Source of the DNA: an uncultured Chloroflexia bacterium | GTDB lineage: Bacteria > Chloroflexota > Limnocylindria > Limnocylindrales > CSP1-4 | Assembly (NCBI GenBank): GCA_963781705.1 | Contig: CAWAGP010000001.1 | Coordinates: 135,406 to 199,405 of the forward strand | Direction: 5' to 3' | Length of the DNA stretch: 64,000 bases | In this document: one piece after another, positions 1-64,000 of the stretch | Position numbering within the stretch: position 1 is the first letter of the stretch | Layout: each line of letters opens with the position of its first letter | Made by a program: the position numbers and the translations under genes | Notes under the pieces: generated by a model | What the model saw: the letters and a program-made list of their open reading frames with translations, nothing else | Told to the model about the DNA's origin: nothing | Database searches by the model: none

Positions 1-1704
1 CAGCAGCCGCAGGACTGGCTGGCGCCACATTTCGTGTGGTACATGAAGCAGCAACTTGACCTGCTGCTGGCCGATCGCGCACCGATCCAGACCGGCGGCT
101 ACAAGGTCATCACCACGCTCGACATGCACGCACAGGAGCTGGCCGAGAAGTACGTCGCCGCGGGCACCATCCTGCCCAACATGTCGACCGACGCCATGGA
201 GGCCGCGATCGACGCGGAAGGCCTGCAGCAGGACCGCAAGTGGATCGAGTCGCTCCACGGCGTCGACATCCACAACGGCGCGCTGGTCGCCCTCGACGCC
301 AGAACGGGCGACATCCTGGCCTACGTCGGCAGCTCCGGCTACTACCGCGACGACCTGGCATCGCCGCAGTTCGATCCCCAATTCGACGTGGCCGGCAACG
401 GCTACCGTCAACCGGGGTCGGCCTGGAAGCCGATCGTCTACGCCGCCGGTTTCGATGCTGGCAAGATCACGCCGGGGACGCTGCTGCCCGACGTCACGAC
501 CGAGTTCTCGCGCGACTGGTTCCCGCGCGACGCGGACAAACGCGAGCGCGGCCCGGTGCTGATGCGTCAAGCGCTGACCTACTCCCTCAACATCCCGACC
601 ATCCGCGCGCTCAACCAGATCGGCGTGGACACGGTCGCCGCGCTGGCACACAAGATGGGCATCACCTTCGCGCGCGGCGACAACCAGCTGATCCAGGCCG
701 GCCTGGCAGGTGCCATCGGCACGGCCGAGACGAACATGGTCCAGTTGACGTCGGCGTACGGCGCGCTGGCCAACAACGGCGTGCAGGTCGACCCGCGCAC
801 CATCCTGTCGATCACCGACAGCAACGGCAACGTCATCCCGACCGCCGGTCAGAACGCACCGCGCCAGGTGGTCAGCCAGCAGGCGGCGTGGCTGATCACC
901 GACATCCTCAAGGACAGCACCGATCCCAGCGTCAACGCCATCTTCGGCCCGCGGCTCCAGATCGTGAACGGGCCACCGACACCACTCGAGCCAAAAGGTG
1001 CGCGCCGCCCGGCTGCGGCGAAGACGGGCACGACCGACTACCTGGCTGACCTGTCCGTCTATGGCTACCTGGCGCCTCCGCCTGATCCCAACGCGCCCGA
1101 GTTGGTCGCGTCCGTGTGGATGGGCAATAGCGACCACAGCCCACCCAACGGCGGCGATGCGTCGCTCATCGCGGCGGACGGTCCGGGCCGCATCTGGCAG
1201 TCGTTCCTGCGCGAATACACGGCCCAATGGCCGATCATCGACTTCCCCGGTCCACCGTCAGGCATCGTCTCGGCGACGATCGACGCCTGGTCGGGCGGCG
1301 CGCCGGGGCCGTGGACGCGGGAAACCAAGACCGAGTACTTCATGGCCGGCACCGAGCCGGGTGGCCCGAACCAGGTCGACCCGCCGGGCCTGCTCTACCG
1401 GAACATGTGCGGCGGCTGGTATGTCGACCTGACCAGTGCCGAAGCGGGCAAGAACGACCGCTGGCTGGCGGCGGACCTGAACTGGATGGATCGCGCGCGA
1501 CGCGGCCCCGGACGTCGCGGACCGACCGGCAGCCAGACCGCATATCTGTTCGGGCAGCATGACTGGGGCGGACCGATAGCTCCGCTGGACTGCTCCGCGC
1601 CGCCGCCCGTCGGGCCGACGCCATTGCCCGGCCCGACCCCCACGCCGACGGAGAACCCGCCGCCCGATGTCAGCCCACCGCCCAGCAGCCAGCCACAAGG
1701 CTGA
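1..1704 (+). CDS. Class A penicillin-binding protein, transpeptidase C-terminal part (5' end outside window)
   Basis: The frame is open from base 1 and the first in-frame GTG is at 34. PBP transpeptidase motifs SxN (TYSLNIP) and KTG (AAKTGTTD) are present. The tail is Pro-rich (PTPLPGPTPTPTENPPP). Confidence 0.85.
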   Translation, partial: QQPQDWLAPHFVWYMKQQLDLLLADRAPIQTGGYKVITTLDMHAQELAEKYVAAGTILPNMSTDAMEAAIDAEGLQQDRKWIESLHGVDIHNGALVALDARTGDILAYVGSSGYYRDDLASPQFDPQFDVAGNGYRQPGSAWKPIVYAAGFDAGKITPGTLLPDVTTEFSRDWFPRDADKRERGPVLMRQALTYSLNIPTIRALNQIGVDTVAALAHKMGITFARGDNQLIQAGLAGAIGTAETNMVQLTSAYGALANNGVQVDPRTILSITDSNGNVIPTAGQNAPRQVVSQQAAWLITDILKDSTDPSVNAIFGPRLQIVNGPPTPLEPKGARRPAAAKTGTTDYLADLSVYGYLAPPPDPNAPELVASVWMGNSDHSPPNGGDASLIAADGPGRIWQSFLREYTAQWPIIDFPGPPSGIVSATIDAWSGGAPGPWTRETKTEYFMAGTEPGGPNQVDPPGLLYRNMCGGWYVDLTSAEAGKNDRWLAADLNWMDRARRGPGRRGPTGSQTAYLFGQHDWGGPIAPLDCSAPPPVGPTPLPGPTPTPTENPPPDVSPPPSSQPQG

Positions 1705-1729
1705 GCCGCCAGGGCTCAGGCGGGCGGCT
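1704..1729. terminator. Hairpin AGCCGCC-N12-GGCGGCT spanning the convergent stop codons of the PBP gene and glgX; possible bidirectional terminator
   Basis: A 7-bp perfect inverted repeat is seen directly. No U-tract follows, which is common in high-GC genomes. Confidence 0.35.
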
Positions 1730-3896
1730 CAGCCTCGCTGCCGGCGCTGATCATCAGCATCAGCGTGCGGCCGTCGAGCGGCAGTCTGGCGCCCGCGGAA
1801 TAGACCTCCAGCGACAGGTGCGGCGGCGAGTCGCTGCGCGTATCGAGCACCGTGTGCCATGTCGCGCCCCAGCGCTCTGATGGCAGCTGGAAGGTGACGG
1901 GCTCGGGCGCGGCGTTGAGCATCAGGTAGAAGTCGCGGTCGCTGATCGGCCGGCCGCGCTCGTCGACACCCAGGTCGGCGCCTGACAGGTACAGGCCCAG
2001 GGCGCGCGCCAGCGCCTCGTTCCAGTGTTCCTCGGACATCGGCTGGGCGTCCGGCTGGAACCAGGCGATGTCGGTTACCTGCGCGCCATGGATGTGGCGG
2101 CCGTGGAACCACCGCCGACGGCGGAAGACAGGATGGTCGCGGCGGAAGGCGATCAGGCCGCGCGTGTACTCGAGTAGCGCGTGGTCGGCGTGCTGCCAGT
2201 CGTACCAGCTCAGCTCGTTGTCCTGGCAATAGGCGTTGTTGTTGCCGTTCTGGGTGCGTCCGATCTCGTCGCCGCCCAGGATCATGGGCACGCCCTGGCT
2301 GAGCAGCAACGTGGCCAGGAAATTGCGCCGCTGCTGTGCTCGGTGGGCGTTGACCTGCGGGTCATCGGTCGGACCCTCGACGCCCAGGTTGTACGAGCGG
2401 TTGTCCTCGCTGCCGCCGATGTTGCCTTCTGGATTGGCTTCGTTGTGCTTGTGGTTGTAGCTGACCAGGTCGACCAGCGTGAAGCCGTCGTGGGCGGTGA
2501 CGAAGTTGATGCTCGCGTGCGGCGTGCGCGCGCTGCTCTCGTACAGGTCGGAACTGCCGGTCAGCCGGTAACCCATCTCGCCCAGCGTGCGCGGCTCGCC
2601 ACGCCAGAAGTCGCGCACCGCATCGCGGTACTTGCCGTTCCACTCGGACCACAACGGCGGAAAGTTGCCCACCTGGTAGCCGCCCTCGCCGATGTCCCAC
2701 GGTTCGGCGATCAGCTTTACGCGGTTGATTACCGGGTCCTGCTGGATGACCTCGAAGAACGACGACATGCGCTCGACCGCGTGCTCATCGCGCCCCAGGG
2801 TGACGGCGAGATCGAAGCGGAAGCCGTCGATGTGCATCTCCTGCACCCAATAGCGCAGGCTGTCCATGATCAGCTGGAGCACGAATGGGTGCGGCACGTT
2901 GAGGCTGTTGCCGGTGCCGGTGAAGTCGAGGTAGTAGCGCGGGTCGCTCGGCAGCAGCCGGTAATAGGCAGCGTTGTCGATGCCGCGAAAGCACAGCGTC
3001 GGGCCCAGGTGGGTGCCCTCGCCGCTGTGGTTGTAGACAACGTCCAGGATGACCTCGATGCCCGCCTGGTGCAGCGCGTGGACCATGCGCTTGAACTCGG
3101 TTACCTGCTGGCCGCGCTGGCCGGTGCTGCTGTAGTCATTGTGTGGCGCGAAGAAGCCGATCGTGTTGTAGCCCCAGTAGTTGCGCAGCCCGTTGCGCAC
3201 GAGGTTCGTGTCGTAGACGAACTGGTGGACGGGCAGCAACTCGACCGCGCTGACGCCCAGCTCATGCAGGTAGCGGATGGTCGCCGGATGACCCACACCG
3301 GCGTACGTACCGCGCAGTTCGGCGGGCACGTGCGGGTTGAGCATGGTCAGACCCTTGACATGCGTCTCGTAGATGACCGTCTTGTGCAGCGGCGTGCGCG
3401 GCGCCCGATCGTCGCCCCAATCGAATGCGCTGTCGACAACCACTGAGCGCGGGGCATACGAGGCGCTGTCGCGGTCGTTGCGCCGCCCCGGCCGCCCCCA
3501 GTAGTAGCTGAACAGTGCCTCATCCCAATCGACCGCGCCTTCCACGGCCAGCGCGTACGGGTCGAGCAGCAGCTTGGACGGCTGGCAGCGCTGGCCGTTC
3601 GCCGGCGACCACGGCCCGTGCACGCGGAAGCCGTAGCGCTGGCCGGGCTCGAGTTCAGGCACGAAGCCGTGGCGCACGAAACCGCTCGACTCGGGCAGAT
3701 CGACGCGGCGCTCACGGCCGTGCTCATCGAACAGGCACAGCTCGACGCGACTGGCGACTTCGGAGAAGAGCGCGAAGTTGACGCCGTGACGGTCGTAGGT
3801 GGCTCCCAGCGGATACGGCCGGCCGGGCCAGATAGTTGTTCTACGGCGCGATCGCGGCGTGCGCGATGAACGCGGCCTTTCGGTGATGGCGGTCAG
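1716..3896 (-). CDS. glgX: Glycogen debranching enzyme GlgX (GH13 isoamylase type)
   Basis: GH13 regions are present: DVVYNH, GFRFDLA, EPWD and FVTAHDGF. The N-terminal PYPLGATYD motif is typical of GlgX. The ORF-track start at 4163 reads through an 11-bp repeat (the artefactual RRGRG repeats), so the true start is placed near CTG/alternative codons around 3896, about 16 aa before WPG. The start is uncertain. Confidence 0.8.
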
Positions 3897-4080
3897 TGAG
3901 GGCTCCTTCCTTCGATAACGAAGCGGACTTGAGTCGATCCGGCCAGTACGAGCCACGTTCCCGATTCGGCCCAACAACACGCAAGGCTGACAGTTTCGCT
4001 GAAAGGCGGCTGAAACCGCGGCGCATGGCCGGCCGCGAGTCGGAGCGCTACAACGTCCAGGAAGGGCGGCGACTGCCGGT

Positions 4081-4150
4081 CCGCCTCGCCCGCGCCTCGC
4101 CCGCGCCTCGCCCGCGCCTCGCCCGCGCCTCGCCCGCGCCTCGCCCGCGC
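4081..4150. repeat. Perfect tandem repeat (CCTCGCCCGCG)x6 plus a partial unit, in the glgX/ligD divergent intergenic region
   Basis: Six identical 11-nt units are read directly at 4084-4149, flanked by a partial copy. Confidence 0.9.
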
Positions 4151-4338
4151 GAATCCGATCCACAGTCGGAAGTGGAACGCGTTTGTCCCGTTTTTGTGGG
4201 CCAGCCGGCTGCTTTGGCGCCGATTTCCGACTAAGACGCGTGAATCGGGGGCGGTTTGCGCAGCCAGACCTCGAATCCGGTCAAAGCTCCGACTGAGGCG
4301 CGGAATGCGCGGATCACTCGACACGTAACCTGAACGCG

Positions 4339-6954
4339 ATGTCGCTCGAAACGTACCGTCGCAAGCGCGATTTCACGCGCACTCCGGAGCCGAGCGGCGA
4401 CGGTGCGCGCCCGTCAGCGCCACCGGCACCGGGGCGGCGCTACGTCGTCCAGCGCCATCGTGCAACCCGGCTGCATTACGACTTCCGGCTCGAGATCGAC
4501 GGTGTGCTGATGAGCTGGGCGGTACCGAAAGGACCCTCGCTCAACCCCGCGGACAGGCGCATGGCGGTCCACGTCGAGGACCACCCCATCTCGTACTTCG
4601 ACTTTGAGGGCGTGATCCCCAAGGGCGAGTACGGCGGCGGCGACGTGATCATCTGGGACTGGGGCACGTTCGAGCCGGAAGAAACGGACGATCCGGGCGG
4701 GGCCGTCCGCGGCGGGGAGCTCAAGTTCCGCCTCGACGGCCAGAAGCTGCACGGTCGCTTCACGCTGGTCAAGATCCGCTCCGCCGATCCCGCCAAAGAT
4801 GATTGGTTGCTCATCCACAAGCGCGACGACGCGGCCGACGCGAACTGGGACATCGACGACTGGCCGCGCTCGGTGAAGACGGGCCGGACGAACGACGAGG
4901 TCGCCGCCGGTGCGGATGCCGTGTGGGACTCGCGTGCGCCGGCGGCGGAGGCGGAAATCGACCTGTCCGCCGCACGACAAGCCGGCCTGCCCGACTTCAT
5001 CGAGCCGATGAACGCGAGCGCGGTCGACAAGCCATTCAGCCACCCCGACTGGCTGTTCGAGCTCAAGCTCGACGGCTACCGGGTGGAGGCCGTGCTCACC
5101 GGCGGCGTCCTTCACCTTTGGACGCGCAACCGCCACGACGCGGCCCGCTACTTCCCTGACCTGGCGCGCGCAAAGCCGACCTGGATCAACGCGCGTAATG
5201 CCATCGTCGACGGCGAGGTGGTGGCGCTTGACGAAGAGGGCCGGCCGGCGTTCAGCCTACTGCAGGATCACGTCGGACCGGTGCTCGTGCGACCGGCCGC
5301 CAAGGCGCCGATCGTCTATTACGTCTTCGACCTGCTCTATCTCGATGGCCGCCTGCTGATCGACGTACCGCTCGAGCAGCGCAAACGCCTGCTGCGCAGC
5401 GTGCTGCACGAGCAGTCCATGGTGCGCTATGCCACGCACGTCGAGGGCGATGGTGAGGACTTCTACGCGGCGGTCAAGGAACGGGGCCTGGAGGGCATGG
5501 TGGCCAAGTTGCGTGCCAGCCGTTACGAGCCGGGACGCCGTTCGAAGGCGTGGCTGAAGATCAAGATCCGGCGCGAGCAGGAGGCGCTGGTGGTCGGCTA
5601 TGAACCGGGCCAGCGCTCGCGCGCCGACCTCGGGTCGCTCATCCTGGCCGTGTACGACGGCGCCGACCTGCGCTACGTGGGCGAGGTTGGCAGCGGTCTG
5701 ACCGATCGGCAGGTCAAGCAGCTCAAGAACGAGCTGGACGCGCATCGCGTCGAGCAACCGCCGGTCGTCAACCCACCGAAGATCAAAGGCGCGGTCTGGT
5801 CGGAACCGCGCCTCGTGGTACGTGTCGAGTTCAGCGAATGGACTCGGGACAACCTGCTGCGCCAGGCAGCGCTGAAGGGCGTCGACATCGGCAAGGACCC
5901 GCGCTCGGTGGTACGCGAACACGAGGCGGAAGCTTCGCCCGAACCACCGGCGGGCCCTGCGGCGGGACTCCGACGCCACCGCGCGTCACCCGCCGCCACG
6001 CAGGCCGCCCTGCCGCAGTCGGTGACCACCGACCAGCTTGCGGCCCTCGACGCCATGGGGAAGGACGGCAATTGGGAGGTCGGCGGTCAGTCGATCAACC
6101 TGAGCAACCTGGACAAGGTGCTCTTTCCGGAGCCCGGCTATACCAAGCGCGACCTGGTCCGCTACTACGTCACGATCGCGCCGGTCATGCTGCCCTACCT
6201 GAGTGGTCGCGCGCTCAACCTATGGCGCTGGCCGGACGGCATCACCGGCGGCCACTTCTGGCAGAAGCAGGTACCCGCCTGGGCACCGCAGTGGATCCGG
6301 CGCTGGGACTACCCGGAGGCCGGCACGAGCGAGTCGCATACCTATCTCGTGGCGGACCAGGTCGCCACGTTGGCCTGGCTGGCCAACCACGCCACGATCG
6401 ACGTGCATCCCTGGACATCGCGCGTCGACGCCTACCGCAATCCGACCTATGCCCTGATCGACATCGACCCCGGCGAGCGGACGACGTTTGCCGACGTGCT
6501 GACGCTGGCGCGGCTGTACCGCGCGGCGCTCGAGCATCTGGGTGTGCGCGGCTTCCCCAAGGTGACCGGCAAACGTGGTATCCAGGTGTGGATCCCGATC
6601 GTCGCGCGATACACCTTCGACGACACGCGCAACTGGGTCGAGGCGATTTCGCGGGCCGTCGGCCACGCCGTTCCGCAGCTGGTCAGCTGGGAGTGGGCGA
6701 AATCGGCGCGGCGCGGCCTGGCTCGCCTCGACTTCACCCAGAACGCCGTCAACAAGACGCTCGTCGCTCCGTACGCGGTGCGGCCGGTGCCCAACGCGGC
6801 GGTATCGGCGCCGATCACCTGGGACGAGCTGGACGACCCTGAACTTCGACCGGATCGGTGGGACATTCGCACCATCCTCGAGCGCGTCGCGGCGCGCGGC
6901 GACCTTTTCGCGGCCGTGCTCGAGTTGCAGCAGGAGCTGCCCGAGGTCGGCTGA
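4339..6954 (+). CDS. ligD: Multidomain ATP-dependent DNA ligase LigD (3'-phosphoesterase, ligase, polymerase/primase)
   Basis: The N-terminus has the PE-domain signature HYDFRLE. The adenylation motif I is KLDGYR (ELKLDGYRVEAV). The C-terminal 300 aa are LigD Pol-like. ATG at 4339. Confidence 0.9.
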   Translation: MSLETYRRKRDFTRTPEPSGDGARPSAPPAPGRRYVVQRHRATRLHYDFRLEIDGVLMSWAVPKGPSLNPADRRMAVHVEDHPISYFDFEGVIPKGEYGGGDVIIWDWGTFEPEETDDPGGAVRGGELKFRLDGQKLHGRFTLVKIRSADPAKDDWLLIHKRDDAADANWDIDDWPRSVKTGRTNDEVAAGADAVWDSRAPAAEAEIDLSAARQAGLPDFIEPMNASAVDKPFSHPDWLFELKLDGYRVEAVLTGGVLHLWTRNRHDAARYFPDLARAKPTWINARNAIVDGEVVALDEEGRPAFSLLQDHVGPVLVRPAAKAPIVYYVFDLLYLDGRLLIDVPLEQRKRLLRSVLHEQSMVRYATHVEGDGEDFYAAVKERGLEGMVAKLRASRYEPGRRSKAWLKIKIRREQEALVVGYEPGQRSRADLGSLILAVYDGADLRYVGEVGSGLTDRQVKQLKNELDAHRVEQPPVVNPPKIKGAVWSEPRLVVRVEFSEWTRDNLLRQAALKGVDIGKDPRSVVREHEAEASPEPPAGPAAGLRRHRASPAATQAALPQSVTTDQLAALDAMGKDGNWEVGGQSINLSNLDKVLFPEPGYTKRDLVRYYVTIAPVMLPYLSGRALNLWRWPDGITGGHFWQKQVPAWAPQWIRRWDYPEAGTSESHTYLVADQVATLAWLANHATIDVHPWTSRVDAYRNPTYALIDIDPGERTTFADVLTLARLYRAALEHLGVRGFPKVTGKRGIQVWIPIVARYTFDDTRNWVEAISRAVGHAVPQLVSWEWAKSARRGLARLDFTQNAVNKTLVAPYAVRPVPNAAVSAPITWDELDDPELRPDRWDIRTILERVAARGDLFAAVLELQQELPEVG

Positions 6955-6993
6955 CCGCGACAGGCGGCGTCCCCGGCGCGGCCGCGAGGTCGG

Positions 6994-8235
6994 TCAGACC
7001 TCCGCCGGTTCGGGCATGTCGCGCATCCTGATGACCGGGCTCCAGATGATCCACAGGACACCGGTCAGGGCGGCGAGAGTGACGACGAACAGGGTCTCGC
7101 GTACGCCGATCAGGCCACCCAGGGCGCCGCCCATCAAGGCACCGATCGGGCGGATGCCGTAGTTGACGAATCGGAACGCACCCATCGCCCGGCCGCGAAT
7201 CTTGTCCGGTATCCGCGCCTGCATGAAGGCGCCCACGTTGATGTCCAGGATCATCACGCCAAGACCCGCCAGGAACTCGGTGACGAACAGGATCGCCAGG
7301 ATGACGGGCAACGGTCCGGCGGCCAGTGGAATGAGGATCAGCGCCGCCGGGAACAGGACCAACCCGAGTGCGTACGCCGGGCCGAGGCCGATGCGCCGGC
7401 CGACGCGCCCGGCGATGAGTGCCCCAACCACGGCGCCAACGGCGCCCGCGCCCAGGGCCAGGCCGAGCAATCCCGGTTCGACGTTCAGGTACGTCGTCAC
7501 GTACAGGATGAACAGCGCCTGAAAGGCAAAGTTGAACAGGTTCACGGTGGCTACCGAGAGCAGGCCCGGCCGCATGATCGGGTCGCGGTAGATGAACGAC
7601 GCACCGGTCACGAGTTGGCGGACGAGGCTGTCCGTCTGCGGCTCGACCGGCGGCTCGGTCGCCTTGGTGCGCAACAGGAAGAGTGCTGAAGCGACAAACG
7701 AAAGCGCGTCGATCAGCATGACGTAGGCGCCGCCGAGCAGCTGGATCAGGATGCCACCGATCGACGGCCCGGCCACCTGAGCCAGCGACCGGCTGCCGCT
7801 GAGCAACGAGTTCGCCTGGACGTATTCGTCGCGCTGGGCGACGGCCACGAACAGCGTGTTCCAGGCGATGTCGAAGCCGACGGCCAGCGTGCCGGCCACG
7901 AACGTCACCAGGAACAACTGCTCCAGGCTGAGGATGCCCAGCACGAATGCCAGCGGGATGGTGGCGATGACCAGCGCGCGGACGAGGTCGATCGCAATCA
8001 TCAGCCGCCGCCGGTGATGCACACGATCGAGCCACACGCCTGCCGGCAAGGAGAAGAACAGGTGCGGCAACAGTCCGACCGCCGTCAGCAGGCCCATCTG
8101 GGCGGCTTCGGCGTGCAGCACAAGCACCGCAATGATCGGCACCGCCAGCAGCGTGACCTGATCGCCGATAACGGAGATGGTCTGGCCGATCCAGAAATTG
8201 CGGAAGGGCGCCTGCCGCAGCAGCGACGGGATCAT
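6994..8235 (-). CDS. MFS transporter (EntS/enterobactin-exporter-like family)
   Basis: Twelve hydrophobic segments. The N-terminus reads NFWIGQTISxxGD, typical of this MFS subfamily. Confidence 0.75.
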   Translation of the reverse strand: MIPSLLRQAPFRNFWIGQTISVIGDQVTLLAVPIIAVLVLHAEAAQMGLLTAVGLLPHLFFSLPAGVWLDRVHHRRRLMIAIDLVRALVIATIPLAFVLGILSLEQLFLVTFVAGTLAVGFDIAWNTLFVAVAQRDEYVQANSLLSGSRSLAQVAGPSIGGILIQLLGGAYVMLIDALSFVASALFLLRTKATEPPVEPQTDSLVRQLVTGASFIYRDPIMRPGLLSVATVNLFNFAFQALFILYVTTYLNVEPGLLGLALGAGAVGAVVGALIAGRVGRRIGLGPAYALGLVLFPAALILIPLAAGPLPVILAILFVTEFLAGLGVMILDINVGAFMQARIPDKIRGRAMGAFRFVNYGIRPIGALMGGALGGLIGVRETLFVVTLAALTGVLWIIWSPVIRMRDMPEPAEV

Positions 8236-8930
8236 CGCCGCCCCCTGTCAGCGACGAACTCGATGCGCTGCGCGAGGCTGAACCGCCACGGCCAATGCCA
8301 CTTCACGGCGTCGACGAGATCCATGCCCGAACCCAGGGCATGGGCAAGCGGATCGGGCACATGACGGTGGAAAGGCAGGCCGCCCGGCAGCAGGTCCCAG
8401 ATCAGGGCACGTCCGCCGGGGCGCAGGACGCGCGCGATCTCGGCCAGGCCGGCCTGCGGGTCGTCCCAGTGATGCATCGACATGGTGCTCACCACAACGT
8501 CGAACGATTGGTCCGCGAACGGCAGTGCGGCGACGTCGCCAACCTCGAAGCGCAGGCCGTCGGCAGCGCCTCCCTCGCACGCGGCGTTGGCGCGCGCCCG
8601 TTCGACCATGCTCGGGTCGAGGTCGAGCCCGGTCACCTCGAAGCCCCGGTCGCGCGCCAGGCGCACCGACAGATGGCCGGGGCCACAGCCCACCTCCAGC
8701 AGCCTGGCGCCCGGCGGGGCAGCCACGGCCACATCCGCGGCGATGCCCTTGAAGAGCGAGCCGAGCAGTAACCGGCTCAACGCGTCATACGACAGCGTGT
8801 CATCCATCACGACGCCGCCTGCCACGCTGCGGCCGGCCGCTCCGGCACGATGCCGAACGATCGCCACGGCCGCCGCAGTGGCGCCGGCGACAGCAAGCAA
8901 ACCCGCCACTCTGCGCGCTCGAACCACCAC
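8232..8930 (-). CDS. Class I SAM-dependent methyltransferase
   Basis: SAM motif LLEVGCGPG. The start is placed at GTG 8930, preceded by the SD AAGGGAGGG. The ORF-track start at 8984 would overlap the tRNA. There is a 4-nt stop/start overlap with the downstream MFS gene. Confidence 0.7.
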
Positions 8931-8958
8931 CCCTCCCTTGGTAGACTCCAATTGTCGC

Positions 8959-9033
8959 TGGCGAGTGGCCAAACGGTAAGGCACCTGACTCTGGATCAGG
9001 CAATTGAAGGTTCAATTCCTTCCTCGCCAGCCA
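8959..9033 (+). tRNA. tRNA-Gln, anticodon CUG
   Basis: Folded manually: acceptor TGGCGAG/CTCGCCA, discriminator G, encoded CCA. The 3-bp D-stem GCC/GGC is as in E. coli tRNA-Gln. The anticodon stem is CCTGA/TCAGG and the loop is CTCTGGA (U33, C34-U35-G36). The T arm is GAAGG-TTCAATT-CCTTC. Confidence 0.9.
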
Positions 9034-9071
9034 AATCTCCCGTCCAGTTGCAGCTTGGTTGGCCCGTACCC

Positions 9072-10745
9072 GTGACCACCGACTTCATCCGCGAGATCGT
9101 CGCCGCCGACATTCGCGCCGGCCGGCACACGACGATCGTGACGCGCTTCCCGCCCGAGCCGAACGGCTACCTGCACATTGGCCATGCCAAGTCCATCTGC
9201 CTGAACTTCGGCATCGCCGCCGAGTTCGGCGGACGCTGCCACCTGCGCTTCGACGACACGAACCCGGAGAAGGAGGAGCAGGAGTACATCGACGCGATCG
9301 AGCACGACCTGCGCTGGCTGGGCTTCGACTGGGGCGAGCACCTCTACCACGCGTCGGACTACTTCGAGCAGTTGTACGAGTGGGCGGTCGAGCTGGTCAA
9401 GGGCGGCAGGGCGTACGTCGACGACCTGTCGGCCGACGAGATGCGCGAGCACCGCGGCACCCTGACCGAACGCGGCCGGAACTCGCCGTGGCGCGACCGC
9501 CCGATCGCGGAGAACGTCGACCTCTTCGAGCGCATGCGCGCCGGCGAGTTTCCCAATGGCGCGCACGTCCTGCGCGCCAAGATCGACATGGCCTCACCGA
9601 ACATCAACCTGCGCGATCCGGTGCTCTACCGCATCGTCCACGCCGCCCATCCGCGTACCGGCGACGCGTGGCGCGTCTATCCAACCTACGACTTTGCACA
9701 CGGCCAGTCGGATGCCATCGAGGGCATCACCCACTCGCTGTGCACGCTCGAGTTCGAGGCGCACCGGCCGCTCTACGACTGGCTGATCGACAACCTGCCG
9801 GTGCCGTCGCGCCCGCGCCAGATCGAGTTCGCACGCCTTGCGCTAACCCACACGGTGCTGTCCAAGCGCTTCCTGCTGCGTCTCGTCAACGATGGCCACG
9901 TGCGCGGCTGGGACGACCCGCGCATGCCCACCATCTCCGGGATGCGCCGGCGCGGCTACCCCGCCGAGGGCATCCGCGACTTCGCCACCATGGTCGGCGT
10001 GGCCAAGGCGAACACGGTGATCGAGATCGGCCAGCTCGAGCATGCCGTGCGCAACGTCCTCAATCGCACAGCGCTGCGCCGCTTCGCCGTGCTCGACCCG
10101 CTCAAGGTGGTCGTCGAGAACTACCCCGCCGGGCAGGTCGAGACGCTCGAGGTGCCCAACAACCCCGAGGACTCGGCCGCCGGCGACCGACCGGTCGAGT
10201 TCTCACGCGAGCTGTGGATCGAGCGCGATGACTTCATGGAGGAACCGCCGCCGAAGTTCTTCCGCCTCGCTCCGGGGCGCGAGGTGCGCCTCCGTGCGGC
10301 TTACTTCATCACCTGCCAGTCGGTCGTCCACGACGCCGACGGAAAGATCGTCGAACTGCGCTGCACATACGATCCCGCGACGCGCGGCGGCGATGCGCCC
10401 GACGGACGGCGGCCCAAGGCAACTCTCCACTGGCTGTCCGCTGCGCACGCGATCCCGGCAGAGGTCCGGCTGTACGACCACCTGTTCAGCGAGCAGTTCC
10501 CGGGCGGCGGCGGCGACCTGATGGCCGATCTGAATCCGGCCTCAGAGACGGTGCTCGCCGGCGCGCTCGTCGAGGCCAGCCTGGCTGACGCGCCGGCGGG
10601 CACGACCGTCCAGTTCGAGCGTCTGGGATACTTCGCGTTCGACCCCGATTCCGCACCCGGCCGCCCAGTCTTCAACCGCGCGCTCACGCTCAAGGACACC
10701 TGGGCCAAGGTGCAGGCACAGAGCGGAGGATCTGGCAATGGGTGA
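9072..10745 (+). CDS. glnS: Glutaminyl-tRNA synthetase
   Basis: The sequence is strongly collinear with GlnRS: [18 protein letters not shown] (the HIGH motif), [22 protein letters not shown] and VLSKR (the KMSKS-type motif). The start is either GTG 9072 or GTG 9042, both after the tRNA. Confidence 0.9.
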
Positions 10746-11184
10746 GCTACGCAGTACCGCTCAGCGCAAGGCCGACGTGCTGGCCATGCTCGAACAGCAC
10801 GGCCACGCCTGGCTGGCGACTGCCGAGGGTTCGGTTCCGCACGTGATCGTGACCCAGGCGGTGTGGGACGGTGAGTCGATCGTGGTGACCACTCGGGAGA
10901 CGAGCCGGACGGGCCGCAACCTGGACGAAAGCCAGGCGGGCCGGCTGGCGTTCGGCAACGCGGAGGACGCGATCCTGGTTGACGTCGAACTCACCAAGTC
11001 ACTGCCCGCGGCCGATGCCGGCGCAACGGGCGCGACGTTCGAGAAGGCGGCCGGATGGAACCCGGCTGAAGAAGGGGCGGATTGGCGCTATTTCGTGCTC
11101 CATCCGACCCGCATACAGGCCTACCGTGGCTACGGCGAGATCGACGGCCGTGACGTTATGAGGAACGGGCGCTGGCTGGCCTGA
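10738..11184 (+). CDS. Pyridoxamine 5'-phosphate oxidase-like FMN/F420-binding family protein
   Basis: Size and pattern (GHAWLATAE...) fit the PPOX-like split-barrel family. It overlaps glnS by 8 nt, which suggests an operon. Confidence 0.6.
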
Positions 11185-11216
11185 CAGGCAGCCGGGTTTA
11201 GACTTCGATGCGCCAC

Positions 11217-11291
11217 TGGCGCGTGGCTCAACGGTAGAGCACCTGACTCTGGATCAGGGGGTTGAAGGTTCGAATCCTTCCGCGCCAGCCA
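11217..11291 (+). tRNA. tRNA-Gln, anticodon CUG (second, diverged copy)
   Basis: Acceptor TGGCGCG/CGCGCCA, discriminator G, CCA. D-stem GCT/AGC. The anticodon arm is identical to copy 1 (CCTGA-CTCTGGA-TCAGG). T arm GAAGG-TTCGAAT-CCTTC. The compensatory differences from copy 1 show the two are not a recent duplication. Confidence 0.9.
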
Positions 11292-11439
11292 CTCCCCGGG
11301 CACAGGGAGCCACGTCGGCATGGCGGCCCCTGCTGCGCGCGCGGGCCTGCGACGTGCGAGATGCACCAGGCCTTATCGGTCGCGCTGATGGGCGGGATCG
11401 TGCTCTGGACCTGTAACGCTACGGATCGCCGAGGATGAA

Positions 11440-12354
11440 ATGACCGCTCAACCAACCACCACACCAGCGCACATCGAGCACCGCGTCGAGGCGCCTGACG
11501 GCAGAACGTTGGCTGTCGCGGAATGGGGTGACCCCAAAGGCGTCGCCTTGATCGAGTTCCACGGCACGCCCGGCGGCCGGATCAGCTACTGGCTCGATCC
11601 CACGATCGATCAACGGCACGGCGTTCGGCGCATCACCTTCGACCGGCCGGGCTACGGCGAGTCGACCCGGCTGCCGGGCCGTAGCGTCGCCGACATCGTC
11701 GCCGACGTCGTCGCCATCGCGGATGCGCTGGGCGTGGATCGCTTCGCCGTGACCGGCGGCTCGGGTGGCGGACCGCACGCTCTCGCCTGCGCGGCTCTCC
11801 TGCCGGATCGGGTGCTGCGCTGCCTGGCCGCCGTCACCCCTGCGCCATACGGCGCCGAGGGCCTCGACTGGCTGGCCGGTCAGACCGCCGGCAATGTTGA
11901 GGAATTCCAGGCGGCGCTCGAGGGTGAGGATGCCATCCGCCCGGTGGCTGAACGAGAGCGGGAAACGGTCCTCGAGCGCCTGTCCGCGGGCCGCGTTGAT
12001 TTCTTCGGCGACTCCTATGAACTCGCGGAGGCCGACAGGCAACAGATGGCCAGGCACTTCGCACAGGCGGCCGACCAGCTGGCCAATGCGTTGGCGCAGG
12101 GCGTCGACGGTTGGGTCGACGACGACATCTGCTTCTCCAGGCCATGGGGCTTCGAAGTCGGCTCGATCGCCGTGCCCGTGTATCTCACCTACGGCCGAGA
12201 GGACACGCTGGTGCCCGCCGCCCACGGTGACTGGCTGGCGGCGCGCATCCCGGGCGTCAGGGTCGTCGTCAACGACGCGGCGGGGCACATGGGCGATGAC
12301 GGCCAGATCGAGGAGCACTATGCCTGGCTGGCAGGAGAGCAAGCCGACCGCTGA
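11440..12354 (+). CDS. Alpha/beta hydrolase fold protein
   Basis: Nucleophile elbow TGGSGGG (GxSxG). HGTPGG oxyanion region. SD GAGGA lies upstream of the ATG. Confidence 0.75.
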   Translation: MTAQPTTTPAHIEHRVEAPDGRTLAVAEWGDPKGVALIEFHGTPGGRISYWLDPTIDQRHGVRRITFDRPGYGESTRLPGRSVADIVADVVAIADALGVDRFAVTGGSGGGPHALACAALLPDRVLRCLAAVTPAPYGAEGLDWLAGQTAGNVEEFQAALEGEDAIRPVAERERETVLERLSAGRVDFFGDSYELAEADRQQMARHFAQAADQLANALAQGVDGWVDDDICFSRPWGFEVGSIAVPVYLTYGREDTLVPAAHGDWLAARIPGVRVVVNDAAGHMGDDGQIEEHYAWLAGEQADR

Positions 12355-12536
12355 TCGGTCAGGCAGCGTGGCGGCCGGTGGTCGGGTGGTGCGTGCGCGC
12401 ACAGCAGTATCGGTGCCCGCACCTGGCACTGACGGACCGTTGCGCTGCGGGCACGAGAGGGCGACTATTGGGTGAGACAGCGGCACGCCGTGCGCCCCAG
12501 CCATGAATGCCGCGAACATCAGGTGGAGGGACCTGG

Positions 12537-13052
12537 ATGGCTGCGCAACGCCGTACTTCGGCTCGATTCGCATTGGTGGCTCTGGCTCTGTTCGCTGCCG
12601 CCCAGCTCCCAGCGCCCGTCGCGGCGGCGACACCAGAGGTAGGGACGGCGACAGTCCAGACGGAGTACGAGAGCGTCTACGCCACGGCGGTCTCCAAACT
12701 GGGCGACCACTGGAAATTCCGCGGCCGTGGTCCGAACCGCTTCGACTGCTCGGGCCTCGTCTGGTATGTCTTCCATGAGAACGGCCTGCAGGACCGCATC
12801 GGCGGTTATCGCAGCGCTGCCGGCTACTTCAAATGGTTCAAGGCACGCGGCCTGGTCAGTCGCACCGATCCCCAGGTCGGCGACCTGGTCGTATGGGGCA
12901 ACAACGTGCACATCGGCATGTATGTCGGTGATGGCAAGGCCATCAGCACGCTGACCACCAGCCGCGGTGTCTCGAGAACCCCGATCAAGGGCTACCTGGG
13001 AGTCCGCTTCAAGGCGTACCTGCACGTGGACCTGACGCGCCCAACTCTGTAG
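12537..13052 (+). CDS. Secreted NlpC/P60 (C40) peptidoglycan endopeptidase
   Basis: ATG at 12537 with SD GGTGGAGGGA. Signal peptide MAAQRRTSARFALVALALFAAA. Catalytic FDCSGLVWYVF followed by a downstream His. Confidence 0.8.
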   Translation: MAAQRRTSARFALVALALFAAAQLPAPVAAATPEVGTATVQTEYESVYATAVSKLGDHWKFRGRGPNRFDCSGLVWYVFHENGLQDRIGGYRSAAGYFKWFKARGLVSRTDPQVGDLVVWGNNVHIGMYVGDGKAISTLTTSRGVSRTPIKGYLGVRFKAYLHVDLTRPTL

Positions 13053-13060
13053 CCCCCGCC

Positions 13061-14314
13061 TCAGGGCTCGACGGCCGCCACGTCTGACGGCTGCCGGATG
13101 CGCGGCAGCGACGAGAACACCAGCAGCAGGATCGAGACGGCCATACCCGCCCAACCGATGGCGATCCCGCCGCGCACGCCGATGACGCCGGCGAGCGCAG
13201 CCGCCAGGAGCGCGCCGAGTGGGTAGGCAATGCCGTGCGAGAAGACCTCGAGCGTGGCGTTGACGCGGCCCAGGATGGTGTCGGGAATGACGCCCTGGAT
13301 GAGCGACAGCTCGGCCACGCCCTCGACGGTCTGCAGGCCGTCGCCGACCAGTTGCGGGACGAAGACCATCAGCGTCGCCAGCCACAGCGGGCCACCCGCG
13401 AGCGGGGTAAGGACGCCGACCACCGAGGCGCCGGTTGCCATCCAGATGAGCGCGGGGCCAAAACCCAGTCGGGCGATCACGCGCGAGGCGAAGAACGAGC
13501 CGACGAGCGAGCCGACGCCGCCGGCGGATACGACGATGCCGAGCAGCAGCGGGCTCAATTGCAGGTCGTTGATCAGGTAGAGCGTGTACAGCACCCCGTA
13601 GAACGACCCGGCCACGTGCGCGATCACCGAGCGCAGCGTCAGGGGCACGAGCACCGGGTGTCGACGAACGAGCTGCAGACCCTCCAGGATCTCCTTGCGG
13701 ATGGGCGTCCCGGACGTTCGCTGCGGGCGCTCCGGCTCAGGCTTCCGAATGAGGGCCAGAGACGCCGCCGAGACGACAAACGAGATCGCGTCGGTCAGGA
13801 TCGCGAACGGCGCGCCGATCAATTGCACGAGGCCGCCGCCCAGGCCGGGACCACCTATTTCCGCCAACGATGAGCTGGCGGCCAGCTTGCTGTTGCCCTC
13901 GACGACGCGATCCAGCCCGACCAGCGACGGGACGTAGGCAGGGTAGGCGGCATCGAACAGGGCGCCGAGACAGCCTTCGAGGAACACGACCAGGTATAGC
14001 TGGGTCAGGGTCAGGACACCGGCCAGGTAGGCAACCGGAATCGAGAACAGGAGGACTGCCCGGATGGCGTCGGCCGAGATGAGCAGCGGCAGCCGGCGAA
14101 CGCGATCGACCCAGGCGCCGGCGAAGAAGCCGACCAGCAGCACGGCGAGGCTGGCCGCGACGACGAGCATGGCCATCTCGAACGGTCCGGCGCCGAGGAC
14201 CAGCAGCGCCACGAGCGGCACGGCCGTGCGCGTGACGACCGAGCCGAGCTCGGAGATGGTCTGCCCGGTCCACAACTTCATGAAGTCGGCGTTATGCCAC
14301 AGCGACACGGTCAC
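13061..14314 (-). CDS. MFS transporter (same subfamily as 6994-8235)
   Basis: Multiple TM helices. The N-terminus FMKLWTGQTISELGS is paralogous to the earlier MFS. Confidence 0.75.
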   Translation of the reverse strand: MTVSLWHNADFMKLWTGQTISELGSVVTRTAVPLVALLVLGAGPFEMAMLVVAASLAVLLVGFFAGAWVDRVRRLPLLISADAIRAVLLFSIPVAYLAGVLTLTQLYLVVFLEGCLGALFDAAYPAYVPSLVGLDRVVEGNSKLAASSSLAEIGGPGLGGGLVQLIGAPFAILTDAISFVVSAASLALIRKPEPERPQRTSGTPIRKEILEGLQLVRRHPVLVPLTLRSVIAHVAGSFYGVLYTLYLINDLQLSPLLLGIVVSAGGVGSLVGSFFASRVIARLGFGPALIWMATGASVVGVLTPLAGGPLWLATLMVFVPQLVGDGLQTVEGVAELSLIQGVIPDTILGRVNATLEVFSHGIAYPLGALLAAALAGVIGVRGGIAIGWAGMAVSILLLVFSSLPRIRQPSDVAAVEP

Positions 14315-14348
14315 GGTCGGGCAGCATACCCGGGCGAGGAGCCTGGTT

Positions 14349-15320
14349 TCAGCGACCCGCCAGCTTCAGCACGTTGAGGGCGTGCAGCGTCAGCGCCTCG
14401 GAGGGACGGTTCTTGCCCCAGTCGATCACGTCGGTGAGCGAAGTGACATGGCTACCGGCCTGCCACCAGGCGCGTTTGGCCGAGAAGCGACCGTCCGCCT
14501 GGCGCAGCGACTCCAGCCGGTCGAGTGCAGCGCCGGCGCGCGGGTCGCGCAGTAGCGTGACATCGGTGGCTGCCAGCACCCGCAGCCCCGCCAGGAAGTC
14601 GTAGTGCCAGTAGGCCGGCCAATGCAGGGCGGCCATGCTGGAATGGATCTCGCGGCGCCCATCGAGCGTGCGGAAGAGCCGGTGGTCGAGCAGCAGTTCG
14701 GCGGTTCGGCGGGCCGCAGCGTCAGCATCGGCGACCAAGGCGTCGCCGTCGCCCATCACGTCGCGCCACGTGGCAAGACCGACGGCCGTCGCCCAGCTCT
14801 CGTGGAAGCTCGAACGGTAACCGGACGATTGACGATCGCAGTTCCAGCCGCCGTCCGGCCATTGCCATTCGAGCAGCTTCTCGACGAGCCGCCGCGCCCG
14901 CGCATCGGCCGCGTGCCCGAAGCGCGATGCCGCATACAGCGCGTTGCCTTCCATGGACGCGTCGGCGCGATAGAGGCCAGCGACGCGCGGCACGGACTCC
15001 AGGTGGCGCGGGTTGGCGATCCAGGCCAGTTCGCGATCGATGGCGGCATCCAACCGTTGGCGAACGTCGGGCCGGCCGTCGATCCGCGGGTCGAAGTCCG
15101 CCAGGCTGACCAGCCGCCAGTGCAACCCCCACCACTTGCGGTAAGGTGACACTTCCGGGCCCGGGAAGCCCAGCAGCGTACCGATGATTGGCCCGTCGAA
15201 GACCAGCGCGCCGTCTGCGCCGACCGCGCGATCCGTGACCGGCTTGTCCAACAGCCACGTCCGAGTTCGGTAACGGACTGCCGGCTCCTGCGAGGCCATC
15301 AACCAATCAAGCGCGTTCAC
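14349..15320 (-). CDS. Hypothetical protein with a QW-like motif (LLEWQWPDGGWN); possible prenyltransferase/terpene-cyclase-like alpha-alpha toroid
   Basis: The start is placed at GTG 15320 with the SD GGGAGG 7 nt upstream. The fold assignment rests only on the motif and the Trp-rich composition. Confidence 0.5.
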   Translation of the reverse strand: MNALDWLMASQEPAVRYRTRTWLLDKPVTDRAVGADGALVFDGPIIGTLLGFPGPEVSPYRKWWGLHWRLVSLADFDPRIDGRPDVRQRLDAAIDRELAWIANPRHLESVPRVAGLYRADASMEGNALYAASRFGHAADARARRLVEKLLEWQWPDGGWNCDRQSSGYRSSFHESWATAVGLATWRDVMGDGDALVADADAAARRTAELLLDHRLFRTLDGRREIHSSMAALHWPAYWHYDFLAGLRVLAATDVTLLRDPRAGAALDRLESLRQADGRFSAKRAWWQAGSHVTSLTDVIDWGKNRPSEALTLHALNVLKLAGR

Positions 15321-15478
15321 ATGGCGACCTCCCGTATGCCGCCCACGATGCCGGGCAATGCTGACACTTGCAAGCCCACGGCGAGTGGGGCACCGACGCT
15401 GGCGAACTCGATGGTGCCGCCACACGGGCCGGAGCTCCAGGCGCGCCTTTCTGGGCTGTGGTTACACTCGGGCGGACC

Positions 15479-15706
15479 ATGACCGATCGACCGACCTTTG
15501 CGCGAGATATCCGTCCGCTCTTCCGCGACAGCGACGTTCGCGCGATGAAATTCGCTTTCGACCTCACGTCCCACGAAGACGTGCGTGCCAACGCAGAGGC
15601 GATCCATCAACGGCTGGCCGACGGCAGCATGCCCTGCGACGGCGGCTGGCCGGCGGACGATGTCGCGCTGTTTCGCAGCTGGATCGATAGCGGCTCACCC
15701 GCCTGA
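15479..15706 (+). CDS. Small hypothetical protein (75 aa), divergent from the toroid-like gene
   Basis: ATG at 15479. No recognisable family. It overlaps the 3' end of the GNAT gene by 12 nt (convergent). Confidence 0.35.
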   Translation: MTDRPTFARDIRPLFRDSDVRAMKFAFDLTSHEDVRANAEAIHQRLADGSMPCDGGWPADDVALFRSWIDSGSPA

Positions 15707-16240
15707 CCGGACCATACCCAGACCGCTCAGGTCCGCGCGGCGCGTCTCGTAGAGGCACATGTCCATGTCGTGCTTCTCCCAGTGGAACTCGCGCATGCGC
15801 GCATGGACTCGCGCCGCCACGCCCTTCGAGCGGTCGTTGGTCGGCGAAACGATCGACAGCAGACGGTCGTGATCCGTATGGGCAAAGAACCAATCGCGGC
15901 ACGCGAGAGCGGCCTCCGTCGCGTAACCGTTACCCCACTCGGCGCGTAGGAAGTGATAGCCGAGCTCGGGCACCGCTTCCCCTTCGACGGGCTGCAGCAT
16001 TGGCCCGCAGTCGCCCAGGAATCGCCCGTCTGCGCGCCGCACCACGGCCCACATGCCCCAGCCGTTGTCGCGGTAGCTGGCCAGCGCGTGCTCGATCCAC
16101 ATCGCCGCTTGGTCACGGTCGAAGGCCGACTTGTACGCGTACATGGTCAGCGGGTCACCGATGATCTCGAACAGTGAATCGACGTCGTCGTAAGTCAGTT
16201 CCCGCAGCGCCAGTCGCGGCGACTCGATAGGTGGATTCAT
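15695..16240 (-). CDS. GNAT family N-acetyltransferase
   Basis: ATG at 16240 (MNPPIESPRLALRELTYDDV...), a RimJ/RimL-like N-terminus typical of GNAT acetyltransferases. Confidence 0.7.
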   Translation of the reverse strand: MNPPIESPRLALRELTYDDVDSLFEIIGDPLTMYAYKSAFDRDQAAMWIEHALASYRDNGWGMWAVVRRADGRFLGDCGPMLQPVEGEAVPELGYHFLRAEWGNGYATEAALACRDWFFAHTDHDRLLSIVSPTNDRSKGVAARVHARMREFHWEKHDMDMCLYETRRADLSGLGMVRSGG

Positions 16241-16307
16241 CGGCGCAGAGTAGCGTCCGGCGCGCGGCGCTACCACGCCGGCGCCAAATGGGCGACTATT
16301 GGTGGCG

Positions 16308-17468
16308 ATGACATCTGAGAACCCCACCCGACCCGGTGCCGCCGATCTGATTCGTTCGCTCGGCCTGATGGTCGACGGTCCGGTGGCATGGGGGCGCCCC
16401 ATTGCCAGCCGCGCACCGGGCATCTTCATCGTTGAGCTGTCCGAACCGGCCCAGCAGGCGCCGATCGACCACACCGCCTTGCGCCACTGGCTCGAGCGCG
16501 TGCCGGAGCTCACTGTCGATGGGGAGAGCCCGGACGCCACCATCCTGTGGCACCGCCTGGCCGAGTTCTGGCTGCCGGACGAGCCGGTCGTGTTCATCGG
16601 CCGCTCGTCGCGCTCGATCGGCCAGCGGTTGGCCGCGGTCTACAAGACGCCCCTCGGCGATGCCCGGCCGTCATCGCTCGGCTACTGGCTGAAGACCCTG
16701 ACGGTGCTGCCGAACACACGCACCTGGTGGGCCGATACGGAAGCACACGAGGAATACGAGGACGCCCTGCTCGACGAGATCGCGGCGCGCAACGACGGCC
16801 AACTGCCGTTCGCCAACCTTTCCTCCGCGTCGCGCGGCATGCGCGCCCACGGCCTGGCTAATGCCCTGCGCGACCCTCGAGATATGCCCGCCCGGCCAGC
16901 ATCGGGGCAGTCGGTCAGCGGCCCAACGCGACGAGCTCCGGCAGTGCGCCGGCCACGCCGTCCGGCTACCACGTCCACGCCCCGCTCATCAAAAGCCGGC
17001 AAGCCACCGCCCGAGCCCACCTTCCTGTCGGCGGAAGGCGTCGATCGGCTGACGGCCGAATTGGAAGAGCTGCGCAACAACGTTCGGCCGCTGGTCATCG
17101 CGCGGGTCAAGGCCGCGCGCGAGCTGGGCGACCTGCGCGAGAACGGCGACTATGAATACGCGCGCAAGGAGCAATCCTTCGTGGAGGGGCGCATCCAGAC
17201 GATCGAGGCGCTGCTGCGCTCCACCCAGGTCATCGATACGTCCATCAGCACCGACACGGTGCGCATGGGCTCGACGGTCGAGATCGAGAGTGATGGCCAC
17301 GTCCAGGTTTACCTGATCGTCGGCTCGAGCGAGGCCGATCCCGCCGCCGGTCGGCTGTCCTATCAGTCGCCGGTGGGCCAGGCATTGCTCGGCGCTCAGG
17401 CGGGCGACAACGTAATGGTCGAGCTGCCCAACGGGCAGCACCGCTATCGAGTCGTCGCCGTCCGCTGA
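16308..17468 (+). CDS. GreA/GreB-domain protein with an approximately 220-aa N-terminal extension of unknown function
   Basis: The C-terminal 160 aa match GreA: the coiled-coil (LTAELEELRNNVRP...LGDLRENGDYEYARKEQ) and the FKBP-like domain (RMGSTVEIE...YQSPVGQALLG). The N-terminal domain has no recognised motif. Confidence 0.7.
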   Translation: MTSENPTRPGAADLIRSLGLMVDGPVAWGRPIASRAPGIFIVELSEPAQQAPIDHTALRHWLERVPELTVDGESPDATILWHRLAEFWLPDEPVVFIGRSSRSIGQRLAAVYKTPLGDARPSSLGYWLKTLTVLPNTRTWWADTEAHEEYEDALLDEIAARNDGQLPFANLSSASRGMRAHGLANALRDPRDMPARPASGQSVSGPTRRAPAVRRPRRPATTSTPRSSKAGKPPPEPTFLSAEGVDRLTAELEELRNNVRPLVIARVKAARELGDLRENGDYEYARKEQSFVEGRIQTIEALLRSTQVIDTSISTDTVRMGSTVEIESDGHVQVYLIVGSSEADPAAGRLSYQSPVGQALLGAQAGDNVMVELPNGQHRYRVVAVR

Positions 17469-17474
17469 AGACCG

Positions 17475-17810
17475 TCAGGCCGTCGGCTGGATGACCGGCA
17501 GGACTCGCTCCGGACGCGACGGCAGCGAGCCGGGCGCGAGCTGAGCGATGTGCGCGAGGCGCGCGGCCGCCTCCGGCCGGAGGAAGTAGTAGATGAACAG
17601 CCCGCGCCGTTCGGTCTGAACCCAGCCAGCCTGGCGCAGCACGCGCAGGTGATGGCTGACGGTCGGCTGGGCCACCGTGCAGCACGCCGTGAAGTCACAG
17701 GCGCAGACGCCGGCATCGCCCGCCTGGGCCAGCTGACGCAGGATCGTCAAGCGTGTTTCGTCGGCCGCCGCCTGCAGCAGCACCACGTCGGGGTCGGTCG
17801 GACGCTTCAT
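17475..17810 (-). CDS. arsR: ArsR/SmtB family metalloregulator
   Basis: ATG at 17810. HTH region with the metal-site Cys pair (GVCACDF) and LRQAGWV. It is divergent from arsM. Confidence 0.8.
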   Translation of the reverse strand: MKRPTDPDVVLLQAAADETRLTILRQLAQAGDAGVCACDFTACCTVAQPTVSHHLRVLRQAGWVQTERRGLFIYYFLRPEAAARLAHIAQLAPGSLPSRPERVLPVIQPTA

Positions 17811-17814
17811 GCTC

Positions 17815-17860
17815 GATGTGACTATATTGACAAGCATCGATATAGTCAACTTGTCGAGGC
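17815..17860. promoter_or_regulatory. Relatively AT-rich divergent arsR/arsM promoter with interleaved inverted repeats (TGACTATAT...ATATAGTCA; TTGACAAG...CTTGTC); putative ArsR operator
   Basis: The inverted repeats are read directly. The position lies between the divergent start codons. Confidence 0.45.
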
Positions 17861-17894
17861 GGCGCGTGGCGCCGAACTGGAGCAGGAGCGAGCG

Positions 17895-18647
17895 ATGACA
17901 TCCGAGACGATCCACGAGCAGGTGCGGCTCTTCTATGCGGCGGCCGCCGCAGACGGCTGCTGCGGCGGCGACGACGCGTGCGGCTGTGGTTGCGGCGACG
18001 CCGCGCCGGCGAGCGCCGGGTTCTACTCCGCGCTGGAACGCTCCGAGCTGCCCGATGCGGCCGTTCTCGCCTCGCTCGGCTGCGGCAACCCGATTGCGGT
18101 GGCCGAGCTGCGCGAGGGCGAGCGGGTACTCGACCTGGGTTCGGGCGGCGGCATCGACGTGCTGCTGTCCGCCCGGCGGGTCGGCCCGAGCGGCCGCGCC
18201 TTTGGCCTCGACATGACCGACGAGATGCTCGCGCTGGCCCAACGCAACGCCGCGGCGGCGGGCGCGAGCAACGTCGAGTTCCTGCGCGGCCACATCGAGG
18301 ACATCCCACTGCCGGCCGAGGCGGTTGACGTCGTGATCAGCAACTGCGTGATCAATCTCGCGGCAGACAAGCCGGCCGTTTTCGCGGAGATCGCGCGCGT
18401 GCTGAAGCCCGGCGGGCGCATGGGCGTGACCGACATCGTCGCCGAAGACGGACTGACGCCCGAGCAGCGCGCGCAGCGCGGCTCATATGCTGGCTGCGTC
18501 GCGGGTGCCCTGTCATTCAAAGAATTCCGGGCGGGCCTCTCCGCGGCCGGCCTCACGAACGTATCGCTGACGCCCACGCACGCCGTCGCGGACGGCATGG
18601 TCAGCGCGATCATCAAGGCGACCAAGCCGTTGAGCCCTACTTCCTAA
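17895..18647 (+). CDS. arsM: Arsenite S-adenosylmethionine methyltransferase (ArsM-like)
   Basis: ATG at 17895 with SD GGAGCAGGAG. Cys-rich N-terminus ([13 protein letters not shown]). SAM motif VLDLGSGGG. It is divergent from arsR. Confidence 0.75.
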
Positions 18648-18799
18648 GTCCGCTCGCGGCCGCTCAGGTCAACGCACGCTTGACGCGCGGTGTATACCGG
18701 CGTGGGAGGAAGCCTCGCCCGATATGAGGTTAGCTAACTGACCCCATCCGGCGACGGCACGGTAGCGACACTTTGCATGCCCGACCACTGAAGCGTTCC

Positions 18800-21397
18800 A
18801 TGACCGATCGTCTGAGCCGGGCGCGTCCTGCCGAATCGGTTCAGACGCCTGCAGCGGCCGTGTCCCACGGCGCGGCGCCCGGCGGGACCTCCAACGGCGA
18901 CGGGGCACCGGAGCGGCACGCGTCCGCAAAATTGGCCGAAAATCTGCGCGTGCTCGGCCACTTGAGCGCCGAAGCCGTAGAGCAGATGCCGCTCGGCTTC
19001 GTGACCCTCGATGCCGACCTGCACGTCACCTTCGCCAACGCGGTAGCCCTTGAACTGCTCGGCATGGGTGAGGCCGAACTCGTTGGTCGACGCCCCTGGG
19101 ACCTGTTCCCACAGATCGTCGGGACGCGTTACCAGACGATCAGGGTTTCCGCACCGGTCGTCGTTGAGTACGAAGAGCAGATTGGTAACCGCGAACGGTG
19201 GGTCGGGGTCCTCGCCTGCCCGACACAGGCGGGGACGGCGGTCTTCCTGCGCGACATCACCGACAGGAAACGCGACCAGGAGACGGTCAGGCGCCTGGTG
19301 GCCCTCCTGCACGGCTCACTCGACGCGATGCTCGACGCCTTTCTGGTCTGCGCCGCGGTGCGCGACGATGACGGTCTGATTGTCGACTTCAAGGTCGAGT
19401 TCGCGAACAGCGTAGCCGGCGAGTTCCTTGGCCGCGCTCCCGACTCCCTGATCGGCGAGCTCATGCCAGAATGGGCACCTGTCCTAACCGGCGAGTCGTT
19501 CCTCGACGCGTGCCGAACGGTGGTCGAGACCGGGGAGCCTCGCACCGAGGAGAGCGCCGCCTACACGCTGACGGCCCGCGAAGGCATGCGCGTGAGTTCG
19601 AGCGGAAGGATCACAGTCCAGCTCCTTCGTTACAACGATGGGTTCTTCGCGACCTGGCGCGACGTTACAGAGCGGGACGCGGTGCGCCGCGAGCGCGAGC
19701 TACTGGCGGCGGTGCTCGAGCAGATGATCGACGGAGTGGTCATCATCGACGCGGCGGGCACGTTGACTTACGCGAATCCCGCGTTCCTGACGGGCGCCGG
19801 CCTGACCCCCAGGGACGCGATCGGCCAGCCGGCTGCCGACGTCGCGGGTGCACTCTTCGGGGCCCGCGCCTTCGCCCTGTTGGAGGAGGCAGCAGTGGCA
19901 GGTCGGCCGTGGCTCCAATCATTGGAACAGCCGGGCGCGGACGGCGGCCCTCGCCATCTCGAGATCAGCATGACGCCCGTGCGCGACGCTGATGCGAACG
20001 TCACCAGCTACGTCGTCTTGACCCGCGACGTCACGCAACTGCACGAAGCGGAGGCTGAACTGGCTCTGCAGGTCAGCGTGCGGACAGCGCTCAACGAGAG
20101 CGTCCACATGATCCCGTCCGAAGCGTCGCTGGAGGAGGCGGCCCAGGCGATCTGCGACGCGCTGGTCACGCTGCCGTTCGTCGGCATGGCGGCAATCCAG
20201 ATCTTCCTCGGGAGCGACCACGTGCAGATCCTCGCCCAGAGCGCCCCGCCCGGATACCCCAAGATGGCGGGCACCTACCTGACTCCGGGCACCGCGGCGC
20301 TGGTGCGCGAGCGTTCGGCGGGTGGTCCATGGGCCCGCTACGCCGAGGGCGACCCCGCCGACGGTGGATTACGGGACCTGGCCGTCCAGAGAGGCCTCAA
20401 GGCCCTCGCCTACGGGCCCATCTGGCGCGGCGATCACGTCGATGGGACGGTTGTCATCGGTACATTCGACGAGACGGTTGCCCGGATGGTCGTCGAGAAA
20501 ATGCCGGGTATCGTCTCGTTCGGCGCCACCTCGAGCGCGCTGCTGGCGGAGCGGATGCACTCGAGACATCGCCAGGCCGAGCTGCGCGATTCGCTGACCG
20601 CCGTGCTCGAAACGCACGCCTACCACCCGGTCTTTCAGGCGATCGTCGACCTCGATTCGAGTGAGGCCGTGGGCTATGAGGCGCTCACCCGCTTCGACTC
20701 GGGTCAGCCCCCGGACCTGTGTTTCGGCGACGCATGGGCCGTCGGCCTGGGGCCGGCATTCGAGTTCGCGACCCTCGAAGCGGCGGTGGCGGCCTCGCGG
20801 GGCCTGCCACCGGGTGCGTGGCTCGACCTCAATGTCACCCCGCGGCTACTCGTCGATGTCGGCCGACTCGGCGCCATCCTGCGGCAGGCAGAGCGACCGG
20901 TCGTGCTCGAGATCACCGAGCACGAGATAATCCAGGACTACGAGGTCGTGAGCGAGGCAATCCGCTCGCTGGGCAGGGACATCCGTGTCGCCGTTGACGA
21001 CGCAGGCGCCGGAGTCGCCAACTTCGGCCACATCATCGATATGCGACCGGACTTCGTGAAGCTCGATATCAGCCTCGTCCGGCGAGTCAACTCGAACCTG
21101 GGACGCCAGGCGATGGTGGTCGGCATGCGCCACTTCGCGCGCACCGCCGGCTGCCGCCTCGTGGCCGAGGGGATCGAGACTCTTGCCGAGGCCAGGACGC
21201 TGCGCGGCCTGGGCGTCGAATTCGGGCAGGGCTACCTGTTCGGCAAACCCGCCACGATCGACATGCTCGGCCAGGAAGAGATCGCCGCTCGAAAGAAAGC
21301 TGGACCGTTGCGACCAGTGCGAGTCAGTAGGGCCAGCTCCAGCCAGAAATCTCCGCAGCATCCTCGCCAAACTCGCGGGCATGCATCGACGCGGTGA
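18800..21397 (+). CDS. Multi-PAS/GAF sensor protein with C-terminal EAL (c-di-GMP phosphodiesterase) domain
   Basis: Repeated PAS-like segments. EAL motifs are EALTRF, DDAGAG and EGIET, ending [10 protein letters not shown] 18800 is preferred over TTG 18773. The 3' tail overlaps xfp by 74 nt in convergent orientation. Confidence 0.75.
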
Positions 21398-23726
21398 GCC
21401 GGGCGTCGACCATCAGCTGGCGTATCTCCGCGGCGCGCTCGCCGAGGCCCGGGACGCGGTCGATCACGTCCATCACGATGTGGAAGCGGTCGATGTCGTT
21501 GCGCAGCGCCATGTCGAACGGCGTGGTGACCGTGCCCTCCTCCTTGTAGCCGCGCACATGGAGGTTGACGTGGTTGTGGCGGCGATAGGCCAGCCGGTGG
21601 ATGAGCCACGGATAACCGTGAAAGTTGAAGATGATCGGCTTGTCGACCGTGAACAGCGCGTCGAATTCGCGGTCGGGCAGGCCGTGTGGATGCTCGCTGT
21701 CGGGCTCGAGGCGCATCAGGTCGACGACGTTGATGAAGCGCACCTTCACGTCGGGCAGGTGTTGACGCAATAGGTCGGCCGCCGCCAGCGCCTCGCGAGT
21801 TGGGACGTCGCCGCAGCAGGCGAGCACGACATCCGGCTCGCCATCCGTGCTGCTCGCCCACGGCCAGATGCCCAGGCCGCGCGCGGCGTGCAGGACCGCC
21901 TCGTCCATGGGCAGGTAGTTGAGCTCCTTCTGCTTGCCGGCAACGATGACATTGACGTACTGGCGCGAGCGCAGGCAATGGTCGGCGACTGACAGCAGCG
22001 TATTTGCGTCGGGCGGCAGGTAGACGCGCACAACCTCCGCCTTCTTGTTGACCGCGACGTCGAGGAAGCCGGGGTCCTGATGCGAGAAACCGTTGTGGTC
22101 CTGGCGCCAGACGTGGCTCGACAGCAGGTAGTTGAGGGAGGCGATCGGCCGCCGCCACGGAATCTCGTTGCTGATCTTGAGCCACTTGGCGTGCTGGTTG
22201 AACATCGAGTCGATGATGTGAATGAACGCTTCGTAGCAGTCGAACAGCCCGTGCCGGCCGGTCAGCAGGTAACCCTCCAGCCAGCCTTCGCACAGATGCT
22301 CGGAGAGCACCTCCATCACGCGCCCCGTCGGTGCCTCGTGCTCATCGGTGGCCAGGTGCTCACCCAGAAACTGGCGATCGGTCGCCTCGAACACGGCCGA
22401 TAGCCGGTTGGAGTCGGTCTCGTCGGGACCGAACAACCGAAAGTTCGTGGGGTTGTCCCTGATCACGTCGCGCAACCAGCCGCCCAGCACGCGCGTCGCC
22501 TCAGAGAATGTGGTCGCCGGCTTGGGCACCTCGACGGCGTAATCGCGGAAGTCGGGCAGTTCCAGATCGCGTAGCAGCTGACCGCCGTTGGCATGGGGGT
22601 TGGCGCTCATGCGTCGGTTGCCCGTCGGCGCCAGCTCGGCCAGTTCAGGGATCAGCCGGCCCCCCTCGTCGAAGAGCTCCTGCGGGCGGTAGCTGCGCAG
22701 CCACTCTTCGAGCAACGCCAGGTGGCCAGGATTGCCGCGAATGTCGGCGATCGGCACCTGGTGCGCGCGCCACGTGCCCTCGATCTTCTTGCCGTCAACT
22801 TCCTTGGGCCCGGTCCAGCCCTTGGGCGAGCGGAGAACGATCATCGGCCAGGTCGGCCGTTCCGCGGTGCTGCCGTGGTCGTCGCCGGCACGCGCGCGGC
22901 GCTGGATCGCCGCGATCTCATCGAGTACCTCGTCGAGTGCCGCGGCGTACTGGCGATGCATCGTGGCCGGATCGTGTCCGGAGACGAAGTAGGGCTTGTA
23001 GCCGTAGCCCTCGAGCAGCTCGCGCAGCTCGTCCTCCGGTATGCGCGCGAGGATCGTCGGGTTGGCGATCTTGTAGCCGTTCAGGTGCAGGATGGGCAGA
23101 ACCGCGCCGTCATTGACCGGGTTGAGGAACTTGTCCGAGTGCCAGCTGGCGGCCAGCGCCCCGGTCTCGGCCTCGCCATCGCCGATGACGCAGAAGACCA
23201 GCAGGCCGGGGTTGTCGAAGGCGGCACCGTAGGCGTGCGTGAGTGAGTAACCCAGCTCGCCACCCTCGTTGATCGAGCCGGGCACTTCCGGCGTGCAGTG
23301 GCTGCCGATGCCGCCCGGGAACGAGAACTCGCGGAACAGGTGCTTGATACCCGCCTCGTCCTGTCCGACCGCCGAATAGCGCTCCGACCAGGTGCCCTCG
23401 AGGTAGGCGTTGGCCACGGCTGCCGGCCCGCCGTGGCCGGGCCCCACGATCATGATCGCGTCGAGGTCGCGCGCCTTGATCGCCCGGTCCGCGTGCGCCC
23501 AGATGAAGTTCAGGCCGGGCGTCGTCCCCCAATGGCCGAGCAGGCGTGGCTTGATGTCCGCCGCCTCCAGTGGCCGGCGCAGCAGCGCGTTGTCGAGCAG
23601 GTAGATCTGGCCCACCGACAGGTAGTTGGCTGCCCGCCAGTAAGCGTCGAGCAGCTCCAGCTCACGCTCGTCGAGGGGTTCCCGTGGCGCGTGCGCGTCT
23701 CTGGCTGCGGTACTCACGGCGGTCAC
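21324..23726 (-). CDS. xfp: Phosphoketolase (xylulose-5-P/fructose-6-P phosphoketolase)
   Basis: Phosphoketolase signature EGGELGY. TPP motif IGDGEAETG. 800 aa. Confidence 0.9.
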
Positions 23727-23752
23727 CTGGGTAGTGGTTTACGGCCCTCCGA

Positions 23753-24067
23753 TTATCTCTCCGCAGCCGCTTTGCCTCGACGTGAGGGAGGTCGACCGAA
23801 ATCGGCGACGAGAAACGCTGCGCCGGCCGGGATCAGGAACCAGCCGCCTTCCCATGCGGCCAGAAGGCAGCCGACGAGGAATGCCGAATCCCAGAGGACT
23901 CGCGCCCCGCCCGGCGGGACGAGGGTGGCCGCGGCGATCCGGAACCCAACGACGACGAACAACCACCCGCCGACAAACAGCACGTTATTGACGTCAGGCG
24001 CGACAGCAAAGACCAGCAGGGCGGCCGCGACCAGCACCCAGGCCAGCCGTCGAGCCCACCTTCCCAC
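23753..24067 (-). CDS. Possible small membrane protein (about 104 aa)
   Basis: Two or three hydrophobic helices. GTG start with no SD. Weak support. Confidence 0.25.
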   Translation of the reverse strand: MGRWARRLAWVLVAAALLVFAVAPDVNNVLFVGGWLFVVVGFRIAAATLVPPGGARVLWDSAFLVGCLLAAWEGGWFLIPAGAAFLVADFGRPPSRRGKAAAER

Positions 24068-24096
24068 GGTCGTGCCGGGGGCCGTGCCGGTCGTGC

Positions 24097-26868
24097 TCAG
24101 AGGCGCAATTCGGCGTAGGTGGTCGGGTCGCCCGGTTGCTCGGTGAGGGTGAAGCCGACTTCCTGGGCGGTCCGGCGCATGGCCATGTTGTGCGGCAGGA
24201 TCTCGGCATAGACGCGCTGCAGGCCCTCGTCGCGGGCGATGCCCACCAGCCGGCGGAGCAGCTCGGCACCCAGCCCGCGGTGCTGCCATGGATCGCCGAC
24301 AAGGACGGCGAATTCGCCCTCCGGCACGGCATGCGCCTTCGACAGCCGGCCGACGGCGACGATGCGCCGCCCCTCGGTCGGGTCCTGCTCCTCGGCGACC
24401 AGGGCGATCTCGCGGTCATAGTCGTTGAAGCAGACGCGCGTCAGCCGCTCGTGCGCCGTGCGCGCCGACAGGCCGAGGTGCTCGAAATAGCGGGAGTAGA
24501 CGGTCTCCTCGGTCAGCTGGGCGTGGAACTTGACCAGCAGCGGCTCGTCCTCCGGACGTATCGGGCGGATCAGGAAACTGGATCCGTCGCGCGCCGTCCA
24601 GCTGGCCACGTACTGCGTCGGGTAGGGCCGGATGGCCAGCCGCGGCAGGTCCGCGTCGGCGATCTCCGGCGGGTGGAGCACGATGCGTGCGTCGAGCGCG
24701 ATCAGCCGCTCGGGCGAGGCGAGCAGCGGGTTGATGTCGATCTCGGCGATGCGGCGCTGCTCGGCGACGAGCAGGCTGAAGCGGACGAGCAGCTCCTCGA
24801 GCGCCGCGGTATCGATCGGGCGCCGGCCGCGGATGCCGTGCAGCGCGCCGGAGATGATGGTGCGCTCGATCATGCGCCGGGCCAGCGTCGTCGTGAGCGG
24901 CGGCAGCGCCAGGGCGCGGTCGCGGAACAGCTCGACCAGCTGCCCGCCGGTGCCGAACAGCAGCACCGGTCCGAACTGCGGATCGGTCGACGAACCAACG
25001 ATCAGCTCGTAGCCGGTGTAGTTGATCATCGGCTGGACGGTGACGCCCTCGAACTGGTCGGCGCCGCGCTTCTCGGTGACCGCCTCCTGGATCGATTCGA
25101 AGGCCGCTCGGACGGCGGCGTCGTCGACCAGGTTGAGCTGCACGCCGCCGACGTCGGTCTTGTGGCTGATGGTGTGGCTGTACAGCTTGACGACCACGGG
25201 ATAGCCGATGTCGCGCGCTGCGGCCACCGCGGCGTCGGCGTCGCCCGCCACGCGCGTTTCGGTGATCGGCACGCCGTAGGCGGCGAGCACCTGCTTCGAC
25301 TCGACCTCGGTCAGCAACGTGCGGCCATCACGCAGTACTGCGGCGATCACTTCGGCCGCCTTGTCGCGATCGATGCCGGCGCCGTCCTGGGCGGCCAGCG
25401 TTGGCGTCTCGTACAGCAGCCGCACGCTTTCCGACGAGCGCCACAGGTAGTTGAACATGCGCGCGGCGGTGTCGGGGTAATCGAACGTTGGGATACCCGC
25501 GTCGCGCAGCGTGGCCGCGCCCTCCTGAATCTCCGCGCCGCCCATCCATGACGCGAGCACCGGCTTGCCGCTGATGTGCGCGTAGGGCACCAGCTCGCGC
25601 GCAGTGGCGCTGGGATCGGTCATCGCCTGCGGTGTCAGGACGACCAGCATGCCGTCCGCGGCGGGATCGGCAGCGGCGATCTCGAGCGCCTTGGCGTAGC
25701 GCTCGGGCGGGGCGTCGCCGATGATGTCGACCGGGTTGTTGTGGCTCCAGACGGACGGCAGCACCTCGTTGTAAGCCGCCATCGTCTGCTCCGACAGGGG
25801 CGTCAGGTGTCCGCCGCCGCCGACCAGCGCGTCGGTGGCCAGCACGCCCGGGCCGCCGGCATTGGTGACGATGGTCAGGTTCGGCCCCTTCGGCCGGGGC
25901 TGCTTGGCGAGCACCTCAGCGATGCCGAACAGGTCGTCGATGCGCTCCACGCGCAGAACGCCGACGCGCCGGAAGGCGGCCTCGAGGACCTCGTCGGAAC
26001 CGGTCAGCGAGCCGGTGTGCGAGGCCGCCGCCTTGGCCGCCTCGGCCGTGCGGCCGGGCTTGATGACCACGATCGGCTTGGTCAGGGCGACCTCGCGCGC
26101 GGCCGAGAGGAAGGCACGCGCGTCACCGATCGTCTCCATGTAGATCAGGATGCTCTTGGTGTTCGGGTCGTCGCCCAGGTAGTAGATGACGTCCCCCCAG
26201 CCGACATCGAGCATCGAGCCGAGCGACACGACAGAGCTGAAGCCGACGCCCTCGCGCGCGCTCCAGTCGAGCACCGCGGTCAGCAGCGCGCCGCTCTGCG
26301 ACACGAAGCCGACCGACCCTGCGCTGGCCATGCCTGCGGCGAAGGTGGCGTTCATGCCGCCGATGGGGTTCATGACGCCCAGGCAGTTGGGCCCGATGAC
26401 CCGGATGCGCGCCTCGCGCGCCTGGGCCAGGATGCGCCGCTCCAACTCCTCCCCTGCCGGCCCGATCTCGCGGAAGCCGGCCGAGATGATGATCACGCCC
26501 TTGACGCCCTTGGCGGCGCATTCGTCCATCACGGCCGGCACGCTGCCGGCCGGCGTCACGATTACGGCCAGTTCGACGGGCTGGTCGATCGCGGCCAGGC
26601 TGGCGTAGGCGCGCACGCCCAGGACGTTGGAACGATTCGGGTTGACTGGCAGCACGGTGCCGCCGAACGGGCTGCTGATCAGGTTCCAGAGCACCGTGCG
26701 GCCGACGCTGCCGCGCTTCTCGGTCGCGCCGATGACGGCCACCGAGGCCGGCCGGAAAAGCGGATCCAGCGGATGACGTGTGGCGCGCAACACATCGGAC
26801 GCCTTGTCCGGCGCGCTGCTCGTCTCGACCGGCTCGACCACGGTGGCAACCATAAACGTGTCTCCCAA
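24097..26868 (-). CDS. Pat-type protein: NDP-forming acyl-CoA synthetase-like domains fused to a C-terminal GNAT (protein lysine acetyltransferase / ADP-forming acetyl-CoA synthetase family)
   Basis: CoA-binding VAVIGAT. A succinyl-CoA-synthetase-like alpha/beta region. An ATP-grasp block. The C-terminal GNAT carries QHRGLG. The architecture matches Salmonella Pat. Confidence 0.8.
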
Positions 26869-26878
26869 TTACGCAGCG

Positions 26879-27358
26879 CTACAGCGATGCGCGCAGCATC
26901 CAGCGTGTCTTCTCGTGGATGGTCATGCGGCGCACGGCAAGGTCCACGGTCACCGCGTCGGCGGCAGCCTCGGCGGCCTTGAGCACCATCGCCGCCGTCG
27001 CGATGACGGTGGTGTTGTCCTCGGCCAGCTGACGAACCATCTCCAGCGCGTCAGGCGGCTGATCCTCCTGCTCGGCCACGCTGGCCAACGCCAGGAACTG
27101 ACGCTGCGACGCAGGGGCCATCGGTCCCAGCGCGCGGATGCGTTCGGCGATCTCATCGACCGCCTCGCGCAGCTCCAGGTACTGCGTCTCGAACATCGTG
27201 TGCAGCTGGGCAAAGCGCGGGCCGGTTACGTTCCAGTGATAGCCCTGCGTCTTGACGTACAGGACAAACGTGTCGCCGAGCAGCCGTGACAGGGCGTTGG
27301 TCGTCGCCGTCGTCGGCGCCTGCTGAGTGGCGGGCTTGACAAGCAGATCAGTGGCCAT
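26879..27358 (-). CDS. dps: Dps (DNA-binding ferritin-like protein)
   Basis: 159-aa ferritin-like four-helix pattern. Perfect SD AAGGAGG upstream. Confidence 0.8.
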   Translation of the reverse strand: MATDLLVKPATQQAPTTATTNALSRLLGDTFVLYVKTQGYHWNVTGPRFAQLHTMFETQYLELREAVDEIAERIRALGPMAPASQRQFLALASVAEQEDQPPDALEMVRQLAEDNTTVIATAAMVLKAAEAAADAVTVDLAVRRMTIHEKTRWMLRASL

Positions 27359-27441
27359 GGTTACCTCCTTATGGGATCCCTTCGCAAGCGTGCCCGCCGC
27401 TGGGCGCCGGGCGTAGTGCCGAAGGGGCCTCTAGCGGAGAG

Positions 27442-28533
27442 TCATCTGGCCGTCTCTGGGACGTCACCGGTGAGCGGCCAGGCGCTGGTGATGGCAATGC
27501 CCAGCGCGTCACCAGTTGCGTGGCGCGGCATCCCCGGCCAGCGCGCCACAAGGTGCGTCTCGCCGGCCGTGAGCGTGTAGTCGGTGTGACTGCCACGAAA
27601 TCTGACCGAATCGACGACCACCGCCAGCGGCCCCTCCGGGGCGACCCACTCGGGCCGGACCATGACGCGACGTTCGCCGGCGGGAGCGTCGCTCCCCGGC
27701 AGGGCGAGATCGGCGAGCGGCATGCGCACGCCGTTGAAGATCAGTTCCGCACGCCCGTCGTCGCGCTCCAGCGCGGCATCCACGAATGCCGCAGGGCCTG
27801 TCAGGCGCGCCGCCCACTCGTCCACCGGCCGGGCATAGACGTCCGCCGGCGCGCCGGTCTGGATCACCCTTCCCGCGCGCAACAGGACCACCCGGTCGGC
27901 CAGCGCGAGCGCTTCCTCCACGTCGTGCGTGGCGATGATCGCGGCCGCGCTGTCGGAGTTTCGCCGGCGGGCGAGCTCGTCCTGCAACTCGGCCCTGAGC
28001 GCCGTATCGAGGTGAGCGGTCGGCTCGTCGAGCAGGTAGACGCGCGGTCGGCGGGCGAGCGCCCGCGCCAGCCCGACACGCTGCTGCTCGCCACCCGACA
28101 GTTGCGCCGGCCGCCGCGCGGCGAGATGGTCGACGCGCATCTGTTCGAGGAAGACGCGCGCCTGACGGCGCGCCTCGGCCGGCGATTGACGCTGGCGACG
28201 CAGCGGGTAGGCGACCGTTTCGAGCGCGTCGAGGTGCGGCCACAGGCCGTAGTGCTGGAAGACCATCGCCACCGGCCGGCGCTCGGGGGGCTCACCCTGG
28301 TCGACCGTCGCCACCCGCTGTCCGTCCAGCCAGACTTCACCGCCGGCCAGCGGCAGGAACCCGGCGATCGCGTACAGCAGCGTGGTCTTGCCCGAGCCGG
28401 ACGGGCCGAGCACGGCCACCGTTTCGGCCGGCGCGACCGTGAGGTCGACCGCATCGACAACGGGTGTGCCGTCATAGGCGACGCTCAACGCGCGGCATTC
28501 GACCGCCGGCGCGTCTTCCCTCAGCCGCGCCAT
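27442..28533 (-). CDS. Fe(III)/polyamine-type ABC transporter ATP-binding protein (FbpC/PotA-like)
   Basis: ATG at 28533. Walker A GPSGSGKT. Signature LSGGEQQR. A C-terminal TOBE-like domain. Confidence 0.85.
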   Translation of the reverse strand: MARLREDAPAVECRALSVAYDGTPVVDAVDLTVAPAETVAVLGPSGSGKTTLLYAIAGFLPLAGGEVWLDGQRVATVDQGEPPERRPVAMVFQHYGLWPHLDALETVAYPLRRQRQSPAEARRQARVFLEQMRVDHLAARRPAQLSGGEQQRVGLARALARRPRVYLLDEPTAHLDTALRAELQDELARRRNSDSAAAIIATHDVEEALALADRVVLLRAGRVIQTGAPADVYARPVDEWAARLTGPAAFVDAALERDDGRAELIFNGVRMPLADLALPGSDAPAGERRVMVRPEWVAPEGPLAVVVDSVRFRGSHTDYTLTAGETHLVARWPGMPRHATGDALGIAITSAWPLTGDVPETAR

Positions 28534-30140
28534 CGCGCACTCCCGAAAGCGGCGAGCCGGCCGGCGAGCGGCAGGCTGACGACCCCGACCAGGACGGTCA
28601 CCAGCACGGCCAGCGCCGCCGTCTGGGTGGGATCGCCGAGCTGCTGCAGGTTGAGCACCACGACCGCGAGCGTAGCCGTCGTCGGCCCATAGAGCAGGCT
28701 CGACATCGTCAACTCGTGCAGCGCAAACATGAACACCAATACGGCGCTGGCCACGAGCGACGGCCACAGCAGCGGCAGCAAGATCGTGCGCGCGGCGGTC
28801 AGCGCGTCGGCGCCCGAGGCGCGCGCCGCGCGGCCCAGGTCGTCCGCAATCGCATCGAGCGCGGCCGACAGCGGCCGGAACGCGAGCACCCAGAACTTGG
28901 CGAGGTAGGCGAGCAGGATGATCGTCAGCGTGTCGCGCACCAGCGGTCCGTAGGCGATCAGCACGGCGGCGCCCAGAGTCGAGCCGGGGATGGCGAAGCT
29001 GAGCCCGACCAGCGCGGCGGCCGCCCCTCGCCACCGGCCACGCACGGCGATCAGCCCGAGCACTGCCAGCAGCACGGCCCCGATCGCGGCGAGCGCACTC
29101 AGCAACAGGCTGTTGGTGACCGCGGTCAGGGTGTGGCCGTCGACCACGGCGCTGAAGTTGGCCAGCGTCCAGTTGTCGGGCGTCGGCGGCAGGCCGACTG
29201 CGCGCGTCAGCGCGGTCAGCACCAGCGCAACGAGCGGCACGACCACCGCCAGCACGACGAAGGCCCACGCCGACAGCGCCACAGCGAGAGTCGTTGCCCG
29301 GCCCGGCCGAGCGCGCGAAGCAGCGACCGGCCCGCCCGACACTCCCGAACGGCGCGCCGGCGGCGGTGCCAGCAGCCAGCCGGCGAGGGCGGTGGCGACG
29401 CTCGCCGCGATCGCCAGCAGCACCGCCAGGCCGATGGCGCGACCGAATGCGAGTGGGTCGGAGGAGAAGGCCAGATCACGGTAGATACGCGTCGTCATCG
29501 TCGTGAAGCCGGCCGGGATACCGAGCACTGCCGGCGCCCCGAAGGCGGTCACGCTGAGCACGAACGCGATCGCCGCGGCACCGCCGATGACCGGCCCGAG
29601 CAGCGGCAGGGTGACCGTCCGGAAGGCGGTCCACGCGCTCGCGCCGGAGGCGCGCGCGGCGCGCTCAAGATCGGGCTCCGCGCGCGAACTCAAGCCGGCG
29701 GCCACGATCAGGAAGACGAGCGGCGCGGCCTCTGCACCGAGCACCAGGCAGATGCCCAGCGGACCCTGCAGGCCGGGCAGTTGCAGGCCGGCCACCCGGT
29801 CGGACAGTCCGGCCGGCCCGTAGGCGCTCAGCCAGGCGATGCCCGACACGTAACCGGGCACGATCAATCCGACCAGCATGGCGATGCGCAGCAAGCGCCG
29901 GCCGAGGAAGTCGACGCGCTCGGTCAGCACCGCGAAGACCGTCCCCGCGAGAACGGCGATGAGCGTGCCCCCCAAACCGGTGAGAGCTGTGTTCATGATC
30001 TGCCCACCAGCCGTACCGAGCGTCGCCGTGAGCGCATCGAGGCCGACGTCCAGCGCGGTGCCGGCCAGCGCGCCGAGCGGCACGAGGACCAGCACGATGA
30101 CGGCCAGCGCGAGTCCGGCCAGCGCCGGCCGGCTACTCAC
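28521..30140 (-). CDS. Fe(III) ABC transporter permease (fused double TMD, FbpB-like)
   Basis: About 539 aa, two permease halves. The GTG start overlaps the SBP stop as GTGA. A 13-nt overlap with the ATPase start. Confidence 0.75.
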   Translation of the reverse strand: MSSRPALAGLALAVIVLVLVPLGALAGTALDVGLDALTATLGTAGGQIMNTALTGLGGTLIAVLAGTVFAVLTERVDFLGRRLLRIAMLVGLIVPGYVSGIAWLSAYGPAGLSDRVAGLQLPGLQGPLGICLVLGAEAAPLVFLIVAAGLSSRAEPDLERAARASGASAWTAFRTVTLPLLGPVIGGAAAIAFVLSVTAFGAPAVLGIPAGFTTMTTRIYRDLAFSSDPLAFGRAIGLAVLLAIAASVATALAGWLLAPPPARRSGVSGGPVAASRARPGRATTLAVALSAWAFVVLAVVVPLVALVLTALTRAVGLPPTPDNWTLANFSAVVDGHTLTAVTNSLLLSALAAIGAVLLAVLGLIAVRGRWRGAAAALVGLSFAIPGSTLGAAVLIAYGPLVRDTLTIILLAYLAKFWVLAFRPLSAALDAIADDLGRAARASGADALTAARTILLPLLWPSLVASAVLVFMFALHELTMSSLLYGPTTATLAVVVLNLQQLGDPTQTAALAVLVTVLVGVVSLPLAGRLAAFGSARWRG

Positions 30141-31165
30141 TGCGTGAAGATGGCGTGGTACTGGTCGAGCAACTGCTGCTGCTCGCCGAAGACCTGAGCC
30201 CAATCGACGGTCACCGCCGGCCCCGGCTGGCTCCACGCGACGGCGCTGCTGATCGGCTGCCAGCCGGTTCCGGCGATCGCGGTCTGGGCGGGCACCGAAA
30301 GCAGGAAGTCGACGAACGCAGCCGCCGACGCCGGGTTGCGGCTCGAAGCGAAGATGGCCACCGGGCTGTACAGCGCGATGGCGCCCGGCTGCGGCCAGAC
30401 AAGCGTGATCGGCGAGCCCTTGTCGACCTCATCGCGGACCGACTTGTCGAGGCTTATGCCGACCGACTGCACGCCGTTGGCGACGTTGGTGATGACGTCG
30501 CCGATGGCCTGCACCTGGACTGCGCCGTTGGCCTTCAGTTGGCGGTAGAAGTCCATGCCGTAATCGGCCGTCGACGCGAAGTAGGCCAGCGCGGCGAACG
30601 CTGAACCGGCGAACGCCGGGTCGGGCAGCGCGACCTTGCCCTGGTACGCGGCGCTCGCCAGATCGTGCCACGACGCCGGCTGTGGTTGGACGTCGGCGCC
30701 GGCAACGAGGACCAGGTTGAGGAGCCGGGTGCCAACGAACGTGGCGGTGCGGTACTGCGCCGGAACGGCGCTGACCGCGGCGCTCGACAGCGGCGCGAGC
30801 AGGCCCTGGGCCGCGTAGGACTCAGTCGACAGCGGGTCGGTCGCCCACAGCACGTCGGCCTGCACGCCGCCCGAACGCTGCTCGGACTGGATGCGCGCGT
30901 CGAGCTGGCCGGTCGGCGCGCGGAAGACGTTGACGTGCAGGGAGGGATAGACCTGGGCGAGCGCGCCAAGCACCGCGTCGACGGTGTCCTGCGTAACCGA
31001 GGTATACAGGGTGATGGTGACGTCGGCGGGGTGGGCCGTCGAAGTCGACGCGGCGGCGCTCGGGCCAGCCGGGTTCGTGCTGGGCGCCGCCGCCGGAGCA
31101 CAGCCCGCCGTCAGCGCGCCGGCAAGCGCCAGGACGACCAGCAGGACGATCGGTATCGGTCGCAC
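30137..31165 (-). CDS. Fe(III)-binding periplasmic lipoprotein (FbpA/AfuA-like SBP)
   Basis: Signal peptide with the lipobox LTAGC. Size and composition fit an SBP. It is the first gene of the three-gene ABC operon. Confidence 0.75.
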   Translation of the reverse strand: MRPIPIVLLVVLALAGALTAGCAPAAAPSTNPAGPSAAASTSTAHPADVTITLYTSVTQDTVDAVLGALAQVYPSLHVNVFRAPTGQLDARIQSEQRSGGVQADVLWATDPLSTESYAAQGLLAPLSSAAVSAVPAQYRTATFVGTRLLNLVLVAGADVQPQPASWHDLASAAYQGKVALPDPAFAGSAFAALAYFASTADYGMDFYRQLKANGAVQVQAIGDVITNVANGVQSVGISLDKSVRDEVDKGSPITLVWPQPGAIALYSPVAIFASSRNPASAAAFVDFLLSVPAQTAIAGTGWQPISSAVAWSQPGPAVTVDWAQVFGEQQQLLDQYHAIFTQ

Positions 31166-31217
31166 GAGGGCGCCTGCGGTGGGCCGGTCGGGCCCTGGCC
31201 GCTCCGTACTCCGGTGC

Positions 31218-31589
31218 CTACGCGCCGTCGTCGGAGGGTTCGTCCCCCTCGTCGCCGAGCACAGTCAACTGGCGTGGCGCATCCGGCTGTTCGGCGCGCC
31301 GGCCGCGGCCGCGCGGCGCTTCGTGGTCGCCGCCCATGCGCCGCCTCGTCTCCACGTCGACGCCGGCGCCGTCGCCCTCGAGCGCGGGATGCTCAACCAG
31401 CGCGATCAGGCGGTTGGCCATGAAGCGGCCGGAGCGAACGGGCGTGCCCGAACGGGTCACCTCGGTCACCTCCACGACACCGCGCGCGGTGGTGATCTCG
31501 ATCCGCCGCCCGGCACGGCGCGCGACGAGCTCGAACGTCTGGGTGCCCTGGCCGGTGTCGACCACGGCCTCGACACGATCACCTTTCAT
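31218..31589 (-). CDS. Hypothetical protein (123 aa) with an acidic/Arg-rich tail
   Basis: ATG at 31589. No SD and no recognised family. Confidence 0.4.
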   Translation of the reverse strand: MKGDRVEAVVDTGQGTQTFELVARRAGRRIEITTARGVVEVTEVTRSGTPVRSGRFMANRLIALVEHPALEGDGAGVDVETRRRMGGDHEAPRGRGRRAEQPDAPRQLTVLGDEGDEPSDDGA

Positions 31590-31817
31590 GGGCGGAGCAT
31601 AGCGCGCCGCGCGCCGCACAGACCGGACCAAGTCTCGGCTGGCGCTCGGCCGACGACACTTGGCCATCGCGGGGTATTCCGCCACACAGTCGGAGCTTTG
31701 CCGGGTTTGAGTCTCACGCCGCCCTCGCGATGGGCTCCAGGGCGCAGTTTGAGGCCGAACCACGTGTCAGCGTCGGCAGACAGCGCCATTTGCTGGCAAA
31801 CATGTCCAAGTACACGT

Positions 31818-31883
31818 GCCAGACGCGGACTCGGCGCAAGCCAGACGCGGAACCGCTGTTAGCCAGGCGCGGAACCGGTCTAC
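31818..31883. repeat. Three tandem 22-bp imperfect direct repeats (GCCAGRCGCGGAAC core), with a degenerate fourth unit following
   Basis: Read directly: gccagacgcggactcggcgcaa / gccagacgcggaaccgctgtta / gccaggcgcggaaccggtctac. They lie in the 380-nt intergenic region upstream of the 31589 gene. Confidence 0.8.
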
Positions 31884-31971
31884 GCCGAAACGCTCCCGCT
31901 GGGGGCGATGACCCGTGCCCGCGACGAACCCGCGCCTGAAACGGAGATCCAAGCCCCTGAGCGGGGCATGG

Positions 31972-33054
31972 TCAGGCGCGTACTTCTTGACGCAGGAATC
32001 CCACGTACGCCAACGCGAAGGCGATCGTCGTTGCGGCTATCAGCGCCACGAACTGGCCCCAGATGACCAGCAGGCTCTGGTCGATCGACAGGATCGATGG
32101 AATCGCGCCGCTTGCCTGCGACGCCGTTACCAACCCCGGACTCAGCGTCCGGACGCTTGGGTCGAGCACGGCCGCCGTGGCCTCGGTGAACAGCTCCTCA
32201 GGCGAGATGCGACCCAGGGTGTAGGTGATGGCCGCGTTCTGCAGCTGTTGCGGGCTGCCCGTGGCAGCCGTTGGCGGTACCGGCGCGATGATGCCGGCCA
32301 GTACGCCCACGATCAGCGAGGCGAAGATCGTCGCTATCAGCCACGCACCGATGGCGACCAGCGCGGACGTGGCCGCGCGGCGCAGGAGGACCGAGCACAG
32401 GAGTGCCAGCGCCAGCCAGAAGCCCACGTAGGCAACCGCCACGACGATCCAGATCATCAGTCGCAGCACCTCGTCCGTGGTCGGAAGGATGCCCAGCTGG
32501 ATGCTGGCAATGGCTCCGACGATCGCGGTGATGGCCACGAAGATGACCGTGATCGATGACAGGCCGGCGACGAACTTGCCGTTGATGACGTCGTCGCGGT
32601 GAATCGGCTGGGCCAGCAACCGCGGCAGCGTGCCCTCGGTTCGCTCACCGTTGACCGCGTCGAAGCCGAAGGCGATGCCCAACAGCGGGCCCAGGAAGGC
32701 GATGAACGACGTGAACGGCGGGATGGTTCCGCGCGAGGCGGTGAACACTTTCAGGAACAGTGACGGAGTGCCGGCGACCTGCGAGGCGATCTCCTTGATG
32801 GCGCTGGCAGTGGCATATACGCCCGCCGCGGCGGCCAATCCGAGCACAATCGTCAACATCAGGAAGCGCAGGCTGAGCACTTGATCGGCGAACTCCTTGG
32901 CCGCGATCACGCGCCAGCCACCGCGCAGTTCGCGCGGGACGTCGACGTGCGGCGCGCGCTCTGCCGGCCGCTCGTCGGTCGGCCGATTGGCGAGTCGCTT
33001 GCGGCGCCGGCCGCGCGTCTGGGGCTGGTCGATGGCTGAAGTGTCGCCGGTCAT
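31972..33054 (-). CDS. ABC-2 type transporter permease
   Basis: Six TM helices after a charged N-terminus. ATGA overlap with the upstream ATPase. Confidence 0.75.
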   Translation of the reverse strand: MTGDTSAIDQPQTRGRRRKRLANRPTDERPAERAPHVDVPRELRGGWRVIAAKEFADQVLSLRFLMLTIVLGLAAAAGVYATASAIKEIASQVAGTPSLFLKVFTASRGTIPPFTSFIAFLGPLLGIAFGFDAVNGERTEGTLPRLLAQPIHRDDVINGKFVAGLSSITVIFVAITAIVGAIASIQLGILPTTDEVLRLMIWIVVAVAYVGFWLALALLCSVLLRRAATSALVAIGAWLIATIFASLIVGVLAGIIAPVPPTAATGSPQQLQNAAITYTLGRISPEELFTEATAAVLDPSVRTLSPGLVTASQASGAIPSILSIDQSLLVIWGQFVALIAATTIAFALAYVGFLRQEVRA

Positions 33055-34085
33055 ACGGGCAGCTCCTGCTGGCCGGGGCCCTCGCCGCCGGCGAAGTAAC
33101 GTCGGTAGATCTCGTCCAGCTCATCGCCGCGCCGGCGCAGGTGAGACGGCGGCCGGCCGGCTTCGACCAGGGCCTTTGCCAGCTCGGCGCGGACGTCGCG
33201 GTCGGCATGGACGATCAACAGGCGCTGGTCGCGTTCGTCGGGCTCGGCCGAGATCACACCGCGCAGCTTGACCGCCACTTCGCGCGCCGCCGCGAGCGGC
33301 GGTGCCGTCGACACCTCGATCGACATCGGGCCACCGGCGAGTTGCTCGGCGAGTTTATCCATGGGTCCGTTGGCGACCAGCTTGCCGGCCACGAAGATGC
33401 CCACCCGGTCGCACACCTGCTGCACCTGGTGGAGCAGGTGGCTGGCCAGCAGCACGGCCGCGCCATCGCGGGCGAGCTCGCGCACCAGCTCGAGCACGTC
33501 GACGACGCCGGCCGGGTCGATGGCCGTGGTCGGCTCGTCGAGGACGATGATCGACGGGTCCTTGACCAGCACGTCCGCCAGGCCGAGACGCTGGCGCATG
33601 CCGCGTGAGTACTTGTCGACCTGCTGGTTGCCCGCATCAGACAACCCGACGCGCGCCAGCAGGTTCTCGATGCGCTCTTCGGCGACCTTTGGCTCGATGG
33701 CGTTGAGCCGCGCCGTATAGCGCAGGTTCTGGCGACCGGTCATATTGCCGTAGAAGCCGACGTTGTCGGGCAGGTAGCCGACCTGGCGCTTGACCGCGAG
33801 CGGGTTGCGGGCCGGGTCCAGGTCGAGCACCCGTGCGCTGCCGCTGGTCGGCTCGGACAGGCCGAGCAGCATCAGGATGGTGGTCGTCTTGCCGGCCCCA
33901 TTGGGACCCAGCAGGCCGAAAACCTCGCCGTGCTTGACCGACAGGTCAAGCCGGTCGACAGCGATGAAGTCGCCGTATTTCTTGGTCAGCGCCTTCGTTC
34001 GGATGGCCGGCGCACCGCCCGGCGTCAGGCCGCGCCGCGGCGCGGCCGCGGCGTCCTGCTGGGCGGTGGGCTCAGCGACGGCCAT
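33051..34085 (-). CDS. ABC-2 type transporter ATP-binding protein (DrrA/CcmA-like)
   Basis: Walker A GPNGAGKTT. Signature YSRGMRQRL. Walker B IIVLDEPT. Confidence 0.85.
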   Translation of the reverse strand: MAVAEPTAQQDAAAAPRRGLTPGGAPAIRTKALTKKYGDFIAVDRLDLSVKHGEVFGLLGPNGAGKTTTILMLLGLSEPTSGSARVLDLDPARNPLAVKRQVGYLPDNVGFYGNMTGRQNLRYTARLNAIEPKVAEERIENLLARVGLSDAGNQQVDKYSRGMRQRLGLADVLVKDPSIIVLDEPTTAIDPAGVVDVLELVRELARDGAAVLLASHLLHQVQQVCDRVGIFVAGKLVANGPMDKLAEQLAGGPMSIEVSTAPPLAAAREVAVKLRGVISAEPDERDQRLLIVHADRDVRAELAKALVEAGRPPSHLRRRGDELDEIYRRYFAGGEGPGQQELPV

Positions 34086-35253
34086 AACGCTGGAAGACGA
34101 AGAAGAGGCCGATGAAGACGATGACCAGCACGGCGATGCCGATCAGCCCACCGAGCGCGGATGTCTCGACCGTGGTCCTGATCTGGACGGTGTCAGAGCT
34201 GCCGTCGCTGCTGCGCGCGATCAAGCTCACCACGTAGTCACCGGCGATCGCGTCGGGCGCGGGCTGGATGGTCGCCACGACCGGCTGGTCGACTTGCGGG
34301 TCGATCTGGGCGATGGTCGGCTGGTCGAAGGTCACCGTCCACCCCTGCGGCGGCGTCGCCGTCATCGCCACGTTGGTCAGTTGCGCCGTGCCGGAGTTGG
34401 AGACGACCAGGTTGAGGGTGGTCGTGTTGCCGGCGCTGACCGAAGCGTTGAGCACCTGGTCTTGCGTGGTGAGCGACATCGAGTAGCTGCCGGTGATCTT
34501 GACCGACAGCTGCGTCTGAACGGGATCCGGGCCACCTATGGCCGTCACTGTGATGGGGTAGGCCCCCGCCGCCGTGGTACTGGGCGCCTGCGCATTCACC
34601 TGGACGGAGGTGGTCGATCCCGCGTCGGTTACGACGGTCGCGGCCTGGCTCTGGCCGGTTGGCTGCGCCGTGAGCGTCCAGCCCACGGGCCCGTCAACCT
34701 GCAGCTGGAAATTGATCTGCTGGGCGGTGGCGTTGTGCAGTGAGAGCTCGAAACGGAAGTTGTTGCTCGTCGGCCCCTGCAGCTCGGGATAGCTGGCCGT
34801 CATCGTGACCGATCCCGCCGTGGGCGTCTCGATGGTGATGTCCAGCTCCAGGCTGGCTGTCGCGCCGGATGCGCTCTGGCCGTTGATGAGCACCTTGTTC
34901 GGGCCAGGTTGCGTATCGGCGGGGATGTCGACCTCGACCTGGAACTGGGCGCTCGGGGTGGTGGCAACCTCGCCGCTGGCGATCGGCTGAGCGGTGGTGT
35001 AGACGGCCGAGATGGTCGAGCCCCCGCCGCGCAGGCTGGTCGTCCAGGTGTCCGGCGTGCCGGCCGTTGTCAGGTCGACCCGCTCGGGCTGCTCGGTAGT
35101 CACCGTCACGGTGAAGCGTGCTGTGCCTCCGGGATCAGCTACGACCGACGGAAAGGGCGTGGTGATCTGCAGCGGGGTCTGGGCGACGGCAACCGCCGGC
35201 AGCAGCATGGCCAACAGCAACGCTGCCGCGAAACCGGCACGCACAAAGCGCAT
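34072..35253 (-). CDS. Secreted/anchored cell-surface protein with NEW3-like (COG1470-type) repeats and a C-terminal TM anchor
   Basis: Signal peptide MRFVRAGFAAALLLAMLLPAVAVA. Thr/Ser/Gln-rich beta-repeat composition. A C-terminal hydrophobic helix followed by RR. It is the first gene of the operon with the ABC-2 transporter. Confidence 0.65.
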   Translation of the reverse strand: MRFVRAGFAAALLLAMLLPAVAVAQTPLQITTPFPSVVADPGGTARFTVTVTTEQPERVDLTTAGTPDTWTTSLRGGGSTISAVYTTAQPIASGEVATTPSAQFQVEVDIPADTQPGPNKVLINGQSASGATASLELDITIETPTAGSVTMTASYPELQGPTSNNFRFELSLHNATAQQINFQLQVDGPVGWTLTAQPTGQSQAATVVTDAGSTTSVQVNAQAPSTTAAGAYPITVTAIGGPDPVQTQLSVKITGSYSMSLTTQDQVLNASVSAGNTTTLNLVVSNSGTAQLTNVAMTATPPQGWTVTFDQPTIAQIDPQVDQPVVATIQPAPDAIAGDYVVSLIARSSDGSSDTVQIRTTVETSALGGLIGIAVLVIVFIGLFFVFQRYGRR

Positions 35254-35446
35254 TTCAAACTACTCCCATTGACTTTGATGTTTCACGGTAGCGAGCCGGC
35301 CCGCGCATATCGAACCCTCCCGCGAGCTTCGGGCACGTGCCCAAATCGTCGCTCGCCGAAGTTGCGCCTTGGCAATTGGCGAGTGGCTTTTTCTTCACCA
35401 AAGCGGACCAAACCACCAGGCGAAGGGCGAGCCTACCGCAACAAGC

Positions 35447-36967
35447 TCACTGGTTGCGATTTGCGATGCTACTCGCCAACTCGACAAGCGTCCTGACCGG
35501 GGCTCCCTGTGGCCCCTTGGGCGAGAAGGACCGGTCCTCCTCGTACCACGCCGTGCTGGCAATATCGAGGTGCGCCCATTCCGTCTGCGGTTCAACGGCC
35601 GCGTCTATGAACGCGGCGCCCAGGCTGGCACCTCCCAGCCCACCGCCGCCGGTGTTGCGCAGGTCGGCTATGTCGCTTTTCATGTCATCGCGAAATTCAT
35701 CCGACAGGGGCATCGGCCACATCCGCTCACCCGCGCGCTGGCCGGCGCTGCGAATCTCATCGACGAATCCGGCGGGCCGGCCGAACAGGCCCGTGTAGTG
35801 GCGGCCGAGCGCGACGCGGATGGCGCCGGTCAGCGTGGCCACGTCGACGACTCGCGACGCGCCTTCGCGCTGGGCATAGGTCACACCGTCGAGCAGGACC
35901 AGCCGGCCCTCAGCATCGGTGTTGATGACCTCGACCGTCTTGCCGCTCATGCTGGTGAACACGTCGCCCGGCTTGGTGGCGCGCCCGCCGGGCAGGTTCT
36001 CGGTCGCCGGAGCGACGCAGATCACGTTGATCGGCAGGCCCAGCCGGGCGATCGCACCGATGCTCCCAATAACTGCCGCCGCGCCGGCCATGTCGTGCTT
36101 CATCAGGTGCATGTCCTTCGGATCCTTGAGCGAGATGCCGCCCGAGTCGAAGGTGATGCCCTTGCCCACCAGGCCGAGGTCGTACCCATCGCCACTGCGT
36201 CCGCGGTAGCGCAGGACGATGAATTTCGCCGGTTCAGCGCTGCCGTGCGCAACCGACAGGTAGCTGCCCATGCCGAGCCGCGCAGCCGCATCCTCTTCGA
36301 TGACATCGAACTGCAGGTGATGCGCTGCGGCCAGTTCGCCCGCAGCCGCGGCGAGGTGCGTGGGCGTCATCAGGTTGGCCGGCTCATTTGATCGAGCGCG
36401 GGCCCAGTTGACGGCCTCGCCGACGGCTGCGCCGCGCTCAATGGCCAGCGCCGCGGCATCCCCCGCAGCACCGGCGGTCGGGTCGGCCAGCAGCACGACC
36501 TCGTCAACCGGCGGCAGCCGCTCGGCGTCGCTGCCGGTCTGGTGCGTATGCGGATCCCACAGTGCATACACGACACCCTCGACAGCGGCCTGGACGGCCG
36601 TTTCCGGTCCCACCTGGGCGGTTTCCAGGCAGACGCCGACACGGCGCGCCTTGGAACCCCACAGCGCCTTGACGCCGGCGCTGGCCACGCGCCAGGCCCG
36701 CTCGGCGTCGTATTCGCTCCGCTTGCCGGCACCGACCACGACCAGGCGCAGGGCGCTGGCGCCGTCAGTAGCAGCCGGTTGAAGATGGGTGCGTGTGCTG
36801 AACAGGCTGCCGGCGCCGCCATCAGCGGCGAGCCACTCGGCGAGTTTGCGGATCTCGCCGCCTGCTCCACGGGCGGCGTGGACCGGCTCGTCGCCGTCCT
36901 TGAAGACCGGGACGACGACAGCGTCGAGACTCGAATCGGCGGCTGAAGAAGCGATGTTGAACTGCAT
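35447..36967 (-). CDS. pepA: Leucyl aminopeptidase (M17)
   Basis: M17 signature NTDAEGRL. 506 aa. Confidence 0.85.
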   Translation of the reverse strand: MQFNIASSAADSSLDAVVVPVFKDGDEPVHAARGAGGEIRKLAEWLAADGGAGSLFSTRTHLQPAATDGASALRLVVVGAGKRSEYDAERAWRVASAGVKALWGSKARRVGVCLETAQVGPETAVQAAVEGVVYALWDPHTHQTGSDAERLPPVDEVVLLADPTAGAAGDAAALAIERGAAVGEAVNWARARSNEPANLMTPTHLAAAAGELAAAHHLQFDVIEEDAAARLGMGSYLSVAHGSAEPAKFIVLRYRGRSGDGYDLGLVGKGITFDSGGISLKDPKDMHLMKHDMAGAAAVIGSIGAIARLGLPINVICVAPATENLPGGRATKPGDVFTSMSGKTVEVINTDAEGRLVLLDGVTYAQREGASRVVDVATLTGAIRVALGRHYTGLFGRPAGFVDEIRSAGQRAGERMWPMPLSDEFRDDMKSDIADLRNTGGGGLGGASLGAAFIDAAVEPQTEWAHLDIASTAWYEEDRSFSPKGPQGAPVRTLVELASSIANRNQ

Positions 36968-36997
36968 GACTGAAAGGGTATTAGAGTCATCGCCCGT

Positions 36998-37579
36998 ATG
37001 CCGCGCCGAGTCTTCAGCTTCGACCAGCCAGACCAGTTTGTGTGTGGCACCGTGGGTCAGCCCGGCCAGCGCACCTTCTTCCTGCAGGCGCGCCAGGGTG
37101 ACCGCGTCGTCTCCGTGGCGCTCGAGAAGGTCCAGGTCGCCGCGCTGGCCGAGCGCGTCGCGACCCTGCTGCTGTCACTGCGCAGCGGCGGCCTGGACAT
37201 GAACGACCAGCCGATCGCCCCGCCACCGCCTCTGCGCGAGCCCGTGGTCGAGCAGTTCCGCGTGGGGACGCTGCGTCTGGGCTGGGACGGCGAGCACGAG
37301 CGGGTGGTCATCGAGGCACACGAGGTCACCGCCGAGGACGAGGATGAGGACGAGGAGTCCGAGACGGCCGATGAGGAGCCGCTCGACAGCCTGTTGGCGG
37401 CCGACCTCGGCGACGGCCCGGACGTGGTGCGCGTGCAACTCGAGCCCGACGCCGCGCTGGCATTCGCCTCCGGTGCGGTGGCCGTCGTCCAGGCGGGCCG
37501 GCCGCCGTGCCCGCAGTGCGGCCAACCGCTCGAGCCGACCGGCCACTTCTGCGTGCGCAAGAACGGGTACAAGAACTGA
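36998..37579 (+). CDS. DUF3090-family protein with a C-terminal zinc ribbon (CPQCGQ...HFC)
   Basis: Conserved actinobacterial hypothetical protein (TIGR03847-like). It has an acidic linker. Confidence 0.7.
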   Translation: MPRRVFSFDQPDQFVCGTVGQPGQRTFFLQARQGDRVVSVALEKVQVAALAERVATLLLSLRSGGLDMNDQPIAPPPPLREPVVEQFRVGTLRLGWDGEHERVVIEAHEVTAEDEDEDEESETADEEPLDSLLAADLGDGPDVVRVQLEPDAALAFASGAVAVVQAGRPPCPQCGQPLEPTGHFCVRKNGYKN

Positions 37580-37584
37580 CGACG

Positions 37585-38342
37585 ATGTCCGGCGGACTGG
37601 GCGGCGCGGCCGATCTCGAACTGTTGCGTGAGGGGGAGCTCGAAATCATCGGCCGTCTGCCGGGTGCCTCGAACGCCACCTTCGTGGCGCGCATCACGGA
37701 CGGCAGCGCGGCGAACGATCCCGAGGACGACGAGAGCGAGCCGATCGACGGCCTGGTGTGCGTCTACAAGCCGGTCCGCGGCGAGCGCCCCCTGGACGAC
37801 TTCCCGACCGGCACGCTCGCGCGGCGCGAGGTCGCCGCGTACGCACTCTCGCAGTCGAGCGGCTGGGGCATCGTGCCGCCGACCGTCCTGCGCGACGGAC
37901 CGTTCGGTGAGGGGATGGTCCAGCGCTGGGTCGACATCGACGAGGAGGTCGACCGGGTGGACCTGGTCAATGGCGCCGATCGGCGGCTGCGGCAGATGTG
38001 TGTCTTCGATGCGCTGGCCAACAATGCGGATCGAAAGGTCGGCCACCTGCTGCCGACCGATAGCGGCCACGTGTTCGGCGTGGACCACGGCATCTGCTTT
38101 GCCGTCGAACCGAAACTCCGCACAGTTTTATGGGCGTGGCGCGGCCAACGGCTGTCCACGGCCGAGCTGGCCGTCGTGCGCCAGGTATGCGAGGCGCTCG
38201 ACGGGGACCTGGGCGCGGCGTTGCGCGAACTCATTTCGCGCCGTGAGGTGCGCGCGACCGCCCGGCGCGCCGAGATGCTGCTGACCAGCGGCCGTTTCCC
38301 GCTGCCCGATCCGGATCGCCCGGCGGTGCCCTGGCCGCCTTT

Positions 38343-38346
<4 letters not shown>
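37585..38346 (+). CDS. SCO1664-family protein (PI3/4-kinase-like fold, TIGR03843-like)
   Basis: ATG at 37585, 5 nt after the DUF3090 stop. A conserved partner gene. Confidence 0.7.
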
Positions 38347-41741
<3,395 letters not shown>

Positions 41742-41751
41742 GAACGGCTCC

Positions 41752-43698
41752 TCATCGGGCGCTTCCGCGCGCCGCCGGGCGACGCAGCCAGAAGACGTGC
41801 GCGGCGCGCACGCCGGGATCGAGCGCGACCCAATTCTGGGCGCCCTGCCAGAGGTACGTCGCCCGATCGAGCAGATCGACCGCCTCAAAGGGCTCGTCCG
41901 GTGGCAGGCCCAGACCGGCCAGGTCGAGCGTGAGCGTGCCCGATTGAACGGCCAGCGGATCGAAATTGACGACTGTCAGGATGATGTCGCGCCGGTCGGC
42001 AGTGTTCTTGGTATAGGCGAGCAACTGGTCGTTGTCGACCGCCTGAAACCACAGGCGCTCGTTGGTCTGCAGCGCCGGGTGATCGCGCCGCGCGGCGTTG
42101 AGGCGCTCGATCAGCGGCGCGAGCGAGTCAGGCGCGTCGAGGTCCCAGGTGCGCTGCTGGTACTTCTCCGAGTCGAGGTATTCCTCCGAACCCGGCTCGC
42201 GCGGAGTGTGCTCGAGCAGCTCGAAGGCCGGCCCGTAGATGCCGTAGTCGGCCGACAACGTGGCTGCCAGCACGAGTCGTGCTGCGAACGCGGGACGCGT
42301 CCCCACCTGCAGGTCGGCATGCAGGATGTCCGGAGTGTTCGGCCAGAAGTTGGGTCGGAAGAACTCGCTGACCGGCGGCGAGGTGAGCTCGGTCAGGTAG
42401 GCGGCCAACTCGGCCGGGCTGTTGCGCCAGGTGAAGTACGTGTAGCTCTGCGAGAAGCCGAGCTTGGCCAGCCGATACATCACCTTGGGCCGCGTGAAGG
42501 CCTCGGCCAGGAAGAGCACCTCGGGATGGTCCGCCTTGATATCGGCGATGCACCACTCCCAGAAGCCGAATGCCTTGGTGTGCGGGTTGTCGACGCGAAA
42601 GATGGTCACGCCCTGCTCGATCCAGAAGCGGAAGACGTCGTTCAGCGCCCCCCACAGTCCGCGCCAGTCCCGGCTCTCGAAGTCGAACGGGTAGATGTCC
42701 TGGTATTTCTTGGGCGGATTCTCGGAGTACTGGATGGTGCCGTCGGGGCGCGCGCGGAACCAGTCGGGATGTTCGGTCACCCAGGGATGGTCGGGTGAGG
42801 CCTGGAAGGCGATGTCCAGCGCGACCGAGATACCGCGCCGGGCGGCCTCCGCGACCAGCGATCGGAAATCCGCGAGCGTGCCCAGTTCCGGATGGACCGC
42901 GGTGTGGCCGCCCTCCGGTCCGCCGATCGCCCACGCCACGCCGGGATCGGCCGCGGACTGCGCCGGTTCGTTGTTGGGGCCTTTGCGGAACTGCCGGCCG
43001 ATGGGATGGATGGGTGGCAGGTACAGCACGTCGAAGCCCAGCCGCTGCACGTAATCAAGCCGGGCGACGACATCGGCGAACGTGCCGTGCCGGCGTGGGT
43101 CGGGCGACGCCGAGCGCGGGAACAGCTCGTACCAACTCGAGAAGCGCGCGCGCTCGGGGTCGACGATGACGTCGAACGTGGCCGAGCTGGCTGCCTGGCT
43201 GCGATCCGGATAGCGCTCGATCAGCTCGACCAGCGGCCCCGTGACGATCGACTGCCCGCCGCGCAGACGACCCGCCAGTTCGCGCAGTCGCCGAGCATGA
43301 TCATCGTCAACCTCAGCGGCCCGCTCCCCCGCTGCCTGCACCAGCTGCGCGCCGATCAACAGGTCGATGCGCACGTCCTGGCCCGCGTCCAGGCGCTTGG
43401 CCAGGTCGTGCTGCCAGGTTCGAAAGTGGTCGACCCATGCGCTGACTGAATACTGGTATCGGCCCAGGTCGGCAAGCGCGAAGGTGCCCCGCCAGCGATC
43501 GTTGCCCAGCGCGATCATCTCGACTTCGCGCCACTCCCCGCTCGTCCCGCCATGGCACCAGCGCAGCACGACCCGGATTTCGTCGTGGCCGTCGCCAAAC
43601 GCGTCGGCTTCCACCGCGAACGTGTCGCCGACGATCCGCTTGACGGCAAAACGACCGCCGTCGAGCTGAGGCGTAACGGCCTCGATCACCGTGCGCAC
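41752..43698 (-). CDS. glgE: Alpha-1,4-glucan:maltose-1-phosphate maltosyltransferase
   Basis: 648 aa. GlgE N-terminal domains followed by a GH13 core. It sits directly upstream of treS-mak. Confidence 0.85.
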
Positions 43699-43809
43699 GC
43701 GGCCCGCGTCGCCGGTAATATCCCGCCCGGTCAGCGCTTCACCCCGTTGCCGGCAATGACGACCGCCGCGCCGACGATGGCTGCGGCCGGCTCACTCCAG
43801 GCGCCCGGG

Positions 43810-46800
43810 TCACTCTCCATCCTGCGATTGTCGCCCGGGTGCACGAGTCGGCGCAGGGTGTTTCAGCGCATTGGGCTTGGCTGCGGCCGGCTTGGGCGCA
43901 CCCGGCTTGATCGCGGCCTTGGGCGGTCTGGTCGACGCCCACTTGGGCGGGTCGGCGATCGCGCGCTCCAATCGTGCAAGGCGATAGCCGGAGCGCTCGG
44001 CGGCGCGCGCCAGTCCGGCCGCATCGGGCAACTCGAGCCACTCGACCGCCTCTTCGAAGCGCTCGCGGTTGAACCACGTCACGCCTTCGTGCTCGTTGAC
44101 ACCGATCGCGCGGCGGAAGTGCTCGTCCTGCAGCAGCTCCTGCGGCCGGCGGCCGTTGGCGGCGCTCGACGCGCGCTTGGCCGCGGGGCGGTCGAGCAGC
44201 AGTGCCACCAGGTCCGCGTTGGGCCACACCTTGTCGATGCGCCACTCGTAGATCCATTTGCCGCGTGCCAGCTCGGGCTGATGCGCGCCGACGAGCTCTT
44301 CGACGTCGCGCGCCAGCGTGCGCTGGGTCGCCGCTTCGCCGGACTCGTCGTCGTGCGCAACCGTCTCGATGCCGAGCAGCGCAGCGGCCGCCGCCAGCAC
44401 GGCGCCGGCGTCTTCGCCGCGCAATGCATCGTGCAGCGGCTCGAGTTCGAGGTCGCGCAGCGCTTCGGCGATCGAGGGGACTCCCCGGCCATCGAGTTGC
44501 GCGGCGAGCTGTGCGTAGCGGCCGTCCGTGTCGCGCACGTCGCGCAACTCGACGAACGCGTGGCACGAATAGGCGTGCAGCTCCAGGTACATGCCCTGCT
44601 CGGACAGCTCCTTGTGCGAGTGGAGGTGCTCCAGGCCCGACCGCGCATCACGCATGATCAGGAAGTCGGCCGGGTCGTTCGACAAACCCAGGCCGTGCCC
44701 GAGCGACGCGCCGGTGACCGCCGCGACCCGGATCCAGCCGGCAGTTTCCGCGTACTTGTTGTGGTAGACGACCAGCGATCGCTCGCCGTCGCGCCGGTTC
44801 GAGAACGCGAAGACGTCCTCGTTGACCGAACCGCCCGCGTAGAAGTCGTATAGCGCGAAGTCGGCCACCTCGGCGAAAAGCGCCCGACGGTGGAGCAGCG
44901 GGAAGATCTCGCGCTCGTGGCGGGCAATCAGGTCCGCGTCGGGCGTCTCGTCGAGATAAGCGCGCCGGTACTCCATGCCGTAGCGCTCGGCGTAGCCCTC
45001 CACCTGGCCGTGGCCGAACATCGGCAGCCCGGGCATGGTCGCCAGCACGGTGGCCACGCCGAAATACTTGTCGCCCTTGCCGAACTGGTCGACTGCCGTG
45101 CGCTCGTCGGGGTTGTTCATGAAGTTGACGTAGCGCTTGAGGATCTGGGAGTCGAACTCGAGCGTGTTCTTGATGACCAGCCGGTACTCGGCGTTCTTCT
45201 CGTCGCGCATCATGTTCATGAACGCGCTGTTGTAGACGCGGTGCATGCCCAGCGTGCGCACGAAATAGCCTTCCATCAGCCAGAAGGCCTCGGCGAGCAG
45301 CAGCGTCTCGGGCGCCTCGGCAGCGACGCGATCGACCACCTCGCGCCAGAACTCGACCGGCATGGCGCGCTCGAAGTCGGCCTTCTTCATGGCGTACTCG
45401 GCACGCGACGGGATCGCCCCGCCGCTGCCCGGCTCGGGATACCAGAGCCGCTCGACGTGTCGTTTGGCGAGCGTCATCGCCGCGTCGAAGCGGATGATCG
45501 GGAACTGGCGCGCGACGTGCAGGATGGTCTGGATGACCGCCTCGCGCACCTCCGCCTTGAGGTAGTCGAGCTGCGCGGTGTCATTCCACGGCATGGAGGT
45601 GCCGTCGTTGCCGTGATAGATGAAGCGCTCCTGGCCGCTCCAGCGATCGACGCGCTTGAACGTCACCGCGGCGTCGGTGTTGTCGTAGTAGTGGTCCTCG
45701 ATGTAGACGCCGACGCGCTGGTCGGACGAGAGATTCGGCCCGTTGTACGTGTACGCCGGATAGGGTGGATCAGGGCGCGACATGAACCAGTCGGGATGCT
45801 CCATCACCCAGCGCGAGTCGATGCCCATGTGGTTGGGCACCATGTCGCTCGCCAGGCGGACACCACGTGACCAGGCCCGGTCGCGCAGGTTGCGATATGC
45901 CTCGTCGCCACCGAGGTCGTCGGCGATCTGGTAGTCCATCAGCGAGTAGGCCGACGCGACCGCCTCGGGATTGCCGCGCAACTGCTTGATCTCGCGCGAC
46001 GCGCGGCTGCGCTCCCACAGGCCGATCAGCCACAGCCCGGTGAAGCCGCGCGCGCCGATGGCATCCAGTTCCTCGTCGGGTATCTGGTCCAGCCGCCAGA
46101 TCGGCCGGCCATACTCACGCGACAGCTGATCGAGCCATACGTAGGTGCTCTTGGCCAGCAGCACGACGCGCGGCATCCAGTCGAGATCGCGGCTGAAGCG
46201 CTCGTCCTCCGGCTCGCCGGCCGCCGCGGCGAAGCCATGCAGCGCGGCCGTGTCGCCGGCGCCGGCATCGGCTGCCCCGCCGTGCGTCGCGTGGAAGCGC
46301 ATCCACAATGCGCGCTCCTCCTCCGAGAGCACGTCGAGGCCGATCACCAGCCGGTCGCCGAACTTCTCGGCCACGAAGCCCCAGCGTTCGGTCATCCAGC
46401 GCAACTGGCTGGCCAGTGAGGCCGGGGCCTCGAGTGCAGGGCGCCGCAGCAGGCTGAGCAGATCGTCGTTTTCGGGCCCGAAAGTCGGCTGCGTCTTGAA
46501 GAACGCCGCCAGGCCACGCAGCGCCGCGACATAGGCACTGCCGTCCTCGAGCGGCGTGTCGTCGAACAACTCCCCGTACGGCGCGAAAGCCGGGTTCATG
46601 TTGGCCAGCCAGAGCAGCATCAGTTCCTCGAGCGCGATCTCGCGATTCGACCGGCCGTCCGTGTCGCCGGCGAGGTAATCCGCGGCCGACTGCTCGCCGC
46701 GGTAGGCGACGAGCGGCGGGAAATGCTCCACGAACGTCGTCAGCGTCGCCTCCAGGACGGCTTCGCCCAGCCGCCGGCGGAGGTCATCGAGCGCCGCTGC

Positions 46801-47079
46801 CATCGCGTCCGGCTTGCGCTCGCGTCGGTACAGCTCAACCACGAAGTGCAGCACCTCATCGACGAGGCCCATCGCGTTGATGTCCCCGGCGCGCACAGCG
46901 GCGCTCGGGTCGGCGACCAGGTCGCGCTGCTCATTCATCAGCTGCGCGAAGCGGCGCGCGGCCGCGTAGTCGACGAAGACGACGTTGCCGCTGGTGCTGA
47001 ACAGCGCCTCATCGAAGCGGTAACGCTCGCGCGCCGCGCGCGACACGTGGAACTCGAAGGTCAGCGGACGAGAATTCAT
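43810..47079 (-). CDS. Large GH13 alpha-amylase-family protein (1089 aa) with an N-terminal domain of about 400 aa of unknown function
   Basis: ATG at 47079. The GH13 region I-like motif is DMVPNHMG. It is unlike GlgB/TreY/TreZ in length and domain order. Confidence 0.7.
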   Translation of the reverse strand: MNSRPLTFEFHVSRAARERYRFDEALFSTSGNVVFVDYAAARRFAQLMNEQRDLVADPSAAVRAGDINAMGLVDEVLHFVVELYRRERKPDAMAAALDDLRRRLGEAVLEATLTTFVEHFPPLVAYRGEQSAADYLAGDTDGRSNREIALEELMLLWLANMNPAFAPYGELFDDTPLEDGSAYVAALRGLAAFFKTQPTFGPENDDLLSLLRRPALEAPASLASQLRWMTERWGFVAEKFGDRLVIGLDVLSEEERALWMRFHATHGGAADAGAGDTAALHGFAAAAGEPEDERFSRDLDWMPRVVLLAKSTYVWLDQLSREYGRPIWRLDQIPDEELDAIGARGFTGLWLIGLWERSRASREIKQLRGNPEAVASAYSLMDYQIADDLGGDEAYRNLRDRAWSRGVRLASDMVPNHMGIDSRWVMEHPDWFMSRPDPPYPAYTYNGPNLSSDQRVGVYIEDHYYDNTDAAVTFKRVDRWSGQERFIYHGNDGTSMPWNDTAQLDYLKAEVREAVIQTILHVARQFPIIRFDAAMTLAKRHVERLWYPEPGSGGAIPSRAEYAMKKADFERAMPVEFWREVVDRVAAEAPETLLLAEAFWLMEGYFVRTLGMHRVYNSAFMNMMRDEKNAEYRLVIKNTLEFDSQILKRYVNFMNNPDERTAVDQFGKGDKYFGVATVLATMPGLPMFGHGQVEGYAERYGMEYRRAYLDETPDADLIARHEREIFPLLHRRALFAEVADFALYDFYAGGSVNEDVFAFSNRRDGERSLVVYHNKYAETAGWIRVAAVTGASLGHGLGLSNDPADFLIMRDARSGLEHLHSHKELSEQGMYLELHAYSCHAFVELRDVRDTDGRYAQLAAQLDGRGVPSIAEALRDLELEPLHDALRGEDAGAVLAAAAALLGIETVAHDDESGEAATQRTLARDVEELVGAHQPELARGKWIYEWRIDKVWPNADLVALLLDRPAAKRASSAANGRRPQELLQDEHFRRAIGVNEHEGVTWFNRERFEEAVEWLELPDAAGLARAAERSGYRLARLERAIADPPKWASTRPPKAAIKPGAPKPAAAKPNALKHPAPTRAPGRQSQDGE

Positions 47080-47150
47080 TGCGACCAATGCTGACCCACT
47101 CGGCGCGATCGCGCCAGTCCCCGGCTTGGCGGCATCGCTAATCTGGCCCA

Positions 47151-48329
47151 ATGACCAACGCGCTATTGCGCTTGCCCTCGCTGGTGCGCCGCATCGCACT
47201 GGCTGCCGGCTCGCTGGCCATCCTCGTACCGGCGATCGCTGCGCCGGCGGCCGCAGCTTCGCTGGACGTGTCGCTCGTCCAAAGCGGCTTCGTCGACCCG
47301 GTCATGGTCACCAACGCCGGCGACGACCGGCTGTTCGTGGTGCAGCAGACCGGCCAGATCGAGATCGTCGGCGGGGGTACTTTCCTCGACATCTCGGACA
47401 AGGTTGCGTGTTGCGGCGAGCAGGGACTGCTCAGCGTCGCCTTCCACCCCGACTACGCGAGCAACGGGCTCTTCTACGTCTATTACACGCGCGCGTCGGA
47501 CGGAGCGGCCGTCATCGCCGAATACCAGCGCTCTGCCGCGGATCCGGATGTTGCCGACCCCAACAGCGAGCGCATCCTGCTCAGCTTCGCCGAGCCCTAC
47601 GCCAACCACAATGGGGGCTGGATGGGCTTCAAGGGCCCCTACCTGTACATCTCGACCGGCGACGGGGGCAGTGGCGGCGATCCCCAGAACCATGCCCAGG
47701 ACGTCACCAGTTACCTGGGCAAAATCCTGCGCATCAACCCGCTCGATCCCGACGGCGCCGGCCGGAAGCGCTACAGCGTTCCGCGCAGCAACCCGTTCGT
47801 CGGGCGGCATGGCCTCAACGCGATCTGGTCATATGGGCTGCGCAACCCGTGGCGCTGCTCGTTCGACTACACGACCGGGCTGCTGTGGTGCGGTGACGTG
47901 GGCCAGAACGCGTACGAGGAGATCGATCGCGTCAAGACCAAGCGCAGCTTCAACTTCGGTTGGCGGCTGATCGAGGGCCGCCACTACTACAACGACCCCG
48001 GCCAGACCCAGGGCGACCTGTGTACGGGCGGCTGTCACAAGCTGCCGGTGATCGAATACGCCCACAGTGACTTCGGTGGCAACAACTGCGCGGTGACCGG
48101 CGGCTACGTCTCGCGTCGGCCGGGAGCGGCGTTGAACGGCGACTACGTGTTCGGCGACTACTGCTCGGGCAACGTGTGGGTCATTCCCGCCAGCTTCAAG
48201 AGAGCCGACTCACTGCCCATGCCGTTCACCACGTCGTTCACCATCAGCGCCTTCGGCGAAGGCGGTGACGGCCGGCTGTACGTGGTCGACTACAACGGCG
48301 GGGCGATCTACCAGCTGACCGACAGCTGA
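47151..48329 (+). CDS. Secreted PQQ-dependent sugar dehydrogenase (soluble glucose/sorbosone dehydrogenase-like beta-propeller)
   Basis: Signal peptide. An HPDYASNGLFYVYY-type motif. 392 aa. Confidence 0.7.
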   Translation: MTNALLRLPSLVRRIALAAGSLAILVPAIAAPAAAASLDVSLVQSGFVDPVMVTNAGDDRLFVVQQTGQIEIVGGGTFLDISDKVACCGEQGLLSVAFHPDYASNGLFYVYYTRASDGAAVIAEYQRSAADPDVADPNSERILLSFAEPYANHNGGWMGFKGPYLYISTGDGGSGGDPQNHAQDVTSYLGKILRINPLDPDGAGRKRYSVPRSNPFVGRHGLNAIWSYGLRNPWRCSFDYTTGLLWCGDVGQNAYEEIDRVKTKRSFNFGWRLIEGRHYYNDPGQTQGDLCTGGCHKLPVIEYAHSDFGGNNCAVTGGYVSRRPGAALNGDYVFGDYCSGNVWVIPASFKRADSLPMPFTTSFTISAFGEGGDGRLYVVDYNGGAIYQLTDS

Positions 48330-48368
48330 TCAACGGCTGAGCCGCGCCTTGGGGCAAGCCGGCCGGCG

Positions 48369-49046
48369 CTACCCGTAGTAGCGCTGCCACAGGTACTCGC
48401 GCAGGCTCAGGCCGCTGTCGTGCACCTGCGCCGCCATCTCGCGTCCGACGTAGCGGTAATGCCACGGCTCGTAGCGGTAGCAGGTGAGGGTCGGGTCGCG
48501 GTACGGGTAACTCATGATGAAGCCGAAGCGCCAGGCGTTCTGCGCCATCCAGGCACCGGTGCCGCCAAAGTCGATCGCCGTGCCCAGTTGGTGCTCCGAG
48601 TGGCCCGCTCGCGCCGCCCGCAGACGGCCCTTGACCGGGCCCAGCAGGGCGACCTCGGCGCGGAAGAGCTTGCGCTGCTGGCGGTAGCTGCGATACGCGG
48701 AAACGACGCGAATGGGTGTGCCGTTGGCGGCCGCCGCCTCCGCCAGCGCGGTCAGGTCGGGGATGACCAGGGCGCGCACGTACTGCTTGCGCGCCAGCCC
48801 CGCCGCAGCCGTCGAAACCAGGTCGGGCGGCACGTAATTGCGAGGCAGCCGCAGCGCCGTGTCGACCAGCGTGATCCGCCAGTCCGCCGCCGACGTATAG
48901 CGGGTCATGACGTTCGAGTACGTGCAAGCCGGCAACGGCGCCGTCGACGCGAGCGCGGTCTGCGGCGCCAGGCTCGGCACGAGCGCGGTGGTGGTGAACG
49001 TCAGCACCAGCGCGAACGCCCGCGCCCAGCGTGAGAGGCTGAACAT
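48369..49046 (-). CDS. D-Ala-D-Ala carboxypeptidase / VanY-like M15 peptidase, secreted
   Basis: Signal peptide. The metal-binding motif SEHQLGTAIDF. The start may instead be ATG 49100. The N-terminal part of the long ORF to 50891 is a GC-frame artefact. Confidence 0.65.
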   Translation of the reverse strand: MFSLSRWARAFALVLTFTTTALVPSLAPQTALASTAPLPACTYSNVMTRYTSAADWRITLVDTALRLPRNYVPPDLVSTAAAGLARKQYVRALVIPDLTALAEAAAANGTPIRVVSAYRSYRQQRKLFRAEVALLGPVKGRLRAARAGHSEHQLGTAIDFGGTGAWMAQNAWRFGFIMSYPYRDPTLTCYRYEPWHYRYVGREMAAQVHDSGLSLREYLWQRYYG

Positions 49047-49100
49047 CACGCCCAACCCTAGCCGAGCGGCAGACCCGGCGACCAGTAACCTTCTGGCCAT

Positions 49101-50645
49101 ATGAAGGGACGCGCCTTCGCGTGGGCACTGGCGGGCGCGGCATCGGCGGCACTCGCGGTCGGCGTCGGCGAGATCTGCGCAGCCGTGTTCGGCGGCAGCT
49201 CGATCATCGGCGCGGTGGGCGCGCTGGTGATCAGCCTCCAGCCGCCCGGTGGCAAGGACCTCATGGTTGCCCTGTTCGGCACCAACGACAAGGCGGCGCT
49301 CGAGATCATGACCGGCATCGGCGGCCTGGCCGTGGGCGCCATCTTTGGGCTGCTGGCCGGTCGCGACATGCGGCTCGCGCTGGGCGCCTTCGTGCTCTTC
49401 GGCGTCGCCGGCTTGACGCTCATCCTGCAGGACCCGCTGGCCACGCCGGTGTCCGCCGCGGTCAGCGTCGTGCCGGCCGTGGTCGTTGGCATTTTCTCCC
49501 TGACGTGGCTGGCTGACCTGATCGGCCGCTCCACGCTGGCCGGTCCGGCTGGCGTGGCAGCGGTGGCCGGGCGGTCGCCGCTGCCGCGCCGCAACTTCCT
49601 GATCCTGGGCAGCTCGGCCCTGGCGGCCGGCGGCCTGCTGGCGGTGATCAGCCGCTACCTGGGCACATCGTCGTTCGGGCCGGTCGCCTCGCCGGGCGCC
49701 ATCCCGTCGCCGGGGGAGACCGCTGCGCCACTCCCCGCCGGCGCCGACTTCAACATCAACGGCCTCACCCCGATCGTCGTCCCGAACGCCGACTTCTACC
49801 GCATCGACACCCGCCTCGACACTCCCCGCATCGACGCCACGACCTGGTCGCTGCGCATTCACGGCATGGTCGACCAAGAGGTCACGCTGACCTACGACGA
49901 CCTGCTGGCGATGCCCCTGGCCGAGCAGTATGTGACCATCTCGTGCGTCTCCAACGACGTCGGCGGGCACCTGGTCGGGAACGCCAAGTGGACCGGCACG
50001 CCGCTCGTCCCGCTGCTCCAGCGGGCCGGCGTGCAGACCGCTGCGACGCAGGTCGTCGGCCGCGCGTTCGACGGCTTCACGGTCGGCTTCCCCACCGCGC
50101 ACCTGTCCGGCGCCGGGGCCGATGCCATGGTCGTGGTCGAGATGAACGGCGAGCCGCTGCCGGCGCAGCACGGCTTCCCGGCGCGCCTCATCGTGCCCGG
50201 TCTGTTCGGCTACGTCTCGGCGACCAAGTGGCTGACCGAGATCGAGCTGACCACGCTGGAGGCTTTCGACGCCTACTGGGTGCCGCTCGGTTGGTCCAAG
50301 CTGGGCCCGATCCTGACCCAGTCGCGCATCGACCTGCCGCGCCCTGGCACGCGGGTGACCGCCGGCCAGGTGCAGGTCGCGGGGGTCGCCTGGGCGCCCA
50401 CCCGCGGCGTCGCCAAGGTGGAGGTCCAGCTCGACGGCGGCGCCTGGCAGCAGGCCGAGCTGTCGGTGCCCATCGCCGACACGACCTGGGTGCAGTGGCG
50501 AACCATGCTGCCCGTGTCGGCCGGCGACCACCAGCTCCAGGTCCGCGCCACGGACGGCACGGGCGAAACGCAGACCGCCGAGCGCACGCCGCCCGCCCCG
50601 AGCGGAGCGCGCGGCTACCACATGATCAGCTTCACCGCGACCTGA
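49101..50645 (+). CDS. Membrane-anchored molybdopterin-dependent oxidoreductase (sulfite-oxidase/YedY family)
   Basis: N-terminal TM helices. A Mo-cofactor domain with the conserved Cys region VTISCVSN and a C-terminal dimerisation-like domain. Confidence 0.75.
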   Translation: MKGRAFAWALAGAASAALAVGVGEICAAVFGGSSIIGAVGALVISLQPPGGKDLMVALFGTNDKAALEIMTGIGGLAVGAIFGLLAGRDMRLALGAFVLFGVAGLTLILQDPLATPVSAAVSVVPAVVVGIFSLTWLADLIGRSTLAGPAGVAAVAGRSPLPRRNFLILGSSALAAGGLLAVISRYLGTSSFGPVASPGAIPSPGETAAPLPAGADFNINGLTPIVVPNADFYRIDTRLDTPRIDATTWSLRIHGMVDQEVTLTYDDLLAMPLAEQYVTISCVSNDVGGHLVGNAKWTGTPLVPLLQRAGVQTAATQVVGRAFDGFTVGFPTAHLSGAGADAMVVVEMNGEPLPAQHGFPARLIVPGLFGYVSATKWLTEIELTTLEAFDAYWVPLGWSKLGPILTQSRIDLPRPGTRVTAGQVQVAGVAWAPTRGVAKVEVQLDGGAWQQAELSVPIADTTWVQWRTMLPVSAGDHQLQVRATDGTGETQTAERTPPAPSGARGYHMISFTAT

Positions 50646-50921
50646 GAGGCGGGTGGACCGGCGCGAGACGGCGCGAAACGGCTGGCCGCTTCCGCGCCTG
50701 CCAAGTGCACTCGGACGCATTTCGCTGCAAACGACGCTGATATCCGACCGTCGAGCGGATCTCGGCTGCATACGAGGCCGTTGAGGGTCGTTTCTTGAGG
50801 TTTGTCGGCTGAATCCCGTGAAAGCTCCGACCACCAGTCGGAATCCGCGCCGGTGCCCGCTATTGCCCGCCATTTGCCAGTGTCGCGACACTGCGTATCA
50901 GGGGAAGCGATCGGAGGACGA

Positions 50922-51578
50922 ATGGATGGCGCGCTGATCGAGCGGGCTCGGGCGGGCGACGCCGCGGCCCTCGATCAGATCGCGCGCGAAGCGATCGACT
51001 CGGTCTACCGCACGGCGGTCGGCATTCTGGGCAGCCCGGCCGAGGCGCGCGACGCGACACACGACGCGCTGATCTCCGCCCGCCGCTCGCTGCGGTCACT
51101 GGGCGAGGTCGGCCGCTTCGACACCTGGCTGCAGCGCATCACCGTCTACGCTGCGAAATCGGTCGCGCGCAACCGCCGGGGAGTTCGTGAGATCGCCGTC
51201 GCGCCGGCCGAACAGTCCGCCGGCTCCGGCCCCCCGAATGCGATCAGCGCGACCGACTTCGATCGGGCCTTCGAGCAGCTGACCATCGACCAGCGCGCCC
51301 AGCTGCTCGATTACGACCTTGGCGGAGGATCGGCTGCTGAGTCGGGCCCGCAATCCGCCCGCAGGGCGTTCGACCAGCGGCTGCGCCAGCTCGTAACGAC
51401 GAACAGGCTCGACGACGCCGAACTCGAGCGTCACCTCGCCCGACGCACCACGGCCACCATGACGCCCAACCAGCGTGAGGCGCTGCTCGTCGCGATCAGC
51501 GCCAACCGGGGTCGCGGCTGGCGTCGAACCGTCAGGCTGGCGGCGTCTGGCTCGCGCCCGTTGTGGCGGCAGTCGTGA
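50922..51578 (+). CDS. ECF sigma factor (copy 1), read in frame into an anti-sigma N-terminal segment
   Basis: ATG with SD GGAGGA. Sigma regions 2 and 4 are present. There is no stop where copy 2 has its ATGA sigma/anti-sigma junction. Confidence 0.65.
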   Translation: MDGALIERARAGDAAALDQIAREAIDSVYRTAVGILGSPAEARDATHDALISARRSLRSLGEVGRFDTWLQRITVYAAKSVARNRRGVREIAVAPAEQSAGSGPPNAISATDFDRAFEQLTIDQRAQLLDYDLGGGSAAESGPQSARRAFDQRLRQLVTTNRLDDAELERHLARRTTATMTPNQREALLVAISANRGRGWRRTVRLAASGSRPLWRQS

Positions 51579-52895
51579 TCGCCGTGGCGGTCGCGCCGAC
51601 GCTGCTGGGTGGACAGCAACCGTCCGCGTCGCCGGCCAACCTCGCCACCGGGTCGGCCATACCCGCCGGCCAGGAAGTGGCGACAAATGCGCCCGGTCCG
51701 TCAACAAGCGCCGGGTCGATCGTGACCTCGAGCACGGCGGCTCAGCCGGACGTCTACTCGGCGCAGCAGTTGGCGGCCATGATCGGCGACGCTGCCTGGG
51801 TCGGCCACTACGTCATCGCCCGGGCGCAACTCGCCTACATGCGGGCTCCACCGGTGGGACCGAATTGCTCGCCGCCGTACCCGTGCTACGTCGCAGTACT
51901 GGCCGGCGTCTCCGGCAACAACCTGCGTCACCGTTGGCTGGCGCGACGCGCCGGTCGGCCAGGGCATCCAGATCGTCGACCACGGCGAGCGCTGGGTGCA
52001 GCAACTGACCGTTCCCGCGGAACCCGGCCAGTACGCCTTCAAGGTCGCGACCGATTCAGTTGAGTACCTGGGCCCGGCACGCCTCGCCGCCGGCAGTGCG
52101 TGGGCCGTCCCGGATGCGCTGTCGTACACGCCCCAGCTCCCGAGCGACGACGTGTACGCGGTGAGTGGCTGGCTGGTCGGCACGTCACCCGCTCCGTGCG
52201 CCGGTCCGGCCGTGCCGCCGGAGGCGAACACCGACTACTGGTGCGGCGGCTCATGGCTGACCCAGGACGCCGAATCCACCGTGACCGCCACCGGCTCGCC
52301 CATCCTGCGCCAGCTCGACGGCCTGCCCTGCAGTGGGAGGCGTATCCCGACTTCGCAGCGAATCCGGTCACCAACGGGCCGGGCGGAGCGGAACCCAGGC
52401 AGGCCACCTACCTTGTCCGCCCGGCCGGCTGCCCGACGTTCGTGATGGCGCGAGTGCCCGGTGTGGCGAATGGTCGGCCGGCTCGACCAGTACGTGGTGC
52501 CCTCCCCGGCCGACGCGTACCCCGCCCAATTGGGCGGCGAACCGGTGCTGACGCCCGATCAGGCTCGCTCGCAGGCGATGACCAGCGCTTCGGCGACACC
52601 GTTCCTGGTCGGCGGTTGGGCGTCGTATGCAGTGCCCGAACTCTGCCCGCCTGATCCCGGCTTTCCCGACACGCCACTGCTCCAGAAGTGCGACGACGGT
52701 TACCGGCTCTACGGCTCGGCGGCAACCAGCGCGGACGACCCCGGCGTACCGCTGGCAGCGTCGGACATCGTCATCCCGTTGGCGCGCCCCATCGTGCTGC
52801 GCGTCCACAGCCACGATCCTGGCGCCACCGGGTGCCCAGCCGATTACGACGCCGCGTGCAGCGCGGCCATCGTGGTCGACGCCGTCGCCTGGTGA
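51563..52895 (+). pseudogene. Anti-sigma TM plus large extracytoplasmic repeat protein (copy 1), split across four reading frames
   Basis: The homologous segments appear in successive frames (starts 51563, about 51920, about 52325, 52461). Each aligns to the intact copy-2 protein (VEYLGP..., YWCGG, YLVRPAGC, WRMVGRLD, and a C-terminal Cys-containing domain). Confidence 0.55.
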
Positions 52896-52994
52896 CGCTC
52901 CCCAAGGACGAGAATCGGGACCGCCATCGGGGCGAATGAACCAAACCGTTCCACCGCGCATCTTGATTCATGGGAAGCGGAGATCGGAGGGTGA

Positions 52995-53508
52995 ATGGAC
53001 GGCGAGCTCGTCGAGCGTGCTCGGGCGGGTGATGCCGACGCCTTCGATCAGCTGGCCCGCGCGAGGATCGATGCGGTGTACCGGACGGCGATCGGCATCC
53101 TGGGCAACAGCGCCGACGCGCGCGACGCGACACAGGAAGCGCTCGTCTCCGCCTGGCGCTCGCTGCACTCGCTGCGCGACGTCGAGCACTTCGACGCGTG
53201 GCTGCATCGGATAACCGTCAACGCCGCGAGGATGGTCGCCCGCCGCCGGCGCGTGCGCGAAATCCCGATGACCGCCGACCTCGAGCAGGCCGACCTCGAC
53301 CCGGGTGCCGTCAGCTCCGGCCGACTTCGACGCCGCCTTCGACCGACTGTCCGTCGACCAGCGCGCCCTGCTCCTCGCCCACCACCTTGACGGAGAGTCG
53401 GTGGCCGACCTGGCCGTCCGACTCGGCATCCCCGAAGGCACGGTCAAGTCCCGGCTGCACACCGCCCGCCAGGCATTGGATAGAGCGCTGCCCGAGGGCG
53501 AGCGATGA
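52995..53508 (+). pseudogene. ECF sigma factor (copy 2), apparent single frameshift near 53301-53320
   Basis: Regions 2/3 are in frame A (52995-about 53304). Region 4 is in frame B (53305-53508, ...DFDAAFDRLSVDQRALLL...). By comparison with copy 1 it would be one continuous protein. Confidence 0.6.
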
Positions 53509-55717
53509 GCCCGATCTCCGACCAGGAGCTCCAGCGCCACCTCACCCGCCGGACGACGAAGACCATGCCTGCCGCCGATCGCGAGGATGTCCTCGCCGCC
53601 GTCGCCGGCGCGCGTGCTCGGCCGCGCTTCTCGTTCCGCATACGCCCGAGCCTCCTGCTGGCACCGATCGCCGCGCTCGTGCTGGTCGTCCTCGTCGCCG
53701 TGCCGCTGCTCTGGACGCTTGCCCCCGGGCCCGGCCCGTCGCCATCGCCGTCTGCGATCACGATCTACTCCGCGCAGGAGCTCGTCGAGCCTCGCCCGCG
53801 AACCCGGCTTCAGCGGCACCGTCATCGCCCGCGTCACTCTGGATCCACCGTTCCCCCTCCCGAGCGAGCCGGAGCCTTGCCCGGCACCAGAGGTATGTGA
53901 CTCGCAGCAGTCGATCGGACAATACTCAACGGAAATCTGGACCGGTTGGCGGGATGCGCCGGAAGGCGAAGGAACACAGCTGCCCGTCGGGGCAGTGGGT
54001 TACCCGTGTCCTCGCCGCCCTCCTTCCGGCAGGCGCGCTCGGCGCATACCGCGTGAGTGGTGGTCGCGTCGAGTACCTAGGCCCGGCATACCTGTCGCCG
54101 AGCGGCTCATCGATGACGGTCGAGGCGGCAAAGTCATCAGCGCCCTCGGATCCGGTAGACGACGTGTACGTCGTCTCCGGCTGGCTTGGCGAGGCGGTGC
54201 CCAGCGGATGCCCCCCTCCCGCCGTCGGGTCTTGCGACGGTTCGTTCCTGACAAGGGACAGGGAGTTCCCGCTCACAACGGAGGGCAACAACACCACCGC
54301 CAACTATCCAGTCGGTCCCGCGTTGCGTCTTCAGTCCGGCGCGTACAGTGACTTCGCCGCCTCGACCGGCAGCGACGAGCACGGCGCCATCCCAAGCTAC
54401 GGCACCTATCTCGTTCGGCCCGCCGGCTGTTCCACTCGCGTCACCGGCAGCGACGCCTGTCGCTGGACAATGGTCGGCCGGCTCGACGAGGCCCCGGCCA
54501 GCCCGACGCCATCGCCATCGCCCTTGCCGACGGCATCCGTCTCGCCATTGGATGTGCTGACGCAGGACCAGTTGATCGCGATGGCGACCGACCCGGCAGC
54601 GGCTGGTCGGCTCGTTGTCGCGGAGGCGCAGCTGGCGCCGGTGCCCGTCCCGAGCGCGAGCCAGCCGTGCGATCCACCCGACCCGTGCTATGCCGGGCAG
54701 ATCGGAGTGAACCCGGGCGTCGTCGTCTACTCGGGCTGGCGCGATTCGACCACCGTCGGTGCCGGCACCTACTACCGGCCGGAGCAGCGGTGGCTTGTCC
54801 GTCTCGAGCCACCACCAGTTTCCGAGCCACAGCTGATGGCGTTCCGGATCGGACGGGGCACGGTCGAGTATCTCGGCGACGCGCAGGAGGTCGATGGCTC
54901 GTTCGTCTGGTCGGTCGACGATCTCGCGGCGCAGGACAGTCCGCTGCCGGACGAGGTCTACGCAGTCGACGGTTGGCTCGTGCAGTCGATCATCGCCGAG
55001 TGCCCAGCACCGAACGGCTACTCGTCGACCAGCGATATGAATTACTGGTGCGGCGGTACGTTCCTTACGCAGCAAGAGACCCAACCGCCGCAGACGCATG
55101 GCGTGTTCGATCTCGGGGGCATCCACGTGCAATGGGGCGCTTACCGGGAGTTCGCACCCGACCCAACCTCCAACAGCGGCCAAGGAACCTCACCCAGACA
55201 CGGCATCTACCTGGTCCGCGTGGTTGGCGAGCGGAACACGAACAGCGGCCAGTCGCAGGTATGGCGCCTCGTCGGCCGGCTCGATCCGCCGATGGCTGCG
55301 CCAGCCCCGAACCCGACGCCGTCGCCCACACCCTCCGAGCCCTCGGAGATCGCCGGCCAGCCGGTTCTCTCTACCGACGAGGCACAGCAGCAGATCCACG
55401 CCGGCTACGCTGGCGGCCTGCTGATTGCCGGCCAGGTCGCCTTCACACAGGCCGATTGCTTCCCGCCGGCCGACTTCCCGAATACGCCACTGCTCGCAGC
55501 CTGCGGCGACGGCTACCACCTACTCGGCATCAATGGCAGCCAGACCACGATTCGGCTGGCGATCATCAACTTCTCGGGTGAGCTGCCCACCGGAGCATCT
55601 GTCGTCGTGAGCGTGCATACACACGATCCCCTGGCTGCTCAATGCCCGGAGAAGTACACCGAGGCCTGCCAGCAGGCGGTAGTGCTGGACGATGTGGCGT
55701 GGTCGCAATCGACTTGA
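53505..55717 (+). CDS. Anti-sigma factor (copy 2) with a 600-aa extracytoplasmic domain built from an internally duplicated D1-R unit plus a C-terminal Cys-containing domain; two apparent frameshifts in its first 500 nt
   Basis: ATGA overlap with the sigma gene. Cytoplasmic ELQRHLTRRTT. TM helix LLLAPIAALVLVVLVAVPLLW. The frame changes near about 53780 and about 54000, then is continuous to 55717. Confidence 0.55.
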
Positions 55718-55739
55718 CCTGCGGCGGCGCCGCGAGGGG

Positions 55740-56507
55740 CTACAGCCGGCCGGCGCTGATGATGCGCTGCAGGAAGCGCTGAGTCCGCTCCTCCTTCGGC
55801 GCCGACAGGATCTCCGCCGGCGGCCCCTCCTCCAGGATCACGCCCTCATCGAGGAAGCAGATGCGGTCGGCCACGTCGCGGGCGAAGCCCATCTCGTGCG
55901 TGGCCAGGATCATGGTCATACCCTCGCGCGCCAGGTCGCGGATGACGTCGAGCACCTCCGCCACAAGTTCCGGATCGAGCGCGGAGGTGATCTCGTCGAG
56001 CAGCAACACGTCGGGCTTCATCGCCAGAGCGCGGACGATGGCCGCCCGCTGTTGCTGGCCGCCGGATAGCCGGTCGGGGAATTCGTCGCGCTTGTCGGCC
56101 AGGCCGAAGCGCTCCAGCAATTCCATCGCCGAAGCGTCGGCATCCGCGCGCGAGAGGTGGAGCACCTTGCGCGGCGCGAGCGTGATGTTGCCGATCACGC
56201 TCATGTGCGGGAACAGGTTGAACGATTGGAAGACGATGCCGACTCGTCGGCGCACGCGGTCGACGCTGAAGCCCGGCGCGGTTATCTCCTGGCCCTCGAT
56301 CCAGATCCGCCCGGCGTTGATCTCCTCCAGCAGATTGATGCAGCGCAGCAGCGTCGACTTGCCCGATCCCGAAGCCCCGATCAGGCAGACCACCTCATGC
56401 TCCCCGAGAGCCAGGTCGATTCCGCGCAGGACCTCAAGCCGGCCGAACGACTTGTGCAGGCCTTCGACGCGCAGCGCCTGCGCTCCGGTACCGGCGTTGC
56501 CGGTCAC
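55740..56507 (-). CDS. Polar amino-acid ABC transporter ATP-binding protein
   Basis: Walker A GASGSGKST. Signature LSGGQQQR. Confidence 0.85.
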   Translation of the reverse strand: MTGNAGTGAQALRVEGLHKSFGRLEVLRGIDLALGEHEVVCLIGASGSGKSTLLRCINLLEEINAGRIWIEGQEITAPGFSVDRVRRRVGIVFQSFNLFPHMSVIGNITLAPRKVLHLSRADADASAMELLERFGLADKRDEFPDRLSGGQQQRAAIVRALAMKPDVLLLDEITSALDPELVAEVLDVIRDLAREGMTMILATHEMGFARDVADRICFLDEGVILEEGPPAEILSAPKEERTQRFLQRIISAGRL

Positions 56508-57358
56508 CTGACGCCCCCAGCCGCGCGCCGCCGAGCCTCACGCGCCACCAGGTAATCGACCAGCCGCGCGAGTGGAATGGTCACGACCAGGAACACGAGC
56601 GCCGTGATCATGTACGGCGTGAAGTTGAAGTTGGCGGCTTCGTAGATCTGCGACGAGCGGAAGATCTCGACCACGCCGATGAACGACACCAGCACGGTGT
56701 CCTTCTGGAGGCCGATGAAGTCGTTCAGCATCGGCGGGATGACCCGCCGCACCGCCTGGGGCACGACGACGTAGCGCAGCGACTGGAAACGAGTCAGGCC
56801 GAGCGAGCGCGCCGCCGCGTCCTGCGAGGGATGCACGGACTCGATGCCGGCGCGGTACACCTCCGACACGTACGCCGAGTAGAGCAGCGTCAGCGCAACG
56901 ACCGCCCAGACGAATGGGTCGTTGGGGACGCCGGGCAGGCGCAGGCCGGGGACGCCAAAGCCGAGCACGAAGATCACCAGCACGCCCGGCAGGGCGCGGA
57001 ACAGGTCGACGTACGCCGTCGCCAGCAACCGGACGGGGAAGAAGACCGGCCCCGGCAGGGAACGCAGGACGGCCAATAGCAGGCCGAGCACGAGGATGAG
57101 GGCCTCGGCGATCAGGAACAGCTGAATGTTGGTCCAGAACGCGAAGACCACGTGCGGAAATGCCTGGGCAAAGGCCTCGGGATCCAGGAACTGCGACTGA
57201 ACCTGCGGCCAACCCGGTGCGTTGACGACGATGAAGCCGAGCACGCCGAAGACGACCACGGTGGACACCGCGGCGATGAGGATCGCCTGGGTGCCACGGC
57301 CACCGACACCGAGGCGCGATACGCCCCGGCTGGGCAGCTGGGGAATGTCGCCCGACAT
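56504..57358 (-). CDS. Polar amino-acid ABC transporter permease
   Basis: His/Glu/Gln/Arg-family permease with an EAA-like loop. ATG 57358 is preferred. GTG 57415 would overlap the SBP gene by 43 nt. Confidence 0.75.
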   Translation of the reverse strand: MSGDIPQLPSRGVSRLGVGGRGTQAILIAAVSTVVVFGVLGFIVVNAPGWPQVQSQFLDPEAFAQAFPHVVFAFWTNIQLFLIAEALILVLGLLLAVLRSLPGPVFFPVRLLATAYVDLFRALPGVLVIFVLGFGVPGLRLPGVPNDPFVWAVVALTLLYSAYVSEVYRAGIESVHPSQDAAARSLGLTRFQSLRYVVVPQAVRRVIPPMLNDFIGLQKDTVLVSFIGVVEIFRSSQIYEAANFNFTPYMITALVFLVVTIPLARLVDYLVAREARRRAAGGVR

Positions 57359-57372
57359 CCCCGGGCCGGAGA

Positions 57373-58435
57373 TCAGGGCTGGATTACCGGCGCGTTGGCC
57401 TTGTCGGACAGCCACTCCTGGGTGATCTGGGCCAGCGTCCCGTCAAAGTGCATCGCCGAGAGGGTCTGGTTGATGCAGCTCGTGAGCGGGCTGCCCTGCT
57501 GCAGGACCAGGCTGAAGTACTCCTGCCCGTCGCCGGCGGCCGGGAACTGGCCGACGATGACGCCGTTGTCCATCTGCGCGGCGGTGATGTAGAAGGCCGT
57601 CGGCAGGTCGACCACGATGCCGTCGATCTGATCGGCGTTGAGGGCCGAGATGGCGGCGTCATTGGTGTCGTAGACGCTCGGTGCGCTCGTCGGCTGGATG
57701 ACGTCCGTGATGTACGTGTAGCTCGTCGTCCCGACCTGGGCGCCCAGCCGATAGCCCTGCAGTTCGGCCATGGTCGTCGCGCTGGTGATCGGCGTGCCCG
57801 CGTTGGCCACGAGAGCCTGGTTGACGACGTAGTAACCGTTGCTCATGTCGACCTTCGTCGCACGCTTGGCGGTGTACGAGATCTGGTTGATGTCGAAGTC
57901 GAACTGCTTGTCGCCGGGTGCGTACGAGCTGCTGAAGGGCACGTACATCCAGGCAACCTGGTCGGCGGTGAAGCCCAGCTCGGTCGCCACCTGGTACGCC
58001 ACCGCGCTCTCGAAGCCGCGCCCGTTGGTGGGATCGCCCAGCGACCACGGCTGGCTGCCGTTGATCGGCGTGCTGGCGGTCTCGCTGTCAGTCGGCGGAT
58101 CGAAGTAGGGCGGGTAGGCGGGATCGTCCGTGCCGATGGTCAGCTGACCGGCCGTCTTGACCGGCAGGCCGGCAATGGGTCCGCAGATGCCACCAACCGG
58201 TGTCGGCTCGACCGTCGGCGTCGCCGTCGGCCCAACGGTGGGCACTTCGGTGGGCGTGGCCTCGGCTGTCATCGATGGCGCCGGAGTAGGTGTCGGCGCG
58301 ACTGTCGCGTGCCGGCGTCGGCGCGACGGTCGGTGAAACCGAAGCGAGCGGGGACTCGGTCGCGGCAGGCGTGCTCGAACACGCGGCCAACACCAGGCTC
58401 ACGACCAACAGCGAAAACGCCCTGTGGACCTTCAT
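57373..58435 (-). pseudogene. Amino-acid ABC substrate-binding lipoprotein, apparent frameshift within the Pro/Thr linker (about 58283-58340)
   Basis: The signal peptide plus lipobox (MKVHRAFSLLVVSLVLAACSS; SD GGGAGGAG) is in one frame. The mature SBP domain is in another. The junction has two 25-nt-spaced near-copies of GTCGCGCCGAC. Confidence 0.55.
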
Positions 58436-58520
58436 GCCCGCTCCTCCCTGGCCGATCGGCACGGCCAACTTGAGCGGCGAGAATAGCAACTCTGCGGAGA
58501 TTCGAGCCGGCAGGCGGAGG

Positions 58521-58886
58521 TCAGGCGCGGACCGGCGACTCCGAACCGTGAAACACGGCGGCGAGGATGGTCAGCACGCCGCCGATCGCGAATCCGACCA
58601 GCGCCCACGGCATCGAGCCGGCGCCCGCCGGCAACGGCGCGGTGATGATCTCGCCCACGCCGACGCCGATCAGGATCAGTCCCCAGAAGGCGACGATCCA
58701 CAGAGGTAGGCGGGGAATGAGCGCCCAAGCCAGCAGCAGGCCGAGCTGCAGCGCCGCGCCGATCCACAGCGCGACAACGTCTATCGAACGGGGGACCGCT
58801 TCGCCCATCGCCAGGGCGGCGAACACGGCCAGCAGTGCCAGCGTCAGCGCCGCCAGCGTGAGTCCGAAGCGACCGCGGATGCGCAT
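58521..58886 (-). CDS. Small integral membrane protein (121 aa, four predicted TM helices)
   Basis: A hydrophobic ORF lying between paaD and the SBP gene. Confidence 0.45.
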   Translation of the reverse strand: MRIRGRFGLTLAALTLALLAVFAALAMGEAVPRSIDVVALWIGAALQLGLLLAWALIPRLPLWIVAFWGLILIGVGVGEIITAPLPAGAGSMPWALVGFAIGGVLTILAAVFHGSESPVRA

Positions 58887-59444
58887 CTAGACCTCCTTGA
58901 ACTGCTCGAACGGCTGCCGGCAAGCCGTGCAGTGGTAGATCGCGCGACACAGCGTCGGCCCGAAGGCATTTTCGAGCGTCGTGTTGCGCGATCCGCAGTA
59001 TGGACATTCAGCCACCGGCAGGAGCGGCAGTGACGTCAGGTCGTTGCCGCCCGGCGCCGTCAGTGGCGGTGGCGCGAAACCGCCCTGGCGCAGCGCGCGG
59101 CGACCGTCGTCGGAGATGCGCGCGCTGGTCCACGGCTCGGCGAAGGAGATCTCGACGCGAACGTCGTCGGCAAACTTCGCCAACCGCTCTGCGACCGCCG
59201 TGCGCATCAACTCGATCGCCGGGCAGCCAACGAACGTGGGCAACAGCTCCACGCGCACGCTCCCCTGCCCCGTCTCGACGCTGCGCACGACGCCCAGGTC
59301 GACCACCGAGATCGTCGGAATCTCAGGGTCGTGCACGTCGTGCAGCGCCGCCCAGACGGCCGACTCGAGCGGCCGCGCCGGCAGCCGCGGTGCTACCACT
59401 CGACGCCCTCCTCCAGCCGCGCGACAGAGGTGAACTCCGTCCAC
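58887..59444 (-). CDS. paaD: Phenylacetate-CoA oxygenase subunit PaaD-like (DUF59/MIP18 domain plus a C-terminal Cys4 zinc ribbon)
   Basis: The motif CPYCGS...CTACRQPFEQFK. In the paaABC context. Confidence 0.65.
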   Translation of the reverse strand: MDGVHLCRAAGGGRRVVAPRLPARPLESAVWAALHDVHDPEIPTISVVDLGVVRSVETGQGSVRVELLPTFVGCPAIELMRTAVAERLAKFADDVRVEISFAEPWTSARISDDGRRALRQGGFAPPPLTAPGGNDLTSLPLLPVAECPYCGSRNTTLENAFGPTLCRAIYHCTACRQPFEQFKEV

Positions 59445-60229
59445 AGCCAGCGGAACGAGTCGGCCGGCGGCGAGTGATCACGACCGTCCGCCGGGGGCGG
59501 CGTATCAGCCAGGGTGGGCAGGCCGAGTGGTTCCAGGACGGCATTCGCCTGCGCCCGCCAGCCGTCGGCCAGCGCGGCCATGGGCGCCGCGAGGATCGCC
59601 GCCTCGACCAGCAGCTGCTCGCCGTCGAGTGGCGTGAACACCGTCTGGGCCTCCGGCGCAAGGAGCGTGAGCGCGGACTCGAGTCGGTCGCGCGGCTCGC
59701 CGGCTGCGCCGGCGAGCCGCCGCAGCCATCCGTCGAGATGCATCAGGTGATAGCGCTCCTCGCGCCGCACTTTGGCCACGACCTCGGCGAGCGGCTTGAA
59801 GGCTGCGGTCGCGAGCGCGGCCAGGCGCGCCGAATCGGCCGTGTCGTACAGCCAGCGGCGGGCGATCGAGAATGCCCAGTCTGTGCGCGGATGGTCGAGC
59901 AGGCGAGCGTGGCGGAACTGCTCGGGCTCGCGCTGGAAGGCCAGCCGGTCGGCCAATTCGCCGGTCAGCTGGGCGAGCATCTCGTACCAGATGCGGGCGT
60001 GGCCGATCTCGTCCTGGGCCAGCGAACTGAAGGCGACATCCTCCTCGAGCATCGGCGCGATGCCGGTCCACTCGGAGTCCCAGAAACCGACCACGAACTC
60101 GTCGTCGGCCATGGTCAGCAGTAAGCCAGTCAGCGCGTCACGCGTGTTCGGATCGAGCGTCCGGCGGTCGAAGGTGGGTACGTCGGGCTGGATCAACTGG
60201 CGCGTCGGCAGCCGAGCCTCGGCGTTCAC
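59393..60229 (-). CDS. paaC: Phenylacetate-CoA oxygenase subunit PaaC-like
   Basis: A ferritin-like region (FWDSEW...DEIGHARIWYEML). The real start is probably internal. The annotated extent overlaps paaB by 92 nt. Confidence 0.6.
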   Translation of the reverse strand: MNAEARLPTRQLIQPDVPTFDRRTLDPNTRDALTGLLLTMADDEFVVGFWDSEWTGIAPMLEEDVAFSSLAQDEIGHARIWYEMLAQLTGELADRLAFQREPEQFRHARLLDHPRTDWAFSIARRWLYDTADSARLAALATAAFKPLAEVVAKVRREERYHLMHLDGWLRRLAGAAGEPRDRLESALTLLAPEAQTVFTPLDGEQLLVEAAILAAPMAALADGWRAQANAVLEPLGLPTLADTPPPADGRDHSPPADSFRWLWTEFTSVARLEEGVEW

Positions 60230-60602
60230 TTCGACGCGCCCGGCGCTTGGCCAGCGCGAGCTTGTCGCGCATCACGTAACCGCCCGGCTTCTTGAAACTG
60301 CGGTCAAGTGGCGGCTGGAGCAGGTCGGGGTCGGACAGGTCGATGATCTGGGTGCGCGGCACGACCCACAGCCGGACGCTCTCCTGGCGGCGGCTGTAGA
60401 ACTCGCGCGCGTAGTGCATGGCCAGTTCGCGGTCGGGCGCGCGCAGGTTGCCGGCGTGGCGCATCGGGTCGCCGTCCTTCTCCTGGCGGAAGACCTCCCA
60501 GACGTCGGGTCGGCGCCGTCGCCCAGTCGGCCGGACTCGTCGCGCCGCCCTTCCGACGGACGCTGCGGCTCGCCGGTCACGCGGCCGCCCCGATCGAGGC
60601 AC
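60138..60602 (-). CDS. paaB: Phenylacetate-CoA oxygenase subunit PaaB-like
   Basis: Core WEVF...HAGNLRAPD...LWVVP resembles PaaB. Both ends are uncertain. Confidence 0.5.
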   Translation of the reverse strand: MPRSGRPRDRRAAASVGRAARRVRPTGRRRRPDVWEVFRQEKDGDPMRHAGNLRAPDRELAMHYAREFYSRRQESVRLWVVPRTQIIDLSDPDLLQPPLDRSFKKPGGYVMRDKLALAKRRARRSERRGSAADAPVDPARRTHLRPPDARSEHA

Positions 60603-60606
60603 GGCA

Positions 60607-60621
60607 TTTCAAATCATTTGA
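60607..60621. promoter_or_regulatory. Inverted repeat TTCAAA-TCA-TTTGAA immediately upstream of paaB
   Basis: A perfect 6-3-6 palindrome in an otherwise GC-rich context. Candidate operator. Confidence 0.3.
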
Positions 60622-60828
60622 ACAATCGCCCGTCGATTTGTCTGTTTGGGCGGCCGATTCCGCGCGCCACCCCCGTCGCGAGCGGGACTGCGGCGATGGC
60701 CGTGCATCAAGAAATCCGGCCCACGCAGCGATGAGGCTGTCGTGCCCGGTCAACCATGCACCGGGCGCCTCTGACGTTCAAGTCACTCGAAATGATCGAC
60801 ATTTGCCACCACAGAAACCCATGCCAGT

Positions 60829-61824
60829 TCAGGCGGCGGCCGCGGCCGGACCGGCGAGGATCGCGTTGCGTACCCAGGCCGTGTCCTCGTGGTTCAGCCG
60901 CCGGAACGCGAGCCGCTCCTGCGACTTGGGCCCGTGGCCGGTGACGACCGTGCGCAGCTCGTTCCAGTCAGGCTCGGTGTAGCGCCACTCCCCGGTCGAT
61001 TCATCGAGGTGCAGCTCCGGGTCGGGCGGGAACAGGCCGATTTCCCATAGCCGCGGCACGTACGTCGAGAGGAACTCCTGGCGCAGTTGCTCGCCGGTCT
61101 TCTCCTTGATGCGCCAGAACAGGTCGCGATCCCTGGCCGGGTCGGTGCGCGGACCGTGCATCTGCATCAGCGGTCCCCACCAGCGATCGAGCGCCTCCTG
61201 CACCATGGCACGCTGGTTGGCCGAGCCGTTCATCATCGTCACGACCACGTCGCGGCCGTGCATGATGTGGACCGACTCCTCCCAGCAGATCTTCTTCATC
61301 GTGCGGCTGTATGGGCCATACGACGAATCGCGCAGCGCCTGCTGGGCGACGATCGCCGCGGCATCGACCAGCCACGCGATGATGCCCACGTCCGCCCACG
61401 TCTTGGTCGGGTAGTGGAAGACGTTGTGGAACTTGGTCTTGCCATCGAGCAGGTCCTGGTACATCTGCTCGCGCGTCTTGCCCAGATCTTCCGCCACGCG
61501 GTACAGCAATTGAGCGTGGCCGGCCTCGTCCTGGACCTTGGCCGTCAGCGCCAGCTTTCGCCGCAGCGTGGGCGCGCGCATGATCCACTCGCGCTCGGGC
61601 AGCACGCCCATCAACTCGGAGTTGGCGTGCATCTCGACGAAGCGCAGCACTCCCGCGCGGTACTCGTCGGGCATCCAGTCGCGTGCCTCGACCTTGAGTC
61701 CCGCGTGGACGTGCTCGACGAACGCGTCGTAACGCTCCTCATGCGTCAGGTCAGGGTCGGCGAAGGCGGGCCGCGGCCGGTCTTCCGGCTGCAGGATGGG
61801 CGCGAGCGAGAGTGGGTCGGTCAT
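60829..61824 (-). CDS. paaA: 1,2-phenylacetyl-CoA epoxidase catalytic subunit PaaA
   Basis: A diiron ferritin-like oxygenase pattern across 331 aa. ATG at 61824. Confidence 0.8.
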   Translation of the reverse strand: MTDPLSLAPILQPEDRPRPAFADPDLTHEERYDAFVEHVHAGLKVEARDWMPDEYRAGVLRFVEMHANSELMGVLPEREWIMRAPTLRRKLALTAKVQDEAGHAQLLYRVAEDLGKTREQMYQDLLDGKTKFHNVFHYPTKTWADVGIIAWLVDAAAIVAQQALRDSSYGPYSRTMKKICWEESVHIMHGRDVVVTMMNGSANQRAMVQEALDRWWGPLMQMHGPRTDPARDRDLFWRIKEKTGEQLRQEFLSTYVPRLWEIGLFPPDPELHLDESTGEWRYTEPDWNELRTVVTGHGPKSQERLAFRRLNHEDTAWVRNAILAGPAAAAA

Positions 61825-61837
61825 TGGCTTGTCCTCG

Positions 61838-62436
61838 TCAACTGCCTGGTGGGGCCGCGTGGCTGCTGAGGCCGCGCAGGAAAAGGTCGGCATGCTGGTC
61901 GGCGATCTGGGTGGGCGTCAGCGCACCGTCGGTGCCGGTACCACGTGGCCACTCCGTTCAACGCGGACAGGATGGTGGTGGCGGTCAGGCGCGGGATCGA
62001 CCGCCGCGAAATCGCCGCTGCGGATGCCCTCGCTGATCGCGTTCCGGAAGAGCGCCTGGTGGGCGTCGCGACGAGCGGCGATCTGGTCACGCCTGCCGTC
62101 GGACAGGAACCGCCACTCGCGCAGGAAGACAGCGGCGTCGCGCTGGCTGCTGGTGACGACCGCCAGGTGGGCGCGGATCATCGCGCGCAGCTTGGCCTGC
62201 GCCGGCAGCGAACTTGAGGCAACCGGTCCGACTTCCGCGTCGAACCGCTCGGCCGCGCGGATCACGATCGCCCACAGCATGTCCTCCTTGGAGGCCACGT
62301 GGGCATACAGGCTGCCGCCCTGCAGGTTGAGCGCCTGGGCGATGTCGCGCACGCTGGTGGCGGCGTAGCCACGCTCACGGAACAGCGCGGAGGCGGCGTC
62401 CTCGATCTGCTGGCGGCGCGACACCTCGGTAACCAC
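61838..62436 (-). pseudogene. TetR-family regulator (PaaR-like position), apparently carrying two +1 frameshifts
   Basis: HTH N-terminus VTEVSRRQQIEDAASALFRERGYAATSVRDIAQAL (frame 1). The mid section RLTATTILSALNGVATWY is in frame 2. The C-terminus GTGTDGALTPTQIADQHADLFLRGL is in frame 3. The total span is 599 nt, i.e. 3n+2. Confidence 0.55.
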
Positions 62437-62444
62437 GGGCGGAA

Positions 62445-62466
62445 TCTAACAAACGATCGTTAGGTC
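62445..62466. promoter_or_regulatory. Palindrome AACGATCGTT with partial extended symmetry, 8-30 nt upstream of the TetR gene start; likely TetR operator
   Basis: A perfect 10-bp palindrome in the divergent TetR / yciI-sigma intergenic region. Confidence 0.4.
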
Positions 62467-62559
62467 GGTCAATCGCCCGCGGCTGTCGAATCTGGGCCGG
62501 CCGTTCGTTGTCTTGCTGACGGCGGGCATATCGCCGACCATCGCGCCAGGAGGATCACC

Positions 62560-64000
62560 ATGCGCTACGCACTTCTTATCTACGTCGAGCCGTGGGAGCC
62601 GACACCGGAACAGGACGCCGAGATGAGGGCGGGCTACAACACCTTCGGCACGGAGGCGATGAACGCCGACGTGATGCGCGGCGGCGAGGCGCTCCAGGAC
62701 GCCAACACCGCGACGACCGTGCGCGTGCGCAACGGCCAGGCGCTCGTCACCGACGGACCGTTTGCCGAGACCAAGGAGGAGTTCGGCGGCTTCTACCTGA
62801 TCGAGGCCGCCAACCTCGACGAGGCGATCAAGTGGGCTGCCAAGATCCCCGGCGCAACCCGCGGCTCGGTCGAGATCCGGCCGATCTGGGAGTTCGCCAT
62901 GAGCGCCGATGCCGCCGCCGGCAGAGACGCCCGGCCTCGCCCGGCGTCGGCTGACACGTCACTGGACCTTCGCAATCGGGGTGTCGGGCGCGACGGCCCA
63001 GTCGCGTTCGACGCCGTCGATCGGGTCTTCCGTGAGGAGTCGGGTCGCGTCGTCGCCGGCCTGATCAGGTCAATCGGCGACTTCGACCTGGCCGAGGAGG
63101 CCGTCCAGGACGCCTTCGTCAGCGCGCTCGAGCACTGGCCGGCCGACGGCCTGCCGCCCAATCCCGGAGGCTGGATAGCCACGACCGCGCGACGCAAGGC
63201 AATCGATCGGCTGCGCCGGTCGCAGCGGCTGGCCCACCACCTCGACGCCCTGGCGCGGCTGATGGCCGCAGACGCGGAGGCCAGGTCAGCGCCAGACGAA
63301 CAGCCCGACCCAGCGCTCGTCGACGATGACCGACTGCGCCTGATCTTCACCTGCTGTCACCCGGCGCTGGCACCCGACGCCCAGATCGCGCTGACGCTGC
63401 GGCTGCTCGGCGGCCTGCGCACGCCCGAGATCGCGCGTGCCTTCCTGGTGGCCGAGCCGACGCTGGCACAGCGCCTCGTGCGCGCCAAGCGCAAGATCCG
63501 CGAGGCGGGCATTCCCTATCGCGTGCCGCCGCCCGAGTTGCTCGGCGAGCGCCTCGCCTCCGTGCTGCGGGTCATCTACCTGATCTTCAACGAGGGCTAC
63601 TCAGCGACGGCCGGCGCTGCGCTGGTCAGGCGGGAGTTGGCCTCGGAAGCCATCCGCCTTGCCCGGGTCCTGGCAGAACTGATGCCCGACGAGCCGGAAG
63701 TGGCCGGGCTGCTCGCCCTGCTGCTGCTCCAGGACTCGCGCCGCGAGGCGCGCCAGGCTGACTCAGGCGAGCTGGTGAGGCTGTCGGAGCAGGACCGATC
63801 GCGCTGGGATCGCACCCGCATCGCCGACGGTCTCGCGGCACTGGACAGTGCCGCCGCGCTGGGTGGGCCGGGGCCGTACCAGCTGCAGGCGGCGATTGCC
63901 GCCGAGCATGCCCGTGCTGCCACTGCGGCCGACACGGACTGGCGGCGCATCGTCGCTCTCTACGACCAGCTGCTCGAGCAGATGCCGACGCCCGTCGTCG
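62560..64000 (+). CDS. YciI-like (DGPF) domain continuing in frame into an ECF sigma-70 family factor with a C-terminal extension (3' end outside window)
   Basis: ATG at 62560 with SD GGAGGA. YciI motifs are [19 protein letters not shown]...EIRPIW. There is no stop before the sigma regions ([15 protein letters not shown]..., region 4 [16 protein letters not shown]). The window ends inside the gene. Confidence 0.6.

Follow-up and report, generated by a model that had tools for sequence, protein, structure and literature searches.

Among mixed tRNA-mRNA operons, a well-known example is thrU-tyrU-glyT-thrT-tufB of Escherichia coli, in which tRNAs lie directly 5' of a translation-related gene with neither promoter nor terminator in between, implying a single, processed precursor. 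The gene of an aminoacyl-tRNA synthetase (aaRS) adjoins that of its tRNA in pylS-pylT, an orthogonal pair which recurs across taxa and extends the genetic code. All four tRNA-Gln genes of E. coli (metT-leuW-glnUW-metU-glnVX) are found near glnS, although glnS and the tRNA operon are separated by approximately 9 kb and six genes, and lie on opposite strands. Glutaminyl-tRNA synthetase (GlnRS) is known to spread horizontally in bacteria, and the host may already make Gln-tRNA by transamidation. In the literature searched, no description was found of glnS/tRNA-Gln gene linkage or of an aaRS transferred together with its cognate tRNA.

The window analyzed here (the whole stretch of DNA under study, 64 kb in length) contains exactly two tRNA genes as detected by ARAGORN, both of them tRNA-Gln(CUG) on the + strand. 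These two copies are direct repeats bracketing a 2.2-kb segment with glnS and a second ORF, which begins at an ATG overlapping the stop codon of glnS (ATGGGTGA; Table 1). As in the tufB operon, tRNA1 is located on the same strand and directly 5' of the protein-coding gene, with no promoter- or terminator-like site between them; yet the protein encoded here is the very enzyme that charges this tRNA, another, diverged tRNA copy comes after it, and co-transcription is presumed. The D stem of E. coli tRNA-Gln (GCCA/AGGC) is that of tRNA1, whereas the gaps in the window are of only 38 nt (tRNA1 to glnS) and 32 nt (split-barrel ORF to tRNA2). The resemblance to pylS-pylT lies in the adjacency of an aaRS gene and its tRNA gene, but both partners in the window are standard housekeeping components. 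The cluster, typical of soil Limnocylindria, probably represents a mixed tRNA-mRNA transcription unit with glnS placed inside a small tRNA-Gln(CUG) array.

Table 1. Features of the glnS/tRNA-Gln(CUG) cluster, with positions in the window.
Feature	Position	Strand	Remarks	Basis
Extended -10-like box TGGTAGACT	8939..8947	+	ends 11 nt before tRNA1; putative promoter element	direct reading
tRNA-Gln(CUG) copy 1 (tRNA1)	8959..9033	+	"GCCA" D-arm class	ARAGORN, Rfam, cloverleaf fold
tRNA1-glnS spacer	9034..9071	+	38 nt	direct reading
glnS, glutaminyl-tRNA synthetase	9072..10745	+	557 aa; GTG start (most likely)	TIGR00440, Pfam, NF011291
FMN-binding split-barrel ("PPOX-like"/"PNPOx-like") ORF	10738..11184	+	148 aa	AlphaFold model, Foldseek
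-10-like hexamer TAGACT	11199..11204	+	ends 12 nt before tRNA2; putative promoter element	direct reading
tRNA-Gln(CUG) copy 2 (tRNA2)	11217..11291	+	"GCTC" D-arm class	ARAGORN, Rfam, cloverleaf fold

GlnRS and the split-barrel protein

The glnS product is a canonical GlnRS, for which glutamine-specific charging is predicted. It matched TIGR00440 with 708 bits (cut-off 425.8), residues 23-546 corresponding to positions 2-524 of the 524 in the profile, and the Pfam families PF00749, PF03950 and PF20974 (catalytic and two beta-barrel anticodon-binding domains) all scored above their gathering thresholds. Of the class I motifs, HIGH starts at residue 35, and the KMSKS-type motif takes the form VLSKR (residues 262-266, with LSKR from 263), the counterpart of VMSKR in the E. 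coli enzyme. The full-length match, the three-domain architecture and both motifs are shared with the E. coli and Pseudomonas aeruginosa GlnRS (TIGR00440), which were also the nearest solved structures (5BNZ from P. aeruginosa, 762 bits; E. coli, 701 bits), while Deinococcus radiodurans GlnRS scored below these two (516 bits). The original prediction of a tRNA-Gln(CUG) directly upstream of a canonical glnS was confirmed. The ORF listed at this position starts at 8850 (P0001, a 631-aa product) and overlaps tRNA1, indicating a miscalled start; the GTG given in Table 1 was preferred because the closest relative (L164) has a matching N-terminus.

The top NCBIfam model was NF011291 (857 bits), which describes the Deinococcus-type GlnRS/YqeY fusion (PDB 2HZ7), but the match covered only positions 12-562 of the 769 in the profile. 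Unlike the fusion, the GlnRS from the window has no C-terminal YqeY/GatB-like domain (~200 residues) and ends at residue 557, the next ORF encoding the split-barrel protein. The name "GlnRS/YqeY fusion", given by NCBI to close homologues after NF011291, is misleading for this GlnRS family.

The 148-aa ORF scored 25.7 bits against PF01243, under the gathering score of 28.1, and precomputed Pfam matches exist for most of its homologues. It nevertheless matches the FMN-binding split-barrel fold: the AlphaFold structure (pLDDT 93.2, pTM 0.87) had the FMN-binding split-barrel 2IAB as best Foldseek match (TM 0.92, 36% identity, E = 8e-16), and the next matches were F420 reductases and PNPOx-like proteins. 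Flavin and F420 are candidate cofactors. The order glnS-PPOX-tRNA recurs in the related loci L088-L094, and the ORF is a passenger confined to one sub-lineage.

Two classes of tRNA-Gln(CUG)

Both tRNAs adopted a cloverleaf at minimum free energy, with CCA encoded, and scored 66.8 (tRNA1) and 71.0 bits (tRNA2) in Rfam (threshold 29). The direct repeat is limited to the tRNA proper (76 nt, 86% identity), the two genes differing at 11 of 75 positions. Pairs 6:67 (A-U in tRNA1, C-G in tRNA2) and 12:23 (C-G and U-A, respectively) are compensated, in line with the original prediction of a second downstream copy carrying compensatory stem changes. At 13:22, tRNA1 has an A/A mismatch and a D stem of 3 bp, while tRNA2 has a C-G pair and a D stem of 4 bp. 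Altogether, 8 of the 11 differences are located in the tertiary core (12:23, 13:22, 44-46 and 59).

The GlnRS identity elements U1-A72, G2-C71, G3-C70, G10 and G73 (list drawn from PMC3927822 and PMC2777447) were all read in both copies; the acceptor-stem elements and G10 are described as absolutely conserved where the genome has GlnRS (PMC3927822). The anticodon loop carries C32, G37 and A38 in both copies, as in Thermus thermophilus, in contrast to the U32-U38/A37 of gamma- and betaproteobacterial tRNA-Gln, including that of E. coli (PMC3927822). Since C32-A38/G37 is present in the functional T. thermophilus system (PMC3927822), the E. coli-type loop is not required for this family.

Among 25 distinct tRNA sequences including both classes, 96.2% of cells were paired, five pairs showed compensatory changes, and the covariation score was reached by none of 500 shuffles. 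Judged from their sequences, both classes evolve as functional tRNAs. The upstream copies of two close relatives (L083 and L085), and those of over 100 metagenome contigs, share the class of tRNA1, while tRNA2 matches the downstream copies of L088, L089 and L094 at all 75 positions. glnS is therefore flanked by two old, separately conserved tRNA versions, one with a 3-bp D stem ("GCCA") and the other with a 4-bp D stem ("GCTC"/"GCCT"). When searched against a plasmid collection, both copies yielded weak (75-88% identity), generic matches, not clearly tRNA-Gln and with no taxonomic signal.

Lineage and synteny

The taxon-labelled matches of GlnRS, the PPOX-like ORF and PepA were all assigned to Candidatus Limnocylindrales, Limnocylindria or Chloroflexota, with the exception of a few weaker ones from other non-actinobacterial lineages, and none of them belonged to Actinobacteria. 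The actinobacterial surroundings proposed in the original prediction are refuted by these homologues of three independent genes, and the window is to be read as Limnocylindria; the published GC of soil Limnocylindrales families (PMC13212565) agrees with its 68%. Within the 64-kb window, neither GatA, GatB, GatC nor GluRS was found among 28 proteins compared with Pfam and 9 compared with NCBIfam.

All seven close relatives fetched via GlnRS (L001, L081-L086) have a tRNA-Gln(CUG) downstream of glnS, and in two of them (L083 and L085) there is one on each side. A metagenome scan recovered 29 contigs with glnS beside a GCCA-class tRNA, 14 of which were complete sandwiches. The full tRNA-glnS-tRNA arrangement was present in at least 17 contigs including the window, with flanking copies always of different D-arm classes, a count biased by the search pattern, which demanded one GCCA copy. 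Similarities extend to the neighbouring genes: the upstream GlgX-LigD genes of the window are found in L085, and its downstream MFS gene in L094 (89% identity). The closest GlnRS sequences belong to lineage relatives (82-86% identity). The glnS/tRNA arrangement is inherited within the lineage, and its recurrence across a group of soil Chloroflexota points to an inherited, probably co-expressed cluster rather than to a recent foreign insertion. Recent acquisition of glnS is ruled out by the two observations that the original prediction itself named as arguing against horizontal acquisition, namely nearest GlnRS sequences from lineage relatives and lineage-wide synteny.

The linkage is loose, and not that of a fixed operon, since the order of the copies varies among relatives. 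The GCCA-class tRNA was located away from glnS in 16 contigs, each offering at least 2 kb of sequence to either side. Many relatives lack the upstream tRNA, their glnS having its own Shine-Dalgarno sequence and leader, which indicates that a tRNA-driven promoter is not essential to the lineage. Chance adjacency is excluded: glnS has a tRNA-Gln(CUG) no more than 300 nt away in every close relative examined, and in 6 of 80 unrelated genomes at species level. glnS also adjoins tRNA-Gln(CUG) in several other phyla; at least four separate lineages of GlnRS have a tRNA-Gln at this short distance, in every case with the anticodon CUG.

Expression and origin of the cluster

In 23 of 24 related contigs, the upstream tRNA is preceded by a TAnnnT hexamer whose end lies 9-14 nt away (read by eye from the flanks), and TAGACT is likewise found before the downstream orthologues of tRNA2 in L088, L089 and L094, as well as before those in L082-L085. 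The promoter call rests on this conserved hexamer, because a strict scan of positions 8200-11700 detected no full sigma-70 -35/-10 site; no intrinsic terminator was detected in the same interval. The tRNA1-glnS spacer contains neither a TAnnnT hexamer nor a Shine-Dalgarno run, and showed no significant RNA structure (z = +0.74). Some relatives have a conserved 80-nt tRNA-glnS leader, which is not present in the window; folded as an alignment, it gave 21 pairs with no compensatory change, and no structure is claimed for it.

From the spacing of the genes, we infer co-transcription followed by processing. Transcription would start at the extended -10 box just 5' of tRNA1 and proceed through tRNA1 into glnS and the split-barrel ORF that overlaps it. 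Release of the tRNA by RNase P and 3' processing enzymes would then leave the glnS mRNA. tRNA2 would be transcribed from its own -10-like box, to which read-through transcription may add. With tRNA1 and glnS on one transcript, GlnRS and its main tRNA substrate would be made together, and such a joint supply would suit the codon usage of the genome, where CAG makes up 89% of the glutamine codons (407 CAG vs. 52 CAA). Of the two explanations contemplated in the original prediction, that of a co-regulated synthetase-tRNA unit fits both the geometry and the conservation of the locus.

The other explanation, acquisition of glnS, concerns the history of the locus and is compatible with a mixed transcription unit. 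In its surviving form, an ancestor of the Limnocylindria clade would have acquired glnS horizontally from another phylum, the gene being placed or kept at a resident tRNA-Gln(CUG) locus and vertically inherited thereafter. We regard this as a serious but tentative possibility, with the chances leaning somewhat against it. In a neighbor-joining tree, the Limnocylindria GlnRS clade (100% bootstrap) grouped with three MAGs labelled Actinomycetota (100%), this group was placed next to Alphaproteobacteria (55-89%), and the GlnRS of other Chloroflexota (Anaerolineae, Caldilineae, Dehalococcoidia) were placed elsewhere. However, the tree is distance-based only, with 88 sequences picked by similarity to the query and taxon labels taken from MAG records, its deep nodes are weak (45-55%), and the flat GC provides no compositional trace of transfer. 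Transfer of GlnRS between bacterial phyla has been argued previously, in a study where the genomes listed with the enzyme number only 1 of 7 for Chloroflexi and 1 of 17 for Actinobacteria (PMC3927822). The idea of an acquired glnS holds only in part: a recent event is contradicted by synteny and by the nearest sequences, which come from lineage relatives, but an old inter-phylum transfer is compatible with the tree, where the clade stands apart from other Chloroflexota.

In the sister Actinomycetota locus (L004), glnS comes directly after paired tRNA-Gln and tRNA-Glu genes, this tRNA-Gln being of unrelated sequence, which suggests that linkage of glnS to resident tRNAs has arisen on more than one occasion. 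The assignment of tRNA1 to a "proteobacterial type" that arrived with glnS was dropped, as the match to E. coli is limited to the D stem; joint arrival of tRNA1 and glnS is also disfavoured by the unrelated tRNA-Gln of L004.

All the components of the cluster are standard, so the locus in itself changes little, and overall it is ordinary to mildly interesting. As a lineage-wide cluster of a synthetase and its cognate tRNA in several orders, it offers a natural case for the study of aaRS/tRNA co-expression and rearrangement. A broader reading would be that the two tRNA-Gln(CUG) versions kept beside glnS in Limnocylindria differ in function (GlnRS vs. GluRS/GatCAB, or a regulatory use), and/or that the repeated glnS-tRNA-Gln(CUG) pairing across unrelated phyla reflects a general rule, by which a spreading glnS is retained beside the tRNA it must charge; we consider this unlikely. 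Should a systematic survey confirm the CUG-only linkage of glnS, this would be relevant to the way in which a horizontally spreading GlnRS integrates into a transamidating host.

Also unlikely is a partition of the two tRNAs, in which they would not be interchangeable, the 3-bp D stem (as in E. coli tRNA-Gln) marking the GlnRS substrate and the 4-bp D stem (as in tRNA-Glu) a substrate of non-discriminating GluRS/GatCAB or a role outside translation. The concentration of differences in the tertiary core, the persistence of both classes across relatives with GlnRS down to ~77% identity, and the fact that copies immediately flanking glnS are never of the same class are in line with such a partition, as is a proposal for Acidithiobacillus ferrooxidans, cited in PMC2777447, that D-stem length discriminates between GluRS1 and GluRS2 for tRNA-Gln. 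On the other hand, the D stem was not a major determinant in Helicobacter pylori (PMC2777447), and both classes carry the full identity set of acceptor stem, G10 and G73. Moreover, the 4-bp class is the sole copy beside glnS in many relatives, and is thus presumably charged by GlnRS, and the class count is biased by the GCCA copy required in the search pattern.

Very unlikely is the use of tRNA1 as a cis-regulatory operator, to which GlnRS would bind on the unprocessed tRNA1-glnS transcript, thereby blocking translation at the start codon 38 nt downstream, by analogy with ThrRS, which represses thrS through a tRNA-like leader. The spacer is indeed very short and devoid of a Shine-Dalgarno sequence, and similar spacers occur in the nearest relatives (39 nt in L164, about 40 nt in L085). 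In other relatives, however, either the upstream tRNA is missing or the spacer measures 70-160 nt and includes a normal Shine-Dalgarno sequence (GGAG), and no conserved structure joins the tRNA to the start codon.

Finally, recent integration of a genomic island between duplicated copies of its tRNA target site, as the direct repeats around the 2.2-kb segment might suggest, is practically excluded by the flat GC (0.66-0.69 throughout, about 0.68, with no anomaly at the supposed island), the absence of integrase or other mobility genes between or beside the tRNAs (Pfam, NCBIfam) and the nature of the repeats, two complete tRNA genes with 11 differences and not a gene plus a 3' fragment, the same arrangement being present in relatives.

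As a minor observation, the T-loop of tRNA1 (UUCAAUU) was found in no other sampled copy, which could be a sign of relaxed constraint.

The two tRNA-Gln genes and the genes between them

Only two tRNA genes, both tRNA-Gln with anticodon CUG, were found by ARAGORN in the 64-kb window, and their scores against the Rfam tRNA model (threshold 29 bits) are listed in the table. As originally predicted, the two copies, tRNA1 upstream and tRNA2 downstream, bracket a glutaminyl-tRNA synthetase (GlnRS) gene and are diverged (11 of 75 positions); the direct repeat is limited to the tRNA sequence (76 nt, 86% identity). The cloverleaf was the minimum free energy fold in both cases. The compensatory stem changes expected between the copies were recovered at pairs 6:67 (A-U in tRNA1, C-G in tRNA2) and 12:23 (C-G to U-A), while 13:22 is an A/A mismatch in tRNA1, resulting in a 3-bp D stem, and a C-G pair in tRNA2, resulting in a 4-bp D stem. 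The other differences fall in the variable loop (positions 44-46) and the T loop (57 and 59). CCA is encoded in both genes, which also share U1-A72, G2-C71, G3-C70, G10 and G73, as well as anticodon-loop residues C32, G37 and A38. The acceptor-stem and G10 elements of tRNA-Gln are absolutely conserved among GlnRS-containing genomes, and the C32-A38/G37 combination of both copies is that of the functional T. thermophilus system (PMC3927822). In 25 distinct tRNA sequences from the lineage, 96.2% of cells are paired, compensatory changes occur in 5 pairs, and the observed covariation score was matched by 0 of 500 shuffles, showing that the D-arm class of tRNA1 (GCCA) and the other class both evolve as working tRNAs. 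The anticodon was CUG in all 154 tRNA-Gln genes of the lineage sample (the four E. coli genes excluded).

Features of the window, with positions and strand
Feature	Position	Strand	Remarks
GlgX-type isoamylase gene	1716-4163	-	
LigD	4339-6954	+	Full-length, 871 aa; phosphoesterase, ATP-dependent ligase and primase-polymerase in one ORF
Divergent methyltransferase, longest ORF	8232-8984	-	Overlaps tRNA1 by 26 nt
tRNA1, tRNA-Gln(CUG)	8959-9033	+	ARAGORN; Rfam 66.8 bits
glnS	9072-10745	+	557 aa; likely GTG start
Split-barrel ORF	10738-11184	+	148 aa
tRNA2, tRNA-Gln(CUG)	11217-11291	+	ARAGORN; Rfam 71.0 bits
ORF with GreA/GreB domains	16299-17468	+	389 aa; domains in residues 242-388 only
Acyl-CoA synthetase-like/GNAT fusion	24097-26868	-	923 aa
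PepA	35447-36967		Independent housekeeping gene
Alpha-amylase catalytic and maltokinase N-terminal cap fusion	38343-41888	-	TreS-Mak-like
Large amylase-family protein gene	43810-47199	-	

The long ORF between the tRNAs is predicted to encode a canonical GlnRS, in agreement with the earlier call: it scored 708 bits against TIGR00440 (cut-off 426), matched PF00749, PF03950 and PF20974, and contains the motifs HIGH (residue 35) and VLSKR (residues 262-266). The closest solved structures were those of P. aeruginosa (5BNZ, 762 bits) and E. coli (701 bits), with D. radiodurans 2HZ7 at 516 bits. The best NCBIfam model, NF011291 ("GlnRS/YqeY fusion"), is covered only at profile positions 12-562 of 769, so the window protein, in contrast to the fusion, has no YqeY domain. 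Since NF011291 scores above the plain glnS model for YqeY-less proteins (the window GlnRS and its homologues), the fusion name attached in NCBI to many MAG GlnRS proteins of ~560 aa, close homologues included, is misleading. A mechanically called ORF (8850-10745) runs over tRNA1; the likely start gives the N-terminus VTTDFIREI, in agreement with VSADFIREI in L164, which is among the closest relatives recovered (86% identity).

The start of the following ORF overlaps the glnS stop codon (ATGGGTGA). Its score against Pfam PNPOx_N was under the gathering threshold; its predicted model was confident (pLDDT 93.2) and matched 2IAB, an FMN-binding split-barrel protein of Streptomyces avermitilis (TM 0.92), followed by F420 reductases and other PNPOx-like proteins. 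The initial "PPOX-like" label is thus right as a predicted fold.

Conservation and origin of the locus

The neighbouring genes had been taken for actinobacterial; they are not, and the named homologues of GlnRS and PepA were mainly from Limnocylindrales, Limnocylindria or Chloroflexota. The taxon-named closest GlnRS homologues (82-86% identity) were Candidatus Limnocylindrales, Chloroflexi or Chloroflexota, and the taxon-labelled PepA matches were Limnocylindrales, Limnocylindria or Chloroflexota, except for one weak Candidatus Caenarcaniphilales match; some soil-metagenome records were unassigned. The split-barrel ORF had two taxon-labelled matches, one from Candidatus Limnocylindrales and one from Candidatus Dormiibacterota. 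GC was flat along the window (~0.68), in agreement with soil Limnocylindrales families (68-68.6%; PMC13212565). The actinobacterial idea can probably be traced to the isoamylase, TreS-Mak-like and amylase-family genes, a set that resembles the GlgE alpha-glucan pathway.

The tRNA-glnS-tRNA feature is conserved and lineage-typical. All seven close relatives retrieved via their GlnRS (L001, L081-L086) carry tRNA-Gln(CUG) downstream of glnS, and L083 and L085 also upstream; the GlgX-LigD genes upstream are common to L085 and the window. In a sub-lineage (L088-L094) the order is glnS, split-barrel ORF, tRNA, with a tRNA identical to tRNA2 at 75/75 positions, and the MFS gene downstream is shared by L094 and the window (89% identity). 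An exact pattern for the GCCA class returned 120 metagenome contigs, 29 of which had glnS beside such a tRNA, in the orders GCCA-glnS-GCCT (7 contigs), GCTC-glnS-GCCA (4), and GCCA-glnS-GCTC (as in the window and L083), GCCA-glnS-GCCC, glnS-GCTC-GCCA and GCCA-glnS-GCTC-GCCA (1 each); on 16 contigs with at least 2 kb per side, the GCCA tRNA had no glnS nearby. Among the 17 complete sandwiches, window, L083 and L085 included, none had the same class on both immediate flanks, a count biased by the search pattern, which required one GCCA copy. The interval separating glnS from the tRNA-Gln (or split-barrel ORF) that follows it appears to be an insertion hotspot in some relatives, with ORFs of 472 and 525 aa lacking Pfam matches in L086 (7818-9236) and L088 (3047-4624).

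Of the suggested acquisition of glnS at a tRNA-Gln locus, nothing points to a recent event, given the flat GC, the shared synteny, the full-length and diverged tRNAs and the absence of integrases from the window proteins profile-scanned around the tRNAs (Pfam, NCBIfam); this is the outcome that had been named beforehand as speaking against horizontal acquisition. An old acquisition is still plausible. A neighbour-joining GlnRS tree (88 sequences, 549 columns, 100 bootstraps, E. coli outgroup) resolved Limnocylindria as one clade (100%), with three Actinomycetota-labelled MAGs (L002-L004) as sister (100%). This group adjoins Alphaproteobacteria (55%; 89% for a slightly wider group), while other Chloroflexota (Anaerolineae, Caldilineaceae, Dehalococcoidia and others) were placed elsewhere. 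Such a topology may reflect an old inter-phylum transfer, a tentative reading that falls somewhat short of an even chance: GlnRS transfer between bacterial phyla has been inferred before (PMC3927822), but the tree is distance-based and its sampling skewed to similarity with the query. GlnRS was reported in 1/7 Chloroflexi and 1/17 Actinobacteria genomes, always with gatCAB (PMC3927822); profile scans of 28 window proteins with Pfam, and of nine of these with NCBIfam as well, detected neither gatCAB nor a GluRS. That the segment is a tRNA-bounded island is scarcely credible, with both tRNAs full length and diverged, flat GC, no integrase and an arrangement common to relatives.

Proposed expression of the cluster

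An extended -10-like box (TGGTAGACT) stops 11 nt short of the 5' end of mature tRNA1, and TAGACT ends 12 nt before tRNA2. Of 24 related upstream tRNAs, 23 are preceded at the same distance by a TAnnnT hexamer, with at least 8 different sequence versions represented. The start of the methyltransferase gene is probably a GTG near 8925-8930, just ahead of a hydrophobic N-terminal segment, leaving ~30 nt between the divergent genes, -10 box included. No TAnnnT hexamer, terminator, Shine-Dalgarno run or significant structure was detected in the 38-nt tRNA1-glnS spacer.

Of the readings considered, joint expression of the synthetase and its tRNA has the best support. A single transcript would begin at the putative tRNA1 promoter, span tRNA1, glnS and the split-barrel ORF, and be processed to release the tRNA; tRNA2 would be expressed from its own putative promoter, possibly by read-through as well. 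Judged by codon usage (407 CAG vs. 52 CAA in 28 window genes), tRNA-Gln(CUG) would be the main GlnRS substrate, so joint expression makes sense. The proposed co-regulated unit fits the spacing and the lack of an intervening promoter-like or terminator-like site, but the tRNA1-driven arrangement is not required: in many relatives the upstream tRNA is missing, and glnS there carries a GGAG Shine-Dalgarno of its own and a longer leader.

A division of function between the two tRNA versions is improbable: their differences cluster in the tertiary core and both classes have long been retained together, yet in many relatives the only tRNA next to glnS belongs to the 4-bp D-stem class, and data from H. 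pylori show no major role for the D stem as a determinant (PMC2777447). Autoregulation through binding of GlnRS to unprocessed tRNA seems more doubtful still, as neither spacer length nor tRNA presence is conserved.

In five relatives (L100, L103, L104, L165, L199), a conserved ~80-nt leader, absent from the window, lies in the spacer from the upstream tRNA-Gln to glnS. Its GUCUCC segment could base-pair with the Shine-Dalgarno region of glnS (GGAGGC) and would then mask the ribosome-binding site; folding of the alignment yielded 21 pairs with zero compensatory changes.

Linkage in other lineages and further genes

Among 80 species-level genomes returned for GlnRS, six had tRNA-Gln(CUG) within ~300 nt of glnS, against a chance expectation of ~0.02, a rough estimate that assumes usual genome sizes and numbers of tRNA genes. 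These were the window's own lineage (L001), an Actinomycetota locus (order tRNA-Gln, tRNA-Glu, glnS; L004), a separate Chloroflexota lineage (divergent genes; L029), Desulfobacteraceae (L050) and two Anaerolineaceae (L060, with two upstream copies, and L073). Of the 22 tRNA genes seen up to 6 kb from glnS in these loci, 10 were tRNA-Gln, all 10 with CUG. The tRNA-Gln of the other phyla showed no sequence relationship to the Limnocylindria type, which argues for repeated juxtaposition of glnS with resident tRNAs rather than a travelling glnS-tRNA module. The four tRNA-Gln genes of E. coli are all 9 kb away from glnS. A literature search found no published description of glnS/tRNA-Gln linkage; the components of the locus are ordinary, and the mildly novel part is the recurrent CUG-specific linkage, within the Limnocylindria lineage and across phyla. 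A different conserved neighbour, tRNA-Cys(GCA), was observed divergently upstream of glnS in two Bacteroidota loci (~630 nt in L078, ~170 nt in L080).

Regarding other genes, the LigD region, one ORF in the window, is called as two separate genes in L085, whose glnS likewise has a GreA gene downstream of it. The GreA/GreB ORF of the window has an N-terminal extension of ~240 residues with no Pfam match. In the 923-aa fusion, an acyl-CoA synthetase-like region of the ADP-forming type, made up of CoA-binding, succinyl-CoA-ligase-like and ATP-grasp domains, is joined to a C-terminal GNAT acetyltransferase, a predicted Pat-like protein acetyltransferase architecture.

Follow-up and report, generated by a model that had tools for sequence, protein, structure and literature searches.

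Paralogous ECF Sigma/Anti-Sigma Modules with Clustered Single-Base Frame Breaks in a Chloroflexota Metagenome Assembly

The most likely account of the DNA examined here (the window, a 64,000-nucleotide stretch from an uncultured Chloroflexia bacterium) is a real pair of paralogs that lies within an error-rich stretch of assembly. Two tandem modules for extracytoplasmic function (ECF) sigma factors and their presumed anti-sigma partners are both interrupted by single-base frame shifts. We put at roughly 0.6 the probability that most or all of these breaks, the three in copy 2 certainly among them, are consensus errors in an error-rich part (about 51.5-60.5 kb) of the metagenome assembly. On this reading the organism would have a functional gene pair in copy 2.

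A Tandem Module at a Conserved Site

In this Chloroflexota lineage, a conserved site flanked on one side by a molybdopterin oxidoreductase gene and on the other by an amino-acid ABC transporter operon usually holds a single ECF sigma gene, coupled in translation (ATGA) to the gene for a single-pass membrane protein. Four Chloroflexota relatives (L001, L002, L004, and L005) each carry one intact module at this syntenic site, in the order GSDH-VanY-Oxidored_molyb / sigma + sensor / ABC-permease-SBP-Paa. The window carries two modules, with the following features:

50922-52895, + strand: copy 1, ECF sigma/anti-sigma module
50922-51389, + strand: copy 1 sigma remnant; sigma-2 kept, sigma-4.2 helix-turn-helix deleted
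51408-52895, + strand: copy 1 anti-sigma-like sensor, traced by frameshift-aware alignments to P0004, P0010, and L002
52937-52963, + strand: promoter-like motif TGAACC-N14-CGCATCT, upstream of copy 2
52995-55717, + strand: copy 2, ECF sigma/anti-sigma module, in tandem with copy 1
52995-53508, + strand: ECF sigma gene of copy 2; sigma2-sigma4 linker interrupted by an additional C (53315)
53505-55717, + strand: copy 2 anti-sigma/sensor gene; extra C at 53786 and extra G at 53986
53773-54100, + strand: near-identical block of 328 nt, 99% identity to L002

Both units have the same gene order, ECF sigma and then single-pass membrane protein, and both start with ...GGGAAGCG(GA)GATCGGAGG..GAATGGAYGGC. 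The duplication that the earlier note had recognized is real: there is a direct repeat of 270 nt (50909-51178 and 52982-53251; 78% identity; spacing 2073), and more repeats between the copies occur in register. Between the copies, the sigma N-termini share 62% identity as protein and 78% as DNA; copy 1 has one sensor module to the two in copy 2. Copies 1 and 2 are true, diverged paralogs: copy 2 is the ortholog of the relatives' syntenic module, and copy 1 is an additional, older paralog inserted upstream of it. The nearest match to copy 1 anywhere has 43% amino acid identity, and copy 1 is thus without a close relative.

These differences, too large for a haplotype that was collapsed or duplicated, also dispose of the earlier suggestion that the duplication was locally misassembled. 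A broader version of that idea treats the tandem as an assembly artefact, in which two haplotypes or related populations were placed end to end or spliced, with the frame shifts as chimeric joins. Such a history would suit the 328-nt block: its surroundings are 85-93% identical to L002, and the genes flanking the locus just 72-82%. Copy 2's three insertions lie in the stretches most like L002, and could reflect recruited reads from a related population. However, the copies are far too different from one another in sequence and module content; the sequence flanking the two modules is not duplicated; copy 1 matches nothing else closely; and a low dS in the sigma gene is seen across four genomes and is not peculiar to the window. 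Moreover, copy 1 has deletions of its own, and therefore does not represent copy 2 in another haplotype. We consider an artefact of this kind very improbable.

Nine Breaks in Five Genes

Frameshift-aware alignment of intact homologues (P0004, P0010, and L002) to both copies reveals seven single-base frame shifts, four in copy 1 and three in copy 2. Two further breaks lie in neighbouring genes:

51515-51548, + strand: copy 1 break 1, -1, frame 0 to 2 (located to a range, not a base)
51921-51927 (about 51925), + strand: copy 1 break 2, +1, frame 2 to 0, in CTGCGTC
52325-52331, + strand: copy 1 break 3, -1, frame 0 to 2, in the conserved GLHVQ motif (CTGCCCTGCAG)
52450-52455 (about 52452), + strand: copy 1 break 4, +1, frame 2 to 0, in GCGCGAG, directly before CPVWRMVGRLD
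53315, 53786, and 53986, + strand: copy 2 breaks, each +1, base-exact from the L002 DNA alignment
58302-58315, - strand: break in the ABC-transporter binding-protein gene (SBP), +1
60498-60511, - strand: break in PaaB, -1

Alignment with the intact homologues places the seven breaks almost exactly where the earlier note had put them: copy 1 reads through the sigma/anti-sigma junction and then changes frame four times, and copy 2 changes frame once in the sigma gene and twice early in the anti-sigma gene. All seven are real in the sequence, but such breaks are not confined to the modules, since SBP and PaaB show this type as well. These two breaks, downstream of the modules, are additional to those first noted. 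In SBP, the lipoprotein signal peptide (ATG 58435) and the mature protein (ORF 57373-58272) are in different frames, which are one and the same frame in 4/4 relatives. The PaaB core and the conserved leader at its N-terminus (GTG 60580) likewise occupy different frames, and the window reads ACGTC where L004 reads ACCGTC. Both genes are intact in all relatives examined. A single-base change restores each; copy 1, too, is restored by single-base changes.

Altogether, nine single-base breaks affect five genes within about 9-10 kb (about 51.5-60.5 kb). ORF tiling and Pfam scans of 36 ORFs detected no frame breaks in the upstream 47 kb, with about 42 kb of ORF, where genes are complete and unsplit; the first 50 kb is indeed free of comparable breaks, as had been claimed. 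Within the affected region the distribution is uneven. Seven of the nine breaks fall inside 2.5 kb (51.5-54.0 kb), a clustering for which an even spread gives a binomial P of about 0.003, and the modules are thus a hot spot above the local background.

The breaks share several properties. Insertions outnumber deletions 5:2 in the modules, and the inserted base is unlike both neighbours at every resolvable site (the five module +1 sites and the SBP site); the extra base of copy 1 break 2 lies outside any run. No slippery or repeat tracts occur at the break sites, and the region's longest homopolymer, 6 nt, is away from all of them. The corrected frames of both modules contain no in-frame stop codons. 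The public gene calls for this contig (P0001, 587 aa; P0033, 218 aa) follow the broken frames, which shows that the sequence was deposited in the form seen here. No second assembly was found at 90% identity or above (cluster size 1), and JGI metagenomes, scanned for exact 21-mers, gave no match.

An Otherwise Intact Copy 2

Over 1547 aligned nt, the gaps between copy 2 and L002 are exactly the three 1-nt insertions in the window, and deleting them restores ORFs of 170 aa and 736 aa. The corrected sigma factor is 93% identical to that of L002. It contains sigma-2 (PF04542, E 1.7e-12) and, only with base 53315 removed, sigma-4 / 4.2 (PF08281/PF04545, E 4.6e-14); it scores 76.3 bits against TIGR02937 (cut-off 42.9), and falls below the cut-off of all named equivalog models (SigM, SigE, SigW, and others). 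All conserved residues are present (73/73). Omega is 0.21-0.27 (about 0.2) for the sigma gene and 0.28 for the sensor gene, and this range of 0.21-0.28 is the level found between intact orthologs. Sigma stop and anti-sigma start overlap in ATGA (53505-53508), likewise in the four relatives. The 736-aa sensor runs from an N-terminal helix through a transmembrane segment and two extracytoplasmic modules to a C-terminal domain; in the anti-sigma, about 45 cytoplasmic residues precede the hydrophobic stretch LLLAPIAALVLVVLVAVPLLW. The promoter-like motif is kept upstream of the sigma gene in all four relatives, and its single exact match in the whole window is the copy 2 site. Copy 2 has no larger deletions and is flawless except for the three 1-nt insertions. 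The idea of a decaying paralogous module, put forward in the earlier note, does not fit this copy; it does fit the sigma half of copy 1.

Several lines of evidence point to consensus errors. Four relatives share the synteny and have one intact module each; copy 2 differs from L002 by three 1-nt insertions whose removal restores both ORFs; and it bears no other sign of decay, nonsense codons included. The 328-nt block differs from L002 by 2 substitutions and 2 insertions (53786 and 53986), an indel-to-substitution ratio of 1:1 that is far above expectation under neutral decay. Replication slippage dominates natural 1-nt insertions in mutation-accumulation studies, and the inserted bases here, being unlike their neighbours, do not result from it. 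SBP and PaaB, unrelated and conserved, are broken alike, whereas the upstream ORFs are unbroken. Moreover, L004, a sister assembly similar in style, has its own frame shift in the conserved GSDH gene, and the project behind L002 was Nanopore-only, with Flye assembly and one round of Medaka (PMC12313526). Finally, the decay of the copy 1 sigma gene stands apart from the indels. That single-base corrections restore continuous frames leans toward local consensus errors for most breaks.

The window assembly itself is probably long-read, judging solely from its 1.05-Mb contig and the related records. Residual indels in long-read metagenome-assembled genomes (Nanopore, Flye/Medaka; PMC12313526, PMC9262707) likewise are isolated, locally clustered 1-nt events in otherwise perfect ORFs, of which sister assembly L004 also has one. 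However, typical residual indels lie in homopolymers whereas those in the window do not. Non-homopolymer insertions are atypical as residual error on any platform; this and the concentration of breaks in the modules argue against the error reading.

Could both modules instead be genuine, recently inactivated pseudogenes, in a lineage that no longer needs the sigma regulon? We regard this as possible but doubtful, and equally so the sequence of events it would entail: copy 1 decays first, through sigma-4.2 deletion and promoter loss, and indels then arise in both copies and in some neighbours. The clustering of breaks within the two modules is consistent with such a history, as are the public calls that match the broken frames and the degeneracy of the copy 1 sigma gene irrespective of frame shifts. 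The homologous sigma gene of L006, on a separate forest-soil metagenome scaffold, is frame-shifted in the same sigma2-sigma4 linker; real inactivation thus may occur in the family, although the L006 break could also be an assembly error. Against this stand the full set of conserved residues and low omega of the copy 2 sigma gene, and the lack of nonsense mutations or larger deletions in copy 2. In the 328-nt block indels equal substitutions, and across the modules the excess is of insertions, and these of a non-slippage type. A deletion bias is expected of bacterial pseudogenes. SBP and PaaB, in otherwise intact and unrelated operons, also would have to be pseudogenes, and the module is intact in four relatives, under purifying selection. 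Only the copy 1 sigma gene, with raised dN and with motifs, promoter, and start/stop lost, resembles pseudogene decay after duplication; the copy 1 sensor and all of copy 2 show 1-nt indels only, without nonsense codons or deletion bias, and share these lesions with unrelated neighbours.

If the breaks are consensus errors, the main lesson of the stretch is caution. With nine single-base breaks in five genes of one 10-kb stretch, annotators would mistake PaaB, a transporter binding protein, and a conserved sigma/anti-sigma pair for pseudogenes; re-polishing is needed ahead of gene-loss claims.

A Sigma Relic and a Conserved Sensor in Copy 1

The copy 1 sigma remnant matches Sigma70_r2 alone (PF04542, E 5.6e-8), with no Pfam match to Sigma-4 / 4.2 (PF08281/PF04545). 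A 13-aa gap relative to the L002 sigma, without a frame shift, removes the GTVKSRL helix. Family-conserved residues number 51/73 (reference median, 72), omega is 0.37-0.55, and dN is 0.27-0.30, 2.5 times that of the functional outgroup. The sigma stop codon is absent, and the frame runs on into the anti-sigma N-terminus; no ATG, GTG, or TTG is present at the position of the relatives' ATGA. Sigma and sensor therefore are fused because this stop/start junction was lost. Upstream (50780-50921), nothing lies within 3 mismatches of the promoter motif. Helix deletion, residue replacement, raised dN, and the missing promoter motif make this decay independent of the indels, and identify the sigma half of copy 1 as a truly decayed relic. 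Given these independent signs that copy 1 is a relic, the four frame shifts in it may well be real.

The copy 1 sensor, read through frames 0/2/0/2/0 to TGA 52893-52895, comprises an N-terminal helix, a transmembrane segment, one extracytoplasmic module of about 260 aa, and a Cys-containing C-terminal domain. GC3 is 0.83-0.88 for every corrected segment. The frame-corrected module retains 39/44 family-conserved residues (median, 40), a level of conservation on a par with intact modules.

If the frame shifts are errors, copy 1 might encode a single membrane-tethered sigma relic of about 655 aa, perhaps a decoy or co-sensor beside copy 2; we think this unlikely. Its predicted order would be a sigma-2-like domain without recognition helix, the anti-sigma helix, the transmembrane segment, and the sensor module, an arrangement we hold to be just as speculative. 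It is similarly a long shot that, as part of this reading, both copies use a previously undescribed OB-like extracytoplasmic sensor repeat family of uncultured bacteria.

Another proposal is that the frame changes are used biologically, through programmed frameshifting, phase variation, or a copy 1 product that is a functional sigma-2/sensor fusion. In that copy, sigma remnant and anti-sigma N-terminus do share one frame without a stop, and the sensor module is as conserved as in intact proteins. Yet the sites lack slippery or repeat tracts, seven shifts with zero-frame stops cannot be read through, and fused homologues number 0 among 56 sigma relatives, save one that is itself frame-shifted. 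This proposal is hardly credible.

Sigma factors with fused C-terminal regulatory extensions are known: ECF41/42 and the membrane-anchored ECF52-type proteins. Copy 1 is like them in joining a sigma-like domain, anti-sigma helix, transmembrane segment, and sensor in one polypeptide. Here, however, the fusion is accompanied by deletion of the sigma-4.2 helix and loss of sigma-2 residues, and none of the homologues shares the architecture. The copy 1 fusion looks like a side effect of decay rather than a purpose-built one-component sigma.

A Repeat-Built Outside Sensor

The arrangement of the intact module suggests how it may signal. The membrane protein would be the cognate anti-sigma, keeping sigma at the membrane until the outside modules sense a signal; released sigma then would drive its own TGAACC-N14-CGCATCT promoter. 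Conservation of this −35/−10-like motif upstream of sigma suggests autoregulation.

The modules resemble ECF (group 4) pairs such as sigmaE/RseA, SigW/RsiW, and the SigM type in their two-domain sigma of about 170 aa. Also shared with these pairs are the ATGA-overlapping downstream gene, the short cytoplasmic N-terminus, the one transmembrane segment, the large outside domain, and the conserved upstream motif. Three features set them apart from all these pairs: sigma reaches the ECF superfamily cut-off (TIGR02937) only; the partner has no anti-sigma domain recognisable by Pfam or NCBIfam; and the outside part consists of 1-4 uncharacterised repeat modules. In the partner, Pfam gave no anti-sigma match at E<0.1, the only NCBIfam match, to the CU044_5270 family, was weak and sub-threshold (19.9 bits, cut-off 100; E 5e-4), and the anti-sigma N-terminus lacks an HxxxCxxC motif.

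A soil Chloroflexota clade has a conserved ECF module with an outside sensor built from uncharacterised repeats in variable number, and one lineage gained a second module copy, whose sigma half later degenerated. Neither the module nor its degenerate second copy would much surprise a specialist. In the membrane protein of this lineage, a short cytoplasmic N-terminus precedes 1-4 extracytoplasmic beta-rich modules of about 260 aa each, and their number differs between close relatives. These modules belong to no Pfam family and occur in just a few dozen proteins, mostly metagenomic; the organism-labelled loci are from Chloroflexota. Their fold weakly resembles the OB-fold, as in periplasmic OB-fold proteins (the YgiW/BOF family and the NlpE C-domain).

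Two tandem modules and their relatives

On the forward strand between 50.9 and 55.7 kb, the window sequence holds two consecutive units, each with an identical ribosome-binding stretch and ATGGAYGGC, followed by a gene for an ECF-type sigma factor and then one for a single-pass membrane protein, the anti-sigma or sensor.

50922-52895, + strand: copy 1, sigma/anti-sigma module
52995-55717, + strand: copy 2, sigma/anti-sigma module

The longest direct repeat between the units covers 270 nt (78% identity, spacing 2073 nt), accompanied by several shorter ones in register. Pfam searches matched sigma-2 in both sigma factors, and sigma-4 in copy 2 only, once its two frame pieces were joined; no Pfam family was found for the sensor. 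An earlier note, made from the sequence alone, had correctly described two broken tandem sigma/anti-sigma modules. Its proposal of a misassembled duplication is not borne out: the duplication is real.

Among 5.8 billion proteins, only a few dozen are homologues of the sensor; none is annotated, and most are metagenomic. Four Chloroflexota assemblies (L001, L002, L004, and L005) share the gene order of the window: glucose/sorbosone dehydrogenase (GSDH), VanY, molybdopterin oxidoreductase, sigma (170 aa), and sensor (642-1135 aa); then, on the opposite strand, an amino-acid ABC transporter and the Paa genes. One intact module is present at each locus. Comparison of the sensor repeats in both window copies, these four loci, and the homologous proteins P0002-P0024 identified an extracytoplasmic part built from one to four repeating modules of about 260 aa each, with the motifs VEYLGP, VSGWL, YWCGGS, GLHVQ, YLVR, and W/F-R-M/L-V-G-R-L-D. 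Repeat number varies between close relatives, and a Cys-containing C-terminal domain is present in some of the proteins. Protein-pattern scans of genome and metagenome collections returned three loci each, which is too small a number for estimating the frequency of frame shifts in the family.

Frame breaks in both copies

Intact homologues were run against both copies with a custom frameshift-tolerant protein-to-DNA aligner, which recovered the break positions that the earlier note had listed.

51515-51548, + strand: copy 1 anti-sigma, first break, −1 (frameshift-aware alignment)
about 51925, + strand: copy 1 anti-sigma, second break, +1 (frameshift-aware alignment)
52325-52331, + strand: copy 1 anti-sigma, third break, −1 (frameshift-aware alignment)
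about 52452, + strand: copy 1 anti-sigma, fourth break, +1 (frameshift-aware alignment)
53315, + strand: copy 2 sigma, +1, extra C (L002 DNA alignment; about 53317 by protein alignment)
53786, + strand: copy 2 anti-sigma, +1, extra C (L002 DNA alignment; about 53785 by protein alignment)
53986, + strand: copy 2 anti-sigma, +1, extra G (L002 DNA alignment; about 53985 by protein alignment)

A search for a close intact relative of copy 1 that would pin its indels found none, the best match having 43% amino acid identity, so three of its four breaks are placed to a few bases and the first to about 34 nt. The corrected frames of both copies are free of stop codons; together, the modules carry seven frame shifts and zero nonsense codons. 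At all five +1 sites the extra base is unlike either neighbour and lies outside any run. Natural single-base insertions are mostly duplications of the neighbouring base.

The tetramer CGTC occurs within 3 nt of four of the five +1 sites (51925, 53315, 53786, and 53986), against a background of 11% per strand, and also within 3 nt of a deletion in PaaB on the other strand (60498-60511). As an indel-associated motif, it was picked after the data were seen and fails correction for the number of possible 4-mers; it is a curiosity only.

Copy 2 matches the relatives' module

Aligned with L002 over 52976-54522, copy 2 is 92.5% identical with exactly three gaps, each one extra base in the window. Without these bases it encodes a 170-aa sigma factor and a 736-aa sensor. 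The corrected sigma factor keeps 73 of 73 conserved positions (those at least 90% conserved among the 45 closest homologues of the copy 2 sigma factor). Its dN/dS against three relatives, 0.21-0.27, is the same as among intact genes, and the value for the sensor, over its first 339 codons, is 0.28. A promoter-like motif, TGAACC-N14-CGCATCT, precedes copy 2 and the sigma gene in all four relatives. Copy 2 is the ortholog of the relatives' module, clean apart from three bases.

Two of the three insertions sit inside a block of 328 nt (53773-54100) where copy 2 and L002 are 99% identical, with two substitutions, in surroundings 85-93% identical; L001 was unalignable over the block. The block could be a recombination tract, or could reflect reads of a related population entering the consensus. 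The sigma gene (52995-53508 in the window) has a dS of 0.14-0.22 among the window, L001, L002, and L004, against 0.43-0.59 for flanking genes, which points either to constraint on the sequence itself or to lineages having exchanged the module. Recent import of copy 2 from an L002-like genome was considered as a general explanation and rejected: the low dS is common to four genomes, and against it only the 328-nt block is exceptional.

Copy 1 is an older paralog

The suggestion in the earlier note of a decaying module holds for the sigma half of copy 1. The copy 1 sigma factor shares 62% protein identity with that of copy 2. Its dS to all others is 0.54-0.73. Its dN, at 0.27-0.30, exceeds that of the functional outgroup L005, whose dS is similar, about 2.5-fold. 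It keeps 51 of the 73 conserved positions; in region 2, for example, W has changed to R and N to Y. It also lacks the 13 residues forming the sigma-4.2 recognition helix, a gap at which there is no frame shift. The TGAACC-N14-CGCATCT motif is absent upstream. At the junction, ACGA and one extra base replace the ATGA stop/start overlap of the relatives; sigma and sensor are therefore one frame, the sigma factor reading into the anti-sigma N-terminus with no stop between, and the sensor lacks a separate start. These sigma lesions are not single-base artefacts, and copy 1 is an additional and older paralog whose sigma half has degenerated.

For the sensor half, decay did not hold up. Frame-corrected, its module retains 39 of 44 family-conserved residues (median 40 in 22 intact modules), and GC3 is 0.83-0.88 in every corrected segment. 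Selection has therefore acted on this part until recently, or acts on it still.

Sequence errors or real decay

Local consensus errors are a likelier source of the frame breaks, above all of the three in copy 2, than biology, at roughly 60:30. The most important point is that two neighbouring genes are also broken: the transporter binding-protein gene (SBP) and PaaB.

57373-58435, − strand: SBP, +1 break at 58302-58315; one frame in four of four relatives
60138-60580, − strand: PaaB, one base missing at 60498-60511; leader in frame in L004 and L005

The SBP lipoprotein signal peptide (MKVHRAFSLLVVSLVLAAC, ATG at 58435) is encoded in another frame than the mature SBP_bac_3 domain, and the break lies in a non-repeat context, GGCACGCG. 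In PaaB, the N-terminal leader (PSEGRRDESGRLGDGAD) is out of frame with the core, where the window reads ACGTC and L004 reads ACCGTC. Altogether, about 9 kb contains nine single-base breaks, spread over five genes with three unrelated functions. The genes in about 42 kb upstream are complete and unsplit, and include ones for proteins of 785-1143 aa; this ORF tiling, with 36 ORFs scanned against Pfam, bears out the claim that the first 50 kb contain no comparable breaks, and it too favours error. Over the first 47 kb, codon-usage scoring of intergenic gaps as a way to detect hidden frame shifts at gene N-termini proved powerless, missing even the known SBP break.

Error is also favoured by the composition of the breaks. 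The 328-nt block holds two indels and two substitutions, a 1:1 ratio not expected of neutral decay; the extra bases at the +1 module sites lie outside runs, unlike usual natural insertions; and seven frame shifts come without any nonsense codon. The sister assembly L004 has a frame shift of its own in the conserved GSDH gene (1137-2309, near 2033), its product ending in an Arg/Ser/Thr/Pro-rich out-of-frame tail; a shift that first seemed to belong to the window is this one, and the window's GSDH is intact. The L002 project was Nanopore-only, polished by one Medaka round (PMC12313526), and the length of the window's contig, 1.05 Mb, suggests a comparable origin.

Real decay, about half as probable, draws on several observations. 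The copy 1 sigma half is a relic regardless of frame shifts, so the copy 1 shifts could be real mutations. A stretch of 2.5 kb contains seven of the nine breaks (binomial P about 0.003 under an even local rate), a clustering improbable enough that the modules stand out even inside a bad stretch. Non-homopolymer insertions are also atypical as platform errors. On a separate 2-kb forest-soil scaffold (L006), a homologous ECF sigma gene (904-1884) has a −1 shift near 1185, in CAGGGGAAGAAA; the break is in the same sigma2-sigma4 linker as that of copy 2, and the 326-aa called product is half out-of-frame.

No independent assembly of the organism was found in the collections, where both gene calls are the sole members of their 90%-identity clusters; the exact protein is absent from the contig index, and an exact 21-mer of the 99% block had no JGI metagenome match. 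Overall, the locus is an unremarkable ECF module whose sensor is uncharacterised, and the sequence around it needs re-polishing.

Other reading frames in the window

An in-frame stop at 58887 is only apparent: PaaD and a separate gene, for a 121-aa membrane protein, lie side by side there. Three further ORFs have unusual layouts.

18854-21397, + strand: PAS-PAS-EAL protein with a gap of about 180 aa where GGDEF is expected (no GGDEF match at E<1e-4)
16305-17468, + strand: ORF of about 390 aa with GreA domains (N and C) confined to its last 150 residues
62554-63999, + strand: YCII domain and ECF sigma (r2, r4_2, and DUF6596) in one unbroken ORF

In the GreA ORF, Pfam matches neither the first 200 residues nor an Arg/Pro-rich linker; the layout reflects an unusual N-terminal extension or else two genes that share a frame. 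The YCII/ECF junction near 62896-62905 reads TTCGCCATGAGC, holding the ATGA typical of a two-gene stop/start overlap, and one base fewer would split the two genes. This ORF is a natural fusion or, alternatively, the product of a tenth single-base error.

Follow-up and report, generated by a model that had tools for sequence, protein, structure and literature searches.

The 64-kb window (the whole stretch of DNA analysed here, with a G+C content of ~68-70%) carries two tandem pairs of a gene for an ECF sigma factor and a gene for a membrane protein whose extracellular part, built from repeated D1-R modules, belongs by sequence comparison to no described family and is previously undescribed. The system appears to be a classical-type pair of ECF sigma factor and membrane anti-sigma factor with a new ectodomain, for which we infer a role in sensing. 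Much transmembrane signalling in bacteria runs through pairs of ECF sigma and anti-sigma factors, and to our knowledge their sensor domains and signals are mostly unknown. Taken as a whole, the data are best explained, with somewhat better than even confidence, by a single-pass anti-sigma factor coupled to an ECF sigma factor and equipped with a repeat ectodomain, by frame breaks that are mostly erroneous, and by a first copy of the pair that is a relic.

The two pairs, copy 1 and copy 2, lie between VanY-like and Oxidored_molyb genes (48.4-50.6 kb) on one side and an amino-acid ABC transporter (55.7-58.4 kb) on the other, and Rfam and tRNA scans gave no match within the sigma/anti-sigma locus. 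Their features are listed in the table below. The window copies appear as fragments in public gene calls (P0001, P0133, P0164), and this fragmentation was probably caused by assembly indels.

Table. Features of the two sigma/membrane-protein pairs, in positions of the 64-kb window.
Feature	Position	Strand	Basis or remark
Sigma copy 1, region 2 to 4.1 only	50922..51407	+	Sigma HMM positions 1-138 of 170
Anti-sigma candidate copy 1, five frame segments	51408..52895	+	tblastn and three-frame reading
D1, copy 1	51752..52085	+	After N-terminal segment and TM helix
R, copy 1	52086..52499	+	After N-terminal segment and TM helix
C-terminal domain, copy 1	52536..52892	+	After N-terminal segment and TM helix
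ECF-type promoter candidate GAACC-N15-GCATCT	52938..52963	+	5' of sigma copy 2, conserved in orthologues
ECF sigma factor copy 2	52995..53508	+	1-nt insertion at ~53315; frame-corrected protein has Sigma70_r2 and Sigma70_r4_2
Anti-sigma candidate copy 2, cytoplasmic N-terminal segment and TM helix	53505..53714	+	ATG overlaps sigma stop (ATGA)
D1a, copy 2	53763..54094	+	Spans two 1-nt insertions (53786, 53986)
R1, copy 2	54095..54499	+	BLASTP against module 2; R HMM match
D1b, copy 2	54554..54889	+	Module alignment; AlphaFold module model, D1 = residues 1-112
R2, copy 2	54890..55297	+	Model and alignment shared with D1b
C-terminal four-Cys domain, copy 2 (~117 aa)	55355..55717 (including stop codon)	+	Alignment A5, AlphaFold

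The frame-corrected sigma factor of copy 2 matched Sigma70_r2 (1.7e-12) and Sigma70_r4_2 (4.5e-14) of Pfam and scored 77.6 bits against TIGR02937 (cut-off 42.9); it consists of regions 2 and 4 only, as ECF (group IV) sigma-70 factors do. Its DNA is 93% identical to that of four orthologues, and its sole lesion is one extra base at position 53315. The reading frame is broken in both sigma genes of the window. Sigma 1 matched Sigma70_r2 only in Pfam; its region 4.2 was absent in all three frames and recovery from another frame failed, and there is no stop codon ahead of the anti-sigma N-terminus, a sigma/anti-sigma fusion that no homologue shares. The element GAACC-N15-GCATCT was kept in position and sequence 5' of the orthologous sigma genes at loci L001, L002, L007 and L008, at a distance of 30-60 nt from the sigma gene in these four and in copy 2, and is matched exactly just once in the window, where chance would give 0.07 matches. 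The promoter is degenerate 5' of copy 1, where the -35 element is gone, and no further regulon promoters were found in the window, looser matching being at chance level. The element fits a putative autoregulated ECF promoter.

The association with sigma factors extends to the whole family. An ECF sigma gene was found directly 5' of the membrane-protein gene in every readable context, namely at both copies in the window and at L001-L005 and L007-L011; the initial annotation had proposed looking for such neighbours in other genomes, and the linkage proved strict. L001, L002 and L008 share synteny with the window, and L003-L005, L007, L009, L010 and L011 represent other neighbourhoods. The 4-nt ATGA stop/start overlap was seen in the window and at L001, L002, L007, L008, L009, L010 and L011. 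An exhaustive search with a D1+R profile returned 498 metagenomic protein clusters at E<=1e-3, 342 at E<=1e-10 and 133 at E<=1e-30, with 1-5 matched stretches per cluster; a word-indexed search had found 12 proteins only. Local domain parsing yielded the architectures R-R, D1-R, (D1-R)x2, (D1-R)x3 and (D1-R)x4, each with or without the C-terminal domain. Only two relatives have an organism name; they come from MAGs of an uncultured Chloroflexia and an uncultured Anaerolineaceae member, both Chloroflexota.

After stitching of the frames, copy 2 reads N-term-TM-(D1-R)-(D1-R)-Cterm and copy 1 reads N-term-TM-(D1-R)-Cterm, the architecture that the initial annotation had claimed for both, with the units where it had placed them. 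Repeat similarity is far beyond chance: R1 matched module 2 with a BLASTP E of 7e-20, the C-terminal domains of the two copies matched each other at E=5e-25, and the family HMM covered each D1+R unit end to end with 231, 349 and 296 bits (the last for copy 1), its positions 1-242 running over stitched residues 87-327 in the first module of copy 2. The repeats, whose falling apart on alignment had been named as the sign that they were spurious, thus held together. Every motif that had been listed was present, in the modules (IARxxL, C..P.PC, GWRD, VEYLG, DxVYxVxGWL, CPxP, YWCGG, GAYxxFA, YLVR, WRxVGRLD) and in the C-terminal domain (HxHDP, VV.D.VAW). Other details were revised. A module measures ~245 aa, with ~110 aa for D1 and ~135 aa for R rather than the ~160 aa given for R; VEYLG, which had been assigned to R, forms a strand that closes D1 in the AlphaFold model; and the repeat protein is no single ORF in either copy, since copy 2 is spread over three frames and copy 1 over five frame segments, breaks that had been missed. 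The C-terminal domain contains Cys, as had been claimed, and is not unrelated to R: the first halves of the two are homologous (hmmsearch E 1e-9 to 1e-3 with many R domains). We also considered whether D1 and R had diverged from a single domain and rejected this, as hhalign gave a probability of 0.6% and no detectable similarity.

D1 and R each have one conserved Cys pair, and Pro/Ser/Thr linkers connect the modules. Across 21-23 aligned module sequences (alignments A1-A3 have D1b of copy 2 as their first sequence), Cys 39, 150 and 166 were invariant and Cys 45 nearly so, as were GWL, Q..AY, YL.R and R242; the nearly invariant polar or aromatic residues of R are W141, Q193, Y197, Y219, R222 and R242. 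In the C-terminal domain (alignment A5), C53, H91, D94, C100, C108 and W119 were invariant and four Cys are conserved.

The initial annotation had also not recognised a described sensor domain in these motifs and had suggested HMM searches and structure prediction, both of which bore it out. The 562-aa ectodomain had no match in Pfam-A or NCBIfam even at E<=1, nine long family members had none in Pfam, and profile searches against all PDB sequences returned noise only. AlphaFold2 gave confident models from shallow alignments, with a pLDDT of 88.9 and a pTM of 0.86 for the module and a pLDDT of 95.3 for the C-terminal domain, and Foldseek found no significant neighbour of either in the PDB. The weak neighbours were almost all OB folds: Cdc13, LysRS, Rpb7, MCM and SSB for the module (E>=0.36), and RPA14, Ten1, Stn1, aaRS OB domains and the bacterial OB lipoprotein 3f1z for the C-terminal domain (E 0.03-0.5, probability up to 0.93). 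With TM-scores of 0.42-0.52, 8-14% identity and E values of 0.03-0.5 the OB-fold matches of both models are weak, and the predicted folds may be said to resemble OB-type beta-barrels most, below significance. With RPA14, Ten1, Stn1, the anticodon-binding domains of aaRS and 3f1z, the models may share a five-strand barrel with terminal helices; unlike these proteins, the family described here has its domains outside the cell and linked by disulfides, with a separate D1 in every module. Before the cytoplasmic N-domain of RsgI, no OB-fold protein was known among anti-sigma factors, according to a 2019 paper (PMC6582324), and our literature search turned up no account of an anti-sigma sensor that is OB-like and extracellular.

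We analysed the N-terminal part of the protein with regard to the anti-sigma role. The cytoplasmic segment of ~45-47 aa has an Arg-rich stretch followed by the TM helix, which lies at residues ~45-55 in 110 of 154 sequences, and the segment before the helix is conserved as 'L(S/T)D.EL...L.RR' or 'DD.ERRLR'; most of the remaining sequences look like fragments, and a few have a signal-peptide-like N-terminus. In copy 2 this part is 78-83% identical to P0004 and P0009, whereas the ectodomains of orthologues are only 36-48% identical. The membrane-protein gene lies next to the sigma gene in the same orientation, and its product is single-pass and N-in, the generic architecture of membrane anti-sigma factors. 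At E<=0.1, neither the window protein nor 33 family N-termini matched the Pfam or NCBIfam models of the N-terminal four-helix domain of class I anti-sigma factors (ASD, zf-HC2, RskA). The N-terminus of copy 2 matched NF038083 weakly (E=2e-5), with 24.6 bits against a cut-off of 100 bits, and further scores on this model were 16-20 bits; 12 of 33 N-termini weakly matched NF052375 ('anti-sigma factor') and 11 of 33 NF038083, with best E values of 0.002-0.005, scores of 16-25 bits against cut-offs of 100, and alignments over profile positions ~5-70 or 49-99. These weak NCBIfam matches extend over the TM helix and could be an effect of composition. Of the suggestion that the ectodomain may define a new signal-sensing module for ECF sigma control, its undescribed nature and its link to sigma genes stood, while the N-terminus remained below all anti-sigma thresholds.

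Gene order, translational coupling, N-in single-pass topology, the conserved N-terminal part and the weak NCBIfam matches together argue that the membrane protein is quite probably the anti-sigma factor of the adjoining ECF sigma factor. It could instead be a sigma-dependent surface protein, such as an adhesin or an envelope-spanning structural repeat, that is merely co-transcribed, as might be suspected from the lack of a recognised anti-sigma domain in Pfam and NCBIfam, from tandem disulfide-bonded beta-rich modules that come in 1-5 copies with P/S/T linkers as in surface repeat proteins, and from the variable distal domains of some members, two of which have BNR-like sequence motifs in their tails. 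We regard this as distinctly unlikely, because the gene keeps its invariant place directly 3' of the sigma gene, with overlapping codons, across divergent members and unrelated neighbourhoods, because the N-in cytoplasmic segment is so much better conserved than the ectodomain, and because the weak matches to NCBIfam anti-sigma models recur.

An anti-sigma factor of this kind resembles the known single-pass membrane anti-sigma factors RseA, RsiW and RskA (class I) and CnrY (short class II) in that its gene lies directly 3' of the ECF sigma gene and is translationally coupled to it, in its cytoplasmic N-terminus, single TM helix and extracytoplasmic C-terminal region, and in an operon promoter that looks autoregulated and ECF-type. 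It differs from them in the missing ASD, zf-HC2 or RskA match and in an ectodomain family unrelated to any described. In length, its cytoplasmic part of ~45 residues comes nearer to class II than to class I; a counterpoint to the anti-sigma role is that this is short for a class I domain. With the NF038083 (CU044_5270) and NF052375 families it shares a weak, recurrent similarity at the N-terminal helix and TM helix; no part of the ectodomain matches them. The RsgI anti-sigma-I factors of Clostridium thermocellum are likewise modular, and an OB-like beta-barrel in an anti-sigma factor is known from RsgI only (PMC6582324). As in RsgI, the extracellular parts are swappable binding modules by analogy; in RsgI, however, it is the cytoplasmic N-terminus, which binds sigma, that is OB-like, and CBM or PA14 modules serve as sensors, whereas the predicted OB-like domains are extracellular here. 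Furthermore, the partner here is an ECF sigma factor and not SigI, and RsgI_N had no match, so the protein does not qualify as an RsgI.

The window copies are possibly not even expressed as written. Copy 2 runs in frame mod0 at 53505-53789 (N-terminal segment and TM helix), in mod1 at 53791-53991 (D1a) and in mod2 at 53993-55717 (the rest), and the 839-aa ORF at 53198-55717 is out of frame and meaningless over its first ~265 codons. Copy 2 is 92.5% identical to the intact L007 over 1547 nt (sigma and the 5' half of the anti-sigma gene), with exactly three gaps in the alignment, which correspond to extra window bases at 53315, 53786 and 53986; over D1a, DNA identity reaches 99% once two of these bases are set aside. 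With the extra bases removed, dN/dS against L007 was 0.21 for sigma 2 and 0.25 for D1a-R1, compared to 0.16-0.34 between intact sigma orthologues. Thus, the frame of copy 2 has been under purifying selection for essentially all of its divergence. In copy 1 the frame changes at least four times, and the locus has seven frame breaks in 4.8 kb. A codon-model Viterbi scan had confined the breaks to the sigma/anti-sigma locus; this was overturned by tblastn with syntenic proteins, which revealed one break in the SBP gene at ~58310, two in the TetR gene and a 1-nt deletion at ~60505 in PaaB, whose amino-acid sequence elsewhere shares 92-94% identity with its orthologues. At least 11 frame breaks fall within 50.9-62.5 kb, and none was detected in the first 50.9 kb of the window. 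CGTC adjoins the four best-defined indels, an observation made post hoc on a tetramer that occurs about once per 50 nt. Low GC3 was discarded as a sign of decay, as intact orthologous anti-sigma genes share a GC3 of 0.77-0.80.

The clustering of breaks that also hit unrelated conserved genes, together with the dN/dS of copy 2, favours assembly error over decay for this copy, so that its breaks are likely regional consensus errors of the assembly, as most frame breaks in the region probably are. Copy 1 is probably a real relic, since no frame contains sigma region 4.2, the stop codon and the -35 element are lost, and its fusion is shared by no homologue. An alternative is that both sigma/anti-sigma pairs and several neighbours are real pseudogenes in a lineage that is losing the signalling system. 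The density of breaks in the locus would agree with this, as would the lesions of copy 1, which go beyond single-base error (absent region 4.2, lost stop/start, lost -35), and the clean first 50 kb, by which the assembly is not poor overall. The orthologues L001, L002 and L007, on similar long-read-style contigs, are intact, which points the same way and shows that the gene is not systematically broken. Copy 2, however, is free of nonsense changes and of any lesion other than three 1-nt insertions, it keeps an intact promoter and ribosome-binding site, its dN/dS is like that of intact orthologues, and conserved unrelated genes such as PaaB have single-base indels in the same 12 kb, and we therefore consider general pseudogenization possible but doubtful. 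The limitation of the breaks to ~12 kb is compatible with real local decay too.

If the membrane protein acts as an anti-sigma factor, its N-terminal segment of ~45 residues would hold the sigma factor at the membrane, and the disulfide-stabilised ectodomain would bind an extracellular ligand or report the state of the envelope. Signal-dependent removal of the anti-sigma factor would then free the sigma factor, which would transcribe its own operon from GAACC-N15-GCATCT. Ligand sensing is here ascribed to D1-R by inference. The D1-R modules could also be a passive stalk of adjustable length in an anti-sigma factor whose sensor is the variable C-terminal domain: syntenic orthologues have 2 to 4 modules though their sigma factors are ~90% identical, and C-terminal additions differ between members (the four-Cys domain, a tail of ~80 aa, or long tails of 300-570 aa). 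However, P0002, P0003, P0006 and P0012, like many members, end directly after the last R, so that the modules must suffice for function; moreover, the near-invariant polar and aromatic residues of R exceed the needs of a spacer, and the C-terminal domain is itself an R derivative. Taken together, a mere stalk seems fairly unlikely.

The history of the locus adds a further aspect. A 1.5-kb sigma/anti-sigma segment is 92.5-99% identical to a Chloroflexia MAG, whereas flanking genes are only 71-83% identical, and the cassette has a dS of 0.16-0.20, roughly half the value for Oxidored_molyb in the flank (0.40). Both this difference from the flanks and the local 99% identical stretch weakly hint that the sensing cassette may have been exchanged between lineages. 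A bold and quite improbable extension makes D1-R a new OB-like module that is locked by disulfides, binds ligands outside the cell and belongs to a rapidly reshuffled sensory array, with the 2 to 4 modules of syntenic orthologues as a further weak hint; if true, the exchange would track a variable external ligand, for example a glycan, an envelope polymer or a phage. Altogether, three domains that had not been characterised, D1, R and the C-terminal one, are defined here, with confident predicted structures, conserved Cys and a strict link to ECF sigma factors, and the ~500 clusters that contain them invite structural work, screens for ligands and an entry as a new domain family.

Sigma copy 1, the upstream of the two tandem ECF sigma genes (window 50922-51578), has lost both region 4.2 and its stop codon, and its open reading frame runs on without a change of frame as far as the N-terminal motif of the anti-sigma protein (LDDAELERHLARR). 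The resulting fusion of sigma copy 1 with the anti-sigma N-terminus corresponds to a public gene call of 218 aa (P0164) and was found in no homologue.

We also observed interrupted sigma genes at homologous loci on other contigs. The ECF sigma gene located 5' of the gene for P0012, a homologue from the ectodomain family (L003:7453-7998, and likewise L004 and L005), carries an in-frame stop between regions 2 and 4. Because 12 contigs, drawn from several samples, carry P0012, and a region-2-only sigma call of 115 aa recurs in all three loci read, an assembly error is unlikely; instead, the sigma factor could be split, the stop could be a site of readthrough, or the gene could be a fixed pseudogene. 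At L009:2492-3020, gene calling splits the sigma gene 5' of P0016 into two ORFs that overlap, the first holding region 2 and the other region 4, a further frameshift that lies on a contig with a long-read-style name.

Frame breaks were furthermore detected in three conserved genes that lie 3' of the sigma/anti-sigma locus and are unrelated to it, encoding an SBP, in which the mature part and the signal peptide are in different frames, PaaB and a TetR protein. No frame break was detected in window 1-50.9 kb, a region in which we also noted a pair of tRNA-Gln(CTG) genes spaced 2.2 kb apart. A CGTC tetramer lies 0-3 nt from all four best-defined indels (window 53315, 53786, 53986 and 60505). This proximity, noted post hoc for a motif that, as CGTC/GACG, is met roughly every 50 nt along the window, could hint at motif-linked basecalling error.

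Features of the window and positions of the conserved tail in family proteins
Feature	Location	Strand	Frame break
tRNA-Gln(CTG)	window 8959-9033	plus	
tRNA-Gln(CTG)	window 11217-11291	plus	
SBP gene	window 57379-58440	minus	~58310
PaaB gene	window 60246-60580	minus	1-nt deletion, ~60505
TetR gene	window 61832-62436	minus	two, ~61994 and ~61930
~80-aa conserved tail	P0004 745-820		
~80-aa conserved tail	P0005 497-587		
~80-aa conserved tail	P0009 594-681		

Some orthologues carry an extra conserved tail of ~80 aa (FC..PTQATI.A.E..YGL...C) after the last domain, which is missing from both window copies. Other members have tails of 300-570 aa, two of them (P0055 and P0156) with BNR-like sequence motifs.

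Finally, we compared the window with L007, an intact orthologous locus in an uncultured Chloroflexia MAG. The segment comprising sigma copy 2 and the 5' part of its anti-sigma candidate gene, as2 (window 52976-54522), is 92.5% identical to L007:1628-3171, and locally 99%, whereas the genes flanking the L007 cassette share only 71-83% identity with the window. The cassette dS of 0.16-0.20 compares with 0.40 in Oxidored_molyb, the flanking gene. A possible explanation for this contrast between the cassette and its flanks is that the cassette was exchanged laterally or underwent gene conversion.
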